A program made the position numbers and the translations under genes. This document shows positions 1 through 64,000 of a stretch of 64,000 bases of DNA, in pieces; positions within the stretch are counted from its first letter, which is position 1; each line of letters begins with the position of its first letter. The DNA comes from Halobacteriovoraceae bacterium. Its GTDB lineage: Bacteria > Bdellovibrionota > Bacteriovoracia > Bacteriovoracales > Bacteriovoracaceae. Under the pieces are notes generated by a model, which was given only the letters and a program-made list of their open reading frames with translations, was not told where the DNA came from and made no database searches. The DNA lies in contig CAVRCF010000005.1 of the NCBI GenBank assembly GCA_963719505.1, positions 416,001 to 480,000 on the forward strand, in the 5' to 3' direction.

Positions 1-10
1 CAAAAAAGAC

Positions 11-1150
11 ATGCTTCCGCTTAAATCCATTTCAAAAATAGCGACACAAGAAGATATTGCCACTGAAAAAGACACCTATAAAAAGCAAAAAGAAACGGAA
101 ACTCTTTGTCAAAAACTCATTGATAAGCACAATCTCCAGATGAACCTCACCCACGTGGAATTTACTGGATATGGTAAAAAGGTTGTTTTCTACTTTATCG
201 CACCGGCTAGAGTAGACTTCAGAGGCTTAGTAAGAGATCTCGTTGCAGAATTAAAACTTCGTATCGAACTTCGACAAATATCAGTAAGAGATAGATCGGC
301 ATCAATGGGAGCACTAGGCCCATGTGGTCGCGAGTTATGTTGTTCATCATTTTTAACAAAGTACGGTAACGTCTCTGTTAAAATGGCGAAAAACCAAAAT
401 CTCACTCTCAACTACAGCAAGCTCAACGGAGTTTGTGGTCAGTTAAAGTGTTGTCTCCAGTATGAGGATGATGTCTATTCAGCTAAAAGAAAGAAAATGC
501 CCGATGAGGGACAGTTCATTGAAACAAGTGATGGGAGAATGGGAAAAGTTCTTAGAATCCATATCCTCTCAGAACAATTCGATATGCTCACAAATAAAGG
601 TCATATCAGAAGATATGTCGCCTCAATGATGGTTAAAAAAATTAAAATGGAAGAGGCTGATATGCCTCGAAAGTTTGATCATATCTCGGATGAGACCTCT
701 ACAATTATAGGTCTATCTGAAAAAGAAGCAGCCGACTCTAGACTTTATCAACAAGAGATAGATGACCTTACGGGAAAATCTCACAAGTATGCCTTTGACA
801 CTTACTATGATCTCACTGGACTAGATAAGCCTGAATATGAGATGCGCCAAGCTCCTCCTGAAAGCGATAAAAAAGAGATTAAAATAAATATGCCAAGCCA
901 AGCTGATATCGCTGAGGCAAAAAAGAACTCCGATCTCCAAGCACAAAGCGAAGACTATACTCAGAACGATAAAATCAATCAAGACTACAAATCAGAGGAA
1001 AGATCTTATCCGGTCAACTCTGAAGCTGATTCAAAAACAGGTCAAGAGAAAAAACCTGAGAAGAAAAATAATCGCAACAGAAACCGCAACAGAAATAAAA
1101 ATCGCAACAAGAGCACTTCTCAAAGTAAGCCTTCAAAGCCCACAAGTTAA
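11..1150 (+). CDS. PSP1-domain protein (RicT/YaaT family); probably 5'-truncated by the window edge
   Basis: Motifs RVDFRGLVRDL, RIELRQI, GPCGRELCCS, KLNGVCGQLKCCLQYE; low-complexity N/R/K tail. Confidence 0.9.
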   Translation: MLPLKSISKIATQEDIATEKDTYKKQKETETLCQKLIDKHNLQMNLTHVEFTGYGKKVVFYFIAPARVDFRGLVRDLVAELKLRIELRQISVRDRSASMGALGPCGRELCCSSFLTKYGNVSVKMAKNQNLTLNYSKLNGVCGQLKCCLQYEDDVYSAKRKKMPDEGQFIETSDGRMGKVLRIHILSEQFDMLTNKGHIRRYVASMMVKKIKMEEADMPRKFDHISDETSTIIGLSEKEAADSRLYQQEIDDLTGKSHKYAFDTYYDLTGLDKPEYEMRQAPPESDKKEIKINMPSQADIAEAKKNSDLQAQSEDYTQNDKINQDYKSEERSYPVNSEADSKTGQEKKPEKKNNRNRNRNRNKNRNKSTSQSKPSKPTS

Positions 1151-1159
1151 TCTCAACTT

Positions 1160-2350
1160 ATGACGGCTAAGATATGGCATACATCTGACTGGCACCTTGG
1201 TAAAAAGCTTTTTAAAAAAAGTCGAATTGAGGAGCAAAAGCTTTTTCTTGATTGGCTCTTTCAACAAATCAAAACACAACAAGTTGATGCTCTTATCATC
1301 GCTGGTGATATCTTTGATACACCCACTCCACCAAACGATGCTCTTGATTTATACTTCTCTTTTTTAGAAGAGGTCTCAAGTCAAACGAAGACCCATATTA
1401 TTATCATCTCGGGTAACCACGATTCAGCAAATTTTATTCAAGCTCCGGCCAGTATTTTAAAAAAACATAATATTCACATCAGAACACGTCTGGAAAAAGA
1501 CTTTGAAAAAAATATTATCACCCTCGACCTTAAAGGTGAGAAATACCACTTTAAATGTCTTCCTTACTTTCGAACCTATGAGCTGTATCAGTTCCTAGAT
1601 TCTGATACTGAATTAGACCCAACTGATGTTGAAAAGGTTCTTACGGATTTTTCTAATTTTTGGCCTACCTCTGATAAAAAAGCGTTTCACATTATCGTGG
1701 CCCATCATGCTTTTGGAGAGTTCTCTGCAACGGGAAGTGAGCATACAGTTTCCGTTATGGGTCTAGAGAATTTAAGTCTTAAGTGGTTTGGAGATAGCTT
1801 CGACTATATCGCTCTTGGACATATTCACAAGCCCCAAAAAATGAGCACAACGAAAAGTATTCACTATAGCGGCTCCCCCATCCCTTTGCGCTTTTCTGAA
1901 AAGCAGACAAAAAAGATACTTATCGTTAATACCAATGGTGCCCAGGTAGAATCAATAGATATACCTAAATTCAGAGAGATCATTCAAATAAGCTCCACTG
2001 AGGATCTTATTGAAGATAAGCTCTCAGAAGTCCTTGCAACTCTAGAGCACAAAGAGCTTGAAGCCTTTATTGAAATCAAATTAAAAATGACCACTCCTAA
2101 TAATGAATTAACGAACTCCCTTTTTGAAAAAATAAAGGCTGCTGGTCACACACTTTTATCACTGATCCCTAGTTACGAATCGATTGAGAGAACTCAGCAA
2201 AAAGAGCGTATTAATATAAATGAGCTCAATTTAAATGATCTCTTTAAACTCTACTATCAAGAAAAGTACCCTGAAAACGAAGCTCCCCCAGCTGAGCTTG
2301 AAATTCAATTTAGAAAACTTCTAGAAGACGTTAATCATGAAGTTTCTTAA
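1160..2350 (+). CDS. sbcD: Exonuclease SbcCD subunit D
   Basis: Metallophosphoesterase motifs HTSDWHLG, AGDIFD, GNHDS, YIALGHIH, YSGSP; overlaps sbcC. Confidence 0.95.
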   Translation: MTAKIWHTSDWHLGKKLFKKSRIEEQKLFLDWLFQQIKTQQVDALIIAGDIFDTPTPPNDALDLYFSFLEEVSSQTKTHIIIISGNHDSANFIQAPASILKKHNIHIRTRLEKDFEKNIITLDLKGEKYHFKCLPYFRTYELYQFLDSDTELDPTDVEKVLTDFSNFWPTSDKKAFHIIVAHHAFGEFSATGSEHTVSVMGLENLSLKWFGDSFDYIALGHIHKPQKMSTTKSIHYSGSPIPLRFSEKQTKKILIVNTNGAQVESIDIPKFREIIQISSTEDLIEDKLSEVLATLEHKELEAFIEIKLKMTTPNNELTNSLFEKIKAAGHTLLSLIPSYESIERTQQKERININELNLNDLFKLYYQEKYPENEAPPAELEIQFRKLLEDVNHEVS

Positions 2351-5300
2351 CTTACAGATTGAAAACATTGCCTCTTTAAAGGGAAAACATAAGATTGATT
2401 TTCAAGACATCGAAAACTATACCAATGTTTTTGCTATCACCGGGGATACGGGTTCTGGAAAGTCCACGATTCTCAATTGTCTTTCTCTAGCCTTCTACGG
2501 TCAAAACTATAAAAAAAGTCTCAACCAGATGGACTTTATTACTCTGAACGAACCAAAAGGCTCAGTATCAGTGCAGGCCCAACTCGATGGAGCCATCTAC
2601 AAATTTAATTGGAGTTGTAGACTCAAGAAAAAAAATGGCGAGGATTTAAAGAATCCTAAACCCAAAAGAGAATTTTTTATAAGAAATAAAGGAGCTTGGG
2701 ATCCCATAGAGAAAACGCCTGAAGAAATTGTTAAACTAAGTTTTGACCAGTTTTGTAAGACGATCATTCTCAACCAGGGAGATTTTGCAAAATTTTTGAC
2801 AAGTAGTTTTACTGACAGAAAAGAGATACTAGAGAGGTTCTACGAAGGCATCAATCTGGATAGGATTTCCACAGTGGCCAGACAAAATCTTAACGCTGTA
2901 AAGGAACAAATAGCACTTCTTGAATCAAAAAGACAGGGTCTTACTCAAAGTAGTGACGAAGGTATAAGTAAAGATGACCTAAATCAAGAAGTTACAGAGA
3001 AAAAGAAAACAAATGCACAGCTGGAAAGCCTTAGTAAAAATTTGAAAAATAATAGTCAAGTGCTTCGAGATATCACAAAGACACAGCAAACAATAGAGGC
3101 ATCCAATGAGAGGCTGATAAAAATAAAAAAAGATCTCGAAGAAATTACGAAAGAGCATAATCAAAGAAAGGTCTCTCTTGATCAGATAAACAAAAGCGCA
3201 ATTGAGTTTGATAAAAAATTCAAACAAAAAGAGCCTGTCTTTAGAGCTGGTATAAAGAAAAAAGAGAAAATTGACCAGCTTGAGATTCAAAAAGAAAGAG
3301 TACGCATTGAACAAAAAAATGCAGAAGAAACGCTTAAAAAAATTCAAATAAGACTGGAAGAAACCCTCAATGCAATAGCTAAAAAAGAGGAAGAAAGAGA
3401 CGTCATCAAAATTGAAATAAAGGAAATTTCAAAAGAACAGGCAAGAGAGACTGAGACACTATTAAAAGAGAACATAACCAAAATCCAAAACCTTGAAATA
3501 AAGAAACGAGATGTTTTATCCCTAGCGACGACAAATGACGGCACTCAAAAAGAAGCTGAATTAATCAAAAAAGAGATAAAAGGGGTTGACCAAAATGAAG
3601 TTGACTCAAAGATAGCAATCCTAAAAAATAGAATAGAGCAACTCAACTCTACCCGCGACTCTTTAAACGAAACTGAAAATGGCCTTAAGCAACTAGCGAT
3701 GCAATACGAGGACACGAAGAACCAAGTTTCTCTTTATAAAAAAGATATGCTCAAATTGAGTGAAGAGATATCGAGAATCTCTAATGAGATAAAAAAGCTT
3801 GAGCAAGATGTTGAGAACTTAAACACGAGTATTAAGTACTATGACCTTATTGAGGCCATTCACGAGTGCCAAGACCAAACGATAAAAGACGGAAAATGCG
3901 TGGTATGCAACGCGACTAATATCACAAATCTTCCCTCTATCGACATGGAAGGTCTGGAAAAAAGAAATGATTTGAAATCTCAAAAAGAAGAGAAACTTCT
4001 TATTTTAAATCAGCTTGGGAAGACAAGCGAAAACACAAAAGGTCGACTCTCGACTCTAGACAAAGAGCACTCCCAAAAACTGAATCAATATAAAGATCTT
4101 GGAGAAAGAAAAGAGGCACTCCAAAAAGAACACACTACTTTATTGGCAAAGGCCCAAGACCTTAAAAACAAAAGTGAGTTAGAAGAAAAACTTGAAACAC
4201 TGAGGAAAACAAAAAATGAAAATGAATTCAACCTCAAACAAATTGAAAACTTAAGATCAAAGTATAAAGAGACGAAAACTAAAATAGAATCTCTAAGCTC
4301 ACAAGTTGCCTCCGATAAAAAGGAAATTGAGGGTTCCATTGAAAAGATTCAAAATCTCTTGGGACAAAAGCTAGAAGCAAAAGAGCTTTTAGCGCAACTA
4401 GAGGATTTATCTCAAAAACGCTCTATATCTGAGCAGCTCTTAACCTTAAAGAAGGTGGAAAAATCAACAAATGAAGAGATTGATAATCTTAAAGAGCAGC
4501 AAAAGCAAAAAAAGGTTTTTGAAGCAGAAACCCTAACTGAAGTTGATCTTTTAAAAAACTCTATAAAGAGCACATGTGAAAGTGATAACCCTGAACAACA
4601 ACTCAATTTACTAAACAAAGAAAAAGATGAACTCTCAGTAGAAAAAGACAAGATAAAAGAACAATTTAATAAAGTAGAGATTCAAAAAGCTGATGCCAAC
4701 TCCAGATTTAAAAACTATACCGAACAGATTGATAGCTCAAAAGATCTGATAAATTCAACAATCGTTGACCTCGACTTTAATCTTGAAAGTGACGTTGTAG
4801 AAAAATATCAATACAATATTCTTTCCTCACTTAAAAAACTAAAGACATATGATCAAATAAATTTTGAGTCGTTGAGAGAAACTTTTCAAAGTCTTATCGA
4901 TTTTGAAAAGATGCATGACAATATCAAAAAAACAAATAAGGATGAATTGATTAGGGCCCAAACCAAGCTTGAACAAATCTTGGAAGTAGAGCAAAAAATG
5001 GGAAAGATCGAAAAAGACCTTGAAGTTTTATTAGATCAGAAAAACCAGCTCACTGACCTCTATGACATTGTTGGAGCCGATCAATTTAGAAATTTTGTTC
5101 TCTCAAACATTGAAAAGAATCTTATTGATCAGACAAATATCGAACTTGGGAAGCTTTGCGATGAAAGATATCAAATAGTCCAATTTAAAAAGAATGCAAA
5201 GTCAGCTCCAGAGTTCTATATCATCGACAGATATAAGGCGGGTCTCAATAGGAAAATAACAACTCTCTCCGGAGGAGAGACTTTTATGGTTTCACTGGCC

Positions 5301-5552
5301 ATGGCACTTGCCCTTTCAGAGCTTACAAGAGGGACACGGGAAATTGACACCCTCTTTATTGATGAAGGATTTGGCACACTTGATGAAGAAAGTCTTGAGG
5401 AAGTCGTGGAGATGCTTCTGTCAATGAGTAACAGAGGAAAAACTGTAGGACTTATAACCCATGTGAAAAGGCTATCAGAAAGAATCGCAGTCAATATTCA
5501 CTTGGAAAAAAGTCAACAAGGAAATTCTACAATCGATCTTCGCTTTCAATAA
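2337..5552 (+). CDS. sbcC: Exonuclease SbcCD subunit C (SMC/Rad50-like ATPase)
   Basis: Walker A GDTGSGKS, long coiled coils, CVVC zinc hook, LSGGE signature, Walker B LFIDEGFGTLD. Confidence 0.95.
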   Translation: MKFLNLQIENIASLKGKHKIDFQDIENYTNVFAITGDTGSGKSTILNCLSLAFYGQNYKKSLNQMDFITLNEPKGSVSVQAQLDGAIYKFNWSCRLKKKNGEDLKNPKPKREFFIRNKGAWDPIEKTPEEIVKLSFDQFCKTIILNQGDFAKFLTSSFTDRKEILERFYEGINLDRISTVARQNLNAVKEQIALLESKRQGLTQSSDEGISKDDLNQEVTEKKKTNAQLESLSKNLKNNSQVLRDITKTQQTIEASNERLIKIKKDLEEITKEHNQRKVSLDQINKSAIEFDKKFKQKEPVFRAGIKKKEKIDQLEIQKERVRIEQKNAEETLKKIQIRLEETLNAIAKKEEERDVIKIEIKEISKEQARETETLLKENITKIQNLEIKKRDVLSLATTNDGTQKEAELIKKEIKGVDQNEVDSKIAILKNRIEQLNSTRDSLNETENGLKQLAMQYEDTKNQVSLYKKDMLKLSEEISRISNEIKKLEQDVENLNTSIKYYDLIEAIHECQDQTIKDGKCVVCNATNITNLPSIDMEGLEKRNDLKSQKEEKLLILNQLGKTSENTKGRLSTLDKEHSQKLNQYKDLGERKEALQKEHTTLLAKAQDLKNKSELEEKLETLRKTKNENEFNLKQIENLRSKYKETKTKIESLSSQVASDKKEIEGSIEKIQNLLGQKLEAKELLAQLEDLSQKRSISEQLLTLKKVEKSTNEEIDNLKEQQKQKKVFEAETLTEVDLLKNSIKSTCESDNPEQQLNLLNKEKDELSVEKDKIKEQFNKVEIQKADANSRFKNYTEQIDSSKDLINSTIVDLDFNLESDVVEKYQYNILSSLKKLKTYDQINFESLRETFQSLIDFEKMHDNIKKTNKDELIRAQTKLEQILEVEQKMGKIEKDLEVLLDQKNQLTDLYDIVGADQFRNFVLSNIEKNLIDQTNIELGKLCDERYQIVQFKKNAKSAPEFYIIDRYKAGLNRKITTLSGGETFMVSLAMALALSELTRGTREIDTLFIDEGFGTLDEESLEEVVEMLLSMSNRGKTVGLITHVKRLSERIAVNIHLEKSQQGNSTIDLRFQ

Positions 5553-5555
5553 GCT

Positions 5556-6335
5556 CTAGTATCCAAGCTGAGCTTTTCGTTTAGCGACACCATCAACCAG
5601 ACGTGCTTGTGCCGAGATGAATCCATAACTATAGCTTGTGAGCACTTGATTTACTTTTAGAAAGCTTTTGTTATCTCTTGTCACCCTGATAAATTCTCTA
5701 AGCTCAGGTATCGATAGATTTTTTACCCTGCTGTAAAGAAATTCAAAATACAGTTCTCGGTACTGTTCAACGCTGATGAGTGCTTCATTATCTACTTTTT
5801 GGGCCACCTCATTGGAGTCCTGTAAAATAGCGGCTGCTTTCTTTCTGTCGAGATAAGTAGTCTTGTAGGACTTGTATTCCTCTATCAAGATGGGCTCATG
5901 TCCCAAGATATTATATAAAGAAATAATAAGAGGCTTAAGCTTTGGATGCATCTGCTTTTTAACATCTGCAAGGACAACGGGATAAATTTCAAAAAAATCA
6001 ACCGATGTTATCGTTTTAACCACAAATGGATTGTGATAAAGCTTCAGTGCACTTTCCAACTCTTGAATGGTAACGAATTGGGCAAGGTTTGAACGAAGCC
6101 CTTTTTCAAAAGATAAAAGGTTTAAACCTAAAAGAATTTGTCTGTGTCTATCGTTTGGCTTTTTATAGTTTAGATAAGCCGGGATGTCCTCATCAGACTT
6201 TATGACTTTAACGAAATCGATCCATTTATCTATTTGAGTCAGATCTATGATCTCGTTGACGGTTTTAAACCGAGTGGTTTCATTTGCATTCAAAGAGGCA
6301 ATAAAAAAAGCCGATAAGAGTATAATTATTTTCAT
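5556..6335 (-). CDS. Hypothetical exported protein
   Basis: 259-aa ORF with signal peptide MKIIILLSAFFIASLNA; no family recognised. Confidence 0.7.
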   Translation of the reverse strand: MKIIILLSAFFIASLNANETTRFKTVNEIIDLTQIDKWIDFVKVIKSDEDIPAYLNYKKPNDRHRQILLGLNLLSFEKGLRSNLAQFVTIQELESALKLYHNPFVVKTITSVDFFEIYPVVLADVKKQMHPKLKPLIISLYNILGHEPILIEEYKSYKTTYLDRKKAAAILQDSNEVAQKVDNEALISVEQYRELYFEFLYSRVKNLSIPELREFIRVTRDNKSFLKVNQVLTSYSYGFISAQARLVDGVAKRKAQLGY

Positions 6336-6350
6336 ACTTTCTTATCGGCT
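6303..6350 (-). terminator. Intrinsic terminator downstream of asnS, overlapping the start of the 5556..6335 gene
   Basis: Minus strand AGCCGATAAGA...TCTTATCGGCT, perfect 11-bp stem followed by a T-run. Confidence 0.6.
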
Positions 6351-6368
6351 CAATTAAATAAAATATTA
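6342..6368 (-). promoter_or_regulatory. Sigma28 (FliA)-type promoter
   Basis: TAAT-N15-GCCGATAA, 6 nt upstream of the ATG at 6335. Confidence 0.65.
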
Positions 6369-6393
6369 TTAATAGACTTAAAAGATCAGGTAA

Positions 6394-7776
6394 TTAAAAT
6401 TCCACATGTCCTGGAGTTCTATGAAATGGGATAACATCTCTGATATTACTCATTCCCGTAATGTACATAACCGCTCTCTCAAATCCGAGTCCAAATCCAG
6501 AGTGAGGTACACTTCCATAGCGTCTAAGATCAAGGAACCACTTATATAAGTCCTCTTCCATATTCATCTCTTTCATTCTGTCAGTGAGTTTAGTGTAATC
6601 TTCTTCTCTTTGAGAACCACCAATAATCTCTCCAACACCTGGTACCAAAATATCCATAGCGCGAACAGTTTTACCGTCTTCATTTTGCTTCATATAAAAA
6701 GCTTTAATATCACGCGGATAGTCCGTAACAATGACAGGACCTTTAAAATGCTCATCAGTTAAAAATCTTTCGTGTTCAGTTTGCAGGTCAGCGCCCCACT
6801 CCACTTTATACTCAAATTTCTTTTTAGAATTTGAAAGAATTTCTACCGCTTGTGTGTAAGTAATTTTTGTAAAAGGTGATTTTGCGACATGGTCTAATTT
6901 TTCTAATAAACCTTTTGCCACGAACTTATTAAGAAATTCAAGCTCTGGAAGACATTCTTTCATTGCATAGTTGATCATATACTGAATATATTCAGCTCCT
7001 AAGTCAGCAACATCATCAAGATCTGCAAAAGCCACCTCAGGCTCGATCATCCAAAACTCGGCTAAGTGCCGAGCGGTGTTTGAATTCTCGCTTCTAAAAG
7101 TTGGACCAAAAGTATAGATGCTCCCCATTCCGCTGGCGAAAGCCTCACCTTCAAGCTGTCCTGTTACACATAAATAACTCTCCTTACCAAAGTAGTCTTG
7201 GGAAAAGTCCACTTCACCTTTGTCATTTTTTGGAGAATTATTAGGATCGAGTGTCGATACTCTAAAAAGCTCGCCCGCACCCTCTGCATCCATTGCCGTT
7301 ACGATTGGAGTGTTTACATAAAAGAAACCTTTATCATTAAAGAACTTATGAGTCGCTTGGGCCAAGGCGTGTCTTATTCTAAAAACGGCTCCAAAAGTAT
7401 TCGTTCTTGGTCTAAGGTGAGCAACCTCTCTTAAAAACTCCATCGACGTTCCCTTCTTCTGAAGAGGATAATCGTCGTCGGCTTTATGAAAATATTCGAC
7501 ATTGGTCGCTTGAATTTCGAATTCTTGTTTCCCTTGAGACTCAACAACTTTACCAGTCAAAAGAATAGAACTTCCCGTGCCACACTTTACAAAATCCTCA
7601 TAGCCTTCAAGAACACTATCGGCAATAATTTGCACATCGTGCTGAATCGAGCCATCGTTGAGAGTAATAAAAGTGAAGGTCTTTGACTTTCTTTGCGATT
7701 TAATCCATCCACCGATTTTAACTTCTGTTCCTATCGGTTTTTCTTTATAAAGGTTTTTGATTGTCCACAATTTCAT
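6394..7776 (-). CDS. asnS: Asparagine--tRNA ligase
   Basis: OB-fold N-terminus, HLRPRTN, GPTFRSENS, HLAEFWMIEPE, GGSQRE, PHSGFGLGFER. Confidence 0.97.
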   Translation of the reverse strand: MKLWTIKNLYKEKPIGTEVKIGGWIKSQRKSKTFTFITLNDGSIQHDVQIIADSVLEGYEDFVKCGTGSSILLTGKVVESQGKQEFEIQATNVEYFHKADDDYPLQKKGTSMEFLREVAHLRPRTNTFGAVFRIRHALAQATHKFFNDKGFFYVNTPIVTAMDAEGAGELFRVSTLDPNNSPKNDKGEVDFSQDYFGKESYLCVTGQLEGEAFASGMGSIYTFGPTFRSENSNTARHLAEFWMIEPEVAFADLDDVADLGAEYIQYMINYAMKECLPELEFLNKFVAKGLLEKLDHVAKSPFTKITYTQAVEILSNSKKKFEYKVEWGADLQTEHERFLTDEHFKGPVIVTDYPRDIKAFYMKQNEDGKTVRAMDILVPGVGEIIGGSQREEDYTKLTDRMKEMNMEEDLYKWFLDLRRYGSVPHSGFGLGFERAVMYITGMSNIRDVIPFHRTPGHVEF

Positions 7777-7792
7777 ATATTTCCTTAGGTGT

Positions 7793-8812
7793 TTATTTAA
7801 AGACTTTAGTGTGAATTTCAGTGGCCTGTGCTTTCTCTAAACGAGGTCCAAACTGAGAGACGACGACACTTGCTGCACGGCTGGCCAAAACACCTGATGA
7901 TGCCATTGTATGACCATTTGTGATGCCATAAAGAAAGGCTCCAGCGAACATATCTCCTGCACCGTTAGTATCTACAGCATCTGTTTTAAAAGGCTCAATG
8001 TCCACAAAAGAAGTCCCATCCCATATAACGGCACCGTTTTGGCCTAAAGTGATGACAAAGTTACTCGCTACCTTTTTTAATTCTTCGCGAGCATCAAGAA
8101 CCGATGTTTTACCAGTGTACTCCATAGCTTCATCTTCATTACAAAAAAGAAGATCTATGCCATCGCCGATAATTTCGTCTATATTTGCTTTAAAAAACTT
8201 AACCATATTTGGATCACTCATAGTCATCGAAGTTTTAATTCCATTTTTACGAGCAAAATTGATTGCAGAGACTGCTGCTTTTTGACCTGTTGGACTTGCA
8301 ACGAGATAGCCTTCAACATAAAGATATTTTGACGCTTTTAAAGCTTCAAGGTCTAACTCCTCTTCAGAGTAAGATGCCGTTATTCCTAAAAATGTATTCA
8401 TCGTTCTATCAGCGTCAGGCGTAACCATAACAAGGCACTTACCAGTCGTACCACTTGGTGCAGTAGCCTCCGTAAGTTTTGTCTTTACATTATTTTCTTT
8501 TAGATCATTTAAATAAAACTTTCCCGTGTCATCATTTGCAACTTTGCATGAGTAGAAGCTTTTTCCACCAAATTGAGAAATCCCGATCATCGTATTTGCA
8601 GCACTTCCACCGCACTGTTTTTTGACCGATTTAATATCTTCTTTATCTAAAGCTGTGGTTAACTCATCTTGACGGTCTTCTTCAACAAGAGTCATAAGGC
8701 CTTTTTCGACATTATTATTTTTAAAAAATTCCTCAGTAACTTTAAACTCCATATCCACTAGAGCATTACCTATTCCATAAACGTCATAATTCATTGCGCA
8801 TCCTTCATTCAA
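7793..8812 (-). CDS. PfkB-family carbohydrate/adenosine kinase (start may be 8794)
   Basis: GIGNALVD, GGSAANT and DTNGAGDMFAG PfkB signatures. Confidence 0.9.
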   Translation of the reverse strand: MNEGCAMNYDVYGIGNALVDMEFKVTEEFFKNNNVEKGLMTLVEEDRQDELTTALDKEDIKSVKKQCGGSAANTMIGISQFGGKSFYSCKVANDDTGKFYLNDLKENNVKTKLTEATAPSGTTGKCLVMVTPDADRTMNTFLGITASYSEEELDLEALKASKYLYVEGYLVASPTGQKAAVSAINFARKNGIKTSMTMSDPNMVKFFKANIDEIIGDGIDLLFCNEDEAMEYTGKTSVLDAREELKKVASNFVITLGQNGAVIWDGTSFVDIEPFKTDAVDTNGAGDMFAGAFLYGITNGHTMASSGVLASRAASVVVSQFGPRLEKAQATEIHTKVFK

Positions 8813-8865
8813 TCATAAATTTTGAGTGTTAAAACTAGAAAACTATAGCTTAGAAAATAGGAAAT

Positions 8866-8890
8866 AAAAAGCCCATACACAAGTTTGGGC
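8866..8890 (-). terminator. Probable intrinsic terminator of the 8918..9913 gene
   Basis: Minus strand GCCCAAAC-TTGT-GTATGGGC followed by TTTTT. Confidence 0.5.
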
Positions 8891-8917
8891 CTTAGGCACT
8901 ATAAAAATATCCAGACT

Positions 8918-9913
8918 TTAGATATTATAAATTCTTCTAAATTGTTTATGAGCTTCTGGGGTATTATTATTTCCATATCTCCCTATAACGCTTAACATTG
9001 TATTAAGTGAATTATAAAGGGAATCGATCCCAGAATCAGAAACTGTTAGAACCAAGTTTAGAGCTGGAATAACATCTTCATCTTTATTCTCTGCATTTCT
9101 CAAAGAAAAATAAACATCAACAAGTTCAGACTGAGAATATCTTCCCTGCGCTCTGTTTAGAGTTAATTGGTAAACATCAATTGCTTGTGGTGTATTGTTA
9201 TTTCCAATCTTAGATAAAATATTAAAGAGATTAGTCTCTAAGTCATCAATGGTGCTTCTATTTGACCTAACTGATTCAAAAAGAGTATTAAAAATCTTTA
9301 CGCCATCTTCCGGTGTATTTTCTCTATTGAGAGATTTTTTTAAGATATTAAAGGTCTTACGCAACCTTATTCCATTCGCTAGTGATTCATTTAAAATCAT
9401 CTCAAAATAATTGTGAGCTGTCGGCGTGTTGTTATTTCCTGTAATTGTATCAAGAATATCAACCATCAGTCTTACACCTTGGCCTAAAGAGACTCTGCCC
9501 ATTTGAACATTTTGTTCAATAAGATTTAGAGCCTTGATAGCATCGTCATTGGTATTTTCTGCATTCTCTAAAGTTATAATAGCATCATATCTACTCATAG
9601 GATCGATATCATAGTCAGGATAAGGACCTGGCTCAGGCATCGGGATTGGAGTCGGAGTTGGTGCTGGAGTTGGCGTAGGTGCTGGATTTGCTCCACCCAA
9701 ATTTACACATGACAATTCTTCACTTGGAAGAAAGTTTTCACGTTCATATCTTTTTTGTGTGATCTTACAGTCTTTTAATGCGTCTCTACAGCTAGCACCT
9801 TGGAAAATATTTTGACCGAGAACAGTTCCTTGGTACTGAAGTTCAACAACACAGTTTGCATTGGCTTGACCGGCGGCCATGACAAGAAAACCTGTAAATA
9901 ATAAGCTTTTCAT
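8918..9913 (-). CDS. Exported protein: Cys-containing N-domain, Pro/Thr linker, three ~78-aa helical repeats
   Basis: Signal peptide ending ANA; PAPTPTP linker; three GNNNTPxA-containing repeats. Confidence 0.75.
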   Translation of the reverse strand: MKSLLFTGFLVMAAGQANANCVVELQYQGTVLGQNIFQGASCRDALKDCKITQKRYERENFLPSEELSCVNLGGANPAPTPTPAPTPTPIPMPEPGPYPDYDIDPMSRYDAIITLENAENTNDDAIKALNLIEQNVQMGRVSLGQGVRLMVDILDTITGNNNTPTAHNYFEMILNESLANGIRLRKTFNILKKSLNRENTPEDGVKIFNTLFESVRSNRSTIDDLETNLFNILSKIGNNNTPQAIDVYQLTLNRAQGRYSQSELVDVYFSLRNAENKDEDVIPALNLVLTVSDSGIDSLYNSLNTMLSVIGRYGNNNTPEAHKQFRRIYNI

Positions 9914-9994
9914 CTTATGATTCCTTTGATTTGGGGTAATGTTAAGGAACTGGTATCATAGGGACTTTAAAGAATCAACGCGTAGTGTAATTTT

Positions 9995-10705
9995 TTATAA
10001 AGCTAGGTACACATCATAGGAAGTCGACTTTCCATTTATGCTCATATTTGGATCATCAACAAGTGGCTGCCCTTTAGAAGATCTTTTAATAACCAATCTC
10101 TTAGTTATGGTTTTTAGTTTTTGGGCCGTCTCTTTGGCATCAAGATCCTGACCGACAACCTCTCGGAATATCCGCATCTCTTTTTTGGGTAGTGTTTTAT
10201 CATTTTTCAGTGAATACATGGGATCAAAGTATACGCAGTCATACTCAATTTCTGGAATTTCTTTAGCGTCTCCAAAGTTGAGCTTTAATTCAATATCACT
10301 ATTGGCAATTGCATTTGCAGAGAGAATAAAAGCGACAGGGTGACGCTCATAAGCCTCTACTTCACACCCAAAGGAATAAATGAGTAAGCTATCCCCTAGC
10401 ATGCCAGCCGTAACATCTAGAACCTTAGGCTTTGCGACTCCTTTTTTTAAACCAATTGCTCGGGCCAGAGGCTCTTTATAGATAGAATTTTTAAAAAAGA
10501 ATTTCTTATGATAATCCAGCTCTCCCCTGACATTCGTACAGACAGGATTGGAGTATGGTGAGCGCAACTTAATAATATTACCCTCGAGCTCAAAATCGAT
10601 GTCTAAGTCTTGGTGCAGTCCAATCACTTTTTCAAGATATGGAAAGCGTGTCATAATTGAATCGAGAGACTGAGCCTCAGAATTATCGAAAAATTGCATG
10701 ACCAC
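9995..10705 (-). CDS. rsmJ: 16S rRNA m2G1516 methyltransferase RsmJ-like
   Basis: LARAIGLK, VLDVTAGMLGDS, VYFDPMY, KKEMRIFR, RLVIKR motifs. Confidence 0.8.
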   Translation of the reverse strand: MVMQFFDNSEAQSLDSIMTRFPYLEKVIGLHQDLDIDFELEGNIIKLRSPYSNPVCTNVRGELDYHKKFFFKNSIYKEPLARAIGLKKGVAKPKVLDVTAGMLGDSLLIYSFGCEVEAYERHPVAFILSANAIANSDIELKLNFGDAKEIPEIEYDCVYFDPMYSLKNDKTLPKKEMRIFREVVGQDLDAKETAQKLKTITKRLVIKRSSKGQPLVDDPNMSINGKSTSYDVYLAL

Positions 10706-10768
10706 ATATTAGCAATTATGGTACGTTTTGGGTAAATATAAATGATTAAATAAACAAGCACACATATT

Positions 10769-13762
10769 GTGACAAGGACGGTTATGACAAGCCCTAGAGA
10801 AGACAACTTATTCTATATTGGAACGAGCGATCAAGATATTAAAGATATGCTCCAAACACTGGGTCTCGAAAAACTGGATGACCTTTTTTCTCATATCAAT
10901 GAGGATTACCTCATTAAAGATTTAGACTTACCTGCTCACCTCAATCATGAAGATTTGAAAAAACATATGAAAAAGGTGGCGTCAAAAAATAAGCAAATGA
11001 CAAGTTTTCTAGGAGACGGTCTACAAAATTTCACCATTCCTAAAATCGTTGAAAAAGTTTGTTCTATTCGTGGTCTCACAACTGCCTATACGCCTTATCA
11101 ACCAGAAAGAAGTCAGGGTACTCTTCAATCCCTATGGCTCTACCAAAGTGCAATGAGTAAAATTACAGGTTTTGAAGCGATCAACGCCTCTCTATACGAG
11201 AGATCAACCTGTCTTTTTGAGGCCCTAATGTGTGCGACAAGAATCGTGAAGAATTCAACAACTGTGATTGTTGCAGACTCCATTTATCCAGGTGATAAAG
11301 AAGTTCTTGAGACACTTAGAGCTGAGACATTTTTAAATATTATCTACGCTCCAGTTGATAAAAAAACCGGGACAACTGATATTGGCAAATTAACTGAACT
11401 TATTAAGACGACTGAAAACCTTGCAGGTGTGGCTTTGGCCCAACTCAATAGTTTTGGCTGTGTTGAGCACTTTAACGAAGTGACAAATTTAGTGCAAGCA
11501 AACAATCTTCAAATGATTGCCATCGTTGACCCTATAGCACTCGCTAATACCGGTCTTAGGGAGCCTGCGAGTTGGGGTGATAACGGAGGTGCAGATCTTT
11601 TGGTAGCAGAGGGTCAGCACTTAACACTTGATCCAAATTACGGAGGCCCAGGCCTTGGTATCTTTGGAATCCGCTACAATGAAAACAATAAAAACTCTAT
11701 CCGCTCAACTGCTGGAAGATTTATTGGCAAGACTGTTGATGAGGATGGAAATCCTTGCAAAGCGATTATTCTATCGACAAGAGAGCAACATATTAGACGT
11801 GAGAAAGCGACGTCAAATATTTGTTCGAACCAGTCATTTATAGCTTCGGCTTGTGGTGCCTCGATCCTTAACCGAGGAAGTATTGGTCTTCAAACTCAAT
11901 TTAATAAAGCGCGAGATATCGCGGCCACTTGTGCTCAGGAACTTACTAAGTTTGAAGGTGTCGAGTTAAAGTTTAATACGCCATTTTTTAATGAATTTAC
12001 TCTTAAAGTTAATACAGATCTTAAAGAACTAATAAAAGCGGGTCGAGAAAAGGACATCGAAATTGGTGTCAATATAAGTGGACGTGGTTCAATAAATGAA
12101 GACCTTCTTCTTGTGAGCTTAAGTGACAAGCACACGCTCAAAGAAGTGAATGAACTTACTCGTTTTTTTGCTGACCACTTTAAAAAAGGCTCCATCTCAG
12201 GACAGGTCCCAGGCCTAAACGAAGAGTATAAACGTCTGTCAAAATATGATATTCCACAGTTCGATACAGAAACACTCTACGAGTATTACAAAAAGCTTGG
12301 AAAACAAAATCTCTCTCCTGATGAAGGAATCTATCCTCTTGGAAGTTGTACGATGAAGTATAACCCTGAGATAAATGACTGGGCCGCAGGTCTTCCAGAA
12401 TTTACACAAACACATCCACAATCAAATGAAGAAGATGTTCAAGGAAATTTAGAGGTCCTTTTTGATATCCAAACGTGGTTCAAAGAAATCACAGGTCTTC
12501 CAGCTGTTGCCATTCAACCCGTTGCAGGGGCTCAAGGTGAGCTGGTTGGTTTAAAAATGTTTCAAGCCTATCACAGAGATAACGGAGAGGGCGATTCAAG
12601 AAATATTGTTCTTATTCCAAGTTCTGCTCACGGAACCAATCCAGCGACAGCAACGATGGCCGGTTTTGTAACAAAGAAAGTTGATGGCGAACAAATAGGA
12701 ATCGTTAATATCGAAGCGACAAGTTCGGGAAAAATGAACTTTGATCAAATTAAAGATCTTGTAGAAAAATATGGAAAAAGAATTGCGGGAGTCATGGTCA
12801 CAAACCCCAATACTGCCGGAATCTTTGAGACTGACTTTGCAAAGATGAGTGAGCTTATCCACTCAGTCGGTGGTCTGGTCTATATGGACGGGGCAAATAT
12901 GAATGCCATAGCCGGATGGGTTGATCTTCAAAAGCTTGGGGTCGATGCTGTTCATAATAACCTTCATAAAACTTGGTCTATCCCCCACGGTGGTGGCGGC
13001 CCAGGTGACGCTATTGTTGCGGTCAGTGAAAAGCTTATTGACTATATTCCAGGAACTCAGATTACCTTTACTAATAACGTCTACAAAATGAACAAGCCTC
13101 TTATGAGTATTGGATCATTTCACAGACACCACGGAAATTTCGCCCACAAAGTTCGTGCCTATGCTTATCTTTTAGCTCTTGGAAAAGAGGGTGTTAGAAA
13201 AATGAGTGCCGTTGCAGTTTTAAATGCACGATACCTCTACCATCTTTTAAAAGACACATATCCAACACTACCAGCAGGCAGTGATGACACTCCTAGGATG
13301 CATGAGTTTATTTTAACTCTCAGTGAACAAACCTTTAAGAAGGTTGCTGATTCAGGAACACCTAAAGCTCAAACCATTGGCCGGGTTGGAAAACTCTTTC
13401 TCGATTTTGGTTTTCATGCTCCGACAGTAGCTTTTCCTGAGCCATACGGTCTTATGCTTGAACCAACGGAATCTTATAGTAAAGATGAACTTGACGGGTT
13501 TTCAGAAGTGGTGAAAACCATTCACCGCATGATAGATGAATATCCACAAATACTTAAGACTGTTCCCCACTTTACGCCAATAAATCGAGTCAATGAGCTC
13601 CAAGCCAACAGAATGCCACAACTTTCTGAAGACTTTACCACCACTTTGGAAGAGCCAATAAAAGATAAAGTTGATGCCGATAAACTGCGTAATATGGGGC
13701 AAACACAGATAATTGAAGAGATTTTAAGAGCTCATAAAGAAAAAATGAAAAATATCGAATAA
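10769..13762 (+). CDS. gcvP: Glycine dehydrogenase (P protein), GcvPA+GcvPB in one chain (start may be ATG 10784)
   Basis: TAYTPYQPERSQG, REQHIRREKATSNICSNQ, LGSCTMKYNP, PLP lysine motif NLHKTWSIPHGGGGPG. Confidence 0.95.
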   Translation: MTRTVMTSPREDNLFYIGTSDQDIKDMLQTLGLEKLDDLFSHINEDYLIKDLDLPAHLNHEDLKKHMKKVASKNKQMTSFLGDGLQNFTIPKIVEKVCSIRGLTTAYTPYQPERSQGTLQSLWLYQSAMSKITGFEAINASLYERSTCLFEALMCATRIVKNSTTVIVADSIYPGDKEVLETLRAETFLNIIYAPVDKKTGTTDIGKLTELIKTTENLAGVALAQLNSFGCVEHFNEVTNLVQANNLQMIAIVDPIALANTGLREPASWGDNGGADLLVAEGQHLTLDPNYGGPGLGIFGIRYNENNKNSIRSTAGRFIGKTVDEDGNPCKAIILSTREQHIRREKATSNICSNQSFIASACGASILNRGSIGLQTQFNKARDIAATCAQELTKFEGVELKFNTPFFNEFTLKVNTDLKELIKAGREKDIEIGVNISGRGSINEDLLLVSLSDKHTLKEVNELTRFFADHFKKGSISGQVPGLNEEYKRLSKYDIPQFDTETLYEYYKKLGKQNLSPDEGIYPLGSCTMKYNPEINDWAAGLPEFTQTHPQSNEEDVQGNLEVLFDIQTWFKEITGLPAVAIQPVAGAQGELVGLKMFQAYHRDNGEGDSRNIVLIPSSAHGTNPATATMAGFVTKKVDGEQIGIVNIEATSSGKMNFDQIKDLVEKYGKRIAGVMVTNPNTAGIFETDFAKMSELIHSVGGLVYMDGANMNAIAGWVDLQKLGVDAVHNNLHKTWSIPHGGGGPGDAIVAVSEKLIDYIPGTQITFTNNVYKMNKPLMSIGSFHRHHGNFAHKVRAYAYLLALGKEGVRKMSAVAVLNARYLYHLLKDTYPTLPAGSDDTPRMHEFILTLSEQTFKKVADSGTPKAQTIGRVGKLFLDFGFHAPTVAFPEPYGLMLEPTESYSKDELDGFSEVVKTIHRMIDEYPQILKTVPHFTPINRVNELQANRMPQLSEDFTTTLEEPIKDKVDADKLRNMGQTQIIEEILRAHKEKMKNIE

Positions 13763-13803
13763 TTTTTCTTGCATCTAACTGTGTTCGCGGCGTTAATAGA
13801 AAG

Positions 13804-14619
13804 ATGAAATGGGAAGAAATAGATACTGAAGACTTTTTAAGGCTTAGCCACGACATCTGTGAAAACGATCAAGAGAAGTACTCACTTCTCTATGGTTTAA
13901 GCTTGGGCATAACTGAATTTGGTAGTCATAGACTGTTAAAGTTTAAAGATAAAGCTATAGCTCTTCAGACCTCTCCTCAAAAACCACTTATTGTTAGTGA
14001 TCTCAATCCGGCGATGGCAAAAAGCCTCGCCGCATATATCGAAAATAAAAATGACATCACAGAGATTATTGGAACAAAAGGTAGCGCTCAGCTTGTCATA
14101 GATAATCTGCGTTCAACTCACCCAGAACTTCCAGAGATGCTCATGAGTCAGAAAATTTACTCTTTAAAAAATTTAAATTTGCCAAAGATAGAAAATAAAA
14201 TTATTAAGGCCACAGATGTCCATATTGAACTTGTGGCCAGATGGTTTCATGACTTTATGATCGACACCTATGTGAATCTTGCACCAAAGCCTGAACATAT
14301 GAAAACGTTGGCCCAAACGCGCATCGCCAAAGGTGACGTCTACCTTCTCATCAAAGATGGAACTCCGGCCTCTATGGCCTGCACCACTCGACCGACAAAA
14401 AAGTCCGTCTCCATCAATGGTGTCTTTACACCAATTGAGAGAAGAGGCGAAGGTCTGGCATCTGAGACCGTAGCCCTTTTATGTGAAAAAATGCTTAAAA
14501 AATATGAGACTTGCTCTCTCTATACAGACTCTACAAACCCTACCTCGAATAAAATTTACTCAAAAATAGGATTTGTTGAAGTCTGTGAATCACTTCATTA
14601 TAGAGTCAATTTAGCGTAA
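13804..14619 (+). CDS. GNAT-family acetyltransferase (FR47-like C-terminal domain)
   Basis: VFTPIERRGEGLAS acetyl-CoA motif; LYTDSTNPTSNKIYSKIGF. Confidence 0.85.
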   Translation: MKWEEIDTEDFLRLSHDICENDQEKYSLLYGLSLGITEFGSHRLLKFKDKAIALQTSPQKPLIVSDLNPAMAKSLAAYIENKNDITEIIGTKGSAQLVIDNLRSTHPELPEMLMSQKIYSLKNLNLPKIENKIIKATDVHIELVARWFHDFMIDTYVNLAPKPEHMKTLAQTRIAKGDVYLLIKDGTPASMACTTRPTKKSVSINGVFTPIERRGEGLASETVALLCEKMLKKYETCSLYTDSTNPTSNKIYSKIGFVEVCESLHYRVNLA

Positions 14620-16059
14620 AACCATTTTCCCTTGGTAGAGCTCAACATTTGTCGAATTGTCTCCAAAAGATCTTTTTATATTGAGGGTGTATCTTATTCT
14701 TCTCTTCCTTTTTGTGTAGCGGGAATCAATTCCTAGATCACCGACTCTTATTTCAATTCTATCTGCAAAAATGTCCATTTTAGAGGGTTTAACTTTCTCA
14801 TCAAAGGCAACTCTCCACCCACCAAATGTTCTTCTATAAACAAATTGCAAAGAGACTTCTGACTTCACAATCAAGTTTAGGGCTTCTTTATCGCGGATAA
14901 TGATTTTTAATTCACTTCCATAACCGCTCGTCTGTTGGATTTCAAGGTTACGAAGCTCACTTGTTTTGTAGGCATTAGTAATAGTCAAAATGGTTTCATT
15001 TTCAGTTTCTGTCAGCTTAGATTCAAAAAAGACATCTCCTTTTACTTTATGGAGAATTTTTGTTCCATCGAATTGAAGATCTAAACTCACGACACCCAAT
15101 TCTGAATAATCTCTTTGTGCTTTCCAAACAATAATGAAGTCTCTTTTTGCAAGTTTTATAAATTCACTATAGTTACCAGAGATGATGGATCCATTGGCAA
15201 AAATCTCTTTTCCATTTGTTTTCTTTTTCCATATTTGTTTCGTAAGTTTAGTTTTTAACCGTAGACCTTCTTCAAGATTAATTGTTTTAGAAAAAGTTTC
15301 ACTTGGAATGGCTTCAATATCTTTAACAACCTTTATACTTCCCCAGTATCCATCACGACCAGCTGAACCTCTTGAGCCATCTCGTCCACCGCTTCCGCTA
15401 GAGCAAGTGTATGAAGTAGAGGAACAAACATTTTCTGTATGACAGCTTCTTACAGGAGTACATCTTCTTCTATCAAAACATCTTCGAACGGGAGCGGTTC
15501 TACCATCTTCAGTTCTTGTCTCGCCAGTCGTTTCACATATTCTCTCAGATGAACAGCTCTCAGTATTAGAACAACTCTCAACGTCACGACAAGTTGTGTG
15601 AGACCAAGAAAATGTCGAACAAGAGCAACCGCTTCCTCCATCAGATCCATAACCACCCTGGGCTCCATAGCCTCCGTAGTTTTCAATATATATACTTTTT
15701 AAATCAGCAAGATTTTTATAGAAAACAGTAACAGAACCACCGTCACCACCTCGGCCACCATCTCCACCGTCTCCGCCATCGCCCCCGTCTGCACCGTACT
15801 CATTAGAGTGTCCACGACTTTGATAGCAACTTGATGCCGATGATCCCGCTGAACCATTTCTTCCAGGAGAGCCATTAGTCCCGTTTAAAATAAAAGAGTA
15901 AGAGGCGTCAGCAAACGTGACAACACTCTGGGCATCGGTTCCGCTCGATCCACGGCTTCCGTCACTTCCATCTGATCCGCTATATCCAAAAGATGAAGCA
16001 CTTGAGTTGTTTGCAAATGCCACAAGGCAAAACATTAATAGTAATTGAAAGGTTTTCAT
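14611..16059 (-). CDS. Exported Gly-rich (collagen-like GxxG) and Cys-rich protein
   Basis: Signal peptide; GSDGSDG and GGDGGDG repeats; Cys-rich central insert. Confidence 0.75.
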   Translation of the reverse strand: MKTFQLLLMFCLVAFANNSSASSFGYSGSDGSDGSRGSSGTDAQSVVTFADASYSFILNGTNGSPGRNGSAGSSASSCYQSRGHSNEYGADGGDGGDGGDGGRGGDGGSVTVFYKNLADLKSIYIENYGGYGAQGGYGSDGGSGCSCSTFSWSHTTCRDVESCSNTESCSSERICETTGETRTEDGRTAPVRRCFDRRRCTPVRSCHTENVCSSTSYTCSSGSGGRDGSRGSAGRDGYWGSIKVVKDIEAIPSETFSKTINLEEGLRLKTKLTKQIWKKKTNGKEIFANGSIISGNYSEFIKLAKRDFIIVWKAQRDYSELGVVSLDLQFDGTKILHKVKGDVFFESKLTETENETILTITNAYKTSELRNLEIQQTSGYGSELKIIIRDKEALNLIVKSEVSLQFVYRRTFGGWRVAFDEKVKPSKMDIFADRIEIRVGDLGIDSRYTKRKRRIRYTLNIKRSFGDNSTNVELYQGKMVLR

Positions 16060-16199
16060 TTAGTCTCTCCTAAGAATTTATAAAGTAATTACTAGAAGAG
16101 CAAAAAGCTTGCCAAAAATTTTTATGTCAATACCGTTACTTAATGCGAGACGCAAAGAGACTAGGGTCATAAAGGTTAAGGTTTATGGTTGCGCGTTAC

Positions 16200-17045
16200 T
16201 CATGAATCTTCTTCATCAATGAACTGAACACCAACGCGAAATGAATGAAGACCATCTTCGATAATATTTCTAATAATTCCAATCATGGGTTTATCTAAAT
16301 CTTTTCCATCGATTGCTGTTACCAGTAGTTTATCATTTTTTTGAAACATCTCTTTGCCTGAGATCTTAAAAGCCATTCCACCTGTTGAGAGATCGAACAA
16401 GCTATAAATTAAAACTTTGTCCGAACTATCCAGTAACTTTAAAGTAACCTTTTTCTCTTTTTTGGGTCTGGCCCGAGGTGCCGCTCTTTGCATAGCGAAC
16501 ACTTTATCCTCATCAACCTTTTTCACAGAGTCAAAGGTATCTAACTTGTCTGTTTTAAGATTAGCTGAAACTCGGGAATTGATAACATCTGTTTTTAGGT
16601 TAGCTGACATTCTTGAACTTATTTTATCTGTACCGGCAACGAAGCCAGATAAATTCTTATGTTTAATATGATCAATTTTGGATTCTTTTGTCATATTCTC
16701 GTGAACAAGATGATCAGTGGTATCATGAACGGTAAAGGATTCGCCCACAAAAACGACTTCACTTGGAAGCTCAGATCGAATCCCATTTTCTGAATAAAAC
16801 TTATCAACTTTAAAAATATATTTAGATTTCTTGCAATGAAAAAAGAGTGGTCGATCCAGTTCAAAAATATCATCATCTGCACCGAAGACTATTTCTTGAG
16901 ATCCAATGGAGACAAGAGTGCTTGGCATTGTCACTCGAGATCCATCTATATTTTGCCAAAGTGTAAAAACCTCGCCACTGGCCTTTGAAGTCTTTAAAAG
17001 CGATACAATTTTTTCAAAATGTTCTCTAATACTATATTTTTTAAT
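16200..17045 (-). CDS. PilZ-domain (c-di-GMP binding) protein; start probably ATT at 17045 rather than GTG at 16934
   Basis: C-terminal QRAAPR and DLSTGG PilZ motifs; frame stays open 37 codons upstream to an ATT preceded by AGAGGT. Confidence 0.75.
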   Translation of the reverse strand: MKKYSIREHFEKIVSLLKTSKASGEVFTLWQNIDGSRVTMPSTLVSIGSQEIVFGADDDIFELDRPLFFHCKKSKYIFKVDKFYSENGIRSELPSEVVFVGESFTVHDTTDHLVHENMTKESKIDHIKHKNLSGFVAGTDKISSRMSANLKTDVINSRVSANLKTDKLDTFDSVKKVDEDKVFAMQRAAPRARPKKEKKVTLKLLDSSDKVLIYSLFDLSTGGMAFKISGKEMFQKNDKLLVTAIDGKDLDKPMIGIIRNIIEDGLHSFRVGVQFIDEEDS

Positions 17046-17334
17046 ACAGTAACCTCTGTTTTATAAAGCTCTTCATAACAACTATATTATATGACAAAAC
17101 ATGACTCAATTCCTAAAAATTAATCTCTATAGTATTAAGGATAAGTTATGATTTATTCAATTTCTAGCCCTTTATTCCCTCGAAATATATAAAATGTCTT
17201 AATTTCTTTAGAAAAAAGGAACAAGGCCAAGATTTCATCAAAATAGGCCGTTTTTGACGCGAAAATATTTCAAAAACCTTCATTATTTTACTTCGCATCT
17301 TAATTGGAGTTAAGATAAGACAAAGGAAATTTAT

Positions 17335-18414
17335 ATGCTCAAACCTCTTCTTATTGCACTTATTTCTGTCTCAGCTTGGACACAAGTCCTCGAGAGCAAA
17401 AGAAATTATCTTGGATTTAGACATACCCATGATGGATCTTCTCACCAGGCGATGGCACAGATAAAAAAATATATTAGCCCTGTTATCAATAAAGGACGAG
17501 TCAATGTTTATGAGATCACAGACCCCTCGTTCAACTTTGATCAGGCCAGTGCTCTTATTAAAAATCAGTTTTTTAAAATAGAGCAAAGTGATCTCGTTCA
17601 ATCACCAGAGAGTTTTGATAAAAGTATCTACTCTGAGCTAAAGACTAATAAGCGTATAAAAAGGATCGTAGATAAAGTTAATATAGCCTCATACTCTAAA
17701 TACGTGAAAAGCCTTGTCACCATTGGTGATAGATCAAAAGGCGCAGAAGCATCTACATACCTTATTACTGAACTTCAAAAATTAAATTTAAATCCCATTG
17801 ATACCGATTACAATATCGTCTCAAAGATTGAGGGTTTAAGTTCTGATTCTATTGTCGTGATTGGTCATATGGATACAGTGAGAAGAACTGTAGGTGCTGA
17901 TGACAATGCAAGTGGTGCCTCTGGCGTCCTTGAGATGGCCCGGGTGCTATCCGAACAATTTAACAAATCAAAGCCTCAAAAAACAATTTATTTTGTTCTC
18001 AGTGAAGACGAAGAAGATGGTCTACTGGGAGCGAAGAAGTTTGTTAAACAAATGAAGTCACAAGGACTCCTCAAAGGAGTGAAGCTTGCCATAAATATGG
18101 ATATGATCGCTTACAATCAAAATGGTGTGATCGATCTTGAGACGGATAAAAAATTTAAAGATCTGGCACTTGAATTTTCTAAAGTCGCCAAAACATATAC
18201 GACACTTACGCCGAATCTTGTTCTTAACCCTTGGGGCTCAGATCATGTCCCTTTTTTAAATGAAGATGTTCCAGCACTTTTGACAATTGAGAACTGGAAG
18301 ACACATACGCCTTGCTGGCACAAAAGTTGCGACACTCTTGATACTCTTAATTTTGAATATGCTGTAGAAGTTTTAAAAATGAATGTGGCCATGGTTTTAG
18401 AAAAACTAAACTAA
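17335..18414 (+). CDS. M28-family aminopeptidase, exported
   Basis: GHMD, GADDNASG, EEDGLLG, NMDMI, SDHVPF, WH...DT motifs; signal peptide. Confidence 0.92.
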   Translation: MLKPLLIALISVSAWTQVLESKRNYLGFRHTHDGSSHQAMAQIKKYISPVINKGRVNVYEITDPSFNFDQASALIKNQFFKIEQSDLVQSPESFDKSIYSELKTNKRIKRIVDKVNIASYSKYVKSLVTIGDRSKGAEASTYLITELQKLNLNPIDTDYNIVSKIEGLSSDSIVVIGHMDTVRRTVGADDNASGASGVLEMARVLSEQFNKSKPQKTIYFVLSEDEEDGLLGAKKFVKQMKSQGLLKGVKLAINMDMIAYNQNGVIDLETDKKFKDLALEFSKVAKTYTTLTPNLVLNPWGSDHVPFLNEDVPALLTIENWKTHTPCWHKSCDTLDTLNFEYAVEVLKMNVAMVLEKLN

Positions 18415-19052
18415 TTATTGACTAGCCTATACACAACAACAAAATGCATAACAGCTGCAATTGAGACAAGAGCATGAAAAATTTCGTGATAGCCAAATGA
18501 CTCAGGCCATGGGTTTGGTCTTTTAAGACCATAAATAATGGCACCAATTGAATAAGCGATCCCTCCAAGAATTATTAAAACAACTCCTTCGACTCCTATC
18601 GAAGACTTGAGTTCCCCCAGATATGGGGTAATCATGTATCCAGCGATTAGACATAAGATGGCATTTAAAAATTTTGGAAGATTTGTAAAAAAAATTGATT
18701 TTATTACTCCAGCGATACAAATAGACCAAATGATCGCCAACAGTTTAAAGCTCGTTTCACTTGGAAGACCCAGGCGCGCAATCGGTGTAAAGGTTCCCGC
18801 AATCATTATGTAGATCGCACTATGATCTAATTTTCTGAGAATGGCCCGGGGCTTAACGTCCCAATTAATCCGATGATAAATTGCACTAACCCCAAACATA
18901 CAATAAAGACCCACGCTGTAGATGAAAACAGCTATAGCGTCGCTGAGGGAGTGGGTGTTACTAATAAGGACAATAGAAGCCCCGATAGCGACAAAAAACA
19001 TTTCTTGGTGAATATGCCCTCTTAACAAAGGCTTGTTGATTGAGTCTTTCAT
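18411..19052 (-). CDS. Hemolysin III / PAQR family membrane protein (YqfA/TrhA-like); start taken at ATG 19052
   Basis: SAIYH, LDHSAIY, AGTFTP, HEIFH motifs; 7 TM-like segments. Confidence 0.92.
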   Translation of the reverse strand: MKDSINKPLLRGHIHQEMFFVAIGASIVLISNTHSLSDAIAVFIYSVGLYCMFGVSAIYHRINWDVKPRAILRKLDHSAIYIMIAGTFTPIARLGLPSETSFKLLAIIWSICIAGVIKSIFFTNLPKFLNAILCLIAGYMITPYLGELKSSIGVEGVVLIILGGIAYSIGAIIYGLKRPNPWPESFGYHEIFHALVSIAAVMHFVVVYRLVNN

Positions 19053-19057
19053 TAACC

Positions 19058-19077
19058 CAGTATACACGTGTTTACTG
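19058..19077. promoter_or_regulatory. Palindromic TetR (FabR/DesT-like) operator
   Basis: CAGTATACACGTGTTTACTG, 20-bp near-perfect palindrome 5 nt upstream of the hemolysin III ATG, between the divergent genes. Confidence 0.7.
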
Positions 19078-19157
19078 AAAAATAAACAAAAATTTTAAAA
19101 TTCAATTAAGTCACTGTATTTAATACCTTTTTTATCAAAACTAAGTTAACATAACGT

Positions 19158-19754
19158 ATGAATAGAGCTGAGAAGAAACGCCAAACCCGTTCAAATTTAG
19201 TCGAAGTGGCCCTAAGGCTTAGTGCCGACAAGGGCTTTAGCTCCCTAAGTTTGAGGGAAGTTGCTGTAGGGGCCAATATCACTCCTGCAGCTTTCTACAA
19301 CCATTTTGACGATATGGAGGAGCTTGGTCTGTCCTTATTAGACGAAGTGGCGTTGGGGCTTAGAAAGCTTTTGCGGGATGCTAGAAAAGTGTCTAAGGGA
19401 AAGGTTAACAATCTCACAAACTTTTCCATTCAAACCTTTCTAATCTATATCAACGAAAATACCAATCATTTCAAACTGCTTCTTGGAGAAAGGCAGGGGG
19501 CGTCCTCTAGTTTTAGATCGACAGTTCGATTGGAAATTGATCGATTCGTCTCGGAGCTTACAGAGGATCTTGAACGCATATCAAGTTTAAGAGGTGTGAA
19601 GCTTAGAAATTCTTCCTTTGCTGCAGAGGCCATCGTTGCCGTCGTTTTCAGTGTTGGTGCAGAAGCACTGGACCTACCAAAACACAAACAAGCTGGACTC
19701 GAAGAAAGACTAGTAGAAGAAGTCAATATGATCATGAGAGGGGCGAGAGTCTAG
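19158..19754 (+). CDS. TetR-family regulator, FabR/DesT-like
   Basis: N-terminal HTH SLSLREVA...AAFYNHFDDMEELGLSL; LLLGERQG. Confidence 0.88.
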   Translation: MNRAEKKRQTRSNLVEVALRLSADKGFSSLSLREVAVGANITPAAFYNHFDDMEELGLSLLDEVALGLRKLLRDARKVSKGKVNNLTNFSIQTFLIYINENTNHFKLLLGERQGASSSFRSTVRLEIDRFVSELTEDLERISSLRGVKLRNSSFAAEAIVAVVFSVGAEALDLPKHKQAGLEERLVEEVNMIMRGARV

Positions 19755-19757
19755 ACT

Positions 19758-20099
19758 TTAGCGACAGCTTTTAACTTTTTTGATCGCACTCTTTAAAGTA
19801 ATCTTATTCCAAGGCTCGATTGGGCTAATAACTTTTCCTAGTTCACCTGAACATTTCCAATTACATTTCTCACTGATATCAATACAAAGTTTCATTGTAA
19901 TCTTACCAAGCTTAATACCTTTGGTATTTTTTAAAGAAATTGTGCTTTGAGAAGTGGTGCCCTTGAAAACATCAAAAGTCGCCGATCCTTTTTTTATATC
20001 GGAAACCTTTCCAATGACCTCATAACTTCCCTTCTCAAAGAGAAATTCTACTTCAGCAAAAGAGGAAAATGACAAAAGTATTAACATTATTATTTTCAT
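19758..20099 (-). CDS. Small exported hypothetical protein
   Basis: Signal peptide ending SSFA; 4-nt overlap with the upstream gene. Confidence 0.65.
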   Translation of the reverse strand: MKIIMLILLSFSSFAEVEFLFEKGSYEVIGKVSDIKKGSATFDVFKGTTSQSTISLKNTKGIKLGKITMKLCIDISEKCNWKCSGELGKVISPIEPWNKITLKSAIKKVKSCR

Positions 20100-21418
20100 A
20101 AATTATCCAGTGCGTTTTCCCGCTCACAGGCCATAAGGGATTCGAATTTTTTGAGATCATTAGGAGACTTCTCTTTAAGAGCAATAATCATTTCGACATC
20201 ATTCATTTTTCGAAGACTGGCCGTATACTTCCTTAAACTTTTAAACATATCCCCTCTTAAGTCTTCCCAAAGAGATTCAATATTTTCTAGTTTAGTATAA
20301 TCATTTTTATCAGTTGATTCCCAAAGTTTTACAAGTGTCATTTTTCTTGAGTGAAGATCTTTGACTTTGTCATTAAGCTCATCAAGGTTTTCTTCAATAT
20401 ACTTTGAAGCGTTTTTATACATTCTGGAATAAGCACCATAAAGTTTATTTCTACCTGCAAAAGTATCTATCTGCTTTTGAACGGAGTTATTCTCTATCTT
20501 GTCTAATTGGCTTTGAAGATCTGACAAAACTGTAAATTGATCTTCATTAGCCATTGAAGACTGACAATGAATACACAATTTTTTTGGAGCTTTCCCTAGC
20601 GAAGTCTGTGGAAAGTCCTCTCCACTAAAAATAGTGGAAAAAGATTCTTTATAGGTCTTATCATTTAGATCGTTAAGTTTGCTTTTCAAAAAAACACCAG
20701 AAGTTAAAGAAGTCCCTTTTACTAGATCATCAATATCTTCACCGAGGTTATAATAATGGAAGTTAAACAGATTTGTCTCTTTCATTAAATCTTTTCTGGT
20801 GGGAGTGGATAATCCAAAGAAGTCACTAACACTTTGAATTTTATTATCGTTATAGCTCTCACTCCAATAGTCCCAGCCAATAGGTAAATACTCATTCATC
20901 CTGGCACTATCAGTTGCTGAGACAAAACCTGTTGAGAGGTTCTCATCATTAACGGAAGCTCCCCCACACATTGATTTAATATTTTTAAAGTTAGAGCTTA
21001 TAATTGTTTCACTAAATTTTGGCCAACAAATCTGAGAGGAAAACGTCACCTCAGTTCCCTCTGGCAGTCTCCTATCCAAATCCCCCAATGCTTTTGAGTA
21101 GGTCACAAACTCACTTGCGCTAAAAGGAAGCTTAGTCGATGAACCGTGATCCACAAATGAGATATGGAGCTTATCTTTTTTTGGATCGAATTTTTCTTTC
21201 TTTAATTTGTCTTCAAGAATAGTGTGAGAATTAGACATATCTAAATCATGAGTTTTAACAACCAAGCATCCCATCTCTTTGGCCTTTTTTTCTACAAACT
21301 GGGCCCTATGAAAATGCCTTTTCTCATCTGACACACCCAAAAAGACGTAAGTAAAACATCTGGCCGATGCGCTAAAGGAAATTAAAAATAAGGCAGTAAT
21401 AATGATAAGCTTTTTCAT
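20096..21418 (-). CDS. Exported hypothetical protein, possible clan CD (caspase/legumain-like) peptidase fold
   Basis: Signal peptide; HISFVDHG and FSSQIC motifs. Confidence 0.6.
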   Translation of the reverse strand: MKKLIIITALFLISFSASARCFTYVFLGVSDEKRHFHRAQFVEKKAKEMGCLVVKTHDLDMSNSHTILEDKLKKEKFDPKKDKLHISFVDHGSSTKLPFSASEFVTYSKALGDLDRRLPEGTEVTFSSQICWPKFSETIISSNFKNIKSMCGGASVNDENLSTGFVSATDSARMNEYLPIGWDYWSESYNDNKIQSVSDFFGLSTPTRKDLMKETNLFNFHYYNLGEDIDDLVKGTSLTSGVFLKSKLNDLNDKTYKESFSTIFSGEDFPQTSLGKAPKKLCIHCQSSMANEDQFTVLSDLQSQLDKIENNSVQKQIDTFAGRNKLYGAYSRMYKNASKYIEENLDELNDKVKDLHSRKMTLVKLWESTDKNDYTKLENIESLWEDLRGDMFKSLRKYTASLRKMNDVEMIIALKEKSPNDLKKFESLMACERENALDNL

Positions 21419-21425
21419 GTAAGTA

Positions 21426-21452
21426 TTATCGGTTAACCAACCAAAATTGTTA
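21426..21452 (-). promoter_or_regulatory. Sigma28 (FliA)-type promoter
   Basis: TAAC-N15-ACCGATAA, 7 nt upstream of ATG 21418. Confidence 0.55.
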
Positions 21453-21476
21453 AAATTAAAAGCACAACTCTTAAAG

Positions 21477-23411
21477 TCAGTTAATCACGATGAGTTTAAA
21501 TTTTTCAACTTGTGTAAAGACACTGGTAGCTGTGGGATTGAGAAACATCTCGCCAGAGCTTTGAGATATAAGACCTATTGCTATCATATCAAAAGAGTCA
21601 ACTTTATCAGCAATTTGCTCAAAGCTCATTGGTCCAGTGAGGCCAAATTGTTTTGCTGAAATAAAAGTAATATCCGATCCCCCAGCGTGAAAGAGATACT
21701 CAAAAACTCGATTGAGTTCAAACCTCAAGGCCACATTGGCAAGGATATAACTTATGACTAAGGGACTAATAATTGTCTCACCTTGTTTGGCGACAAAAAG
21801 TTTTTCATTTTCTGGTTCTGCTAGTTCAATCAAGATGGGAACTCTCTTTTCCAAATTAAGGAATTGCTTTAATTGCAAAATACCTAAGATCGAGCGAGCA
21901 TCGGCATCTGAACTATCATTGGTTCGATCACTTGAGAGAAAAACAATATTCGTATAAGGACTAAAATCAAGCTGAGACATTTCACTAAAGGATGTGTAAT
22001 CAGCTTGGATATGTTTAATTCTTGATTTCATTTTCTCGTCTACTATCTTAGATAGACTTTTTTCTCTTTGAGAGATATCAAAAAGAGAAACAATATCGAC
22101 ATCAAAATCAAATTTTTTCGTCTCTAAAAGCTCGTTAATTAAAAAAGGTGCTTTTTTACTCCAGCCCATGACAAGAAGTTTTCTTTTTTGCACGACATAT
22201 TTTTTAAGGACTCCGGTCTCTTGGCTCGCTTGAGCTTTTGATATTCTTTTATGGTCAACATAAATGGAATCATAATTTTTGGTGATTAAGATAATAAGAT
22301 CATTCGCTTTTATAATCTCTGAATCTTCAGGGTTGATAAGGCATCTATTTTTGTCCTTGTTAGAGACAATTCCAATGGCAATATTTTCTGGAAAAGCTCT
22401 TTTAATTTGCCCCCAATTTTTACCAATTAAGTCACTAAACTCTTTGAGATGGATTTCACTACCTCGCCCCTGAGCAATAAGTTCAGCGATCACCAAGGAC
22501 AATCCTGGATTTTGGATATTCTGAGCAATCATTCTTGACAGTAAGACCCTACCGGAGACGATTTCAAGATTTTGGGGATAGGCCGCTTTAGCAACTTCAA
22601 CATTATTATTATCTAGGATTTCTACCACAACCTTTGGAGGTGTTCTCTTATTAAGCTCAGAGATATTATTAATCGATAGCAATGCTTTAATGGCCCGTGT
22701 GTCTGAATTTTCTTGTCCACTGTTGCCATAAATCGATGAAGGCATGATAACAACAGAGCTATTTTCGACATTAATTCTCACAAGATCGTCCGCTTTCATA
22801 GAGTCCCCCGTTCTAAAAATTACTTTTCGAAGTTGGGATCCCGAGCCAATATGATCGCTAAGGTCCGCGGTGAGTTCATAGCCAACTTCTGGGTTGAGGA
22901 CGATAATTTTCTCTGAAGCTCTTTTATTAATCTTCAAAAACATCTTAAACTTTCTTTTTGATGAGATGATTTGCTGAATAATAATGGGAGTTCGATTATT
23001 GTATCCAAGAATTGAGATATGGCCCTTCATCATAATGGGGGTATAGCCAGCTTCAAGCTCTTTCATCATTTTATAAAGCCACTGGGTCATGATGGCTACT
23101 AAAGAGCCCATAAAAAGAACGTAGCCCAAAAGAGTTAAAGCCGTTGCTAAAATCCTTTTGGCCATACCATTATCATCACCAAGGTATCCAGGGTCACTCA
23201 TTCGTAAAAATGCCCACCAAGAACTGTTCTTTAAATCACCAATTTCTGGCTCTATATATAAAAGGACCTCACCGCCAATAAGGGAAATAACTCCTATGAC
23301 AAACCCAATAAACAATACTTGATAAAATGGTCCTCGGATGAGAAATCGCTCAACTTGATATTTAACGTACAACACAAATTTTGAAGAGAAGCTTTTTGGA
23401 CCAAGAGACAT
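21477..23411 (-). CDS. CASTOR/POLLUX (DMI1)-like ion channel with two RCK domains
   Basis: WWAFLRMSDPGYLGDD pore motif, GHISILGYN RCK start, DADARSILGIL. Confidence 0.85.
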   Translation of the reverse strand: MSLGPKSFSSKFVLYVKYQVERFLIRGPFYQVLFIGFVIGVISLIGGEVLLYIEPEIGDLKNSSWWAFLRMSDPGYLGDDNGMAKRILATALTLLGYVLFMGSLVAIMTQWLYKMMKELEAGYTPIMMKGHISILGYNNRTPIIIQQIISSKRKFKMFLKINKRASEKIIVLNPEVGYELTADLSDHIGSGSQLRKVIFRTGDSMKADDLVRINVENSSVVIMPSSIYGNSGQENSDTRAIKALLSINNISELNKRTPPKVVVEILDNNNVEVAKAAYPQNLEIVSGRVLLSRMIAQNIQNPGLSLVIAELIAQGRGSEIHLKEFSDLIGKNWGQIKRAFPENIAIGIVSNKDKNRCLINPEDSEIIKANDLIILITKNYDSIYVDHKRISKAQASQETGVLKKYVVQKRKLLVMGWSKKAPFLINELLETKKFDFDVDIVSLFDISQREKSLSKIVDEKMKSRIKHIQADYTSFSEMSQLDFSPYTNIVFLSSDRTNDSSDADARSILGILQLKQFLNLEKRVPILIELAEPENEKLFVAKQGETIISPLVISYILANVALRFELNRVFEYLFHAGGSDITFISAKQFGLTGPMSFEQIADKVDSFDMIAIGLISQSSGEMFLNPTATSVFTQVEKFKLIVIN

Positions 23412-23602
23412 ATTTAATTCCTTTAATTTATACCCCTATGATGGCGAAAATCCTGTTAAAAGTAAATTTTAATTGGCACTGAGAAAAAAAACATAACTAT
23501 TAGTTATATGTAAGGTAAAGGCTTATTCTTCCCATTTACAGGGAACAAGCATAGGATTAATATCAGACGAATAGAGACATCCATCCTTTAGAGGGAAACT
23601 TA

Positions 23603-24277
23603 ATGAAAAGCCATTTTGAAGTAAACATAAAGACATTTAAAAACCTTAAAGAAATTAAAGGTTCTTGGACCAATGAGCATTTTTTAAAAATCATGGAAGA
23701 CCTTGAGTACTCTGACACAGATGGGATGAGTGAATCTGATTTAAAAGAGACAGCAATTATGCTCTTGCAGGATCTTGAGCCAGAAGACGCAGCCTTAGTT
23801 CTCTTAAAATTAAAACTTGGTGAAAAACTAAAAGAGGGACAACTTAAAAACATCTCAAATGAGATGTTGGATGAAAAGCTTTGGGAGGAATATGCAGAAC
23901 CCTCTTTACATGAAGATTTTTTTGTCGTCGCAAGCCTTTTATATCAAGTCGCACCTAAGATTTTTCCAAAACCAGACGCAGTCGAGATGAGTTTTGACAT
24001 CACGGCATCAAATGATAAATCAGCTCAGGATCTTCTGTCTCACTGCCAAGAAAACTTTGTTTTGAAAATCCTCGCCGACGGGATGGATAATGGATCAATT
24101 ATTCATAGGCTCTATGGTGATCAGCTTGCAACTTTCTCTATTGAGGAAGCCAGTAAAATACTATGGACTTTAGAAAAAACTGATCAATCTGAAAAGACAG
24201 TTAGTTTTAAACTTATAAGTTCTGGATACTGGATGGATCCTTTGATGGGTATCAACTCATTTGAATCTTCCCTATAA
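23603..24277 (+). CDS. Hypothetical protein
   Basis: 224-aa ORF with AGAGGG RBS; acidic; no family recognised. Confidence 0.75.
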   Translation: MKSHFEVNIKTFKNLKEIKGSWTNEHFLKIMEDLEYSDTDGMSESDLKETAIMLLQDLEPEDAALVLLKLKLGEKLKEGQLKNISNEMLDEKLWEEYAEPSLHEDFFVVASLLYQVAPKIFPKPDAVEMSFDITASNDKSAQDLLSHCQENFVLKILADGMDNGSIIHRLYGDQLATFSIEEASKILWTLEKTDQSEKTVSFKLISSGYWMDPLMGINSFESSL

Positions 24278-24321
24278 TCAGGTAAATCCAGCTCTTTTGG
24301 TGCGGCTGTACTAAGATCAGA

Positions 24322-24350
24322 TTTACATATTGGCCACATTGCAGTATTTT
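24322..24350 (+). promoter_or_regulatory. Native prfC sigma70 promoter, stranded left of the island
   Basis: TTTACA-N17-TATTTT upstream of the orphaned prfC 5' end; near-copy at 33873-33901. Confidence 0.6.
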
Positions 24351-24384
24351 GGGCACTCAAAACTTTATATTTACAGGAAGACAT

Positions 24385-24441
24385 ATGAAAACAATTCACC
24401 CACGCTGCACATTTGCCATTATATCTTCGACCACGCCCTAA
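24385..24441 (+). pseudogene. prfC: Displaced native 5' end of prfC ([18 protein letters not shown])
   Basis: [15 protein letters not shown] identical to the RF3 N-terminus at 34132; stops shortly after the att core. Confidence 0.85.
24401..24419 (+). repeat. attL core direct repeat
   Basis: CACGCTGCACATTTGCCAT, identical to 34148-34166. Confidence 0.9.
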
Positions 24442-24480
24442 TCACGCTCTACCAGAAGCATCGAGATCATTAATCATTCT

Positions 24481-24501
24481 AAAACAACATAAAAACCACA
24501 T
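24481..24501 (+). repeat. Putative integrase arm-type sites (left end)
   Basis: AAAACAACAT-AAAAACCACAT; the same units recur four times at 33966-34020. Confidence 0.6.
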
Positions 24502-24826
24502 CAATAGATAAATGCACATTAAATTATAATGTGAATGTTTAAAATTTTCCGCATACTAGAAAGTAAGTAGTCAGGTTTTTTATGTGTTTACCTTTTGCGT
24601 AGAGAACGATCTTCAAACTAATAATTGTTCACACATTCAGATTCAGACAGCAATGGTTTGAAATCTTTAAACACTGATACCTTGAAGTCTATTTTAAAGT
24701 TCCATCAATTCAGGATAAAGGTTAATAGTAAACTCATTTTAATAGTGCCCAGTTTGTCATCAAATCTATACAAGTAGTAATACTTATCTAGATTTAATTT
24801 ATAGACATTTAGATAACAATTTATAC

Positions 24827-25420
24827 ATGAAATCAATCGTATCTCGATCAATATTGACAGTTTTATTTGTTATAGCAAGTGTAATAGGCTTTGCCGTTTT
24901 CAGGTTCTATTATAATGTGAGTACAGAGTTTCCTTTTACTCAAGAATTTATACTTGTTCTATTAGGAGTTATATCAACAGTTTTGATAACTGCGATTCTA
25001 CTCATCCAACAATCTAAACTCGATCTTCGAAAAGAAGAAAAAGTACTACTTGTTAATCAGAAAAACACTATTTACATGGGAATAATTGAAGAAGTTTCCA
25101 TGATTGCGGATAATAGAGATTTTGAACCCAAAAGTATATCTCGTTTAAAGATCCTTAATCACAAACTCTCGATTGTTGGTAGTATTCTAGTTGTTAGAAA
25201 CTTCAACAAAACTTTAGACTTATTATTAGAGGGTCTTGAAAAGAAATGCATGACCGAGCCTCAAGCGGAAGAATTGATGCACTCAATTGCTGAACTAACT
25301 TTTTACATGAGAGCCGACCTCCTAGGAGAAAACTTAGAGGAGATCGATGGTGTTATGGGAGATATTATATCTAATTCTAAAGATATCGAACAAGTTGAAG
25401 ACAGAGGTAATCAACCCTAA
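24827..25420 (+). CDS. Hypothetical membrane protein (island cargo)
   Basis: Two N-terminal TM helices followed by a helical cytoplasmic domain. Confidence 0.75.
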   Translation: MKSIVSRSILTVLFVIASVIGFAVFRFYYNVSTEFPFTQEFILVLLGVISTVLITAILLIQQSKLDLRKEEKVLLVNQKNTIYMGIIEEVSMIADNRDFEPKSISRLKILNHKLSIVGSILVVRNFNKTLDLLLEGLEKKCMTEPQAEELMHSIAELTFYMRADLLGENLEEIDGVMGDIISNSKDIEQVEDRGNQP

Positions 25421-25572
25421 ATTAAACTTTTAGAAATATTCATGAGGGAGAAAATAAAACAGGTGCTTTTAATTTAAGATTCTATTCGACGTCAAAACTT
25501 CGATTACTGCGTAAACATGAGGCTTTGGCTTTACTTGCCCGAATAACGTTCACATAAAAGACTTCTACCCGC

Positions 25573-27381
25573 TCAACTTAATTGTTTATCCATCATTCTA
25601 TCTATAACCTTCTTAGCCCAGTTTTTTGGAGGGTCGCCAAAACATTCTAGAATAGCATCAACACCAAACAGGGCTCCTTTAGCCAATCTTCCTAAAACGG
25701 CAACAGGCAAAGAGCCGTTAGAGGTCAATATGAGAGAGGCATCATCTGTTTTGAGACCAAGATCTTCATAGACCGATCCGATCTTTAAGTCATTTAGTAA
25801 ATTCACTATTATCGGCGAGTTCACATCTCTTATATCGGGAGCTGCTAAAACTGAATTGATCATAAATTCAGTTGTAATTGTAGATTTCTGATTTTCTAAA
25901 GTCCATCCTGAAGAGCTATCCAACTGAATATCTGGATTATTAACAAAGTCTAAATTAATTAAACCGACCTTTGTGAGAGCAAGTAATTGCTGCATACTCG
26001 CCAGCGGAGGGCCAAATGCGTACCTCTTTAGGCGATCATCCAAGGTGATGATTTTGGTCATTATTTCGTCATCCACGGGCGCTAACGAAAAAGCTTGGTA
26101 CATTGTTGGCTGCATTTTCCGCCACACTTGACCTATACAATAGTCCAAACTCACTGGCTTGGTAGAGGATGCCATCCCAACAAAATTCTCAATAAGTTTC
26201 GTTACATTCTTCTCATTTTCAAAAATTTGATCATTAACATTTGCTCCTTTTATCCACGTGAGTGATAGTTCTTCTACACCTTGCATGGTTAGTGAATGTT
26301 CGACCGCCTTAGTGTCTAAAGCCATAAATACGGTAGCTGCATTGAGAGCCGCAAGCCTTTGAAGATTTTTGAATACGTCTCCACCAGATTTTATAAGTCG
26401 ATTCAATTCTGGTAATAGCTGGTCTTCATTGATAATGTCATGTTCGTACCAGCTATCAATGCTCTCGTCCCTGGGCTTGGGAGATAAGGGAAGACCGTCG
26501 AGCGAGAAAGGAACAATAGTAGCAGGCTCCTTTCCGCTGGCTCTATAGATCATAGATAAAGTCTTAGGACATTGAGTCTCAAAGGTTCCTCCAAGTCCGA
26601 TAGTCAGAGCTCTCATCGTATCAATCATAGCTAGTCCGAACCCTCGGACAGCAACTCGTTTAGTATGCATATCGGGTAGTGTAACGTATGAGTGAACAGG
26701 ATATGCGCTTGTAAATAACCTAGGCTTGCTCTTATCAGTTGTTAAACTCTTTAGCCAACCTTGTATCTGTGGATCAAATTGCACTGTCTGGTGACCAATT
26801 GTTAACAAGACCTCATCATATCCCATAGACGTCAACCCGTCACTTTCCCTATCAGGTGGCGAGAATGCAGATGATTTACCTTGGGAGCCGAATGAGTATT
26901 CGACTGAGTAATGTTTACCAATTGGATTGATTCGAACAACTCTTCCTCTAATTACTTTCAAAAGATTAATGTGCTCAAGTGAGATTGCTAATGAATTGAA
27001 TCTCTCTATCAAGTAATTTCCAAGATAAGAGCGGCTCGGATAATGATCTGCTTCGTGTCTTGGATTTTCTCTTTGGCTACTTTCTGATGGTCGGGGACCC
27101 TTTCTCTTTGACCATTCGTGAAAAGATGGAAAACCCTGTATCTCATTATCGTTAATAATAATAGATTTTCTGGGTTCTAATTTGAGAAGCCTCGAAGAGA
27201 TATTGAGCCAATTGGTATCAGGTTGCTTAGAGGAATATACTGGACCAGCTCCCAGCCACAAACTTTCTTCAAAAAGTGTGCAAATTGGATAGTCGCTTGA
27301 GAGGTTACGTGCGGCTGAAGTAAAAAGGTTTTCCAAAGCAAAAAGTCCTCGTGGCCCCCCTCCAACAATAGCAATTTTCAT
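25573..27381 (-). CDS. FAD/NAD(P)-binding protein (YdhS-like)
   Basis: KIAIVGGGPRG Rossmann motif, YPSRSYLGNYL, VLLTIGH, second motif RGFGLAMID. Confidence 0.85.
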   Translation of the reverse strand: MKIAIVGGGPRGLFALENLFTSAARNLSSDYPICTLFEESLWLGAGPVYSSKQPDTNWLNISSRLLKLEPRKSIIINDNEIQGFPSFHEWSKRKGPRPSESSQRENPRHEADHYPSRSYLGNYLIERFNSLAISLEHINLLKVIRGRVVRINPIGKHYSVEYSFGSQGKSSAFSPPDRESDGLTSMGYDEVLLTIGHQTVQFDPQIQGWLKSLTTDKSKPRLFTSAYPVHSYVTLPDMHTKRVAVRGFGLAMIDTMRALTIGLGGTFETQCPKTLSMIYRASGKEPATIVPFSLDGLPLSPKPRDESIDSWYEHDIINEDQLLPELNRLIKSGGDVFKNLQRLAALNAATVFMALDTKAVEHSLTMQGVEELSLTWIKGANVNDQIFENEKNVTKLIENFVGMASSTKPVSLDYCIGQVWRKMQPTMYQAFSLAPVDDEIMTKIITLDDRLKRYAFGPPLASMQQLLALTKVGLINLDFVNNPDIQLDSSSGWTLENQKSTITTEFMINSVLAAPDIRDVNSPIIVNLLNDLKIGSVYEDLGLKTDDASLILTSNGSLPVAVLGRLAKGALFGVDAILECFGDPPKNWAKKVIDRMMDKQLS

Positions 27382-27642
27382 CTCATATCGCCTTTGAAGT
27401 ATACAACTGTGATTAGAAGTTTGAATTGACGTCGATTATTCTAATCACAATTCAAACTAATTAATCTGATTTAGATTTGTATGATAACTGGTTTTAATTT
27501 GTCTTATTGAAAAGACTAAAAAATACCAGCGAGTTTTAAAACTGCAACTACAACAACAATTAAGCCTATAAGATATATTATATTTCTCGGCATATATTTT
27601 CCCCTATTTTTTGAAATTTAGTTAATATTGTCTGAGATAATA

Positions 27643-27664
27643 AGAAGGCTGGATAACCAGCCCT
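27643..27664 (-). terminator. Probable intrinsic terminator of the 27673..28182 gene
   Basis: Minus strand AGGGCTGG-TTAT-CCAGCCTT-CTT just after the stop codon. Confidence 0.55.
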
Positions 27665-27672
27665 CCCCAATT

Positions 27673-28182
27673 TTAATTTGTAGAAATCTTCTTTGGTTCA
27701 AAGTTGCCTAAGCTTTCTTTTAAACTGTCGACTCTATCGCTATCAGTCTCAATCCCAACTAATACATGTCCACGACCTAGTTCTTCATCAACGAACTTAG
27801 CTTCAACTTCAGGAATTCCCATTCCAACAAGTCCACCAATAATACCACCAGCTGTACCACCTGCACCTGCACCAGCGAAAGCTGCTACTAAAGGTCCAAC
27901 TGCTAAAAGTCCTGCTCCACCAGTTAAAGCTACTGCTCCAGTAGCTGTAAGGCCTGCAACTACTGCTCCTGCAACTCCACCGGCTGTTGCTCCAATAGCT
28001 GTACCTTCTGGTGCCTTAGAGTTTTCTTGAATTTTTATATCTTCTTTTGAATTCCATGAATTCTCAGAAACAAGTAATGAGATATTATCTGCGTTATAAC
28101 CGATATTCTCAAGGTAGTTCATAGCATGCACCGCTTTAGTTTTATTTTCGAAAATTGCTGTTACTCGTTTTGTACTGCTCAT
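27673..28182 (-). CDS. General stress / glycine-zipper membrane protein
   Basis: VTAIF...GY..DNISLL; APEGTAIGATAGG glycine zipper; GLVGMGIPEVEAK; AGGAG RBS. Confidence 0.8.
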   Translation of the reverse strand: MSSTKRVTAIFENKTKAVHAMNYLENIGYNADNISLLVSENSWNSKEDIKIQENSKAPEGTAIGATAGGVAGAVVAGLTATGAVALTGGAGLLAVGPLVAAFAGAGAGGTAGGIIGGLVGMGIPEVEAKFVDEELGRGHVLVGIETDSDRVDSLKESLGNFEPKKISTN

Positions 28183-28697
28183 AAAATCTCCTTTACATTG
28201 TCCCTGTAGGCCAACAATAGTTTAATGTGTAACTACTTTCTTGTAGCTACTTATGTTGAATAGATAATACTCTGTTTGAACAAGATAGATTTTAGGAGAC
28301 TTGGAATCTATATGTTTAAATCTTCACATCAGTCCTTTAACCTATAGGCAGTAAAAGCACGAGAACTACATACTAGAGGGTGGTAGCGGTATTCGGCAGG
28401 TTAAAAGGCTTATAATATCAGAGTTGAAATTAAACCAGATACACTAGCTCTACCAATGTGATATTCATAAAACACACCGATTTCTGCACCAGAGCGTTTA
28501 CACTAAGTAGAAATTCAAGTCTATTATCCTTGCTCCATGCAAGATCAATGAGCTTTATATTTCCTGGAGTGTCGATTTTATAGAGAAGGCTTTTGAGTTT
28601 AGAGCTTAGGAAATACTGAATCAAGAATTCATGAAAGAGGTACAGAGTTTTAAGAGTGTAAAAGTCAGATGACCATACTTTTGTTAGTTACTGAATA

Positions 28698-29053
28698 TCA
28701 TAAGTTTTTATAAACCTTGTGAAGTTTCTTATGCTCATCTTTCATTCTCAAATATTCCTCATCTTTTCGAACAATATCATAAACCTGTTTAAAAATTTCA
28801 GCAGATTTTGCTTTTTCATTCACCAAAGCATTCGCCGATTGCGTTAACACATCACCTAAATCGTTATACTTAGTCCCTGAACCGTGGTTCGCATATCTCC
28901 TAGCTCTAGTCCAGCCCATCTGAATGAATTTTCTCGCCATATCCATCCCAACGAAGTCTGCCTCATCTTTATATGAATTAAATTGGTTGAAAATAATTCC
29001 TACTGACTCAGCAGCGATATCAGGAGTTTTAAATCGCCAATTAGGTAAGATCT
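28698..29053 (-). pseudogene. DUF4385-family gene, 5'-truncated by the IS3 element
   Basis: Frame reads ILPNWRFKTPDIA...FVGMDMARKFIQMGWTRARRYANH and runs directly into the IS inverted repeat; N-terminus absent. Confidence 0.8.
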
Positions 29054-29086
29054 TGGACTGCGGTCGTTTGATCGGACACCAACATG

Positions 29087-29908
29087 CTAAAGTTTAAAAA
29101 CAGGTCGATCCTTTTTTTCTTCAGTGTAAATATCTTCAAATTCTTCCGGTGGCAAGTAATTCAAAGATGAATGCAATCTTTTCTTGTTATAAACTTCTTC
29201 AATAAAATATGGCAACTTATCAATCACGTCTAAAAATGTATCGTACTTCCTCATAAAAATTTCTTCGTACTTTAAAGTTTTCATAAAAGATTCTGACCAA
29301 GCATTGTCGTAAGGATTTCCTTTTCGAGAACATGATAGATGAAAATTATTTTCCTTCAATTCTTTAACATATTTAGCGCAGAGATATTGTACTCCTCGAT
29401 CTGTATGATGGATAACTCCTTCTGGCGGCTTTCTTCGCTTGATGGCCATCTGTAAGGCATCTAGAGTTAACTGTCCATCAATCTTTTTTGAGACTGACCA
29501 ACCGATAACTTTACGAGAATAAAGATCAAGAAGAACTGCCAGAAAAACAAAACCATTTCCGATTCTAATGTAGGTTATATCTCCGGCCCAAACTTGATTG
29601 ACTCCATCAATAGTCATCTCATGAATCAAATTTGGATAAACTAATTCATCGTGATCCGACATCGTTGTTTTCATGTGCTTTCTTTTAGGTTTTAAAAAGA
29701 GCCCTGATTCACCAAGAATTCGTCTTAAACGAGTTTCTCCAACTGAGACACCATTTCTTTTTAAGTGCTGTAGCAATGGCCTGTAGCCCGCTCTTGGAAA
29801 CGTGACTCGTAGTTGTTCGACTTTACCTCGAATGTCGGCATCATGTTCTTCTTTTTCAGCTCTGGTAACTTTTGAATCCGCATAATAAGTTGATGATGAA
29901 AGCTCCAT
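29087..29908 (-). CDS. IS3 transposase OrfB (DDE); frame extends upstream to the A7 slippery site
   Basis: WAGDITY, HHTDRG, NAWSESF triad; YNKKRLHSSLNY. Confidence 0.93.
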   Translation of the reverse strand: MELSSSTYYADSKVTRAEKEEHDADIRGKVEQLRVTFPRAGYRPLLQHLKRNGVSVGETRLRRILGESGLFLKPKRKHMKTTMSDHDELVYPNLIHEMTIDGVNQVWAGDITYIRIGNGFVFLAVLLDLYSRKVIGWSVSKKIDGQLTLDALQMAIKRRKPPEGVIHHTDRGVQYLCAKYVKELKENNFHLSCSRKGNPYDNAWSESFMKTLKYEEIFMRKYDTFLDVIDKLPYFIEEVYNKKRLHSSLNYLPPEEFEDIYTEEKKDRPVFKL

Positions 29909-30304
29909 TATTTGGATTGCCTTCTTTTTAGTTCCTGTGCTTTTATAGTTTTTAGTAACCCAGTCAATTCGCTCTCTCGTTGTAAGGGTGGATACTTCAG
30001 GAGTTTTTTTAAAAGGTCACTTATGAGAACTTGTTCGGCAAATTTCTTTTTATAGGCATCAACTTCGAGCTCTAAGTTCAAAAATTCTTTGTGATTCCTC
30101 GATAGAATTTCCGCGAGCTGTTAGCTCTTCAACTCTGAGACCTTTAAGCTTTTCTTCTCTGAGTACTTTCCATCGATAAATGTATTGAGGTTCAGCTCTG
30201 AGTTGCTCTGCAATTTGATCGACACTGAGGCTTCCGGCAATGAATTCGTCAACGGCCCAGTCTTTTTGCTCTTTGGTAAATGTTTTTCTGTTTCTTTTTG
30301 TCAT
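29908..30304 (-). pseudogene. IS3 OrfA (HTH) with one extra base near 30074
   Basis: AGGAG-N6-ATG; after RIFEL the +1 frame continues ELEVDAYKKKFAEQVLISDLLKK...QSK* and ends in a TAATG overlap with orfB. Confidence 0.75.
30003..30013 (-). other. IS3 programmed -1 frameshift site
   Basis: T TTA AAA AAA C in repaired orfA; the -1 frame is open (KTPEVSTL...IQIMELSS) into orfB. Confidence 0.7.
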
Positions 30305-30438
30305 TTTCAACTCCTAAATTGATTATATCAGATTTAAGAATTGACCTATTTTCAGGGCTTTAAATAAGTATGTTGGACTCCGATATTACGACCGCAGTCC
30401 AAAGATATGTACTATTAATAACTAAAAGCTCAATCATC

Positions 30439-31248
30439 ATGCCTCGAACTTCTTCTCCAATGTTTATTTCCTTTCAAAACTTAGCTAATGAACTTGATAA
30501 ATTCTTTACGGAGGAATGGAATAAACTGGTATTCAAAAATGAGTTTTTACATACCAAAGAAAAGGATAAGATCCTTTTAGCAAATATTAGGTTAGACTTA
30601 GAAGAATGCTCTCATGCTTTTTTTATGCTCTATAATAGCTTGTTAAAGCTTCGAAAAGATCAACAACTCATCCTAATAGAGAAAACGAGTTATTCTCTTC
30701 AAAAAAGAATGCAAAAAACCCAAAGATTAGTAGCTGAATCCACTGTCCTAATAAAATCAATTTATAATTTATTTTTTTCAATAAGAGAGATGCTTTCAAG
30801 TTCTCCAAAGCTTAAAGAACTTTTAACTCCATCAACACTTATTGAATTAGATAGAGTTTGCGAATTTAGATCAAAGCTAATAGTTCATAAACAGGATCAA
30901 AAGCTATTTACTGGCTCAGCAAGAAAATATAATACTGAGGACTTGAATATCACCTTACAAATAGGACAATACACTCCAAGGGGTAAAGAGGTATACGGCC
31001 AGTGTAAGAAGCTTTATGAGAGTTCTCAGAAGTTCTTCCATATAGAAGATCAGAATTATGATAACTATTATGAAATAGCCGATATGCTATACAAAAATTT
31101 AAGCTTAGTCCCTAAACATCTTAAATCCGATGTTAAAGGATTCATCGCAGCTTACGGAGTATGTTCTGATCCTCCCCTAAAGCTTGGTGAGCTTTTAAGA
31201 AACCTCGTATTTGAATATTTTAGATTTGTAAAAGAGCTACAAGATTAA
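30439..31248 (+). CDS. Hypothetical helical protein with HEPN-like RxxxxxH motif (start 30439 or 30460)
   Basis: ELDRVCEFRSKLIVHK; the listed ATG at 30370 lies inside the IS inverted repeat. Confidence 0.6.
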   Translation: MPRTSSPMFISFQNLANELDKFFTEEWNKLVFKNEFLHTKEKDKILLANIRLDLEECSHAFFMLYNSLLKLRKDQQLILIEKTSYSLQKRMQKTQRLVAESTVLIKSIYNLFFSIREMLSSSPKLKELLTPSTLIELDRVCEFRSKLIVHKQDQKLFTGSARKYNTEDLNITLQIGQYTPRGKEVYGQCKKLYESSQKFFHIEDQNYDNYYEIADMLYKNLSLVPKHLKSDVKGFIAAYGVCSDPPLKLGELLRNLVFEYFRFVKELQD

Positions 31249-31260
31249 AAAAGAAAAAAA

Positions 31261-31851
31261 TTAGTCAAAAAGCTCTTCTTCAAACCATAAGAAATTTTTA
31301 TTCACAAAGTTTGGATCAAAAGTATATGGGTTATAAAAACCACCTAACCAAGTGATCAGTTCATCTTTTTCTTCAGAATCCTCTCCTAATAAAGTCGACT
31401 TTAAACTTTCAAAGCCACCGATTCCACCGCAATCTTCAGGAGGACAGGCATTCTCCCCTCCGATACAAACGGGATAATTCATTCGTCGATCAGTTTCGAG
31501 AACATTTGTAATCTCCACTTTATGAATCCAATCGTCTCCAAAGTCATATGTGTAAGAAAATTCTTTAGATTCACCTAAAACTTCACAAAGTAAAATTCCT
31601 TCAGCATTATGCGTATCATCCATTTCCAAAGCTGATTCCGGGTCTGAGTATGACTTATTATTAATATCTAGGACGAAAAGGTGAGAATCTTGCCAGCCCA
31701 TAGTCATTTGAATAAGCATATGTAGCTCATAGAGCTCAATCACTTCATGAGCGAGAACTTTTCTCCACACAAGGGGATTGGTCTCATTAAGAGAGATCGT
31801 CAGTTCAAGTACTCTAGGGTTCTTTGGTAGTTTTTTTATTTTATTGGCCAT
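31261..31851 (-). CDS. Plasmid pRiA4b ORF-3 family protein
   Basis: PLVWRKV, LHMLIQMTMGWQDSHL, YTYDFGDDWIH, GENACPPEDCGG. Confidence 0.92.
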   Translation of the reverse strand: MANKIKKLPKNPRVLELTISLNETNPLVWRKVLAHEVIELYELHMLIQMTMGWQDSHLFVLDINNKSYSDPESALEMDDTHNAEGILLCEVLGESKEFSYTYDFGDDWIHKVEITNVLETDRRMNYPVCIGGENACPPEDCGGIGGFESLKSTLLGEDSEEKDELITWLGGFYNPYTFDPNFVNKNFLWFEEELFD

Positions 31852-32059
31852 AAGAACTTATATCAAATAGATCTAAAAGTGTCATCCACTTACCTCGCAG
31901 GGTTATTTCAAGAAGAGAGATTAATAATATTCATACTTAACCAAGCTAAATATAAATACACAAATGGCTTAATAAATCCCCATAAAATATTCCATAAGTG
32001 ATTTGTCATCAATAAAAAGATACTTTTTATATTCGTTAATATTTTCATAGTTTTATCCC

Positions 32060-33106
32060 TTATAAAAAATTCAAATTAATAGTAATCCCCTGAATATGAA
32101 TCCCAGACTTCCTAATATAAATTTGCATGGTCTTCAAATCCTTCCATCCTCCCATGGCCATCACCTTAATGGGCTCTACACCTTTTGAAAGCTTAACGGT
32201 TGCCCAAGAAGCTCTTAGGTCATGAAAGCGATTGAGGGGAAGATTACATTCACTAAGAAATGCTTTTAAAGTGATTGCTTGCGATCCTGTCTCCCAATCC
32301 CTAAGTCTTGGTAGAATAAACTCATCAACTGATTTTTCTTTTAACTCTTGAATAAGTGTAATAAGGCTTGGTGCAATTTCAACAACCCTATCATTACCAG
32401 ATTTAGTTTCCTTAAACCCATTTATCTTATTCCAAGAAAGAGTTATATAAATTAGCCTCTTTTTTAAATCGACGTTCTCCCACTTAAGAGCGTAAAGCTC
32501 CCCATTTCTAAGTCCGGTGTAACAAGCCAATGTCCATACAGAAAACCACACATGATCCTGCTCCCTAGCCTTTTGAAGAAAAATCCTGATCTCTTTTTCA
32601 TTAAGTACCTTCTTAATTTTTTCACTCTTCTTAAATTTTAATTTTGGACAAGGATCTTTTGGAATAATGTCATGTTCTACTGCATATCTAAATATTGCTC
32701 GAAGATACTTAAGCATATTTTTTCTATGGGCCTCTGAAAACTTTCCCATATCTTCTTGAATAAAATCTCGAAGCTCTGCGGTTGAAAATTCATTGACTCT
32801 TTTTTTATTCCAAAGGTGAAAGATATTAGCTTCTATGCACTGCTTGTAAGGTTGAAGAGTATTCTTAGCAATTCCGCAGTTTGCGTAGTATTCCAAAAAT
32901 TTTTCTACAAGATCAGGCCACAAGGGATAAAGATTTTCATTGAACTTTTCCCCTAGTCTAATAATTAGCTCTTTGTAGACCTTTTGCGCTTCGGCCTTAG
33001 ACTGAATTCCTTGTCTTCTTAAGCTCCTTGGAATTCGAGTTATAGGGTGTCTTCTGCTATAGGTAACAATATAATATTTCTTTTCTACGTCGTATTTAAT
33101 TCCCAT
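32060..33106 (-). CDS. Tyrosine recombinase / integrase
   Basis: Catalytic set R (GLRNGE), K (TKS), HxxR (FHDLR), W (MGGW), Y (TMQIY); short N-terminal arm-binding-like domain. Confidence 0.93.
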   Translation of the reverse strand: MGIKYDVEKKYYIVTYSRRHPITRIPRSLRRQGIQSKAEAQKVYKELIIRLGEKFNENLYPLWPDLVEKFLEYYANCGIAKNTLQPYKQCIEANIFHLWNKKRVNEFSTAELRDFIQEDMGKFSEAHRKNMLKYLRAIFRYAVEHDIIPKDPCPKLKFKKSEKIKKVLNEKEIRIFLQKAREQDHVWFSVWTLACYTGLRNGELYALKWENVDLKKRLIYITLSWNKINGFKETKSGNDRVVEIAPSLITLIQELKEKSVDEFILPRLRDWETGSQAITLKAFLSECNLPLNRFHDLRASWATVKLSKGVEPIKVMAMGGWKDLKTMQIYIRKSGIHIQGITINLNFL

Positions 33107-33117
33107 GGGTCATCTCC

Positions 33118-33480
33118 TTAATTTTCTAAGAACGTCATTAAAAATGCTTTCACAGTTTTTAATTTTTGATCATCAAGACGTTTAATAATGGAGATGCACT
33201 CACTTCTATTGTGCTCAGGGATTTTAAAATTCCCTTTAAGCATTCCTTCAAATTGCTCATAGCTGTATCCATAAGAATCTAGGAATTTTAAAATAAGCCC
33301 ATGACTTAGATCCATTCTTCCATTTTCAGCATGATTGACTTGAGTGCTAGAAATCCCAACAAGGTCTGCTGCCTTTCTCATAGAGAGGCTTCTGGACTCT
33401 CTAAGGTAGGCCAGTAATCTTCCCTCTGGTGTTTCGATTTTAGTGTCGCTTCTGCGAAACTTTTTCTTTTTTGGTTTCAT
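33118..33480 (-). CDS. Xre-family HTH regulator, in an operon with the integrase
   Basis: LRESRSLSMRKAADLVGISSTQVNHAENG; GGAGGA RBS. Confidence 0.9.
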   Translation of the reverse strand: MKPKKKKFRRSDTKIETPEGRLLAYLRESRSLSMRKAADLVGISSTQVNHAENGRMDLSHGLILKFLDSYGYSYEQFEGMLKGNFKIPEHNRSECISIIKRLDDQKLKTVKAFLMTFLEN

Positions 33481-33519
33481 GAAATCCTCCTTCTAAACCG
33501 GTTTGAAAAAGTGCTTTGG

Positions 33520-33589
33520 CTACACTGAGTAGTTTTTTAATTACGATTACTTAGCTATTCATTTTGAGGGTCTAACTACACTGAGTAGT
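33520..33589. promoter_or_regulatory. Two identical 14-bp quasi-palindromes, putative Xre operators
   Basis: CTACACTGAGTAGT at 33520-33533 and 33576-33589, upstream of xre-int. Confidence 0.55.
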
Positions 33590-33872
33590 CTTTTTCATTT
33601 GTAGCTGAAATCAAAAATAGCTACAAATAGCCACATCGGGACAGTTTCGGACTGTTCAAAACAGGTCGAGCTCCCGCAAAATAGCGTAAGCTACCGTAAT
33701 TAAGTAGTTGATTTTAATAAAGATTTAAGAAAAAGGAGGTCCACCATCCCCTGCGGATGGTGGAAACTATTAGAATTGAACCGCCAGCTATACAGTTTCA
33801 CAAAAACAGAACTACGTGAGTAGTTTGAATCAAAACATATAACCAAGTTTAGACTCGAGAAAGAGAGCTTGA

Positions 33873-33901
33873 TTTACATCTAGGCCACAATGCAGTATAA
33901 A
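33873..33901 (+). promoter_or_regulatory. Island-borne replacement promoter for prfC
   Basis: TTTACA-N17-TATAAA; 25 of 28 nt identical to 24320-24347. Confidence 0.65.
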
Positions 33902-33965
33902 TTATTATGGAAAAAATAGAGAAACATGATGTTTGTTACAACCAAATGGACTAATTTTGGAGCTT

Positions 33966-34020
33966 AAAAAACCACATAAAAACAACATACAAAATAAAAA
34001 AACCACATAAAAACAACATA
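33966..34020 (+). repeat. Two copies of a 24-bp repeat, putative integrase arm-type sites (right end)
   Basis: AAAAAACCACATAAAAACAACATA at 33966-33989 and 33997-34020. Confidence 0.7.
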
Positions 34021-34131
34021 AAAACGATAAAAACAGATAAATATAAATAAACACCGGCAACAGATACAAAGCTTCAAAGCTCAGCAATAAAGGTCGCATA
34101 GAGCATTTAAAGACTATAGGAATACAATTAT

Positions 34132-35743
34132 ATGAAAGATATACTCTCACGCTGCACATTTGCCATAATTTCCCACCCCGATGCGGGTAAGACAACTGTC
34201 ACGGAGAAACTCTTGTGGTTTGGTGGTGTTGTTCGCGAAGCTGGAAAAGTAAAGGCCAAGCACGGTGAATTTGCAAAGTCGGACTGGATGCAAATGGAGC
34301 AAGATCGAGGAATCTCAATAACTTCAACTGTTATGAGTTATCACTATAACGACCGTGCCGTTCACCTCCTGGATACTCCAGGACACAAGGATTTCTCTGA
34401 AGATACCTATAGAACTCTAACTGCAGTTGAGTCTGTCCTTATGATGATCGACAGTGCCAAAGGAGTTGAGGGCCAGACTGAAAAACTGATGGAAGTTTGT
34501 CGTTTGCGTGACACTCCTATTGTCACGTTTATGAACAAGTTTGACCGCGACTCCCTTGATCCATTTGAACTGCTGGATAATGTTGAGCAAAAACTCTCCA
34601 TTCAATGTGTTCCTATGACTTGGCCTATCGGAGACGGTGTCGACTTCAAAGGTGTTTACGATTTCAAAACTAAAATGATTCGCTCATTTGGAAATAAAAG
34701 AGATCCCTTTAACCCAACTATTGTTGATGCGAGTGATTTAGATTGTGCTGATCTTCTAAAATTCTTAGGACCAGTTCTTACAGATAAACTCAAAGAAGAT
34801 TTACAAATGGCCAATGAGCTTATTCGAGCCTTTTAACGAGGAACTCTACCTCTCAGGTATTCAAACTCCGGTTTTTTTTGGATCGGCTCTCTTTAACTTT
34901 GGTGTCAAAGAAGTGCTCGATATGATCACAAATCATGCACCAACTCCCAGACAAAGAGTGGTTAGACTCAAGCCCTATGACCATGACGCTGAAACGCAAG
35001 TTATTAAACCAGATCATAAAAATTTCTCCGGCTTTATTTTTAAAATTCAGGCCAATATGGATAAAAATCACAGAGACCGAATTGCTTTTATGCGAGTATG
35101 TTCTGGTATCTTTAAGAGAAACACAAAGATTCATCACGTCAGAACTGAAAAAGAAATTAAAATACCAAGCCCTCAAATATTTCAAGCCCGAGACAGAGAA
35201 CTTGTTGAAGAGGCTTACCCTGGTGATATCATCGGTATCCACGACACTGGAAAATTCCAAATTGGTGACACTTTTACAGAGGGAGAGAAGTTTCAATACA
35301 CAGGAATCCCCTCTTTCGCTCCTGAGCTTTTCAGAAGTGTTGCTCTAAAAGATCCACTTAAGGCCAAGCACCTTGATAAGGGACTAAGACAATTAAGTGA
35401 AGAAGGTGCCACTCAACTTTTTATTCGTCCCTCTACTGGTGCGAAGATGCTTGGGGCCGTTGGTATCCTTCAATTTGAGGTCGTAAAGTTTAGGTTGGAA
35501 GATGAATACAATGTGAAAGCCGACTACGAGGGAACTCCCTTTTCAGGTGTTAGGTGGCTTCGTTTTGATAATGCAAAAGCTCAAGACGATTTCGAGTCGA
35601 ATTATTCTGGAAATATTCTTTTGGATGGTAAAGATAGAATTTGCTACGGTGTAAAGTCAGACTGGGACTTAAAGCTCGCTATGGAGAAAAGTCCCAAAGT
35701 TAAGTTTTATAAAAACTCAGACTATATTGAAAATCATCACTAA
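34132..35743 (+). CDS. prfC: Peptide chain release factor 3, split by a +1 frameshift near 34822-34836; first codons supplied by the island
   Basis: [35 protein letters not shown] in ORF1; [29 protein letters not shown] in ORF2; joined length ~536 aa. Confidence 0.93.
34148..34166 (+). repeat. attR core direct repeat inside prfC codons 6-12
   Basis: CACGCTGCACATTTGCCAT, identical to 24401-24419. Confidence 0.9.
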
Positions 35744-35752
35744 AAAAACTCT

Positions 35753-36760
35753 TTAAACTTTCCACGTCTCCCCAGACATAAGAAGATCTTTAACCGAGCC
35801 CGCACCTTTTGAAGACTTTTGCTCTTGGAGCTGGTCGTGAAAAACTTCGTCGTAGGTTGGCGTTGAGTTACTTGATTTAATGACTCCAAGAGGAACTGGC
35901 GCATCTGCTCTACTCAGACTTGTCAGCATTTGAATCAGACCATCATTGGTTGGATCGTGCTTAACGAGCTTGTCCTCAGAGTATCCATCAGCCAGATTAA
36001 CGGTTTTTAAAGCGAAGTCTTCAAAGATTAAACCCTTATCATTATCCTTGCCATAAATCATGGGCTTGCCAGCTTCAAGACGAAGAGAATAATCATCTCT
36101 TGTCGCTCGGTTGGTGTATTTGTCGTGAACCTTATCGTTGAAGATAACGCAGTTTTGATAGACTTCAATAACAGAAGTTCCCTCATGGGCCTGTGCCTCT
36201 TTGAAAACTTCAATCATATGCTTAGGATCAGTATCAATCGTTCGAGCATAAAAAGTTGAACCACACCCAAGAGCAAATTTAGCTGGTGAAAAAGCGCGAT
36301 CAAGGGATCCGTAGGGTGTTGATTTCGTTTTTAATCCAGGAGCTGACGTGGGTGAATATTGACCTTTAGTAAGTCCATAGATCTCATTATTAAAAAGGAT
36401 GATATTCACATTAACATTTCTTCTAATGATATGGGCGAGATGATTTCCACCGATACTTAGACCGTCACCGTCCCCTGTAATGACCCAAACTGAAAGGTCT
36501 GGATTATGCAGTTTTAATCCTGTGGCAAATCCAGGAGCTCTTCCGTGAATTGAATGCATCCCATAGGTTCCCATATAATAAGGAAAACGAGATGAACAAC
36601 CAATACCTGAAATAACTGCAACGTTATGAGGCTCAACACCAATTTGGGCCATCGCCATTTGCGTTGCCGATAAAATGGCATAGTCACCACAACCGGGACA
36701 CCACTTAACGGCTTGGCTATTTGTAAAATCTTTTTTTGTTAATTTAACTTTTTCAGTCAT
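35753..36760 (-). CDS. korB: 2-oxoacid:ferredoxin oxidoreductase beta subunit
   Basis: WCPGCGD, SGIGCSSR, TPP motif GDGD...NN, YGLTKGQYSPT. Confidence 0.93.
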   Translation of the reverse strand: MTEKVKLTKKDFTNSQAVKWCPGCGDYAILSATQMAMAQIGVEPHNVAVISGIGCSSRFPYYMGTYGMHSIHGRAPGFATGLKLHNPDLSVWVITGDGDGLSIGGNHLAHIIRRNVNVNIILFNNEIYGLTKGQYSPTSAPGLKTKSTPYGSLDRAFSPAKFALGCGSTFYARTIDTDPKHMIEVFKEAQAHEGTSVIEVYQNCVIFNDKVHDKYTNRATRDDYSLRLEAGKPMIYGKDNDKGLIFEDFALKTVNLADGYSEDKLVKHDPTNDGLIQMLTSLSRADAPVPLGVIKSSNSTPTYDEVFHDQLQEQKSSKGAGSVKDLLMSGETWKV

Positions 36761-36762
36761 AT

Positions 36763-38613
36763 CTAACCTTTAACCTTTTTAAGAGCCTCAAGCTTGCTGT
36801 CCATCATGCCAACAAGTTCTCTGATCATAAAAGGTTTACCTTGCATTTTATTATACCCTGAAGCCGAGCAATTAAAATTTTTATTAAGAAGGTCTTTCAT
36901 TTGTCCGCCGTTGAGTTCACACACGACAATTTTTTTAAAACCTTTAAGAATCGACTCCACATTTGTAGGCATTGGACTTATGTACTTAATATGCATAAGA
37001 CTCACGCTCTCGCCTTTCTCTCTCATTTGACTAACGGCTTGGTAAGTTGCTCCGTAGGTTCCTCCCCACGAGACAATTAACAGATCCCCCGTCTCTTTAC
37101 CAAACACAACTTGCTTGGGAATATTATGGGCCACAAGATCAACTTTCTTTTGCCTAATCGCAATCATATTCTCATGATTTTCTGGATCGTATGAGACATT
37201 TCCAGTCTCTTCTTCTTTCTCAAGTCCACCCACTCTGTGCATAAGGTTTTCCATTCCTGGAATTGCCCATGTTCTCACAAGATTCTCATCTCGCTTGTAA
37301 GGAAGGTACGTTTCTTTATTTTCATAGTCTTTTGGATTGACCATTTTAGTTTTGATTTCTTTAAAAGTTGAAAGATCTGGAATCTTCCAAGGCTCACTAC
37401 CATTGGCGATATAACCGTCACTTAACAACACGGCCGGAGTCATATGCTCAAGACTTAATCTCGCGGCTTCATAAGCCATCGTAAAACAGTCACTTGGGTG
37501 AGCAGGAGCAACAACAATCATCGGACTCTCTCCGTTTCTTCCGTAGAGGGCCATATTGAGATCAGACTGCTCAGTCTTTGTCGGCAACCCAGTTGAAGGT
37601 CCACCCCTTTGCACATCAATCACAACGAGAGGAAGCTCAAGCATCATGGCCAAATTCATAGCTTCACTTTTTAAAGCTATTCCAGGTCCACTTGATGTTG
37701 TTATCGCTAGTGCACCACCAAAGCTCGCTCCGATACTTGAGCAGACAGCCGCAATTTCATCTTCGGCTTGAAAGGTTTTAACACCGTGATTTTTGTGTTT
37801 ACTCAACTCATGCAAAATATCTGAAGCCGGAGTGATAGGATAAGAACCTAAATAGAGTTCAAGTCCGGCTTTTTCCGCCGCTAACATAAAACCCCATGAA
37901 AGGGCTGTATTCCCATTGATCTGCCTATATGTTCCAGGCTCTATTGATGCAGGTTTTACTTGAAAACGATCACCGATGGCCTCAATAGTTTCGGCAAAGT
38001 GAAAACCAGCTTGAAGTGCCGTAATATTGGCTTCGATGAGTACATCTTTATTTTTAAATTTTTCTTTAATCCATTTTTTTGTCGGCTCAAGATCACGAGC
38101 ATACATAAAGAAAGTCATACCAAGAGCGTAAAAGTTTTTACATCGCTCTTTGCTTTTAGCATCGAGCTCAGACTCTTTTAAAGCTTCTTTGGTTTGGCTA
38201 GAGATGTGAGCGCGAATAACTTGATACTGCTCGTACTGAGGAGTATCGAGAGGGTTTGATTCAAATTCAGCTTTTTTAAAGTTTAAATCAGTAAAGGCAT
38301 CGATATTAACAATTAATGTTCCACCTAAACGAAGATCAGCGATATTGGCCTTTAAAGCGGCTGGATTCATGGCCACTAAAACATCTGGCTCATCACCTGG
38401 AGTATTAATTTCAACTGATCCAATATTGACCTGAAAGCCCGAAACTCCTGCAACAGTTCCTTGTGGGGCCCGTATCTCGGCTGGAAAATCTGGAAAAGTG
38501 GCAATATCATTTCCCATAAGAGCTGAGGTATTTGAAAACTGAGTTCCCGTCAGCTGCATCCCATCTCCTGAGTCTCCAGAGAATCTTACAACGACACTTT
38601 CTATCTGCTTCAT
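36763..38613 (-). CDS. korA: 2-oxoacid:acceptor oxidoreductase alpha subunit
   Basis: GDSGDGMQLTG, PAEIRAP, YPITPAS, QAEDEIAA, QRGGPSTGLPTK. Confidence 0.93.
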   Translation of the reverse strand: MKQIESVVVRFSGDSGDGMQLTGTQFSNTSALMGNDIATFPDFPAEIRAPQGTVAGVSGFQVNIGSVEINTPGDEPDVLVAMNPAALKANIADLRLGGTLIVNIDAFTDLNFKKAEFESNPLDTPQYEQYQVIRAHISSQTKEALKESELDAKSKERCKNFYALGMTFFMYARDLEPTKKWIKEKFKNKDVLIEANITALQAGFHFAETIEAIGDRFQVKPASIEPGTYRQINGNTALSWGFMLAAEKAGLELYLGSYPITPASDILHELSKHKNHGVKTFQAEDEIAAVCSSIGASFGGALAITTSSGPGIALKSEAMNLAMMLELPLVVIDVQRGGPSTGLPTKTEQSDLNMALYGRNGESPMIVVAPAHPSDCFTMAYEAARLSLEHMTPAVLLSDGYIANGSEPWKIPDLSTFKEIKTKMVNPKDYENKETYLPYKRDENLVRTWAIPGMENLMHRVGGLEKEEETGNVSYDPENHENMIAIRQKKVDLVAHNIPKQVVFGKETGDLLIVSWGGTYGATYQAVSQMREKGESVSLMHIKYISPMPTNVESILKGFKKIVVCELNGGQMKDLLNKNFNCSASGYNKMQGKPFMIRELVGMMDSKLEALKKVKG

Positions 38614-38729
38614 AGCAATTCCTATTTTCTTTAAATTACATATCCTTAGAGTATGGAATATAGGAAATTTTTAAGGGATTGTCTGTAGTAAATAGGGTCT
38701 GAGAGGGAAATTTGATGAGATATCCAAGC

Positions 38730-39050
38730 TTAATCTTGCTCGCGGGTAAACTTTCGGGAATATTCTAACTTTTGAAGCTGTCTCGAAATGATGAGTCTGG
38801 CCAGTTCATCTGAGACTCGGCCAATTTCACCCAAATCAAAGGCTTTTGAACTCATCGCATCATCAACATCAATTCGATACAAAACTTGCATTAATTTATC
38901 AATATCAGTTCTAATAAAAAATTTTATCCTCTCAGATAGCTTTAACTGAAGATGATTTAAAAAGGCACTTTCCGTATCCAGCTGCCCATCTTTAAGATCC
39001 ACAGAGAAATTACTTTCTATAATTCTTAAAAGCTCACTATTGATCGTCAC
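38730..39050 (-). CDS. Conserved hypothetical protein
   Basis: 106 aa, LMQVLYRIDV motif; GAGG RBS; overlaps the upstream gene end. Confidence 0.7.
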   Translation of the reverse strand: MTINSELLRIIESNFSVDLKDGQLDTESAFLNHLQLKLSERIKFFIRTDIDKLMQVLYRIDVDDAMSSKAFDLGEIGRVSDELARLIISRQLQKLEYSRKFTREQD

Positions 39051-40788
39051 TATCTTCCTCGCTGGACTTAATACTGGCTTGAGGGGCCATGTGCACAGTC
39101 ATCTGGCTAAAAGGAATAATATAGTCGTTGGCATTACAAACTTCCACAAAGGCTGCTTGAATTTTTCTCTCTAAAATCATTTTCTTTGGTGCGAGCGAAC
39201 CTGCACAAATCACAAAGAACCTAATGTCTAGCGAACTTGCGCCGGTGTTTTTAAAGTCAACTTGAACTTCGTACACTCCGCCTTCGTAATCATCTTTTAG
39301 ATAATCTTTCAAAGATCCAATTATAGATTCTCGAATATTGGGAATAACTTCACTGAGAACTATACTTTGGTGAGAGTAATCGACCCCTATAACCTGTTCG
39401 ATACCAAATCCATTTGAGATATTAACGGGATCGGATTTTAAAAACTCATCTGTTTTAATAAACTTTACAGCCCCGCCAATAAGCTTTATTAGAATTTGTT
39501 CAGGAGACTGAAAAGTAATTTTTCCAAAATGACCATCTCTTAAAATCACCCAATCATTTGTCTTTGTTGGAAACCAAGGCTCATTAGCTTGAATAGGACG
39601 TGAATGGGAACTCAAAAGCTCTTTTGAACTAATTCTAAGTGTTCCACCTGTTAAAAGTGGATTTTCTAATCGACAGTAGTAGCCAAGAGTTTTTACTCTC
39701 CAAGGAACTTCTTCAAAAATAACAATTTCGTTTTCTCGAATGGCCCCAAGATTTAAGACGATCTTACTTTGCTCAAAAAAGATCGGGAAATATTCTTTAG
39801 AACTCCAAACGAGGGCCCCTAAAGTGAAAAGAATAAAGGTCACAAGGACCCAGTCATTCATAATGTAGAGAATAATAAGAGCAACAAAAAGGGCGAGAAA
39901 AAAGCTTGAGACTGAGTAAATGACTTTAACCGGTCTTACAAACCAAAAGCTCTGCTCATTGGTGCCATAGAACTTGATAAGTCTTTGCACAAAAAAGGAG
40001 ATGACTTTATTTTTTACTCTTCCCAAAAGCCAAATAATAAGAATAAAAGCTGTAATGGATAACAGAAGGTTTTTTCCCTTTGTCTTTAAGAAATCAAAAA
40101 TAACTTGGGAGAAAACCCCTACGAAAGATCCCTTATTCTTTTCAAGCTTTATAAGCTGAAACTGGGCATCTTCGAGTTTTATCTTATAGTCTTTTTCTAA
40201 AGCCTCAAGCTTGGCCAAACTCTTTTTGAGGACCCTTGCAAATCTTTTGTATTCAGAGTCAGATCTAAAATCTTTTATTTTTTCGATCGCTAGCTCAACA
40301 TTACTGAGTTCATCTTTAAAAATGGTAATATTCTCTTCCAGCATCTGGATTTGACGGGGTCTTTCAGAAATACTTTTAATTCCCGAAAGTGCCGGTCTTA
40401 AAATATCGGAGAGGTTTTCAGAAAAAGACTTCTCTTCAGTCACACCATCTTTTGAGTGAAAAATCGAAAGTCCGGTAAGTGTTTCAATAAAGAGAATTCG
40501 TTTTGCGTTATACTCTTTAAAGAGTTTAGAGTTCTCTGATTCAAGCTTTAATTTTAAAACCATATCCGCTTCGGTCATGATTTTCTTTTTGTTCATATAG
40601 ATTTGAGACTCTATTTGAACAATTTCTTTACGCATTCTTTTAAGACGATCGAGCTTTATCTGCTCAAAGGAGTCCTCCCCAATCTCTTCAACTTCAGTCT
40701 TTATCTCTGAAACTTCTTTTTCTTGAGTAAAAGCGCGTGGCGTTAAACCAAACAGTAATATAAGTAAAACTAAATATCTATTTAACAT
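39037..40788 (-). CDS. MscS-like mechanosensitive channel family protein with periplasmic coiled coil (start 40788)
   Basis: Signal peptide MLNRYLVL...AFT, coiled coil, TM helices, C-terminal GVDYSHQ, ASSLD, IPFSQMTVH. Confidence 0.75.
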   Translation of the reverse strand: MLNRYLVLLILLFGLTPRAFTQEKEVSEIKTEVEEIGEDSFEQIKLDRLKRMRKEIVQIESQIYMNKKKIMTEADMVLKLKLESENSKLFKEYNAKRILFIETLTGLSIFHSKDGVTEEKSFSENLSDILRPALSGIKSISERPRQIQMLEENITIFKDELSNVELAIEKIKDFRSDSEYKRFARVLKKSLAKLEALEKDYKIKLEDAQFQLIKLEKNKGSFVGVFSQVIFDFLKTKGKNLLLSITAFILIIWLLGRVKNKVISFFVQRLIKFYGTNEQSFWFVRPVKVIYSVSSFFLALFVALIILYIMNDWVLVTFILFTLGALVWSSKEYFPIFFEQSKIVLNLGAIRENEIVIFEEVPWRVKTLGYYCRLENPLLTGGTLRISSKELLSSHSRPIQANEPWFPTKTNDWVILRDGHFGKITFQSPEQILIKLIGGAVKFIKTDEFLKSDPVNISNGFGIEQVIGVDYSHQSIVLSEVIPNIRESIIGSLKDYLKDDYEGGVYEVQVDFKNTGASSLDIRFFVICAGSLAPKKMILERKIQAAFVEVCNANDYIIPFSQMTVHMAPQASIKSSEEDSDDQ

Positions 40789-40815
40789 ACTAATATTATA
40801 CATTAGTATGTAGCC

Positions 40816-42762
40816 ATGACAATACTGGCGAATCTGCAAAATATATCTTTGGCCTTTGGACAAAAAATTCTTTTCTCCGAGGGAAACCTTACTCTAAGCT
40901 CGAGCGATAAAGTCGGACTCATTGGTCTCAATGGCCATGGCAAAAGTACCCTGCTCAAAATCATCATGGATATCACAAAGCCCGATACCACGAAGCCTCC
41001 GTTTATCTACGATAAAAGCTCTGAACTCGATATTTTATATATCCCTCAAGATATTGAGGTCGAAAAATACCCCGATCTCACTATTAATAACTTTTATTTG
41101 GCTTTTTACCCAAAACTTCACGAAACTTTTAAAAAGCTTTGGAAGATTGAAAGTGAACTCTCTCAAAGTATAGAGCTTGAGAAAAATATCAAACGCCAAG
41201 AGATCCTTCTGGAAGAACTAACAACAGGCGGAGTCTGGCAAGTCGAACAAGTTTATGAAAGTTATATCAAAAAGTTTGGTCTGATAGATAAAACCGATAT
41301 CACTATCCTCTCAGGTGGAGAAAAGAGAAAAATAGCTCTGGCCGCGGGACTTTCAACCAACGCAACTTTAGTTCTTTGGGATGAGCCAACCAACCACTTG
41401 GATATTGAAACCATTGAATACTTTGAAGATGAAATGATGAATTCTAATAAAGCATTTATTATGGTCTCTCACGACAGATACCTGCTTGGAAATATTTGTA
41501 ATAAAATTATTCATATCGATCGCGGTGAGATTATTCCCTTTTCTGGAAATTATCTGCAGTATATGGAATTTCTGGTGGAAAAAGAAAAGGACAGACTCAA
41601 ATCCCTGGATAGAGCAGAAAACCAGCATCGACGAGAGCTTGCATGGATGAGACAAGGAATTAAAGCCCGAGGGACGAGAAGTAAAAAAAGAGTTGAAGGC
41701 TACGAGAATCTTAAATCCGATATTTCGACTTTAAAATCTATGGCAAAAAAATCGGTTGACTTAGATCTCGCCCACTCGGGTCGAAAAACCAAGCAAATGG
41801 TAGAGATTAAGAAAGCCTCTTTCTCCTATGCTGATAAAGATATTATAATAGATCTCACTGTCAATATTTTTAAAAATGATAAGATTGCCCTCATTGGTAA
41901 AAATGGCCAGGGAAAGACAACTCTGATTAATCTTTTGAGAGGTCAGCTTGAGTTTACCAAAGGGACGATCAAAAGAGCAGAGGCTTTAGATATAAAAGTC
42001 TTCTCACAAAATAGAGATTCATTACCTCTGGATAAGACACCTTTTGAAATCATCGGAGATGGTCAGGACTTTGTTCATCTCCCCGATGGAAGAAATCAGC
42101 ATGTTAATGCCTATTTGGAGAACTTCCTTTTTCAATCAACAGAAATAAGACGACCTATAAATACCTTAAGTGGTGGTGAAAAAAATAGACTTCAGCTGGC
42201 TTTATTTATGAAAGAAGTTGCTGATGTTTGGGTTTTCGATGAGCCGACAAATGATCTCGATATTGAGACCATTGAAATTTTAGAATCAAGACTTCGCGAT
42301 TACAAAGGGGCCGTTATTATTATCTCTCACGACAGGGCTTTCTTAGATAATATTGTTAAAAGTACTTGGGTTCTCCACAATAAGAAACTAGAGGTTTTTC
42401 GAGGTGGATACACTCAAGTGGCCCCTTATCTTCAGGCCATCGAGATGGAAGCTGAGATGGGTGGAGTCGAAGAAGATGATGAAGACACAACTGAACAAGT
42501 TGTTGCAACTGGGCCACAGGCTCCAGTAGTAAAAATGAGTAATAAAGAAAAAATGAGATCGAAGGTTATTGAAAAAGAAATAGCGACGGCTGAGAAAAAC
42601 CTGGAAAAATTTGAAACAGCACTGGCCCAATTTGATTTTTCAAATATGACTGATGAGAAAAATTCTGAGTATGCAAAGCTTCAAGAAGATCAAAAGAAAT
42701 GGGAAAAGACGCTAGAGAATCTCTATGAAGAATGGGAAGATCTCAGTCACAAACAAGCCTAG
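40816..42762 (+). CDS. uup: ABC-F family ATPase (Uup-like)
   Basis: Two ABC cassettes (GLNGHGKS/LSGGE/DEPTNHLD and GKNGQGKT/LSGGE/DEPTNDLD), WMRQGIKARGT linker, C-terminal coiled coil. Confidence 0.88.
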   Translation: MTILANLQNISLAFGQKILFSEGNLTLSSSDKVGLIGLNGHGKSTLLKIIMDITKPDTTKPPFIYDKSSELDILYIPQDIEVEKYPDLTINNFYLAFYPKLHETFKKLWKIESELSQSIELEKNIKRQEILLEELTTGGVWQVEQVYESYIKKFGLIDKTDITILSGGEKRKIALAAGLSTNATLVLWDEPTNHLDIETIEYFEDEMMNSNKAFIMVSHDRYLLGNICNKIIHIDRGEIIPFSGNYLQYMEFLVEKEKDRLKSLDRAENQHRRELAWMRQGIKARGTRSKKRVEGYENLKSDISTLKSMAKKSVDLDLAHSGRKTKQMVEIKKASFSYADKDIIIDLTVNIFKNDKIALIGKNGQGKTTLINLLRGQLEFTKGTIKRAEALDIKVFSQNRDSLPLDKTPFEIIGDGQDFVHLPDGRNQHVNAYLENFLFQSTEIRRPINTLSGGEKNRLQLALFMKEVADVWVFDEPTNDLDIETIEILESRLRDYKGAVIIISHDRAFLDNIVKSTWVLHNKKLEVFRGGYTQVAPYLQAIEMEAEMGGVEEDDEDTTEQVVATGPQAPVVKMSNKEKMRSKVIEKEIATAEKNLEKFETALAQFDFSNMTDEKNSEYAKLQEDQKKWEKTLENLYEEWEDLSHKQA

Positions 42763-42771
42763 GAGAGACTT

Positions 42772-43545
42772 ATGATTAAAAGAGACAGTTTAGTAAAATA
42801 TCTCAATAAATATTTAAACATATACGATTTTCAAGACTACGGCCCCAATGGTCTTCATATTGAAGGCAAAGAAGAAATTAGAAAGGTGGCCTTTGCCGTT
42901 AGTGCCACAGCTTACTCTATCGAACAGGCGATCGCCCTTGGAGCAGATGCGCTTATCGTTCACCACGGACTTTTTTGGAAATTTCACGGGGTCCGAACAA
43001 TTAGCGGAGCTTTTGGAAAGAGAATAAAGCCTTTAATAAAAAATGATATTAATCTACTGTCCTATCACCTGCCTCTTGATGCTCATATGGAAATTGGAAA
43101 TGCTGCAGGTCTAGCAAGAAGACTTGAGCTTATCGACACGAAACCTTTTGGGGATCATAAAGGCAGTCCAACGGGAGTTAAAGGCAAACTGAAAACTCCT
43201 TTAAATGTCAGCGTTTTTGGAAATGCCCTTAAAGATATTCTCTCACACAATGTTATTGTGAGCACTTATGATAAAGAGGCGACTATTAAAACGGTAGGTA
43301 TTATTACTGGCGGGGCCAATTCAGACTGGATTCAAGCTAAAAGAGATGGTTTAGATGCTTATATAACAGGTGAAATCTCCGAGCACGACTGGCATGAGGC
43401 AAAAGAAAGTGAGATGCACTATTTTGCTGGAGGACATAATGCCACTGAGCAATTTGGAGTTCAGGACCTTATGAAACACCTTTATGAAAAGCACGAAAAA
43501 GATGGTGTGGAATTTTTCTATATTCCTTCAGATAACCCAGCTTAA
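42772..43545 (+). CDS. Nif3-like dinuclear metal centre protein (YbgI)
   Basis: DYGPNGL, VHHGLFW, YHLPLDAH, GHNATE. Confidence 0.93.
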   Translation: MIKRDSLVKYLNKYLNIYDFQDYGPNGLHIEGKEEIRKVAFAVSATAYSIEQAIALGADALIVHHGLFWKFHGVRTISGAFGKRIKPLIKNDINLLSYHLPLDAHMEIGNAAGLARRLELIDTKPFGDHKGSPTGVKGKLKTPLNVSVFGNALKDILSHNVIVSTYDKEATIKTVGIITGGANSDWIQAKRDGLDAYITGEISEHDWHEAKESEMHYFAGGHNATEQFGVQDLMKHLYEKHEKDGVEFFYIPSDNPA

Positions 43546-43553
43546 TAAAAAGA

Positions 43554-43985
43554 CTACTCGCACTCAAGTTCTAGCGATTCTTTAGTGTCCCAGTTTGACA
43601 GTAGTTTCCCATAATAGATATTCCCTACTTTAAAAAGGTCTAGCACCTCTTCTGGTACATCGTGATCATTAAAATTTGAATAAGATATTGTTTTTTTATC
43701 AAAATTTAAGAAGTTTTGCGTTTCACAAAACGTGATGTCTCTGGGCTTATCCGCTCCAAAGCTTACCATCGATAAATGGGGAGTTTTTAAAGATTCAGTT
43801 AAACAACCGATCTGTTGCTCAAAAGCAGAAGCTTCACTTTTAAGAGAGATCTTTATTTTCTTTGTTTGAGCGTGAACAGCATACTTAGCTTCACCTTGAA
43901 TAACCTCATGATTTATAACTTTGCACGTAAGCTCAAAAGCCCAGCAAGTATTAGCGATAACCAATGATAAGAGTATAAAACGCAT
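43554..43985 (-). CDS. Exported hypothetical protein
   Basis: Signal peptide; GGAG RBS. Confidence 0.65.
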   Translation of the reverse strand: MRFILLSLVIANTCWAFELTCKVINHEVIQGEAKYAVHAQTKKIKISLKSEASAFEQQIGCLTESLKTPHLSMVSFGADKPRDITFCETQNFLNFDKKTISYSNFNDHDVPEEVLDLFKVGNIYYGKLLSNWDTKESLELECE

Positions 43986-44048
43986 AAAAAGCTCCGTTGT
44001 TTTTGCCGTTTGTAATATAAACGCTCACCAAAGCCAATAGGTTTTCAT

Positions 44049-44732
44049 TCACCCTAAACTATTTATGTACTTACCAACTTTTGAAATGACTGGATAAGGT
44101 ATTTCATGAGCACCATCAAAAGAGACAAACTCCCCTTGCAAACGACATAGCTTTAGAGTCTCAAATAACTTCATGGCTTCATTATAATTTAAAACGGGGT
44201 CCATTTTGCCATGACTTTGGAAAAATGGCAGAGGTTTAGTGTTTTCTAAACAGTCTATGAGTCTGTCTTTTGAAAGAAGTGTTCCTGAAAATAAGATCAA
44301 ACCGATTTGTTTTTCAAAGTTCTGTCCCGTTATGTGGGAGCTCACCATTGCCCCTTGAGAAAATCCTCCAATGATTATTTCATCATAATTTTGACTTAAT
44401 TCATCAATAAAGGTTTTAACTTTGGGAAGGATATCGAAAAAGTCTTTTGGCTCTTTATCTTCAAACGATCTAAATTGGCCTGTCATCATCGCTTTTTGCA
44501 ACTCTTCCATATCGATGGGAAACCACGCTCTGCCCTCCATGCCACCCATGGGTATCGCCAGTGGTCCATTAGGAAAGATCCAGTCATAGCTTTGGTCAGT
44601 CTTAATGACGTCATAAAGACCTGCAAGATCGTGCATGCTCGCTCCATATCCATGAAGCATAAAGATAACTTTCTTATTATTTTCACCTCGTTTTATATAT
44701 TCGAGCCCTGATTTATTTTCAATTAAAGACAT
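44049..44732 (-). CDS. Phospholipase/carboxylesterase (alpha/beta hydrolase)
   Basis: LHGYGA, RAWF, GFSQG nucleophile elbow, HGKMDPV, GAHEI. Confidence 0.92.
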   Translation of the reverse strand: MSLIENKSGLEYIKRGENNKKVIFMLHGYGASMHDLAGLYDVIKTDQSYDWIFPNGPLAIPMGGMEGRAWFPIDMEELQKAMMTGQFRSFEDKEPKDFFDILPKVKTFIDELSQNYDEIIIGGFSQGAMVSSHITGQNFEKQIGLILFSGTLLSKDRLIDCLENTKPLPFFQSHGKMDPVLNYNEAMKLFETLKLCRLQGEFVSFDGAHEIPYPVISKVGKYINSLG

Positions 44733-44759
44733 AATCTAATTCCTTTTGTAAGATGCCCT

Positions 44760-45602
44760 ATGTTCTCAAAAATTTCACCAGGTGTGAAACATATATTAAT
44801 CGCGGGCTTTTTCTTTGGAATGATTAACGCAGGCGTTAAATATTTTTCAAATATTCCGGCCATAGAGATTGTCTTTTTTAGATCCATTGTCACTCTCATC
44901 CTCTCCTATATCATGATCAAAAAACTAAAGATCAAGATTATCAATAAACACTTTAGAACACTCTTCTTCAGAGGCTTATCCGGAGCAATTGCACTAAGTT
45001 TATACTTTTATTCTATTCAAAATATGCCACTGGCCACAGCTGTGACGATTCTCTACCTTGCCCCAGTATTTACAGTCATCTTGGCGATCCCAATGGTTGG
45101 TGAATACCCAAATAAAAAACAATGGCCATTTTTACTTTTAGGTTTCGTTGGAGCTGCACTAATGAAGGGCACCGATGTAAGAGTCTCTTTTACTCATTTT
45201 TTAATGGGTCTAACGGCTGCTCTGTTTGCTGGACTCGCTTATAACTTTATCAGGCAACTTAAAGGGAATGCTCATCATCAACTGATCATTTTCTTTTTTC
45301 CTCTGGTTACTTTGCCCATATGCATCCCCATGATGATCCCCATTTGGGTAACACCGAGTCCAACTGAGCTTATTGGACTCATTACTATTGGAGTCTTTAC
45401 TCAGATTGCACAGGTGCATATGACTAAAGCTTATCTTTTAGAAAAAGCCTCAAAGATCTCTCACTTTAATTATCTTACAGCTGCTTATGCCCTGATAATG
45501 GGATTTTTCTTTTTCAATGAATCAGTGAATCTTTTAAGTATTTGCGGATTAATTGTTATTGTGATTTCTGTTTATCTCACTACCAGATATAGTGACAAAT
45601 AA
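44760..45602 (+). CDS. DMT/EamA-family transporter
   Basis: Ten hydrophobic segments; EIVFFRS, MPLATAVTI. Confidence 0.9.
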   Translation: MFSKISPGVKHILIAGFFFGMINAGVKYFSNIPAIEIVFFRSIVTLILSYIMIKKLKIKIINKHFRTLFFRGLSGAIALSLYFYSIQNMPLATAVTILYLAPVFTVILAIPMVGEYPNKKQWPFLLLGFVGAALMKGTDVRVSFTHFLMGLTAALFAGLAYNFIRQLKGNAHHQLIIFFFPLVTLPICIPMMIPIWVTPSPTELIGLITIGVFTQIAQVHMTKAYLLEKASKISHFNYLTAAYALIMGFFFFNESVNLLSICGLIVIVISVYLTTRYSDK

Positions 45603-45603
45603 A

Positions 45604-46185
45604 TTACTTCTTGGTCTTGGCCAAAAACTCTGAAATATATTTCTTAATAGTGAGAACTTCGTTTTTTAAAGCCGGAACTTTCTTATGAATTCTCGAAAGC
45701 ATTTGATTGACTTGATGATCCATTAATTTCGCATCGGTAATGTATTGCACAAGAAATTCTGTCTTGGCCTCTGCCACCGCAACTTTAACATCTGCTGCAT
45801 TTTGAACCTTTGACACTTGAGAACGAAGTTCTGCGATCTCATCTCTGAGCATATCTAATTCATCGGCATAGGACTCATCTACCGGTCTTGGGTTCTGCGC
45901 GGGTTGTGTTTGAGACTGAGGCTTCGCCTGAGCCACGGGTCTGGTTCTTTGAGCGTCTGAGATGTTTTTTACGTTTGAAGGCACAGCCTTTGGAACCTGT
46001 GCCACATGAGGCACTGGAGTTGGTTTTGGTATCGCTGGAGCGGCTTTTGGAGAAGGCTTCGCCTCACCACCACCGGCATCCTTTTTTACGTGCGCAGAGA
46101 AATCCAGATCGACATCAACATCGATTGCATCACTCTTTTCAATTTCTTCTTCCTCAAAAACGAGGTCCAAGTCTTCGATCGCCAA
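45604..46185 (-). CDS. Hypothetical protein (acidic N-terminus, Pro-rich linker, coiled-coil C-terminus)
   Basis: GAGGA RBS before a TTG start; composition. Confidence 0.75.
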   Translation of the reverse strand: MAIEDLDLVFEEEEIEKSDAIDVDVDLDFSAHVKKDAGGGEAKPSPKAAPAIPKPTPVPHVAQVPKAVPSNVKNISDAQRTRPVAQAKPQSQTQPAQNPRPVDESYADELDMLRDEIAELRSQVSKVQNAADVKVAVAEAKTEFLVQYITDAKLMDHQVNQMLSRIHKKVPALKNEVLTIKKYISEFLAKTKK

Positions 46186-46243
46186 GGCATTCCTCTTCGT
46201 CTACTCAGCATAAACTGAAATTAGGGACTATTCCCTACTGTGT

Positions 46244-46270
46244 TTATCGGACTATTTTCATAAATCTTTA
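46244..46270 (-). promoter_or_regulatory. Sigma28 (FliA)-type promoter
   Basis: TAAA-N15-TCCGATAA upstream of the 45604..46185 gene. Confidence 0.65.
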
Positions 46271-46350
46271 ATGAAAATGCTTAAACAAATTTTATTATAC
46301 GGATTTTATCTGCTATAATTACCGCTACATACATCCTAGAAGGTAATCAA

Positions 46351-46893
46351 ATGAGTAATGAAGAAGACGATAAGCCAACAGTTGTTTTAGATATTTCTGC
46401 TCTAAAAGAAGAATTAGCGCAAAAGAAAAACGTCAATGAAGCCATCGATCAAGAAATTGAATTCGCTATTCACGATGATACTGGATCAACTGAAATTGAT
46501 AGCGATGAGTTGTCTTTGGAAGATGAAATCTCTGAAGATGATCAAATTGTCTTTTTTGACTACTCTTCAACATACTTCTCAAAACTCGTTCCAAAGCTTC
46601 CTACAGAGGGGTTTGAGTTCAAAGTCATCAAAGAACTAAAGGATCTCAATGGCATTTTACAAAGTGGTGATGCCGTTAAAATCCTCTTTAACTATAGTGC
46701 TGCTCCTAAAGCGGTCAATCAGCTCACAACGCAAATTAAAGCTAAATTTCCAAATGCTAAAACGGTTATCGTCGCCAAAGGGCTGACACCAGATAAGGCT
46801 TCTGCCCATCAAAAATCCAAAGCCGGAGCGGATGCCTACTTGAATGTCCCATTTAGTGTTAAGCAATTTAAAAGTGCGATGAATTCGATTTAG
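46351..46893 (+). CDS. Acidic N-terminus plus degenerate receiver (CheY-like) domain
   Basis: IKAKFPNAKTVIV...AGADAYLNVPFS pattern; extended -10 TGCTATAAT at 46311. Confidence 0.65.
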   Translation: MSNEEDDKPTVVLDISALKEELAQKKNVNEAIDQEIEFAIHDDTGSTEIDSDELSLEDEISEDDQIVFFDYSSTYFSKLVPKLPTEGFEFKVIKELKDLNGILQSGDAVKILFNYSAAPKAVNQLTTQIKAKFPNAKTVIVAKGLTPDKASAHQKSKAGADAYLNVPFSVKQFKSAMNSI

Positions 46894-47010
46894 AAGGGAA
46901 ACCTTAGCAATAAATGGCTCCCTAAGAAGCCATTTATTACTGGGAGGCACTAAAGAGGTCAAAAGCAACTAAAACCCCTTTAATCTTGAATATGAGTGTA
47001 CATTGAGCCC
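46894..47010 (-). ncRNA. Candidate structured small RNA (family unknown)
   Basis: Two adjacent hairpins of 16 and 10 bp that pair fully only on the minus strand, via G-U pairs; CCUCCC linker. Confidence 0.3.
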
Positions 47011-47141
47011 GATATTAAATAAATCCGGAAATTTTACAAAATCCAATATCCCCACGATTTTCAAAACTTAACGACCCGCAGATGATATTTAATTTAAGTT
47101 GACAGTAATGGTACGAAATTGACATGATTTCATCTACATAG

Positions 47142-48866
47142 ATGGAGATTTCAATGAAAACAGTGCTTTATATCGTGGCAATTTTTAGCCTCGTTACAAT
47201 AAAAAATGTTTACTCGCAAGATTGGACGATGAACGCTACTTTGCCAGGTGTGGAGAGATGTAATGAACATAATGGGCATAAAGTTTGCTTAAAAAATGGA
47301 AACAGACAAAACATCTATAAACTTACTGATAATGAGCTCGCTACCTACCTCGAAGAAGGGGGACGACATGTCTTATCCTATCCCGTTGAGGTCACTCCTT
47401 TACAAATACCCTACGCCTCATTAAAGAAATTTTTTAATTCAGAAACCAATAGTCCCCTTAGACGATTTTTCTACTCTATAGCAAAAGAGCTGACTTCTTT
47501 TAGAAATATTGGTGATCTCTATAATCAAATAGGTCTTCATCAGTACCCGGAGTATGAAATTCAAAGAGGACCAAATCTTATTCCCAATATGGGAAGTCTA
47601 GAAAGTGAATCTATGGGAGCAACTATTTTTGGAAAAGAAAATGCCCGAGGCCTCACCTTTAGCTGTGCCGCTTGCCATAGTGCCAACCTGTTTGGAAAAA
47701 AGATTGTGGGTCTCACAAATAGATTTCCAAGGGCCAATGAGTTTTTTCACCTTGGCCAAAAAATTTTAAAAAACACACCTGCTCTCCTCTACCGCTCTGT
47801 CATTGGTGCAAGTGATGATGAGATGAAATTATTTAAAGAATCAAAAGCTGCAATTAAGGCTATTGGCATAAAGAAGCCCATTGTTCTTGGACTGGATACT
47901 TCCTTAGCTCAAGTAGGACTTTCTTTGGCCAAAAGAAATCAAGACGAATACGCGACCTTTAGTTCAAAATATCAAAGGCGACCAAGGGCCAGTGGTTTTG
48001 ATAAGAATCCTGCAGATTCAAAACCTGCAGTTTGGTGGAACACAAAATACAAAACCAAATGGCTAAGTGATGGCTCCATTATTTCTGGAAATCCCATCCA
48101 CACGAACTTTTTATGGAATGAAATTGGCCGAGGTGTTGATCTTAAAAAACTTGAGAACTGGCTTGTCGATAATAAAAATAAAGTCGATGAATTGACCAGT
48201 TATGTTTTCAACACAGAAGCACCCAAGTATAACGAGTTTTTTCCAAGAAGAATTAAAATTGATCGAGCTCAAAGAGGTGAGAAACTTTTCTTAAAGACTT
48301 GTTCAGGCTGTCACGGTGTCTATACCAAAGGATGGGATGAAACTGAAGACTATGAAAAGGCCATCGCCACCACAAAAGTTTGGTATCATAAAACAACTCC
48401 AGTGATCGACGTAGGAACAGATCCCCTGCGCTACGAGGGAATGAAGTATTTCGCTGATGATCTAAATAATTTAAAAATATCTAAAAGTATCAAGACCGTC
48501 GTTAAGGCGCAAAAAGGATATGTTCCTCCTCCACTCGTTGGAATATGGGCACGGTGGCCGTACTTTCATAATAACTCGGCACCGACACTTTACGATGTCA
48601 TAACTCCAGATTTTAAGAGGCCAAAAAGCTATATCGCTGTGGAAAGTATTGATCCTAAAACGGATTTTGATTTTGTAAAAAATGGATACCCTCACCCAAG
48701 CAAAATAAAAGAGCCATTTAAGAGTAAAAGAAAATATCGTTATAATACAAAAATCAGAGGTCTCTCTAATACGGGTCACACTTCAATGCTTGTTGATTCA
48801 AATGGACAGGAAAAAATGACCGAAGATGAGAAGCTAGACCTTATTGAATTTCTAAAGACTTTATAG
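47142..48866 (+). CDS. Exported di-heme c-type cytochrome (RoxA/peroxidase-like family); start may be 47154
   Basis: Two CxxCH motifs (CAACH, CSGCH); DVGTDP; GYVPPPLVGIWARWPYFHNNSAPTL. Confidence 0.82.
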   Translation: MEISMKTVLYIVAIFSLVTIKNVYSQDWTMNATLPGVERCNEHNGHKVCLKNGNRQNIYKLTDNELATYLEEGGRHVLSYPVEVTPLQIPYASLKKFFNSETNSPLRRFFYSIAKELTSFRNIGDLYNQIGLHQYPEYEIQRGPNLIPNMGSLESESMGATIFGKENARGLTFSCAACHSANLFGKKIVGLTNRFPRANEFFHLGQKILKNTPALLYRSVIGASDDEMKLFKESKAAIKAIGIKKPIVLGLDTSLAQVGLSLAKRNQDEYATFSSKYQRRPRASGFDKNPADSKPAVWWNTKYKTKWLSDGSIISGNPIHTNFLWNEIGRGVDLKKLENWLVDNKNKVDELTSYVFNTEAPKYNEFFPRRIKIDRAQRGEKLFLKTCSGCHGVYTKGWDETEDYEKAIATTKVWYHKTTPVIDVGTDPLRYEGMKYFADDLNNLKISKSIKTVVKAQKGYVPPPLVGIWARWPYFHNNSAPTLYDVITPDFKRPKSYIAVESIDPKTDFDFVKNGYPHPSKIKEPFKSKRKYRYNTKIRGLSNTGHTSMLVDSNGQEKMTEDEKLDLIEFLKTL

Positions 48867-50136
48867 CCTTATCTAATTCGCTTGTTATGCCACTATTAAG
48901 AAGGGCTTTAATAGCGAAAGAAAATTTCTCTTTTTTAAGGGCTTTGGCTTTTTCCACTGACGTCTTGATAAAGCTTTGAATCTCACCTTTTTCAACTCCT
49001 AAAATATAGAAGGTTTTGATGTCAGCATCCTGAGGTATAGTCTGCAAGGCTTCAGGACCACCTGACAAAATAAAATCCAAAAGAATTATATACCGTCCAA
49101 AGTTTTTAATTTCCTCTGCTTTTTGTAATCTCATCCCAAGCTTATTAACGAAATAGCCTCGGTGATACCGTGATCCCATCTGCATTTTTGCCATTTTTAT
49201 GACTGTAGCGATCTCTTCTTTTTCATAGGGCGTATTAAGATTTTTAATAAATTCAGTGGAAGATTTCTCAATAATAGTTAAAGACAATGTATCGATATAC
49301 TTGGCATACCCTTCTTTAAAATTTCGAGATTTAAAGTCTTTAAAGCTTTTACAAAGATTTTTCTCAATCTCAATTAGACATTTGTCAGCAAGAACGTAGA
49401 GGCCTAAAGAGTCTTGAATCTTTTCTATTTTTTCCTCTTTTAGCAGTTTTTTTTCTTTGGCTTCCTCAATGGCTTTTTGCTGATTAAGCTCTACTAGTTT
49501 TTGTGCTTCAAGTTTTTGCTTTGCAATGGTGGCTTGAAGAATTTTATCTTGCTCTTCTTTATAATGTTTGTAGTAAAAAAACGAGCCGATGATAACAAAG
49601 AGAAGGAAAATTAAAATCTGCTGATTCCGATCGGCTTTCTTGGCAACCTTCACTGGTCTTTTGGCGTTTCTTTTTCTTTTTCTCTCAACTCTCTCTGTTG
49701 GAGCTTCTTTTTCAAGGATTCGAGAAGCGTCTTGAGTCACAGTTCCAGCTGAGTCTGGAATATAAATATTTTTGTTAATCTTCTTCTCAGGAGCACTTTC
49801 AGGAGCGCTCTCGTCTTCTTCGTCCTCATCAACAGGAATTTCTTCATCTAATAGATAGAGAAGAACATGGGTTCCAAGTCTTATAGGAAAAAAAGTATTA
49901 AAAGGAGTACCAGCTTTTGGCTTGAGCATCTGTTCATTGAGATATGATCCCTCTTTAGAGCCCATATCAACAAAGTAGTACTCTCCACCTTTAGATATTA
50001 CTTTTGCATGTAGTCTTGAGATAGATTGATCATTGATTACTAGATCACATTGATCAGACTTCCCGATACTAACGGACTTCATCCCTTCAAAGGGATGAAG
50101 GGATTCTTCGCCGTTAATTTCTAGCTTTAAGTACAT
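48841..50136 (-). CDS. FHA-domain bitopic membrane protein
   Basis: SIGKS..CDL...ISRLHA...DMGSKEGSYLN; acidic/basic linker; one TM helix; periplasmic tail. Confidence 0.85.
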   Translation of the reverse strand: MYLKLEINGEESLHPFEGMKSVSIGKSDQCDLVINDQSISRLHAKVISKGGEYYFVDMGSKEGSYLNEQMLKPKAGTPFNTFFPIRLGTHVLLYLLDEEIPVDEDEEDESAPESAPEKKINKNIYIPDSAGTVTQDASRILEKEAPTERVERKRKRNAKRPVKVAKKADRNQQILIFLLFVIIGSFFYYKHYKEEQDKILQATIAKQKLEAQKLVELNQQKAIEEAKEKKLLKEEKIEKIQDSLGLYVLADKCLIEIEKNLCKSFKDFKSRNFKEGYAKYIDTLSLTIIEKSSTEFIKNLNTPYEKEEIATVIKMAKMQMGSRYHRGYFVNKLGMRLQKAEEIKNFGRYIILLDFILSGGPEALQTIPQDADIKTFYILGVEKGEIQSFIKTSVEKAKALKKEKFSFAIKALLNSGITSELDKAIKSLEIQ

Positions 50137-50177
50137 ATTATAAGTATAAGCTACTCAAATTTTAATTCAACTAGTTA

Positions 50178-51797
50178 TTAAAGGTTGTCTTTAATTCTAG
50201 CACAAATTCCACTAAATCCTTGGCAAGATACAGCAGTTGTACCTGAGTGGCAGCTAACTCTATAGGTTGTTAAACTCACAGGTCTCGATTCTCTTATATG
50301 TTGAGCACTAAACCCCGTTGCAACTGGGCCACCTGATATCAATCTAAAGTTAGGATTTGAACAATAACAATCTGTATACTGACTTCCTCCACCATTAGAA
50401 CAAACAATACCATTTGCTCCACCAGCTGAACCTGAAAATGAAGATAAGGTAACATCAGTAAAGTATTGATCTACGTGAAGCGAACCTTTAACTTTTAACT
50501 CTCCATCAAAAGTTGCAATCGACCCACTATCAACAGTAGTTTTTGACAAATAGAAGTTACTGCCACTATTTGATGCACCCATTGCGAAGCGATACCCGCC
50601 TGCAAAAGCTCCAGTAAATTGTCTATCTCCAGTGGAAGCTTGAATACTTAAAGCAGTATTGGTAGAACCAATCCCTACACCAGCCATAAAAGATTGATTA
50701 TTGTTAATAGCAATCCCCGATCCAAAAGCATGGTTGTGCTCACCAACTATTGAAACATTTTGCCCTGAAACAAGATTATACCCACCTTCTATACTAGAGT
50801 CATTAGCTGCTATTGCTACTGACTTAGTCCCGCTTATGAAATTTGCATTTCTAGAATTTATAGCAACACCGTCTGCGCCGACACCACCAATCGTCCCACC
50901 AGACCGAATAGATGTCAGAAAATTTGATTGAGACAAATTATTACAACTTTCAAACCCCCTATTGGCATTACCATTTGATCCATTAAAGAGTACAAAACAA
51001 TTGTTTGCATCTTCAGTCATCATGATGTTTGGACCAATTTGAATACCTTCATTTATATTTTCAATTCTTAAAGCTGTATCTATTCCAGATCCAAGCCAAT
51101 TAGTTGGAGCAGCTTCACTGATTTGTAATTTACCAAGAGAAGGGTTTAAACTTGCACCTATTAAAACGTTCCTAGTGCTTGCTATATACTCAGGAGTTGC
51201 AGAGTAAGCATGCGACCATAAACTATCTTGAACACCGCCTGAAGCTTGGCAAGACATCAAGTTTTGAGTGGTACCAGGATTATCAACTCTACATTTCAGA
51301 GGAATAGTGATTGTTCTCGAGTCAGCTCCAAAACTAGATTCACTATTTTTCCTAGAAACTTGTATCTGCAGAGGACAGTCACCGACTGATCCTCCATCTG
51401 AATCGTCATAAGCTTGATGTCTTACACTGGTGATCTCCAAATGAGGACCTAGAGACTTTCCAACGAGGGCAACTTCTCTAGAGCTTGAACCAATAACTCC
51501 ACCTTGGGAATCTCTCGTCACACCATATATAGATACATCTCTAGCAGAAACTAGTGACGTGCCGGAACCACCTAAAACTTGAGTACAAGAATCGGCTCCA
51601 CTAAGTATTGGCATAAGTTCGGTTTGTTGCCACATTCTTAAATCAATATCACTAGCTACTTTGTTTAAACCTTTTTGACCAGTCTGATTGGTCTTCATTA
51701 TCCCTAAAGAAATAATGACTGAGATCGCGGCAGCTGCCGTTACCTCAATAAGAGAAACACCTGACTGGTTTGAAAGTAATTTTTTAAAGTTTTTCAT
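50178..51797 (-). CDS. Prepilin-type N-terminal protein with fibre/adhesin-like C-terminus (paralog A)
   Basis: NQSG/VSLIEV type III signal; Gly/Ser/Asn-rich beta-roll-like repeats; Cys-rich tip. Confidence 0.8.
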   Translation of the reverse strand: MKNFKKLLSNQSGVSLIEVTAAAAISVIISLGIMKTNQTGQKGLNKVASDIDLRMWQQTELMPILSGADSCTQVLGGSGTSLVSARDVSIYGVTRDSQGGVIGSSSREVALVGKSLGPHLEITSVRHQAYDDSDGGSVGDCPLQIQVSRKNSESSFGADSRTITIPLKCRVDNPGTTQNLMSCQASGGVQDSLWSHAYSATPEYIASTRNVLIGASLNPSLGKLQISEAAPTNWLGSGIDTALRIENINEGIQIGPNIMMTEDANNCFVLFNGSNGNANRGFESCNNLSQSNFLTSIRSGGTIGGVGADGVAINSRNANFISGTKSVAIAANDSSIEGGYNLVSGQNVSIVGEHNHAFGSGIAINNNQSFMAGVGIGSTNTALSIQASTGDRQFTGAFAGGYRFAMGASNSGSNFYLSKTTVDSGSIATFDGELKVKGSLHVDQYFTDVTLSSFSGSAGGANGIVCSNGGGSQYTDCYCSNPNFRLISGGPVATGFSAQHIRESRPVSLTTYRVSCHSGTTAVSCQGFSGICARIKDNL

Positions 51798-51935
51798 TTA
51801 AAGATTCCTTGCGTGTATCTTTGAATATTGTAACCCACATGCAAATTTTGGTTAAATTTATCCCCTACAAAGAGCTAAGTTACTGATAAGTAAAAAGTAG
51901 CATCCTCATAAAATTGGCATTTTGAGTTTTATCTT

Positions 51936-51962
51936 TAATCGGATGTTTTAAAGAAAAACTTA
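51936..51962 (-). promoter_or_regulatory. Sigma28 (FliA)-type promoter
   Basis: TAAG-N15-TCCGATTA upstream of the 50178..51797 gene. Confidence 0.5.
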
Positions 51963-51978
51963 ATTGTATTTACAAACT

Positions 51979-53712
51979 TTACATTCTTGGAGTTCCTTGA
52001 ATAAAGTTTATTGAGTCTCCACTTTGAAAGTCATTCCAAGAAGCATCATCCGAAGCTTTTATCTCAATAGTATTGTTTCCATCTTGATCAGCAACGAGCA
52101 TTTTAATTGGAGTACCCGCCTTGTTGACATAAACAGCTGAAACGATTTCAGATGAATCCATAAAGTAACTTCTAAAACTTACTCGAAGTCTAAAGTGAGC
52201 CCCACTGACTCGCCCTTGAGCTGCAACAACAACCGATTGACCAAGGTCACTTTCATCTTTTGTCATCATGACTTTTGTCCCACCCACAGACCAATTTGTT
52301 CCGTCATAGTTAAGCTGAAAAGCAATAAGTCTAGTGAACTCAGAGTATATTTGTTCTCCACCACCTGGACTTTTCCAAGAGGTACCATCACAAAATTCAA
52401 GTTGCTTGTCTGTCGAATTATAACGAGTTGTCCCCTCTATACTTGCCGAACAAGCCGTCGCAACATCGCCAAGCTTGACCCCACCGTTTGCCACAATACT
52501 TTTCTCTGTTCGAAGACTACCGCCGCTGTCAATTTCTAAAATATCAGAAGCCGTGGGCCCTGTAATAAATCTAAAGCCATTATCAAAAAGAGCGGTAAAT
52601 TGATTTGTTGTTGTCGAGCGATAAACAGAAAGACCAGTGGAAGATCCCACAACCATTGACTTACTATGGGCAACCTCTACACCTGAACCGATCGCATGCG
52701 AGTTTGCAGCTAATGCATTAACATTTTGACCAGCGGCTAATGAGTAACTTCCCGAAACAGAAGCATCTGAGCCCCCTAATATGACTGAGTTCAGAGAGTT
52801 TGCAGAAAAATTGGCCATGGTCGAGGAGATACTTACAGTATTGGATGTCCCTGTCGCACAGTGCTTTAACCCAGAATCAAGCTTCGTTCCATCACTTGCG
52901 CTTGAGATATTAAAACATCCATCAGAGTCAGCATAGAGAGCTTCGTTATCAGCAAAAACAAAGGCATCTCCAAGGTTGGTTATTCTCATTGAGGTTTTTA
53001 CACCGGTACCGGCTGAGGGAAAATCGAGTCCACTATTTCCAGTGACTTCAAATTTCGATTTAATAATTTGGTTCTTATCTCCCACAACCACATTGCCATT
53101 ATTGAAAATATATCCAGCCTCAGTTCCTGTTGCGACCTGTTGCATCCACATTGTATCCGAGCCGTCAGATGTTATGGTACAAGAAGCCAAGGTATCATCT
53201 GTCCTTTTAGAACATATAGCAGGTATATTGAGTTTTTTAATATCATTACCAAAGGCTTTTTTGGTTCTTCTTACATAGATAGAAAGCGTACACCGACCAT
53301 TGAGAGAGCCCACACTATCTTCTGAAAAAGAAGAAAGGGCGACGATATTATCAACCCCAGGGTCTGAGGCTTCTGCAAGTTGCCAAGAACCCGATGTACC
53401 GTCAAGCAGCTGACCAGAGGTGAAGACAGCATTTCCATCTTTATCGATAATATCCGTTCTCGTTTGAATATTATTAACATTTCCAGGAAAGTTTAAACGA
53501 CATGTCTCGGGGTCTCCTAAATATCTCATTAGGTTATTAACCTGCCAAAGTTTTATATCTAAGTCTGTGGTGACTTTCGTCATCCCCTTTTGACCAGTTT
53601 CATTTGTTTTCATAATTCCCAATGAAATAATAACTGAGATAGCAGCAGCCGCCGTAACTTCAATTAAAGAGACACCTGATTGATTCGACAATAAATCTCT
53701 GAGATTTTTCAT
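51979..53712 (-). CDS. Prepilin-type N-terminal protein with fibre/adhesin-like C-terminus (paralog B)
   Basis: Near-identical pilin N-terminus to paralog A; ACSASIEGTTRYNS..LEFCDGTSW fibre motif; different tip domain. Confidence 0.8.
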   Translation of the reverse strand: MKNLRDLLSNQSGVSLIEVTAAAAISVIISLGIMKTNETGQKGMTKVTTDLDIKLWQVNNLMRYLGDPETCRLNFPGNVNNIQTRTDIIDKDGNAVFTSGQLLDGTSGSWQLAEASDPGVDNIVALSSFSEDSVGSLNGRCTLSIYVRRTKKAFGNDIKKLNIPAICSKRTDDTLASCTITSDGSDTMWMQQVATGTEAGYIFNNGNVVVGDKNQIIKSKFEVTGNSGLDFPSAGTGVKTSMRITNLGDAFVFADNEALYADSDGCFNISSASDGTKLDSGLKHCATGTSNTVSISSTMANFSANSLNSVILGGSDASVSGSYSLAAGQNVNALAANSHAIGSGVEVAHSKSMVVGSSTGLSVYRSTTTNQFTALFDNGFRFITGPTASDILEIDSGGSLRTEKSIVANGGVKLGDVATACSASIEGTTRYNSTDKQLEFCDGTSWKSPGGGEQIYSEFTRLIAFQLNYDGTNWSVGGTKVMMTKDESDLGQSVVVAAQGRVSGAHFRLRVSFRSYFMDSSEIVSAVYVNKAGTPIKMLVADQDGNNTIEIKASDDASWNDFQSGDSINFIQGTPRM

Positions 53713-53863
53713 TTTTTCCTTCCATTAATGTTTCTTAACTATTCTAAGTCATTGCTAAAAAGATGTTGTTTAATCAACACTAGAAAACATAACTAATTGA
53801 TAGTTGGAAAAGTTCTGCCCATTTAAATTGGCAAGACTGAAAATTTTAAGATAATTTATCAAA

Positions 53864-54301
53864 ATGACTCAAGCTGAAATTTTTTATAACAAAATTATTG
53901 AACAGTTCAATAGACTTCAAATTACTGTCGAGACTCAATTTCAAAGAGATCCAAAACTCTCTGGAAAAAGCCTCCTCCTTAAAGACAAAGAAGGCTTTCG
54001 CCTTTTCACCATTAGAGGAGATCGGAAAACGGACAATAAAAAAATTCGAAAAATTTTAAATTCACAAAAACTCAGAATTGCCACAGATGAGGAATTATTA
54101 GCAAAGGCGGGGGTTGTCTCAGGAAGCCTTCCCCCTTTTGGTAGACCCCTACTAGATGTGGATCACTATATTGACGAGGAACTTCTTTTGAATGAATTCA
54201 TTTGTTTTAACGCAGCAATTACCGACAAAAAGGTTCGGATAAGAATGGAAGATTATCTAAAAATGGTAAATCCTTCTGTTTGTGAATTCAAAAAAATTTG
54301 A
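53864..54301 (+). CDS. YbaK/prolyl-tRNA editing family protein
   Basis: KSLLLK, LRIATDEEL, GVVSGSLPPFG, ICFNAA. Confidence 0.85.
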   Translation: MTQAEIFYNKIIEQFNRLQITVETQFQRDPKLSGKSLLLKDKEGFRLFTIRGDRKTDNKKIRKILNSQKLRIATDEELLAKAGVVSGSLPPFGRPLLDVDHYIDEELLLNEFICFNAAITDKKVRIRMEDYLKMVNPSVCEFKKI

Positions 54302-54325
54302 TAAAATAGGGCAAAGGTAGGGAAA

Positions 54326-54682
54326 ATGTATTTAAAAGTTAATAACGCAGACAAAGACTATTACTATAAATTTGAAGACACAAAAACCATCACAATTGGT
54401 AGATCTGATAAAAATGATATTCCTCTTACGGCCGAAGGAGTTTCAAGGAATCACCTTGAGGTTATCTTCGAAAACGGAGAATATTTCGTTAAAGATCTGG
54501 GGGCAACAAACGGTTCATTTATTAATGAACAAAAATTAGAGCCCAATACGAAAATATCCTTCAATACATTTTTTCCAGTTCAACTGGGCTTTCATGCAAA
54601 GCTTTATCTTCTAGATGAAGCAGGAAGCATAGACTCTTTAAATAAACTAGTAAAAGAGACAAAAGAGCTTCTAAGCAACTAA
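54326..54682 (+). CDS. Stand-alone FHA domain protein
   Basis: TIGRS, VSRNHL, DLGATNGSFIN. Confidence 0.9.
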   Translation: MYLKVNNADKDYYYKFEDTKTITIGRSDKNDIPLTAEGVSRNHLEVIFENGEYFVKDLGATNGSFINEQKLEPNTKISFNTFFPVQLGFHAKLYLLDEAGSIDSLNKLVKETKELLSN

Positions 54683-54756
54683 ATTTATGTCCCCCTTTAA
54701 TTAATAAAAAATATTTAAATTCCGACAAGGTGGTATAATGGTTTAAAGGGGATTAC

Positions 54757-57700
54757 TTGACCAAAATACTTATCTTACTTCTATTCATCGTTGGGTGTAA
54801 TCAGCAAAAGGTTGTTGACGGTACTACCCAAAAAGAACAGCTCGATAGTATTGGCTCTCAACTTCAGTTCTCTTTGGACCCATCTGTGAGCTACTCCACC
54901 AATACCTCTACGACATTAGTGGCACTTAATACACAAACTGGAACAAAGCTAAGTATTTATTCAGACTCTCAATGTGAAAATGAACTTGAGACCAAAACTG
55001 TCTTGGGCAAAGTGACCAGATTTAATTTTAATTTCTCAGGAGATCAAACCATTGTCTTTTACTTTCGAGTCGTTGATATTGATTTTAAAAAAAGCGGATG
55101 CCTCTATACAAAAGCATTTTATACAATTGATAATATGCCACCTTTGGGTCCTTTGTCTGTCTCAACCTCTCAGTCTGTGGGAATTAACCCCAGACCGAGT
55201 TTTTCAATTTTTGGTATCGAATCCGGAGATAAACTTACTCTTTTCTCTGATCTAACCTGTTCATTTAAACTTGGACAGATTAATGCAAATGGATCAAGTG
55301 CTCTTTTGATTCCAACAAAAGATCTTCCCGATGATGGCCAATATGATTTTTACTATAGGATTGAAGATAGAGCCGGAAATATTAAAACTCAGATGGGATC
55401 AACTTGTCTAAGCGCTGCAAGCTCATATCTTTACGATACCACGGCACCTTCACTTCCAAGCTCAATTGCCTTCAATGGAAACGATGCTATAGACCGCGAA
55501 ACTATTATTGACTTGGATTTTCAAAACTCTGAAAGTGATTTAGAAGTTAGACTCTATACCAACAGTAGTTGTACTATCGGTGGCTTTACATCGGGATACT
55601 CTGTCACAAATAATTTAAGTGTGAGTTTTAACTTCTCAACTTTTATCTCAGACAGAAGTTATACTCTTTATTATAAAATAAGAGACCGAGCAGGAAATTA
55701 TCTTTTCCAAAACAATTCAAATTGTATTAACTCCAATCTTACCTACTACTATGATATTGGTGCTCCACAGACTCCAGTTCTTACCAATAAAACTAAAAAG
55801 TCTGCTTTAGTCGGTGGTGTTCCAACACTTGTGAACTATCCGCCAATTGGAGAGCGAAAGGAATTAACAATTGAAGGTTCTGGTCTTGAGGTCGGAACAA
55901 CTGTTCAAATATTCCCCTACACCAGCTGCTCGGGAGCCCCTCTTTTAACAGCTCAGGTTACGGATGATACCGAGAACTTTAACATCTCACTTCCAAATGG
56001 AGACAATTATCAGCTGTCTGCCAAGCTAGAAGACACTGCGGGAAATATAAGTAGTTGTTCTAATCAAATCGAATACGAATACAAAGAAGTAAAACAAATA
56101 GCACTGGGCCTTCATCATAGTTGTGTTCACTTCTATGACGGCGAAACATATTGCTTTGGAAGAAACCATAAAGGCCAACTTGGTCTAGGGACAGTGAGTA
56201 ATTTTGAAAAGACTCCAAAGAAAGTTTCACTTCCCATAGACACTCAAAGTGTATCCACTGGTCTAAACCATACCTGTCACCTTGATACATCTGGAGATGT
56301 TTGGTGTTCTGGTGATAATAAGTTTTCTCAAGTCGGACTTCCACAGACGACAACAAATATTTATTCAACTCCAACTCTTACAGAGTCAGGACAAAACTTT
56401 ACCTTTTTGACGTCTGGAGACAATCATAACTGTGGAATTAATTCACTAGGGAATCTTTTATGCTTTGGTAGCAACTCACACGGCCAGGTTGGAGATCTTG
56501 CTTTTGGTACAAATATTGAGGCTGCACAAACCGGCCAACTTGGTCCTTTAACTAATATTGTCGATATCTCCTTAGGTGGTGCTCACAGTTGTGTGACAAA
56601 CAGTACCGGTTCCATTAGCTGCTTTGGTCAAAATTTTTCAGGACAATCTGGCAGCGACTTTGGTAACCCCAACAATCAATTCTACGCTGATCCTGTGACA
56701 GTTCCAACATTTGAATCAACTCAATTGTCTCTGGGAACTAATACAAGCTGTTTTATTCAAGAGACAACATCACAAGTTTTATGCTTCGGAGACGGACAAA
56801 AAAACAAACTCGGTGATGCCACACAGATAGACTCCTTTACTCCAAAACAAATAGCTGATTCTTCAAGCTTTTCAACTGTTTCTTCTGGAAATGACAAGAC
56901 CTGTATCACTAATACTGACAATGAGGTCTTCTGTTTTGGAAATGGTCAAAACGGTGTTGAAAAAATTATGACAAATTTAAAATTTGAAAACTATCATGTT
57001 GGTCACTCTCACGACTGTGGTATTTCAAAGACAGGAGAAGTGTTCTGTCGAGGTTCAAATAATTTTGGACAATTGGGAACTCCACTTTCTTCAAGTTCTA
57101 CAGACTTCTCTATAGTGGACTTTGCTTTTGACCAAGCAAGTATTCTTTTCCTAGATGCTCCACTTGTTAGTATAAATACTCAAAGCACGCCACTTGAATT
57201 CGATAATGATTTAGGAGTTTACAACTCAAAGACGATAACAATTCGGATAAAAAATAATGGTGATGGTGAGGCTTTAAATATTGAAACTAATATTTTATCA
57301 CTGAGCGAGTTTACTATCACTTCCGATACCTGTTCTCCAAGCTTGTCTTCTTTGGCCTCCTGTGAAATTGATCTCATCTATACTCCGACTCAATCGTACC
57401 CCAATGGGAAGGACTACACTTTAAATATGACCTACAACGATGTGGTTGGAGCGAAGCAAAGTGCTATAAACTTTAGGGCTTATTCTATAAGAGCTTTAAA
57501 AGATCTAGACTTTACTTTAGGTGGAAATCCCATAAGTTCAGTTATTGAGTTTAATGACAACTCGTCACCACTGAGTGCAAATCAAGCAGAAACACTGTCG
57601 AGACTTCTCACGATCCAAAATAATTCGACAGTCAATATGCAAATTGAGCAAGCATCATTCTTTGGTGACGATGGTGTTCATTTTAGCTATAGTGGTGGAT

Positions 57701-58290
57701 TCCCAGGTCAAAATGGAACATGTTCAGGCGTTATTCCCCCTGGAGAAAGTTGTCTCATAGACATAACCTATTCACCAAAATTGGCCTCTATGACTCCTCC
57801 AGATTCGAGTCATCAAAGCTCACTGAGACTGCTTATAAGACAAGGACAGCTTCTCACAAATAGCGATCTTGCCCTCAAAGGCTTTGCCGTTATGCAATCC
57901 CCACAGATTAATGCCTATTCTGACAACGCACTTATTTCAACACTTTTTAACCTCAATAATTTTGGCTCCGCCATCGTCGCTATAACTTCAGCGACATTAC
58001 AAGGGGAAATTACCTTCAAAAATGAAGGGACTGAAAAAGCGGTGATTTCGTCGATGACAACAGTTGACTCTTTAGCTCAGTTTAATATTCTTTCGAACAC
58101 TTGCCAAAATTCTCTCGTCCTAGATATTAATGAAAGTTGTTCCGTTGTGGTCCAGTATGATCCCACAGTTGTCTCCCCCATTACAGGACACCTATTTATC
58201 ATACCTCTGGTTTACAATAACCAAGCCCTCCCACTAGATCCACAGCGTACAACCACTGTAGAAGTAAAGGCATTTGCTCGAAGCCCATAG
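54757..58290 (+). CDS. Large lipoprotein: Ig-like repeats, RCC1 beta-propeller, three ASH/choice-of-anchor-D-like domains
   Basis: Lipobox IVGC; DRAGN/DTAGN Ig repeats; repeated G..H.C....G...CFG.N..GQLG; three C-terminal units of type C...L....SC.I...Y.P. Confidence 0.85.
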   Translation: MTKILILLLFIVGCNQQKVVDGTTQKEQLDSIGSQLQFSLDPSVSYSTNTSTTLVALNTQTGTKLSIYSDSQCENELETKTVLGKVTRFNFNFSGDQTIVFYFRVVDIDFKKSGCLYTKAFYTIDNMPPLGPLSVSTSQSVGINPRPSFSIFGIESGDKLTLFSDLTCSFKLGQINANGSSALLIPTKDLPDDGQYDFYYRIEDRAGNIKTQMGSTCLSAASSYLYDTTAPSLPSSIAFNGNDAIDRETIIDLDFQNSESDLEVRLYTNSSCTIGGFTSGYSVTNNLSVSFNFSTFISDRSYTLYYKIRDRAGNYLFQNNSNCINSNLTYYYDIGAPQTPVLTNKTKKSALVGGVPTLVNYPPIGERKELTIEGSGLEVGTTVQIFPYTSCSGAPLLTAQVTDDTENFNISLPNGDNYQLSAKLEDTAGNISSCSNQIEYEYKEVKQIALGLHHSCVHFYDGETYCFGRNHKGQLGLGTVSNFEKTPKKVSLPIDTQSVSTGLNHTCHLDTSGDVWCSGDNKFSQVGLPQTTTNIYSTPTLTESGQNFTFLTSGDNHNCGINSLGNLLCFGSNSHGQVGDLAFGTNIEAAQTGQLGPLTNIVDISLGGAHSCVTNSTGSISCFGQNFSGQSGSDFGNPNNQFYADPVTVPTFESTQLSLGTNTSCFIQETTSQVLCFGDGQKNKLGDATQIDSFTPKQIADSSSFSTVSSGNDKTCITNTDNEVFCFGNGQNGVEKIMTNLKFENYHVGHSHDCGISKTGEVFCRGSNNFGQLGTPLSSSSTDFSIVDFAFDQASILFLDAPLVSINTQSTPLEFDNDLGVYNSKTITIRIKNNGDGEALNIETNILSLSEFTITSDTCSPSLSSLASCEIDLIYTPTQSYPNGKDYTLNMTYNDVVGAKQSAINFRAYSIRALKDLDFTLGGNPISSVIEFNDNSSPLSANQAETLSRLLTIQNNSTVNMQIEQASFFGDDGVHFSYSGGFPGQNGTCSGVIPPGESCLIDITYSPKLASMTPPDSSHQSSLRLLIRQGQLLTNSDLALKGFAVMQSPQINAYSDNALISTLFNLNNFGSAIVAITSATLQGEITFKNEGTEKAVISSMTTVDSLAQFNILSNTCQNSLVLDINESCSVVVQYDPTVVSPITGHLFIIPLVYNNQALPLDPQRTTTVEVKAFARSP

Positions 58291-58309
58291 TTTGCTGTAC
58301 TATGAGATT

Positions 58310-59395
58310 ATGAAAATGGAAAAGTCTTTTCCGGACATAGTCGTGAACTCAAACCACTGCTTCTCCAATAAGTTATTTTATCAACACCTAGAAAGATGCA
58401 ATCTTCTCACTGGTCAAACAGGTTGGGACCCCATCTATTTTAGTCGAGAAAAATCGGTTTTACCTGGTTTTATCAAAAGTCACAGCTACGGTGAATTTAT
58501 TTTTGATTGGGCTTGGGCGAATTTTTATGCTCGTTTTGGCATAAATTACTACCCAAAACTAGTTCACTGCACACCTTTTACCCCAGTTAATGCTCCAAAA
58601 ATTATCGGAGAAAATTGTCCTCAACTCTTCCAAGATAGTTTTGACTTTTACCAACAACAACCCGCTCTTTCAGGAGAACACTACCTTTTCATCTCCGATG
58701 AAGAAGAAGAAATACTCAAAAGTCTAAATTTTAAAATTATGAAGACCATTCAATACCACTTTATTAACAAGTGGGAATCCTTTGATGCCTTTTTAGAAGA
58801 CTTAAAAAAGGGTCGACGCAAAATGATAAAAAAAGAGAGGCTAAAGGTTGCTCACTCCAAAGTTGAAATTGAATGGCTCAGCGACTATAGTGAGGCCCAA
58901 TTGGATGAGATTTATCTTTTGTACATCTCTACCATTGCAAAAAAGCAATCTCAGGCTTATCTAAATCGAGCCTTTTTTATGGATCTAGGTTATCTTACCA
59001 ATGTTAAAATTTTAGTTGCACGGCTAGATCAAAAAATAATTGCCATGAGTCTTTTTTTTGAATCTTCAAAGGCCCTATACGGTCGCTATTGGGGAATTGA
59101 TCCAAGTATCGAGCACCTCTACCCTTTTCTTCATTTTGAGATGTGTTATTACCGAGGGCTTGATTATATTTTTAAAAAGAATCTCCCGCTTTTTGAAGCC
59201 GGTGCACAGGGAGAACAAAAGCTTTGGAGAGGATTCACTCCTGTTGTCATTAAGTCAGCTCACCACATCAAAAGAGCTGATCTCTTTGGGCCTATCAAAG
59301 ACTATATAAACGACCAAAATAAAAACACGATCAATGAAATTGAGAATTTAAAAAAATATCTCCCCTTTAAGGAAAAAAATGAAAAAGCTCAATAA
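58310..59395 (+). CDS. GNAT/FemAB-like protein (DUF482); start taken at 58310
   Basis: KSHSYGEFIFDWAWA, YYPKL, LYGRYWG, LHFEMCYY, FEAGAQGEQK. Confidence 0.9.
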   Translation: MKMEKSFPDIVVNSNHCFSNKLFYQHLERCNLLTGQTGWDPIYFSREKSVLPGFIKSHSYGEFIFDWAWANFYARFGINYYPKLVHCTPFTPVNAPKIIGENCPQLFQDSFDFYQQQPALSGEHYLFISDEEEEILKSLNFKIMKTIQYHFINKWESFDAFLEDLKKGRRKMIKKERLKVAHSKVEIEWLSDYSEAQLDEIYLLYISTIAKKQSQAYLNRAFFMDLGYLTNVKILVARLDQKIIAMSLFFESSKALYGRYWGIDPSIEHLYPFLHFEMCYYRGLDYIFKKNLPLFEAGAQGEQKLWRGFTPVVIKSAHHIKRADLFGPIKDYINDQNKNTINEIENLKKYLPFKEKNEKAQ

Positions 59396-60626
59396 GTTAA
59401 AGACGGGTCTTTTTTCTAGAAACTTAGCTTTTGCAAAGATGGCCTCAAAGCTTGGCAAAGATCTCTACCTTTCTAAAAAAGAAGAAGTTTCCGATAAAAT
59501 AATCGAAAGTATCTTTAAACGTGGAGATCTCCTAAAGAATGAGTTAGGTGAACTCAAGGGAAGTTTGTTAAAAGCCGGACAAATGCTATCGATGTATTCA
59601 CAAGACCTTTTACCAAAAGAGTTTAGTCATCTTTTGACTGAACTTCAAAATCAAACCAGCTATCTAGACTTTGAGATTATAAAAAAACAAATTCCTAAAA
59701 ATGCCTTAGAAAATCTCACTATTAATCCCGATGCAATCGCCGCAGCTTCCATAGGGCAAGTTCACAGTGCAACCACCGCCTCTGGGGAAAAACTGGTTTT
59801 AAAAGTACAGTATAAAAATGTTGAAAAACTCATCGATACAGATCTTTGGATTTTAAGAAAGATTCTCTCTCTCCTTAAGGTCGTCCCAAAATCTTATGAC
59901 TTCGATGAAGTCTTTCTTGAGATTAAAAAGATGCTTCTCAATGAAATGGATTACGAGACAGAGGCGAAAAACACGATTCGCTTTAAAGAAATAGCTCACC
60001 CAATGTTCTATGTGCCAAAAGTCTATTTGGAATACAGTAATAAAAAGACACTTGCTCTTGAATTTATAGATGCACCTAGTGTTGATGAGTATCTTGAAGG
60101 TGCCAGTGAGGCTGAAAAAATAAAATTGGCCAAAGATTTTTTCACTCTCTTTCTAAAAGAGATCTACCACTGGAAAATCCTTCAAAGCGATGCCCATGCT
60201 GGAAATTACTTTATCAAAGATGGACGTTGGGTCCTCATTGACTTTGGTGCAACCAAGGAGATAGAAGACGAACTTTATATGTCTCTTATCGACTCTCTTT
60301 TTCTTAGAGACCGCGAAAAGCTTTTCCAAGCACTCAAAGAAAATGGTGCAATAGATCTTGAAAATACTGACTTAGACTATTTTTGGGAATACATAGAACT
60401 CATCTCTACTCCCCTTCAACCAGGTCTTTACAACTGGAAAGAATCCGATATCTTAAAGCAGGTGATGAGTCGAGTTAAGGAGTTACAGACAAAAATAAAA
60501 TTCCATCGACTTCCCCATGAAAATATATTTATCGATAGAAAAATTAGTGGAGTCTATTTTATGCTGACAAAAATTGGTGTCTCAATCGATCTTCATTCGC
60601 TCTTTAAAGACTTCAAACAGCTTTAA
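59379..60626 (+). CDS. AarF/ABC1/UbiB family kinase
   Basis: LKGSLLKAGQ, AAASIGQVH, LKVQY, EMDYETEA, DAHAGN, IDFG. Confidence 0.92.
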   Translation: MKKLNKLKTGLFSRNLAFAKMASKLGKDLYLSKKEEVSDKIIESIFKRGDLLKNELGELKGSLLKAGQMLSMYSQDLLPKEFSHLLTELQNQTSYLDFEIIKKQIPKNALENLTINPDAIAAASIGQVHSATTASGEKLVLKVQYKNVEKLIDTDLWILRKILSLLKVVPKSYDFDEVFLEIKKMLLNEMDYETEAKNTIRFKEIAHPMFYVPKVYLEYSNKKTLALEFIDAPSVDEYLEGASEAEKIKLAKDFFTLFLKEIYHWKILQSDAHAGNYFIKDGRWVLIDFGATKEIEDELYMSLIDSLFLRDREKLFQALKENGAIDLENTDLDYFWEYIELISTPLQPGLYNWKESDILKQVMSRVKELQTKIKFHRLPHENIFIDRKISGVYFMLTKIGVSIDLHSLFKDFKQL

Positions 60627-61197
60627 GAAATTCTCGGTAGCATTTGATCTTTAAATAATCTGAACTCTCTGGGTGTCTTTGCATGGGATCGTACATAATG
60701 GGAAAAGAATTAGCATTGATGGCTGTCTCAATATCAAATAGATGATCGCCAATAAATACGATCTCACTGGTATCAATTCCCCATTTTTTTGCCATGATCT
60801 CTAACCCCTCAGGATTTGGCTTGGCCAAACAATCATCACGAGATAAGACAATATCGAATTCAAGATTAAATTTACTCAACGAAATATGAGCGACTTCATT
60901 ACTATTTCTCGTTAAAATACCTGTGGGAATATTATTTTGTTTAAGATAATTTATTAAGTCCGTAATCCCATCGATTAACAAAGCGTTTTGTGCCCCAATC
61001 ATTTCATGATTATTGACCACATCCCAAGCCTTTTGTTTTTCAATTTCACATTCAATATTATCTAAGTGCTCTAAAATTCCAACATCTTGTGGAAAATTGA
61101 GTTCACTTCTCATACGAGTGAAGTCCAGTTTTGAATCGACAATAGTTCCATCAAGATCGAATGCATAACCCTTAATTTTTTTTAATCGTTCAAACAT
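60613..61197 (-). CDS. HAD-family hydrolase
   Basis: FDLDGTIVDS, LTRN, KPNP, IGDHLFD. Confidence 0.92.
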   Translation of the reverse strand: MFERLKKIKGYAFDLDGTIVDSKLDFTRMRSELNFPQDVGILEHLDNIECEIEKQKAWDVVNNHEMIGAQNALLIDGITDLINYLKQNNIPTGILTRNSNEVAHISLSKFNLEFDIVLSRDDCLAKPNPEGLEIMAKKWGIDTSEIVFIGDHLFDIETAINANSFPIMYDPMQRHPESSDYLKIKCYREFLKAV

Positions 61198-61327
61198 ATC
61201 TAAATTATGCCATCAAAAGCTTAAACACGTTAGTGAATTTTAGAAATGCACAGCAGCAACTCAACTCAAATTATTGACTAAATGTCTAAAATTCGAGAAG
61301 ATCCACGGTCAAACCAAGGAATAAAAA

Positions 61328-62695
61328 ATGTCAATTTATGTCAATAGAGTGCTCAATATGAAACATATCAAAGTTATCGGCTTTGATATGGATCACACTT
61401 TAGTAAGATACCATACAGAAGAATTTGAAAAGCTAGTTTTCGATATTACGATTGAGAAGCTTATAAACGATCACAAATACCCCACCGTAGTAAAAAAGTT
61501 TAAGTTCGATTTTGAAAAAGCAATTAGAGGACTTATTATTGATAAAGATAATGGGAATGTTTTAAAGGTTTCACTTTATAGTAAAATTAAACACTCTTAC
61601 CATGGCTCTAAAGTGTTCTCTTATAAAGACCAAATGGAACTTTACGGAAGCCAAAACATTGATCTTCGAGAAGATAGATACCTCTCCGTTGATACCGCTT
61701 TTAGTATCGCTTTTGTTGTTATCTATTCGCAGCTGGTTGATCTCAAAGATGCTAGTAACGATATAGAACTTCCAACCTACGGCGAGATGGCCAGTGATGT
61801 TCTCAATTGTGTAGACATCGCCCACCGAGATGGATCAATAAAAGAAGTGGTTAAAGCCAATCTAGAAAAATACGTTATCAAAGAAAAAGAGGTTGTCGAC
61901 GCACTTTTACGCTTTAAGCAGTATGATAAGAAATTATGGGTCATCACAAACTCAGGATTCGCCTATACCAAAGCTCTACTCGATTATTGTATCGATCCAT
62001 TTATGCCACAGGGGCAAACGTGGAAAGATCTGTTTGAGATAACAGTTACACTGGCGATGAAACCACGCTTTTTTACCGATAAGTTACACTTTTTATCCGT
62101 TGAAGATGACAATGGTCTTTTACAAAACTATGACAAAAAACTTGTTCCGGGTATCTATCAAGGTGGCTACGGGGTAAAGCTTCAACAAGACATGGGTATT
62201 GCAGAAAGTGAAATACTCTACCTGGGTGACCATATTTATGGTGATATTTTAAAACTTAAAAAAGCTTGTGCCTGGAGAACGGCCCTCGTTATTGAGGAAC
62301 TTTCTGATGAAGTTGCGGCTTACAAAAGTACAAAGAGCATAAGTATCGAGATTGACGAACTTATGGAAAAAAAGATTACTCTTGAAAGAGAAATCGATAA
62401 TCTTTACGCTGATGAGTATGAGTTTAAAAAGAAAGTTGATAAAGACCATGTTCATGAAAAATTTGATGAAATCGAAAAGATAGATAAATCACTTGGAAAG
62501 CTTATTAGAAACTATGAATCCCACTTCAATCCAACATGGGGTGAAATAATGAGAGCTGGTGCTGAGCCTAGCTTTTTCTCTGAGCAAGTTGACCGCTACG
62601 CCTGTATTTATATGACAAAGATCTCAGATTTTAATGATTTTAGTCCAAGGATGTATTATCGACCGGCGAAACGGCGTCTATCTCACGAAGTATAG
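61328..62695 (+). CDS. HAD-IG family 5'-nucleotidase
   Basis: GFDMDHTL, ITNS, KPRFF, YLGDHIYGD, WRTALVIEEL, RYACIY. Confidence 0.92.
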   Translation: MSIYVNRVLNMKHIKVIGFDMDHTLVRYHTEEFEKLVFDITIEKLINDHKYPTVVKKFKFDFEKAIRGLIIDKDNGNVLKVSLYSKIKHSYHGSKVFSYKDQMELYGSQNIDLREDRYLSVDTAFSIAFVVIYSQLVDLKDASNDIELPTYGEMASDVLNCVDIAHRDGSIKEVVKANLEKYVIKEKEVVDALLRFKQYDKKLWVITNSGFAYTKALLDYCIDPFMPQGQTWKDLFEITVTLAMKPRFFTDKLHFLSVEDDNGLLQNYDKKLVPGIYQGGYGVKLQQDMGIAESEILYLGDHIYGDILKLKKACAWRTALVIEELSDEVAAYKSTKSISIEIDELMEKKITLEREIDNLYADEYEFKKKVDKDHVHEKFDEIEKIDKSLGKLIRNYESHFNPTWGEIMRAGAEPSFFSEQVDRYACIYMTKISDFNDFSPRMYYRPAKRRLSHEV

Positions 62696-63497
62696 AATTG
62701 ATTTCGTCAAAATGTTTGAGGTTATTGTGTTTGATATAGCCTTTGAGAAGAACTCGACTTTTTGACTGTATCGTTTTTATCACCTCGTTAATTTTCGTAG
62801 AATCGATATATTTTTGATCGGAGTGCTTATCAAAAATGTCTTTAAGTGATTTTATTCTCCAGTAGTCCATGGCAAAATATTTCGATGATAATTGGTCCTC
62901 ATCTCCTCCATATTTGTCGATTAAATATTCTGGAAGAAACCCAACCTCTTCAACGGCCGTGATCTTAAGCCATAAATCGAAATCCTCACACACCGGATAG
63001 TCTTCTCTAAAAGCGCCAAAGCGATCAAATATTGTGGCTTTTACCATCACTGTAGAGGGAGAAATAACACAGAGATTTAAGCATCTTAAAAACTGATCTC
63101 CACCGTCTTTTTTATATTTTTTTGGAGGATTTACTTTTACACCATTTCGGATCCATACTTCATTAGTATGCACCAAGTTTAAATGAGTATTTTTCTTAAA
63201 AAATGAAATTTGCTTTTGGATTTTTTCTGGATGCCACTTATCATCGGAATCTAAAAAAGCGATGTATTCACCACGAGCTTTTTCTATTCCTAAGTTTCTT
63301 GCAGCACTCACCCCTTTATTTTCTTGATAAAAATATCTAGCTCCCACACTTAGTAGCTTGGTATCATCTGATGATCCATCATCCACGACAATGAGTTCAA
63401 TATTTTTATAAGTTTGAGACAGAACACTCTCGATAGCACGAGGAAGAACGTGAGCTCGATTAAAAGTCGGAATTATGACTGAAACTAGACTATTCAT
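62640..63497 (-). CDS. Glycosyltransferase family 2 (start probably 63497)
   Basis: VSVIIPTFNR, VVDDGSSD, ARNLG, FLDSDD, EDFDLW. Confidence 0.93.
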   Translation of the reverse strand: MNSLVSVIIPTFNRAHVLPRAIESVLSQTYKNIELIVVDDGSSDDTKLLSVGARYFYQENKGVSAARNLGIEKARGEYIAFLDSDDKWHPEKIQKQISFFKKNTHLNLVHTNEVWIRNGVKVNPPKKYKKDGGDQFLRCLNLCVISPSTVMVKATIFDRFGAFREDYPVCEDFDLWLKITAVEEVGFLPEYLIDKYGGDEDQLSSKYFAMDYWRIKSLKDIFDKHSDQKYIDSTKINEVIKTIQSKSRVLLKGYIKHNNLKHFDEINSILREIDAVSPVDNTSLD

Positions 63498-64000
63498 TAA
63501 AGCCTTCAATAATATTCAAACCCTCTTGATATAAAGAGTCTGGAATTTCATGAGACCAAAGGTTTTCTAAAAGTTTGAGATGTTCGGCTTTTTTAAATCC
63601 ACAAAGTGTTTGATCAATTCCTCTAAAGTCAGTATTAAATCGAATCGCAAAGGCAAGGGGATCAACGCTATGCTGGGCCAAAAGCTTAAAAAGAGCAGAA
63701 GCTTTAGTCACTTTCTCCCTCCACTGACTTTTTTTCCACCAAGGAGATTTTTTGCGACAGTCTGAGGTTTCAAACACTCGATCAGCACTTACACTTCCTG
63801 TGAGAATACCTTTATCAAAAGTTCCCCATGCTTGAGAGAATTTTTTCGAACGAGGAGATATATTTTGATTAAAAAGGTTAGACTCACCTTGAATAAAATC
63901 AATTTCATCACTATTAAAATCACCAAAATTACTCAATCCTAAATGAAGAATTTTTCCCTCTTTTTTGGCCTTTAGCAGAGGCTCTAGAGTTTGTGAAAGT
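63490..64000 (-). CDS. Aldo/keto reductase family protein, C-terminal part (runs off the window)
   Basis: Frame open to the window edge: PLLKAKKEGKILHLGLSNF, NLFNQ, KGILTG, AFAIRF. Confidence 0.7.
   Translation of the reverse strand, partial: LSQTLEPLLKAKKEGKILHLGLSNFGDFNSDEIDFIQGESNLFNQNISPRSKKFSQAWGTFDKGILTGSVSADRVFETSDCRKKSPWWKKSQWREKVTKASALFKLLAQHSVDPLAFAIRFNTDFRGIDQTLCGFKKAEHLKLLENLWSHEIPDSLYQEGLNIIEGFNE

Follow-up and report, generated by a model that had tools for sequence, protein, structure and literature searches.

Introduction

Insertion within prfC at its 5′ end, combined with rebuilding of the interrupted gene, has until now been the distinguishing feature of the SXT/R391 ICEs found in Gammaproteobacteria. 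Hochhut and Waldor are said to have described in 1999 how SXT supplies a new 5′ end of prfC. The SXT/R391 ICEs possess a core of relaxase and T4SS genes and an IntSXT-type integrase, and an N-terminal DUF4102 domain (PF13356) is given as the mark of the IntSXT subgroup (PMC8138268, PMC2791158). The papers that we found on integration into prfC concern SXT/R391 elements or their relatives, and a search of literature titles and abstracts returned no prfC-targeting element described in Bdellovibrionota.

Several other systems bear on the locus analyzed here. The CIME concept covers att-flanked islands that are cis-mobilizable or defective and lack a cognate recombinase of their own. Islands that target the tmRNA gene (ssrA) adjoin that gene. 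Finally, the dusA islands and prophages with DAI integrases replace the 5′ end of a conserved gene, leave a remnant 5′ end behind, and keep the upstream −10/−35 sites once integrated (PMC4482086).

The element described here, which resides in a host from a phylum other than that of the SXT/R391 hosts, shares with these ICEs the insertion site at the 5′ end of prfC, but it carries no conjugation genes. Furthermore, DUF4102/PF13356 gave no match, even at E ≤ 1, either in its resident 348-amino-acid integrase (Int348) or in the 401-amino-acid integrase of related elements (Int401), which sets both apart from IntSXT by domain content rather than by a direct tree. By domain content, the resident integrase lacks the mark of the IntSXT subgroup, a point in favor of the interpretation in the initial annotation. 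The element resembles the dusA islands in that it targets a conserved protein-coding gene at its 5′ end and replaces that end, whereas the target gene and the integrase family differ. Its integrase, its Xre gene, and about 390 neighboring nucleotides (nt) have homologs in islands that are situated immediately 3′ of the tmRNA gene in many Bacteriovoracaceae; in contrast to those islands, the module sits within an element bounded by prfC cores and retains only a 75-nt relic of tmRNA. The att-type ends belong to a family whose integrase is absent from both the element and the genome, as in a CIME, and yet, unlike a CIME, the element carries an intact integrase, though of another lineage.

The repeat and the two copies of the prfC 5′ end

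The initial annotation had proposed a 9.75-kb element delimited by a perfect 19-bp direct repeat. Our search confirmed the repeat: CACGCTGCACATTTGCCAT was found on the plus strand exactly twice in the window, i.e., the whole 64-kb stretch of DNA analyzed, at positions 24401 to 24419 (attL) and 34148 to 34166 (attR; neither site is assigned a strand as a feature). No third match was present in the window even when two mismatches were tolerated, and 0 of 100 dinucleotide shuffles yielded two matches. The two cores, which correspond to codons 6 to 12 of prfC, bracket a spacing of 9,747 bp. The likeness between the copies reaches 43 nt at 81% identity (24383 to 24425 versus 34130 to 34172). Just beyond the core, both copies contain a trio of synonymous codons (ATT ATA TCT on the left, ATA ATT TCC on the right) and diverge thereafter, so that the reported restriction of differences to wobble positions was borne out for these three codons. 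A second duplicated block of 28 nt, identical at 25 of 28 positions, was located at 24320 to 24347 and 33871 to 33898. The initial annotation had mentioned neither this block nor the arm repeats, the nested IS3 copy, and the split of prfC described below.

The left copy represents the native start of prfC. An open reading frame (ORF) on the plus strand from the ATG at 24385 to the TAA at 24441 forms an 18-codon stub, which, by comparison with the intact prfC start at the related locus L069, is the displaced 5′ end of the gene. Upstream of it, in the duplicated block at 24320 to 24347, lies a promoter-like site on the plus strand (TTTACA-17-TATTTT, 24322 to 24350). This site scored 9/12 in a promoter scan in which the number of such sites was no higher than in shuffles; it aligns to the prfC upstream regions of two genomes of the same genus (G001 and G002), and the 28-nt block is identical to that of L069 at 27 of 28 positions by manual count. 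More broadly, the promoter and UTR of the stub align with the sequences upstream of prfC in same-genus genomes and in L069, where the prfC 5′ region is about 90% identical to the left copy (manual count on the alignment). The prfC gene of L069 is unbroken, and its start nearly equals that predicted for the empty site.

The right copy provides the working start of prfC (RF3; plus strand, 34132 to 35743, from ORFs and Pfam), with the RBS, the ATG at 34132, and the first codons, MKDILS, supplied by the element. The element also carries a promoter-like block on the plus strand at 33871 to 33898, the counterpart of the native block. The promoter scan called no site there, because the −10 sequence is TATAAA. 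The stub on the left and the prfC start on the right were both confirmed by the ORF readings, and the evidence supports the proposal of a 9.75-kb insertion that lies in the prfC 5′ end and rebuilds the gene, with a native left copy, an element-supplied right copy, and a restored frame. Further downstream, prfC is read in two frames (34132 to 34836 and 34814 to 35743) because of a 1-nt insertion, an extra C at 34825. A window rich in indel errors was considered as the source of this frameshift and rejected, since no other split gene was found (56 window ORFs listed, 39 scanned).

The neighborhood of prfC in relatives offered little for comparison. The integrase and the Xre gene had no matches in the prfC flanks of the same-genus genomes G001, G002, and G003 (for G003, a flank of 2.6 kb upstream), and no usable synteny upstream of prfC was found in these three genomes or in the sister species of G122 and G097, two genomes with related elements. 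The sole upstream match was a 36-amino-acid tblastx hit between the left flank in G097 and the region upstream of prfC in G098; the upstream neighbors of prfC differ in every relative examined.

Related insertions in Bacteriovoracaceae

Duplicated RCTFAII codons, part of the prfC 5′ end, were sought by pattern across 237 genomes of the family. Same-strand pairs were obtained in the window genome (G000; 9,747 bp apart), in G122 (49.4 kb apart), and in G159 (2.26 kb apart), while G224 carries the duplicated copies on split contigs and the copy in G097 was found by a relaxed pattern. A second match in G056 is without an ATG context and may be due to chance. No third copy of the prfC 5′ end is present on contig C17 of G159. 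From G122, G097, and G224 we defined a family of prfC-5′ elements with AAAAAC-type arm repeats, which occupies the same prfC codons in a minimum of three further genera of Bacteriovoracaceae; the window exhibits the duplicated codons of this family, with a left stub that has its native upstream sequence and a rebuilt start on the right.

Arm repeats of the AAAAAC type, with the unit AAAAACCACAT, are present at both ends of the window element. The left-arm (P′) repeat AAAACAACATAAAAACCACATCAATAGATAAAT is located on the plus strand at 24481 to 24522, 62 nt beyond the core, and aligns with the elements of G122, G097, and G224. The right arm (P; plus strand, 33968 to 34051) consists of two perfect 20-mers, AACCACATAAAAACAACATA, followed by AAAACGATAAAAACAGATAAAT. 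The right-end layout is common to all four elements and comprises a TTTAC-N17-TATAAA-like block, 2+2 tandem repeats, AGATAAA, about 95 nt, and an RBS-ATG. The repeat words are specific to the element (CCACAT, CCACG, GTCCCG, and CCCCG across the four), and at the left end the word of the right arm appears again, 55 to 75 nt beyond the core. In the window, G122, and G097, the rebuilt ATG is preceded, at a distance of about 650 nt, by an Xre-like gene pointing away from prfC; none was present in the 1.4 kb seen of G224. The identity tracts at the junctions of the four other genomes overlap on about TTYGCNAT.

The G122 element is 49.4 kb long and ICE-like, with T4SS-like genes encoding a coupling protein and a VirB4/TraG-like ATPase. 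In contrast, Pfam detected no T4SS-like genes in the window element, and with neither relaxase nor T4SS families among the 11 element ORFs scanned, its description as nonconjugative holds. The enzyme associated with the family is Int401, a tyrosine integrase with Phage_int_SAM_3 and Phage_integrase domains that is unrelated to Int348. Of the 237 genomes, just three (G122, G097, and G224) have homologs of Int401 with at least 65% identity. In G122 and G097 the gene sits inside the left end, 6 to 7 kb from the stub, and the homologs in G224 and G097 contain stop codons. Neither the window element nor the G000 genome encodes Int401; the best match in that genome is 27% identical and contains a stop (E value of 1.3 × 10−7).

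Smaller insertions occupy the same prfC site and carry defense-type cargo (CBASS-like, AbiE, and RelA/SpoT-like). They include the 2.26-kb islet of G159, which has no homolog of Int348 or Int401 on its contig, and the AbiE-carrying end in G224, with no integrase match in the 4.5 kb seen.

The resident integrase and the tmRNA relic

The intact tyrosine integrase and Xre gene noted near the right end by the initial annotation were both recovered. Int348 is encoded on the minus strand at 32060 to 33106 and was assigned by Pfam, tree, and motifs to the clade of tmRNA-linked islands; its catalytic motifs TG.R..E and H.LR were found by pattern match, and the C-terminal sequence shows GGW and Y. The Xre-family HTH gene (120 amino acids, Pfam) follows at 33118 to 33480 on the minus strand. 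Its product is 57 to 84% identical to the Xre proteins of tmRNA-linked islands and 34% identical to those of the G122 and G097 elements, in which the gene is located at the right end. Adjacent to it, an arm region on the minus strand at 33481 to 33739 is homologous to the arm of tmRNA islands through blocks of GTGGCTATTTGTAGCTA and two of CTACACTGAGTAG.

In the integrase tree, Int348 falls inside a 13-row clade (support 100/99) with xre directly upstream and a conserved hairpin-bearing arm. The window groups with L029/L053 (94/97), and L069 lies in a 100/99 clade; these are separate subclades, each beside tmRNA-linked relatives, and the label prfC requires two changes on the tree. The genomic contexts of homologs gave a similar picture. 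Among the 32 Int348 loci of the family, ARAGORN placed a tmRNA just upstream of xre in 15, and a tmRNA-end 12-mer was present in 7 more. A prfC gene within 8 kb was found at 0 of 24 loci in genome_contigs and 1 of 25 metagenome loci, and at 0 of the 32 family loci (in a stretch covering about 3 kb on the xre side; these partly overlap the 24 loci). A scan of viral_contigs with the integrase gave a single unrelated match (26%). Homologs next to prfC are thus close to absent, which comes near to one of the refuting conditions set in the initial annotation, and a family that targets prfC and is defined by the resident integrase is not supported: its homologs adjoin tmRNA genes, and the att ends are those of Int401 elements.

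One locus departs from this pattern. In L069, an Int348-type integrase (59% identical) and an Xre gene lie about 450 nt upstream of prfC in the same geometry as in the window, with the same junction between relic and promoter. The AAAAAC repeats are absent from the L069 sequence, the far end of that element being unseen because the contig stops 1.25 kb beyond the integrase.

The relic in question occupies the far side of the arm. A hairpin with a T-run on the minus strand at 33740 to 33766 is, by comparison with related loci, the counterpart of a terminator with which the CCA end of the tmRNA gene overlaps in related islands. It is followed at 33758 to 33830 (minus strand) by a decayed tmRNA gene relic, comprising the final ~75 nt and identified through colinear alignment with the intact tmRNA genes of related loci; z was 5.1 over the last 100 nt and −0.5 over the first 270 nt. 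In the window, the tmRNA core has decayed, and an Rfam search of 23500 to 35000 at E ≤ 1 returned no match, so that the family model does not call the relic. The window contains no tmRNA gene; that of the genome is on another contig, and the module is accordingly not located at a tmRNA 3′ end. In G097, a pseudo-tRNA occupies the place that matches the relic of the window.

At the left end of the window element, no arm word of tmRNA islands was found, and the left arm had no homology below an E value of 0.03 to five tmRNA-island genomes. The closest tmRNA island (L029/G041) yielded no far-end repeat. Only the island of G042 gave one, the tmRNA end being repeated directly 37.7 kb downstream (21 nt at 95%, with an exact run of 12 nt).

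Origin of the element

The combination of prfC-type ends with a recombination module of tmRNA lineage suggests, with a probability of roughly 60%, that the window element is a chimera of reduced size and belongs to a hitherto undescribed family of elements that target prfC in Bacteriovoracaceae. The repeats, the architecture, and the homologies on which this interpretation builds were observed directly. It is unlikely that the element forms a self-contained unit run by its own integrase, and as full members of the family appear to be ICE-like and about 50 kb long, the window copy is better read as reduced. Of the undescribed compact family envisaged by the initial annotation, the undescribed family at prfC thus survives, whereas the compactness does not.

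The following course of events would account for the locus. Foreign DNA of 9,747 bp probably entered codons 6 to 12 of prfC through site-specific recombination, which may have been catalyzed by an Int401-type enzyme. The left junction retains the host promoter, the ATG, and the first codons as a dead 18-codon stub, and the right junction consists of element DNA, where a promoter-like block and tandem repeats are followed by an RBS, an ATG, and six codons that are fused in frame to the remainder of prfC. With this element-derived start, prfC has been rebuilt, and its N terminus now reads MKDILS instead of MKTIHP. Later losses may have removed the conjugation genes and Int401, or the copy may have moved in trans. 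The tmRNA-type module could have arrived via nested integration or recombination, and the element would now be unable to move on its own.

Several observations speak against this reading. The link between Int401 and the ends rests on three genomes, two of which have stop-containing homologs; the perfect 20-mer arm repeats argue for recent function despite the absence of Int401; no second tmRNA core, which would mark a nested island, is present inside the element on the relevant strand; and the differing upstream neighbors of prfC add no support. Int348 is intact with its catalytic motifs, and the integrase-Xre pair of L069 fits an Int348 that targets prfC. These two points, together with the relic-to-promoter junction shared with L069 and a tmRNA core that has decayed as expected once a site is no longer used, favor a self-contained compact island, the model of the initial annotation, in which Int348 recombines at the prfC core, its lineage having been retargeted from tmRNA to prfC with the fossil tmRNA end kept in the arm. 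We nevertheless regard such an island as unlikely. At every other homolog locus the neighbor is tmRNA or another site and not prfC, and the integrases of the window and L069 belong to different subclades. On both of its sides, the core is flanked by the repeats of Int401-type elements; they are missing from L069 as far as its sequence extends, and the left end of the window element is devoid of tmRNA-island arm words. Moreover, the N-terminal, arm-binding part of Int348 is 65 to 69% identical to its tmRNA-linked relatives and the other two parts are 76 to 78% identical, so that, judged by its sequence, the N-terminal part is not unusually diverged.

A broader version of the retargeting scenario, which we consider equally doubtful, holds that the locus captures a tmRNA-island lineage in the act of exchanging one attachment site, at the 3′ end of an RNA gene, for another at the 5′ end of a protein gene. 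The Int348-type enzymes of the window and L069 would recombine at codons 6 to 12 of prfC, attP would have been assembled by capture of the host prfC promoter and first codons beside the fossil tmRNA end, and the prfC-targeting elements of the family in general would descend from ancestors that targeted t(m)RNA genes.

It is very improbable that no mobile-element event took place and that RecA-type recombination or duplication generated the two prfC 5′ copies, e.g., by Campbell-type entry of a circle with a captured fragment. Such a process could explain the homology past the core (43 nt at 81% and the 28-nt promoter block), but perfect identity is confined to 19 bp, beyond which the copies diverge at once in either direction, the core has element-specific repeats on each side, and four other genomes, whose sequences differ, have their junction in the same codons, the overlap on about TTYGCNAT being typical of site-specific crossover. 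An assembly artefact, i.e., a mis-join or chimeric contig around prfC, hardly merits credence even though the genome is in five contigs with a marker completeness of only 83.5% and prfC is frameshifted, as a 19-bp repeat is too short for a mis-join, independent assemblies show this architecture again, and prfC is the only split gene among the window ORFs examined.

The recurrence of the SXT/R391 target site and repair trick in predatory Bacteriovoracaceae, with integrases that are without the IntSXT hallmark, appears to be a clean case of convergent target choice. The trick serves both a 49-kb ICE-like element and small islets. The natural attL/attR pairs with their element-specific arm repeats form a directly testable set, and the fossil tmRNA and tRNA ends in the arms offer a rare sequence-level trace of the swapping or retargeting of recombination modules between element families.

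Cargo genes and a nested insertion sequence

Profile searches of the cargo yielded few functional assignments. PADLOC returned nothing for eight element proteins beyond one 16-bit match to Xre, and matches of element proteins in PHROGs were limited to the integrase, the regulator, and a DUF4385-like protein. From the left, the cargo begins with an ORF for a hydrophobic protein of 197 amino acids without a family (plus strand, 24827 to 25420). It is followed on the minus strand by an ORF of 602 amino acids with an FAD-NAD(P)-binding domain (PF13454; 25573 to 27381; E value of 1.5 × 10−21) and by one for a Gly-rich protein of 169 amino acids (27673 to 28182) with weak YflT/DUF1269 matches under the curated Pfam cut-off. 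At the other side of the cargo, an ORF of 292 amino acids without a family (plus strand, 30370 to 31248) has its listed start inside the inverted repeat of an insertion sequence (IS), and an ORF of 196 amino acids (minus strand, 31261 to 31851) belongs to the PRiA4_ORF3 family (PF07929; E value of 1 × 10−50).

The IS, nested on the minus strand at 29053 to 30402, belongs to the IS3 family, as indicated by terminal inverted repeats of 36 nt (83%) and by a transposase match to the IS3 equivalog NF033516 with 265 bits versus a cut-off of 160. The transposase is in three frame pieces (30059 to 30310, 29908 to 30081, and 29087 to 29908). Directly adjoining the IS, the C-terminal part of a DUF4385 gene (minus strand, 28698 to 29052) covers Pfam profile positions 72 to 147 of 148; its frame is open as far as the end of the IS, and the gene therefore appears to have been interrupted by it.

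An insertion in the 5′ end of prfC rebuilds the gene

Exactly two copies of the 19-mer CACGCTGCACATTTGCCAT are present in the window, both of them on the plus strand (24401 and 34148), and two matches were obtained in none of 100 shuffles. The copies are spaced by 9,747 bp and lie within a wider similarity of 43 nucleotides (nt) at 81%. The left copy is carried by a short open reading frame (ORF; 24385 to 24441) and the right copy by the start of prfC (from 34132); the first three codons past the core are synonymous between them, and the sequences diverge thereafter. The exact-match search and the shuffles thus confirmed the paired repeat around the segment at the prfC start that had been noted in the initial annotation. 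The base composition of the 9.7-kb segment was not distinct from that of its flanks.

Within the 65 nt that precede the left ATG, we identified a TTTACA-17-TATTTT site, and these 65 nt align with the regions upstream of prfC in two genomes of the same genus (G001 and G002), with which the region upstream of the right copy gave no such alignment. On a metagenome contig (L069), prfC lies beside an integrase of the same type as Int348, the 348-aa tyrosine integrase of the window. This prfC is unbroken, its 536-aa product is 91 to 93% identical to that of the window, and the promoter, UTR, and first codons of the window's left copy match L069 at approximately 90%. Hence, the left copy is the native 5′ end, now displaced, and the right copy consists of element DNA that rebuilds prfC. 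The prfC start previously predicted for an empty site is nearly seen in the unbroken gene of L069; however, a clean empty site was not found, as the upstream neighbors of prfC differ in every relative examined. For the same-genus genomes G001 to G003, the prfC flanks that were fetched contained neither the integrase nor an Xre gene. Collectively, these data revealed a real insertion into prfC, at its 5′ end, that rebuilds the gene.

The segment encodes a hydrophobic protein of 197 aa and a protein of 292 aa, both without a family, a 602-aa FAD/NAD(P)-binding protein, a Gly-rich protein of 169 aa with weak YflT-like matches, and a PRiA4_ORF3-family protein. The C-terminal part of a DUF4385 gene (28698 to 29052), whose frame is open up to the end of the adjacent insertion sequence, appears to be cut by this nested IS3-family element (29053 to 30402) with inverted repeats of 36 nt and a transposase split into three frame pieces. 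The genes for the intact Int348 (32060 to 33106) and for Xre (33118 to 33480) are on the minus strand. As already reported in the initial annotation, neither a relaxase nor a T4SS was found in the segment, nor was any PADLOC defense family.

A family of elements at the same prfC codons

We searched 237 genomes of the family Bacteriovoracaceae with a degenerate pattern for the RCTFAII codons, for which a control pattern returned no matches. The window's own genome (G000) contains two same-strand copies, and the copies lie 49.4 kb apart in G122 and 2.26 kb apart in G159. The second copy is on another contig in G224 and is doubtful in G056, G177 has two full prfC genes, and the copy in G097 was picked up by a relaxed pattern. 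In G122, G097, and G224, a native-looking upstream region leads into the distal copy, a short stub, whereas the real prfC starts with the proximal copy; one layout is common to these three elements and that of the window. The right arm runs from a TTTAC-N17-TATAAA-like block through two tandem repeat pairs, consisting of AAAAA and an element-specific word (CCACAT in the window, CCACG in G122, GTCCCG in G097, and CCCCG in G224), to AGATAAA, followed by approximately 95 nt, an RBS and ATG, five or six codons, and the core. In the left arm, the same word recurs 55 to 75 nt past the core and is followed by an (A)GATAAA-like motif. In our comparison of the sequences, the tracts of left/right identity overlap across the elements on about TTYGCNAT, which corresponds in size to the overlap region of a tyrosine recombinase.

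The G122 element, from a different genus, occupies positions 302308 to 351763 of contig C4 (loci L115, L116, L122, and L123) and encodes a 401-aa integrase (Int401), a coupling-protein-like ATPase, a TraG/VirB4-like ATPase, SSB, FtsK, a SMODS and SLATT_6 (CBASS-like) pair, RelE, a Mom-family protein, and two adjacent further tyrosine recombinases. Despite the fact that no relaxase family was recognized in it, this gene set makes the element ICE-like, and the prfC-targeting lineage constitutes a newly recognized family with ICE-like members. An Xre-like gene, 34% identical to that of the window, lies approximately 650 nt upstream of the rebuilt ATG in both G122 and G097.

Several further prfC loci were observed. 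The insert in G159 (L117, 1 to 2700, contig C17) separates the real prfC start from a decayed prfC 5′ copy (MDHQ*Q...) and encodes a RelA/SpoT-domain protein together with a lipoprotein-like ORF rich in repeats; three CACTTTTGC repeats stand upstream of the distal copy, and contig C17 has no homolog of Int348 or Int401. In G224, the stub at the left end of the element is followed by an AbiEii/AbiEi pair (L118, 2314 to 3921), and the rebuilt start with AAAAACCCCG repeats lies on a separate contig (L120, 1180 to 1400). The prfC leader of G003, the closest species (RF3 identity of 93%), contains GAAAAAACTAAAGCAAAAACAGC...GTGATAACAAAT (L023, 414 to 520); because this leader resembles the arm repeats plus AGATAAA, the G003 start may also be element derived.

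The rebuilding of the prfC 5′ end by the window element is convergent with that by SXT/R391. According to one study, the SXT cluster inserts beside prfC and an N-terminal DUF4102 marks the IntSXT subgroup (PMC8138268), whereas this domain is absent from both Int348 and Int401 even at an E value of ≤1. Likewise, dusA-specific islands replace the 5′ end of their target gene and keep promoter elements, as stated in PMC4482086. Elements targeting prfC in Bdellovibrionota were not described in the titles and abstracts found, a check that covered listings and text passages, and the passages of a Halobacteriovorax genome paper mention integrases and neither prfC nor tmRNA (PMC5760749).

Relatives of Int348 and a fossil tmRNA end

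Homologs of Int348 were gathered from species-representative genomes, from metagenomes, and by a family-wide search. None of the 24 loci from species-representative genomes had prfC within 8 kb of the homolog, and prfC adjoined xre-int at 1 of the 25 metagenome loci (L069). The family-wide search yielded homologs at an E value of ≤1e−60 in 44 of the 236 other genomes; 32 loci, partially overlapping the 24-locus set, were fetched from the matches listed, and none had prfC in the fetched stretch of about 3 kb on the xre side. The recurrent neighbor was a tmRNA gene approximately 300 nt upstream of xre: among the 32 loci, ARAGORN called a tmRNA at 15, a 12-mer of the tmRNA end stood at the expected place at 7 more, and 10 had neither. 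The pattern was repeated in the other two sets, and the far direct repeat of G042, 37.7 kb downstream, is a second occurrence of the tmRNA end. This tmRNA-targeting island family is widespread. Its islands (L029 to L043 and L082 to L109) combine an xre-integrase module with a strongly conserved arm of approximately 300 nt, and tandem copies behind another integrase were observed in L091 and L101.

In a 28-row tree, Int348 groups with the integrases of the tmRNA-linked loci L029 and L053 (support of 94/97), that of L069 falls with tmRNA-linked relatives in a separate clade (100/99), and the label "prfC" requires two changes. The Xre protein of the window shares 83 to 84% identity with its counterparts in L036, L090, and L105, but the identity between the integrases of these loci and Int348 is only 55 to 66%; Int348 is approximately 75% identical to the integrase of L029, whose Xre is 58% identical to that of the window. 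This discordance shows that the xre-integrase modules are mosaic.

Approximately 390 nt of the window, from xre to 33870, are homologous to the tmRNA-island arm. Within them, a hairpin with a T-run (33740 to 33766) overlaps the CCA end, and a decayed, colinear copy of the last ~75 nt of tmRNA lies on its prfC-proximal side (CTAC.CACGTAG, 48 nt, and CCACCA, with the T-loop remnant GGTTCAATTC). When intact tmRNA was compared with the window arm in a shuffle test, the last 100 nt gave a z score of 5.1 and the first 270 nt one of −0.5; the relic was not called by Rfam. The relic-to-promoter junction is the same in L069, where the 14-nt tmRNA core is intact. The true tmRNA gene of G000 is on another contig and has no adjoining Int348 homolog. 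In G097, a near-complete pseudo-tRNA (L124, 4267 to 4332; 26.5 bits versus a gathering score of 29, E value of 0.003) is placed between the promoter-like block of the right arm and xre, toward which it is oriented, at the counterpart of the position of the window relic. Because of this equivalent place, t(m)RNA-gene relics in the right arm may be a family trait of prfC elements.

Origin of the window element

Int401 and Int348 are barely related (20% identity over 170 aa, E value of 7e−5). Among the 237 family genomes, exactly G122, G097, and G224 have Int401 homologs of at least 65% identity, located 6 to 7 kb from the prfC stub in G122 and G097. Stop codons interrupt the homologs of G097 and G224, the latter (on a third contig, C343) having two, and G000 has no Int401-type gene. 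With a probability of roughly 0.6, we take the window element to be a chimeric and reduced member of the Int401-type prfC family that no longer has its own recombinase. The initial annotation was borne out as to the insertion and the rebuilt gene, but the autonomous element driven by Int348 that it proposed now seems rather unlikely. In its favor, Int348 is intact, L069 shows that the association of such an integrase with prfC recurs, and the two 20-mer arm repeats of the window are perfect although Int401 is absent. However, the relatives of Int348 are located at tmRNA genes, and the repeats flanking the window core are those of Int401-type elements. Furthermore, the left end of the window element contains neither of the tmRNA-island arm words (GTGGCTA... 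and TGGTGCTAC...), which in G042 occur on both sides, and the N-terminal part of Int348 is not specially diverged (65 to 69% identity versus 76 to 78% for the other two parts). It was the weighing of these points that led us to favor the chimeric copy.

The window copy is thus best read as a reduced chimera of the prfC-targeting family and the tmRNA-targeting island family. The tmRNA-type module could have entered through nested integration, with a tmRNA-like site of the arm as target and a subsequent deletion, or else through recombination, either at xre or at the shared promoter block. A second tmRNA core, the marker of a nested island, was not found in the element.

A frameshift in prfC and its variable surroundings

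The prfC gene of the window (34132 to 35743) is in two frames, and its sole internal gap relative to L069 and L002 is one extra C at 34825, seen in no relative. RF3 matches were obtained in all 40 other genomes searched and in 193 of the 237 family genomes; in both searches, every RF3-level match listed is free of internal stops and in an open frame. Among the ORFs of the window (56 listed, 39 of these scanned), the only other split gene seen was that of the IS3 transposase. The marker completeness of G000 (5 contigs, 3.69 Mb) is only 83.5%, with other few-contig family genomes at 96 to 100%. Frame 0 of prfC ends at TTT TAA C (34830 to 34836), where slippage by +1 would lead back into the frame at equal length. 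The extra C may stem from a sequencing error, mark a gene that has recently become a pseudogene, or reflect recoding.

Upstream, approximately 6 kb (18405 to 24320) from an M28 peptidase gene to the native prfC promoter have no counterpart beside prfC in the same-genus G002, where synteny ends at 18405 and only 1.8 kb separate this point from prfC. The stretch encodes HlyIII, TetR, two unknown ORFs, a Castor/Pollux-RCK-type channel, and a 224-aa ORF. Across the family, the stretch upstream of prfC varies.
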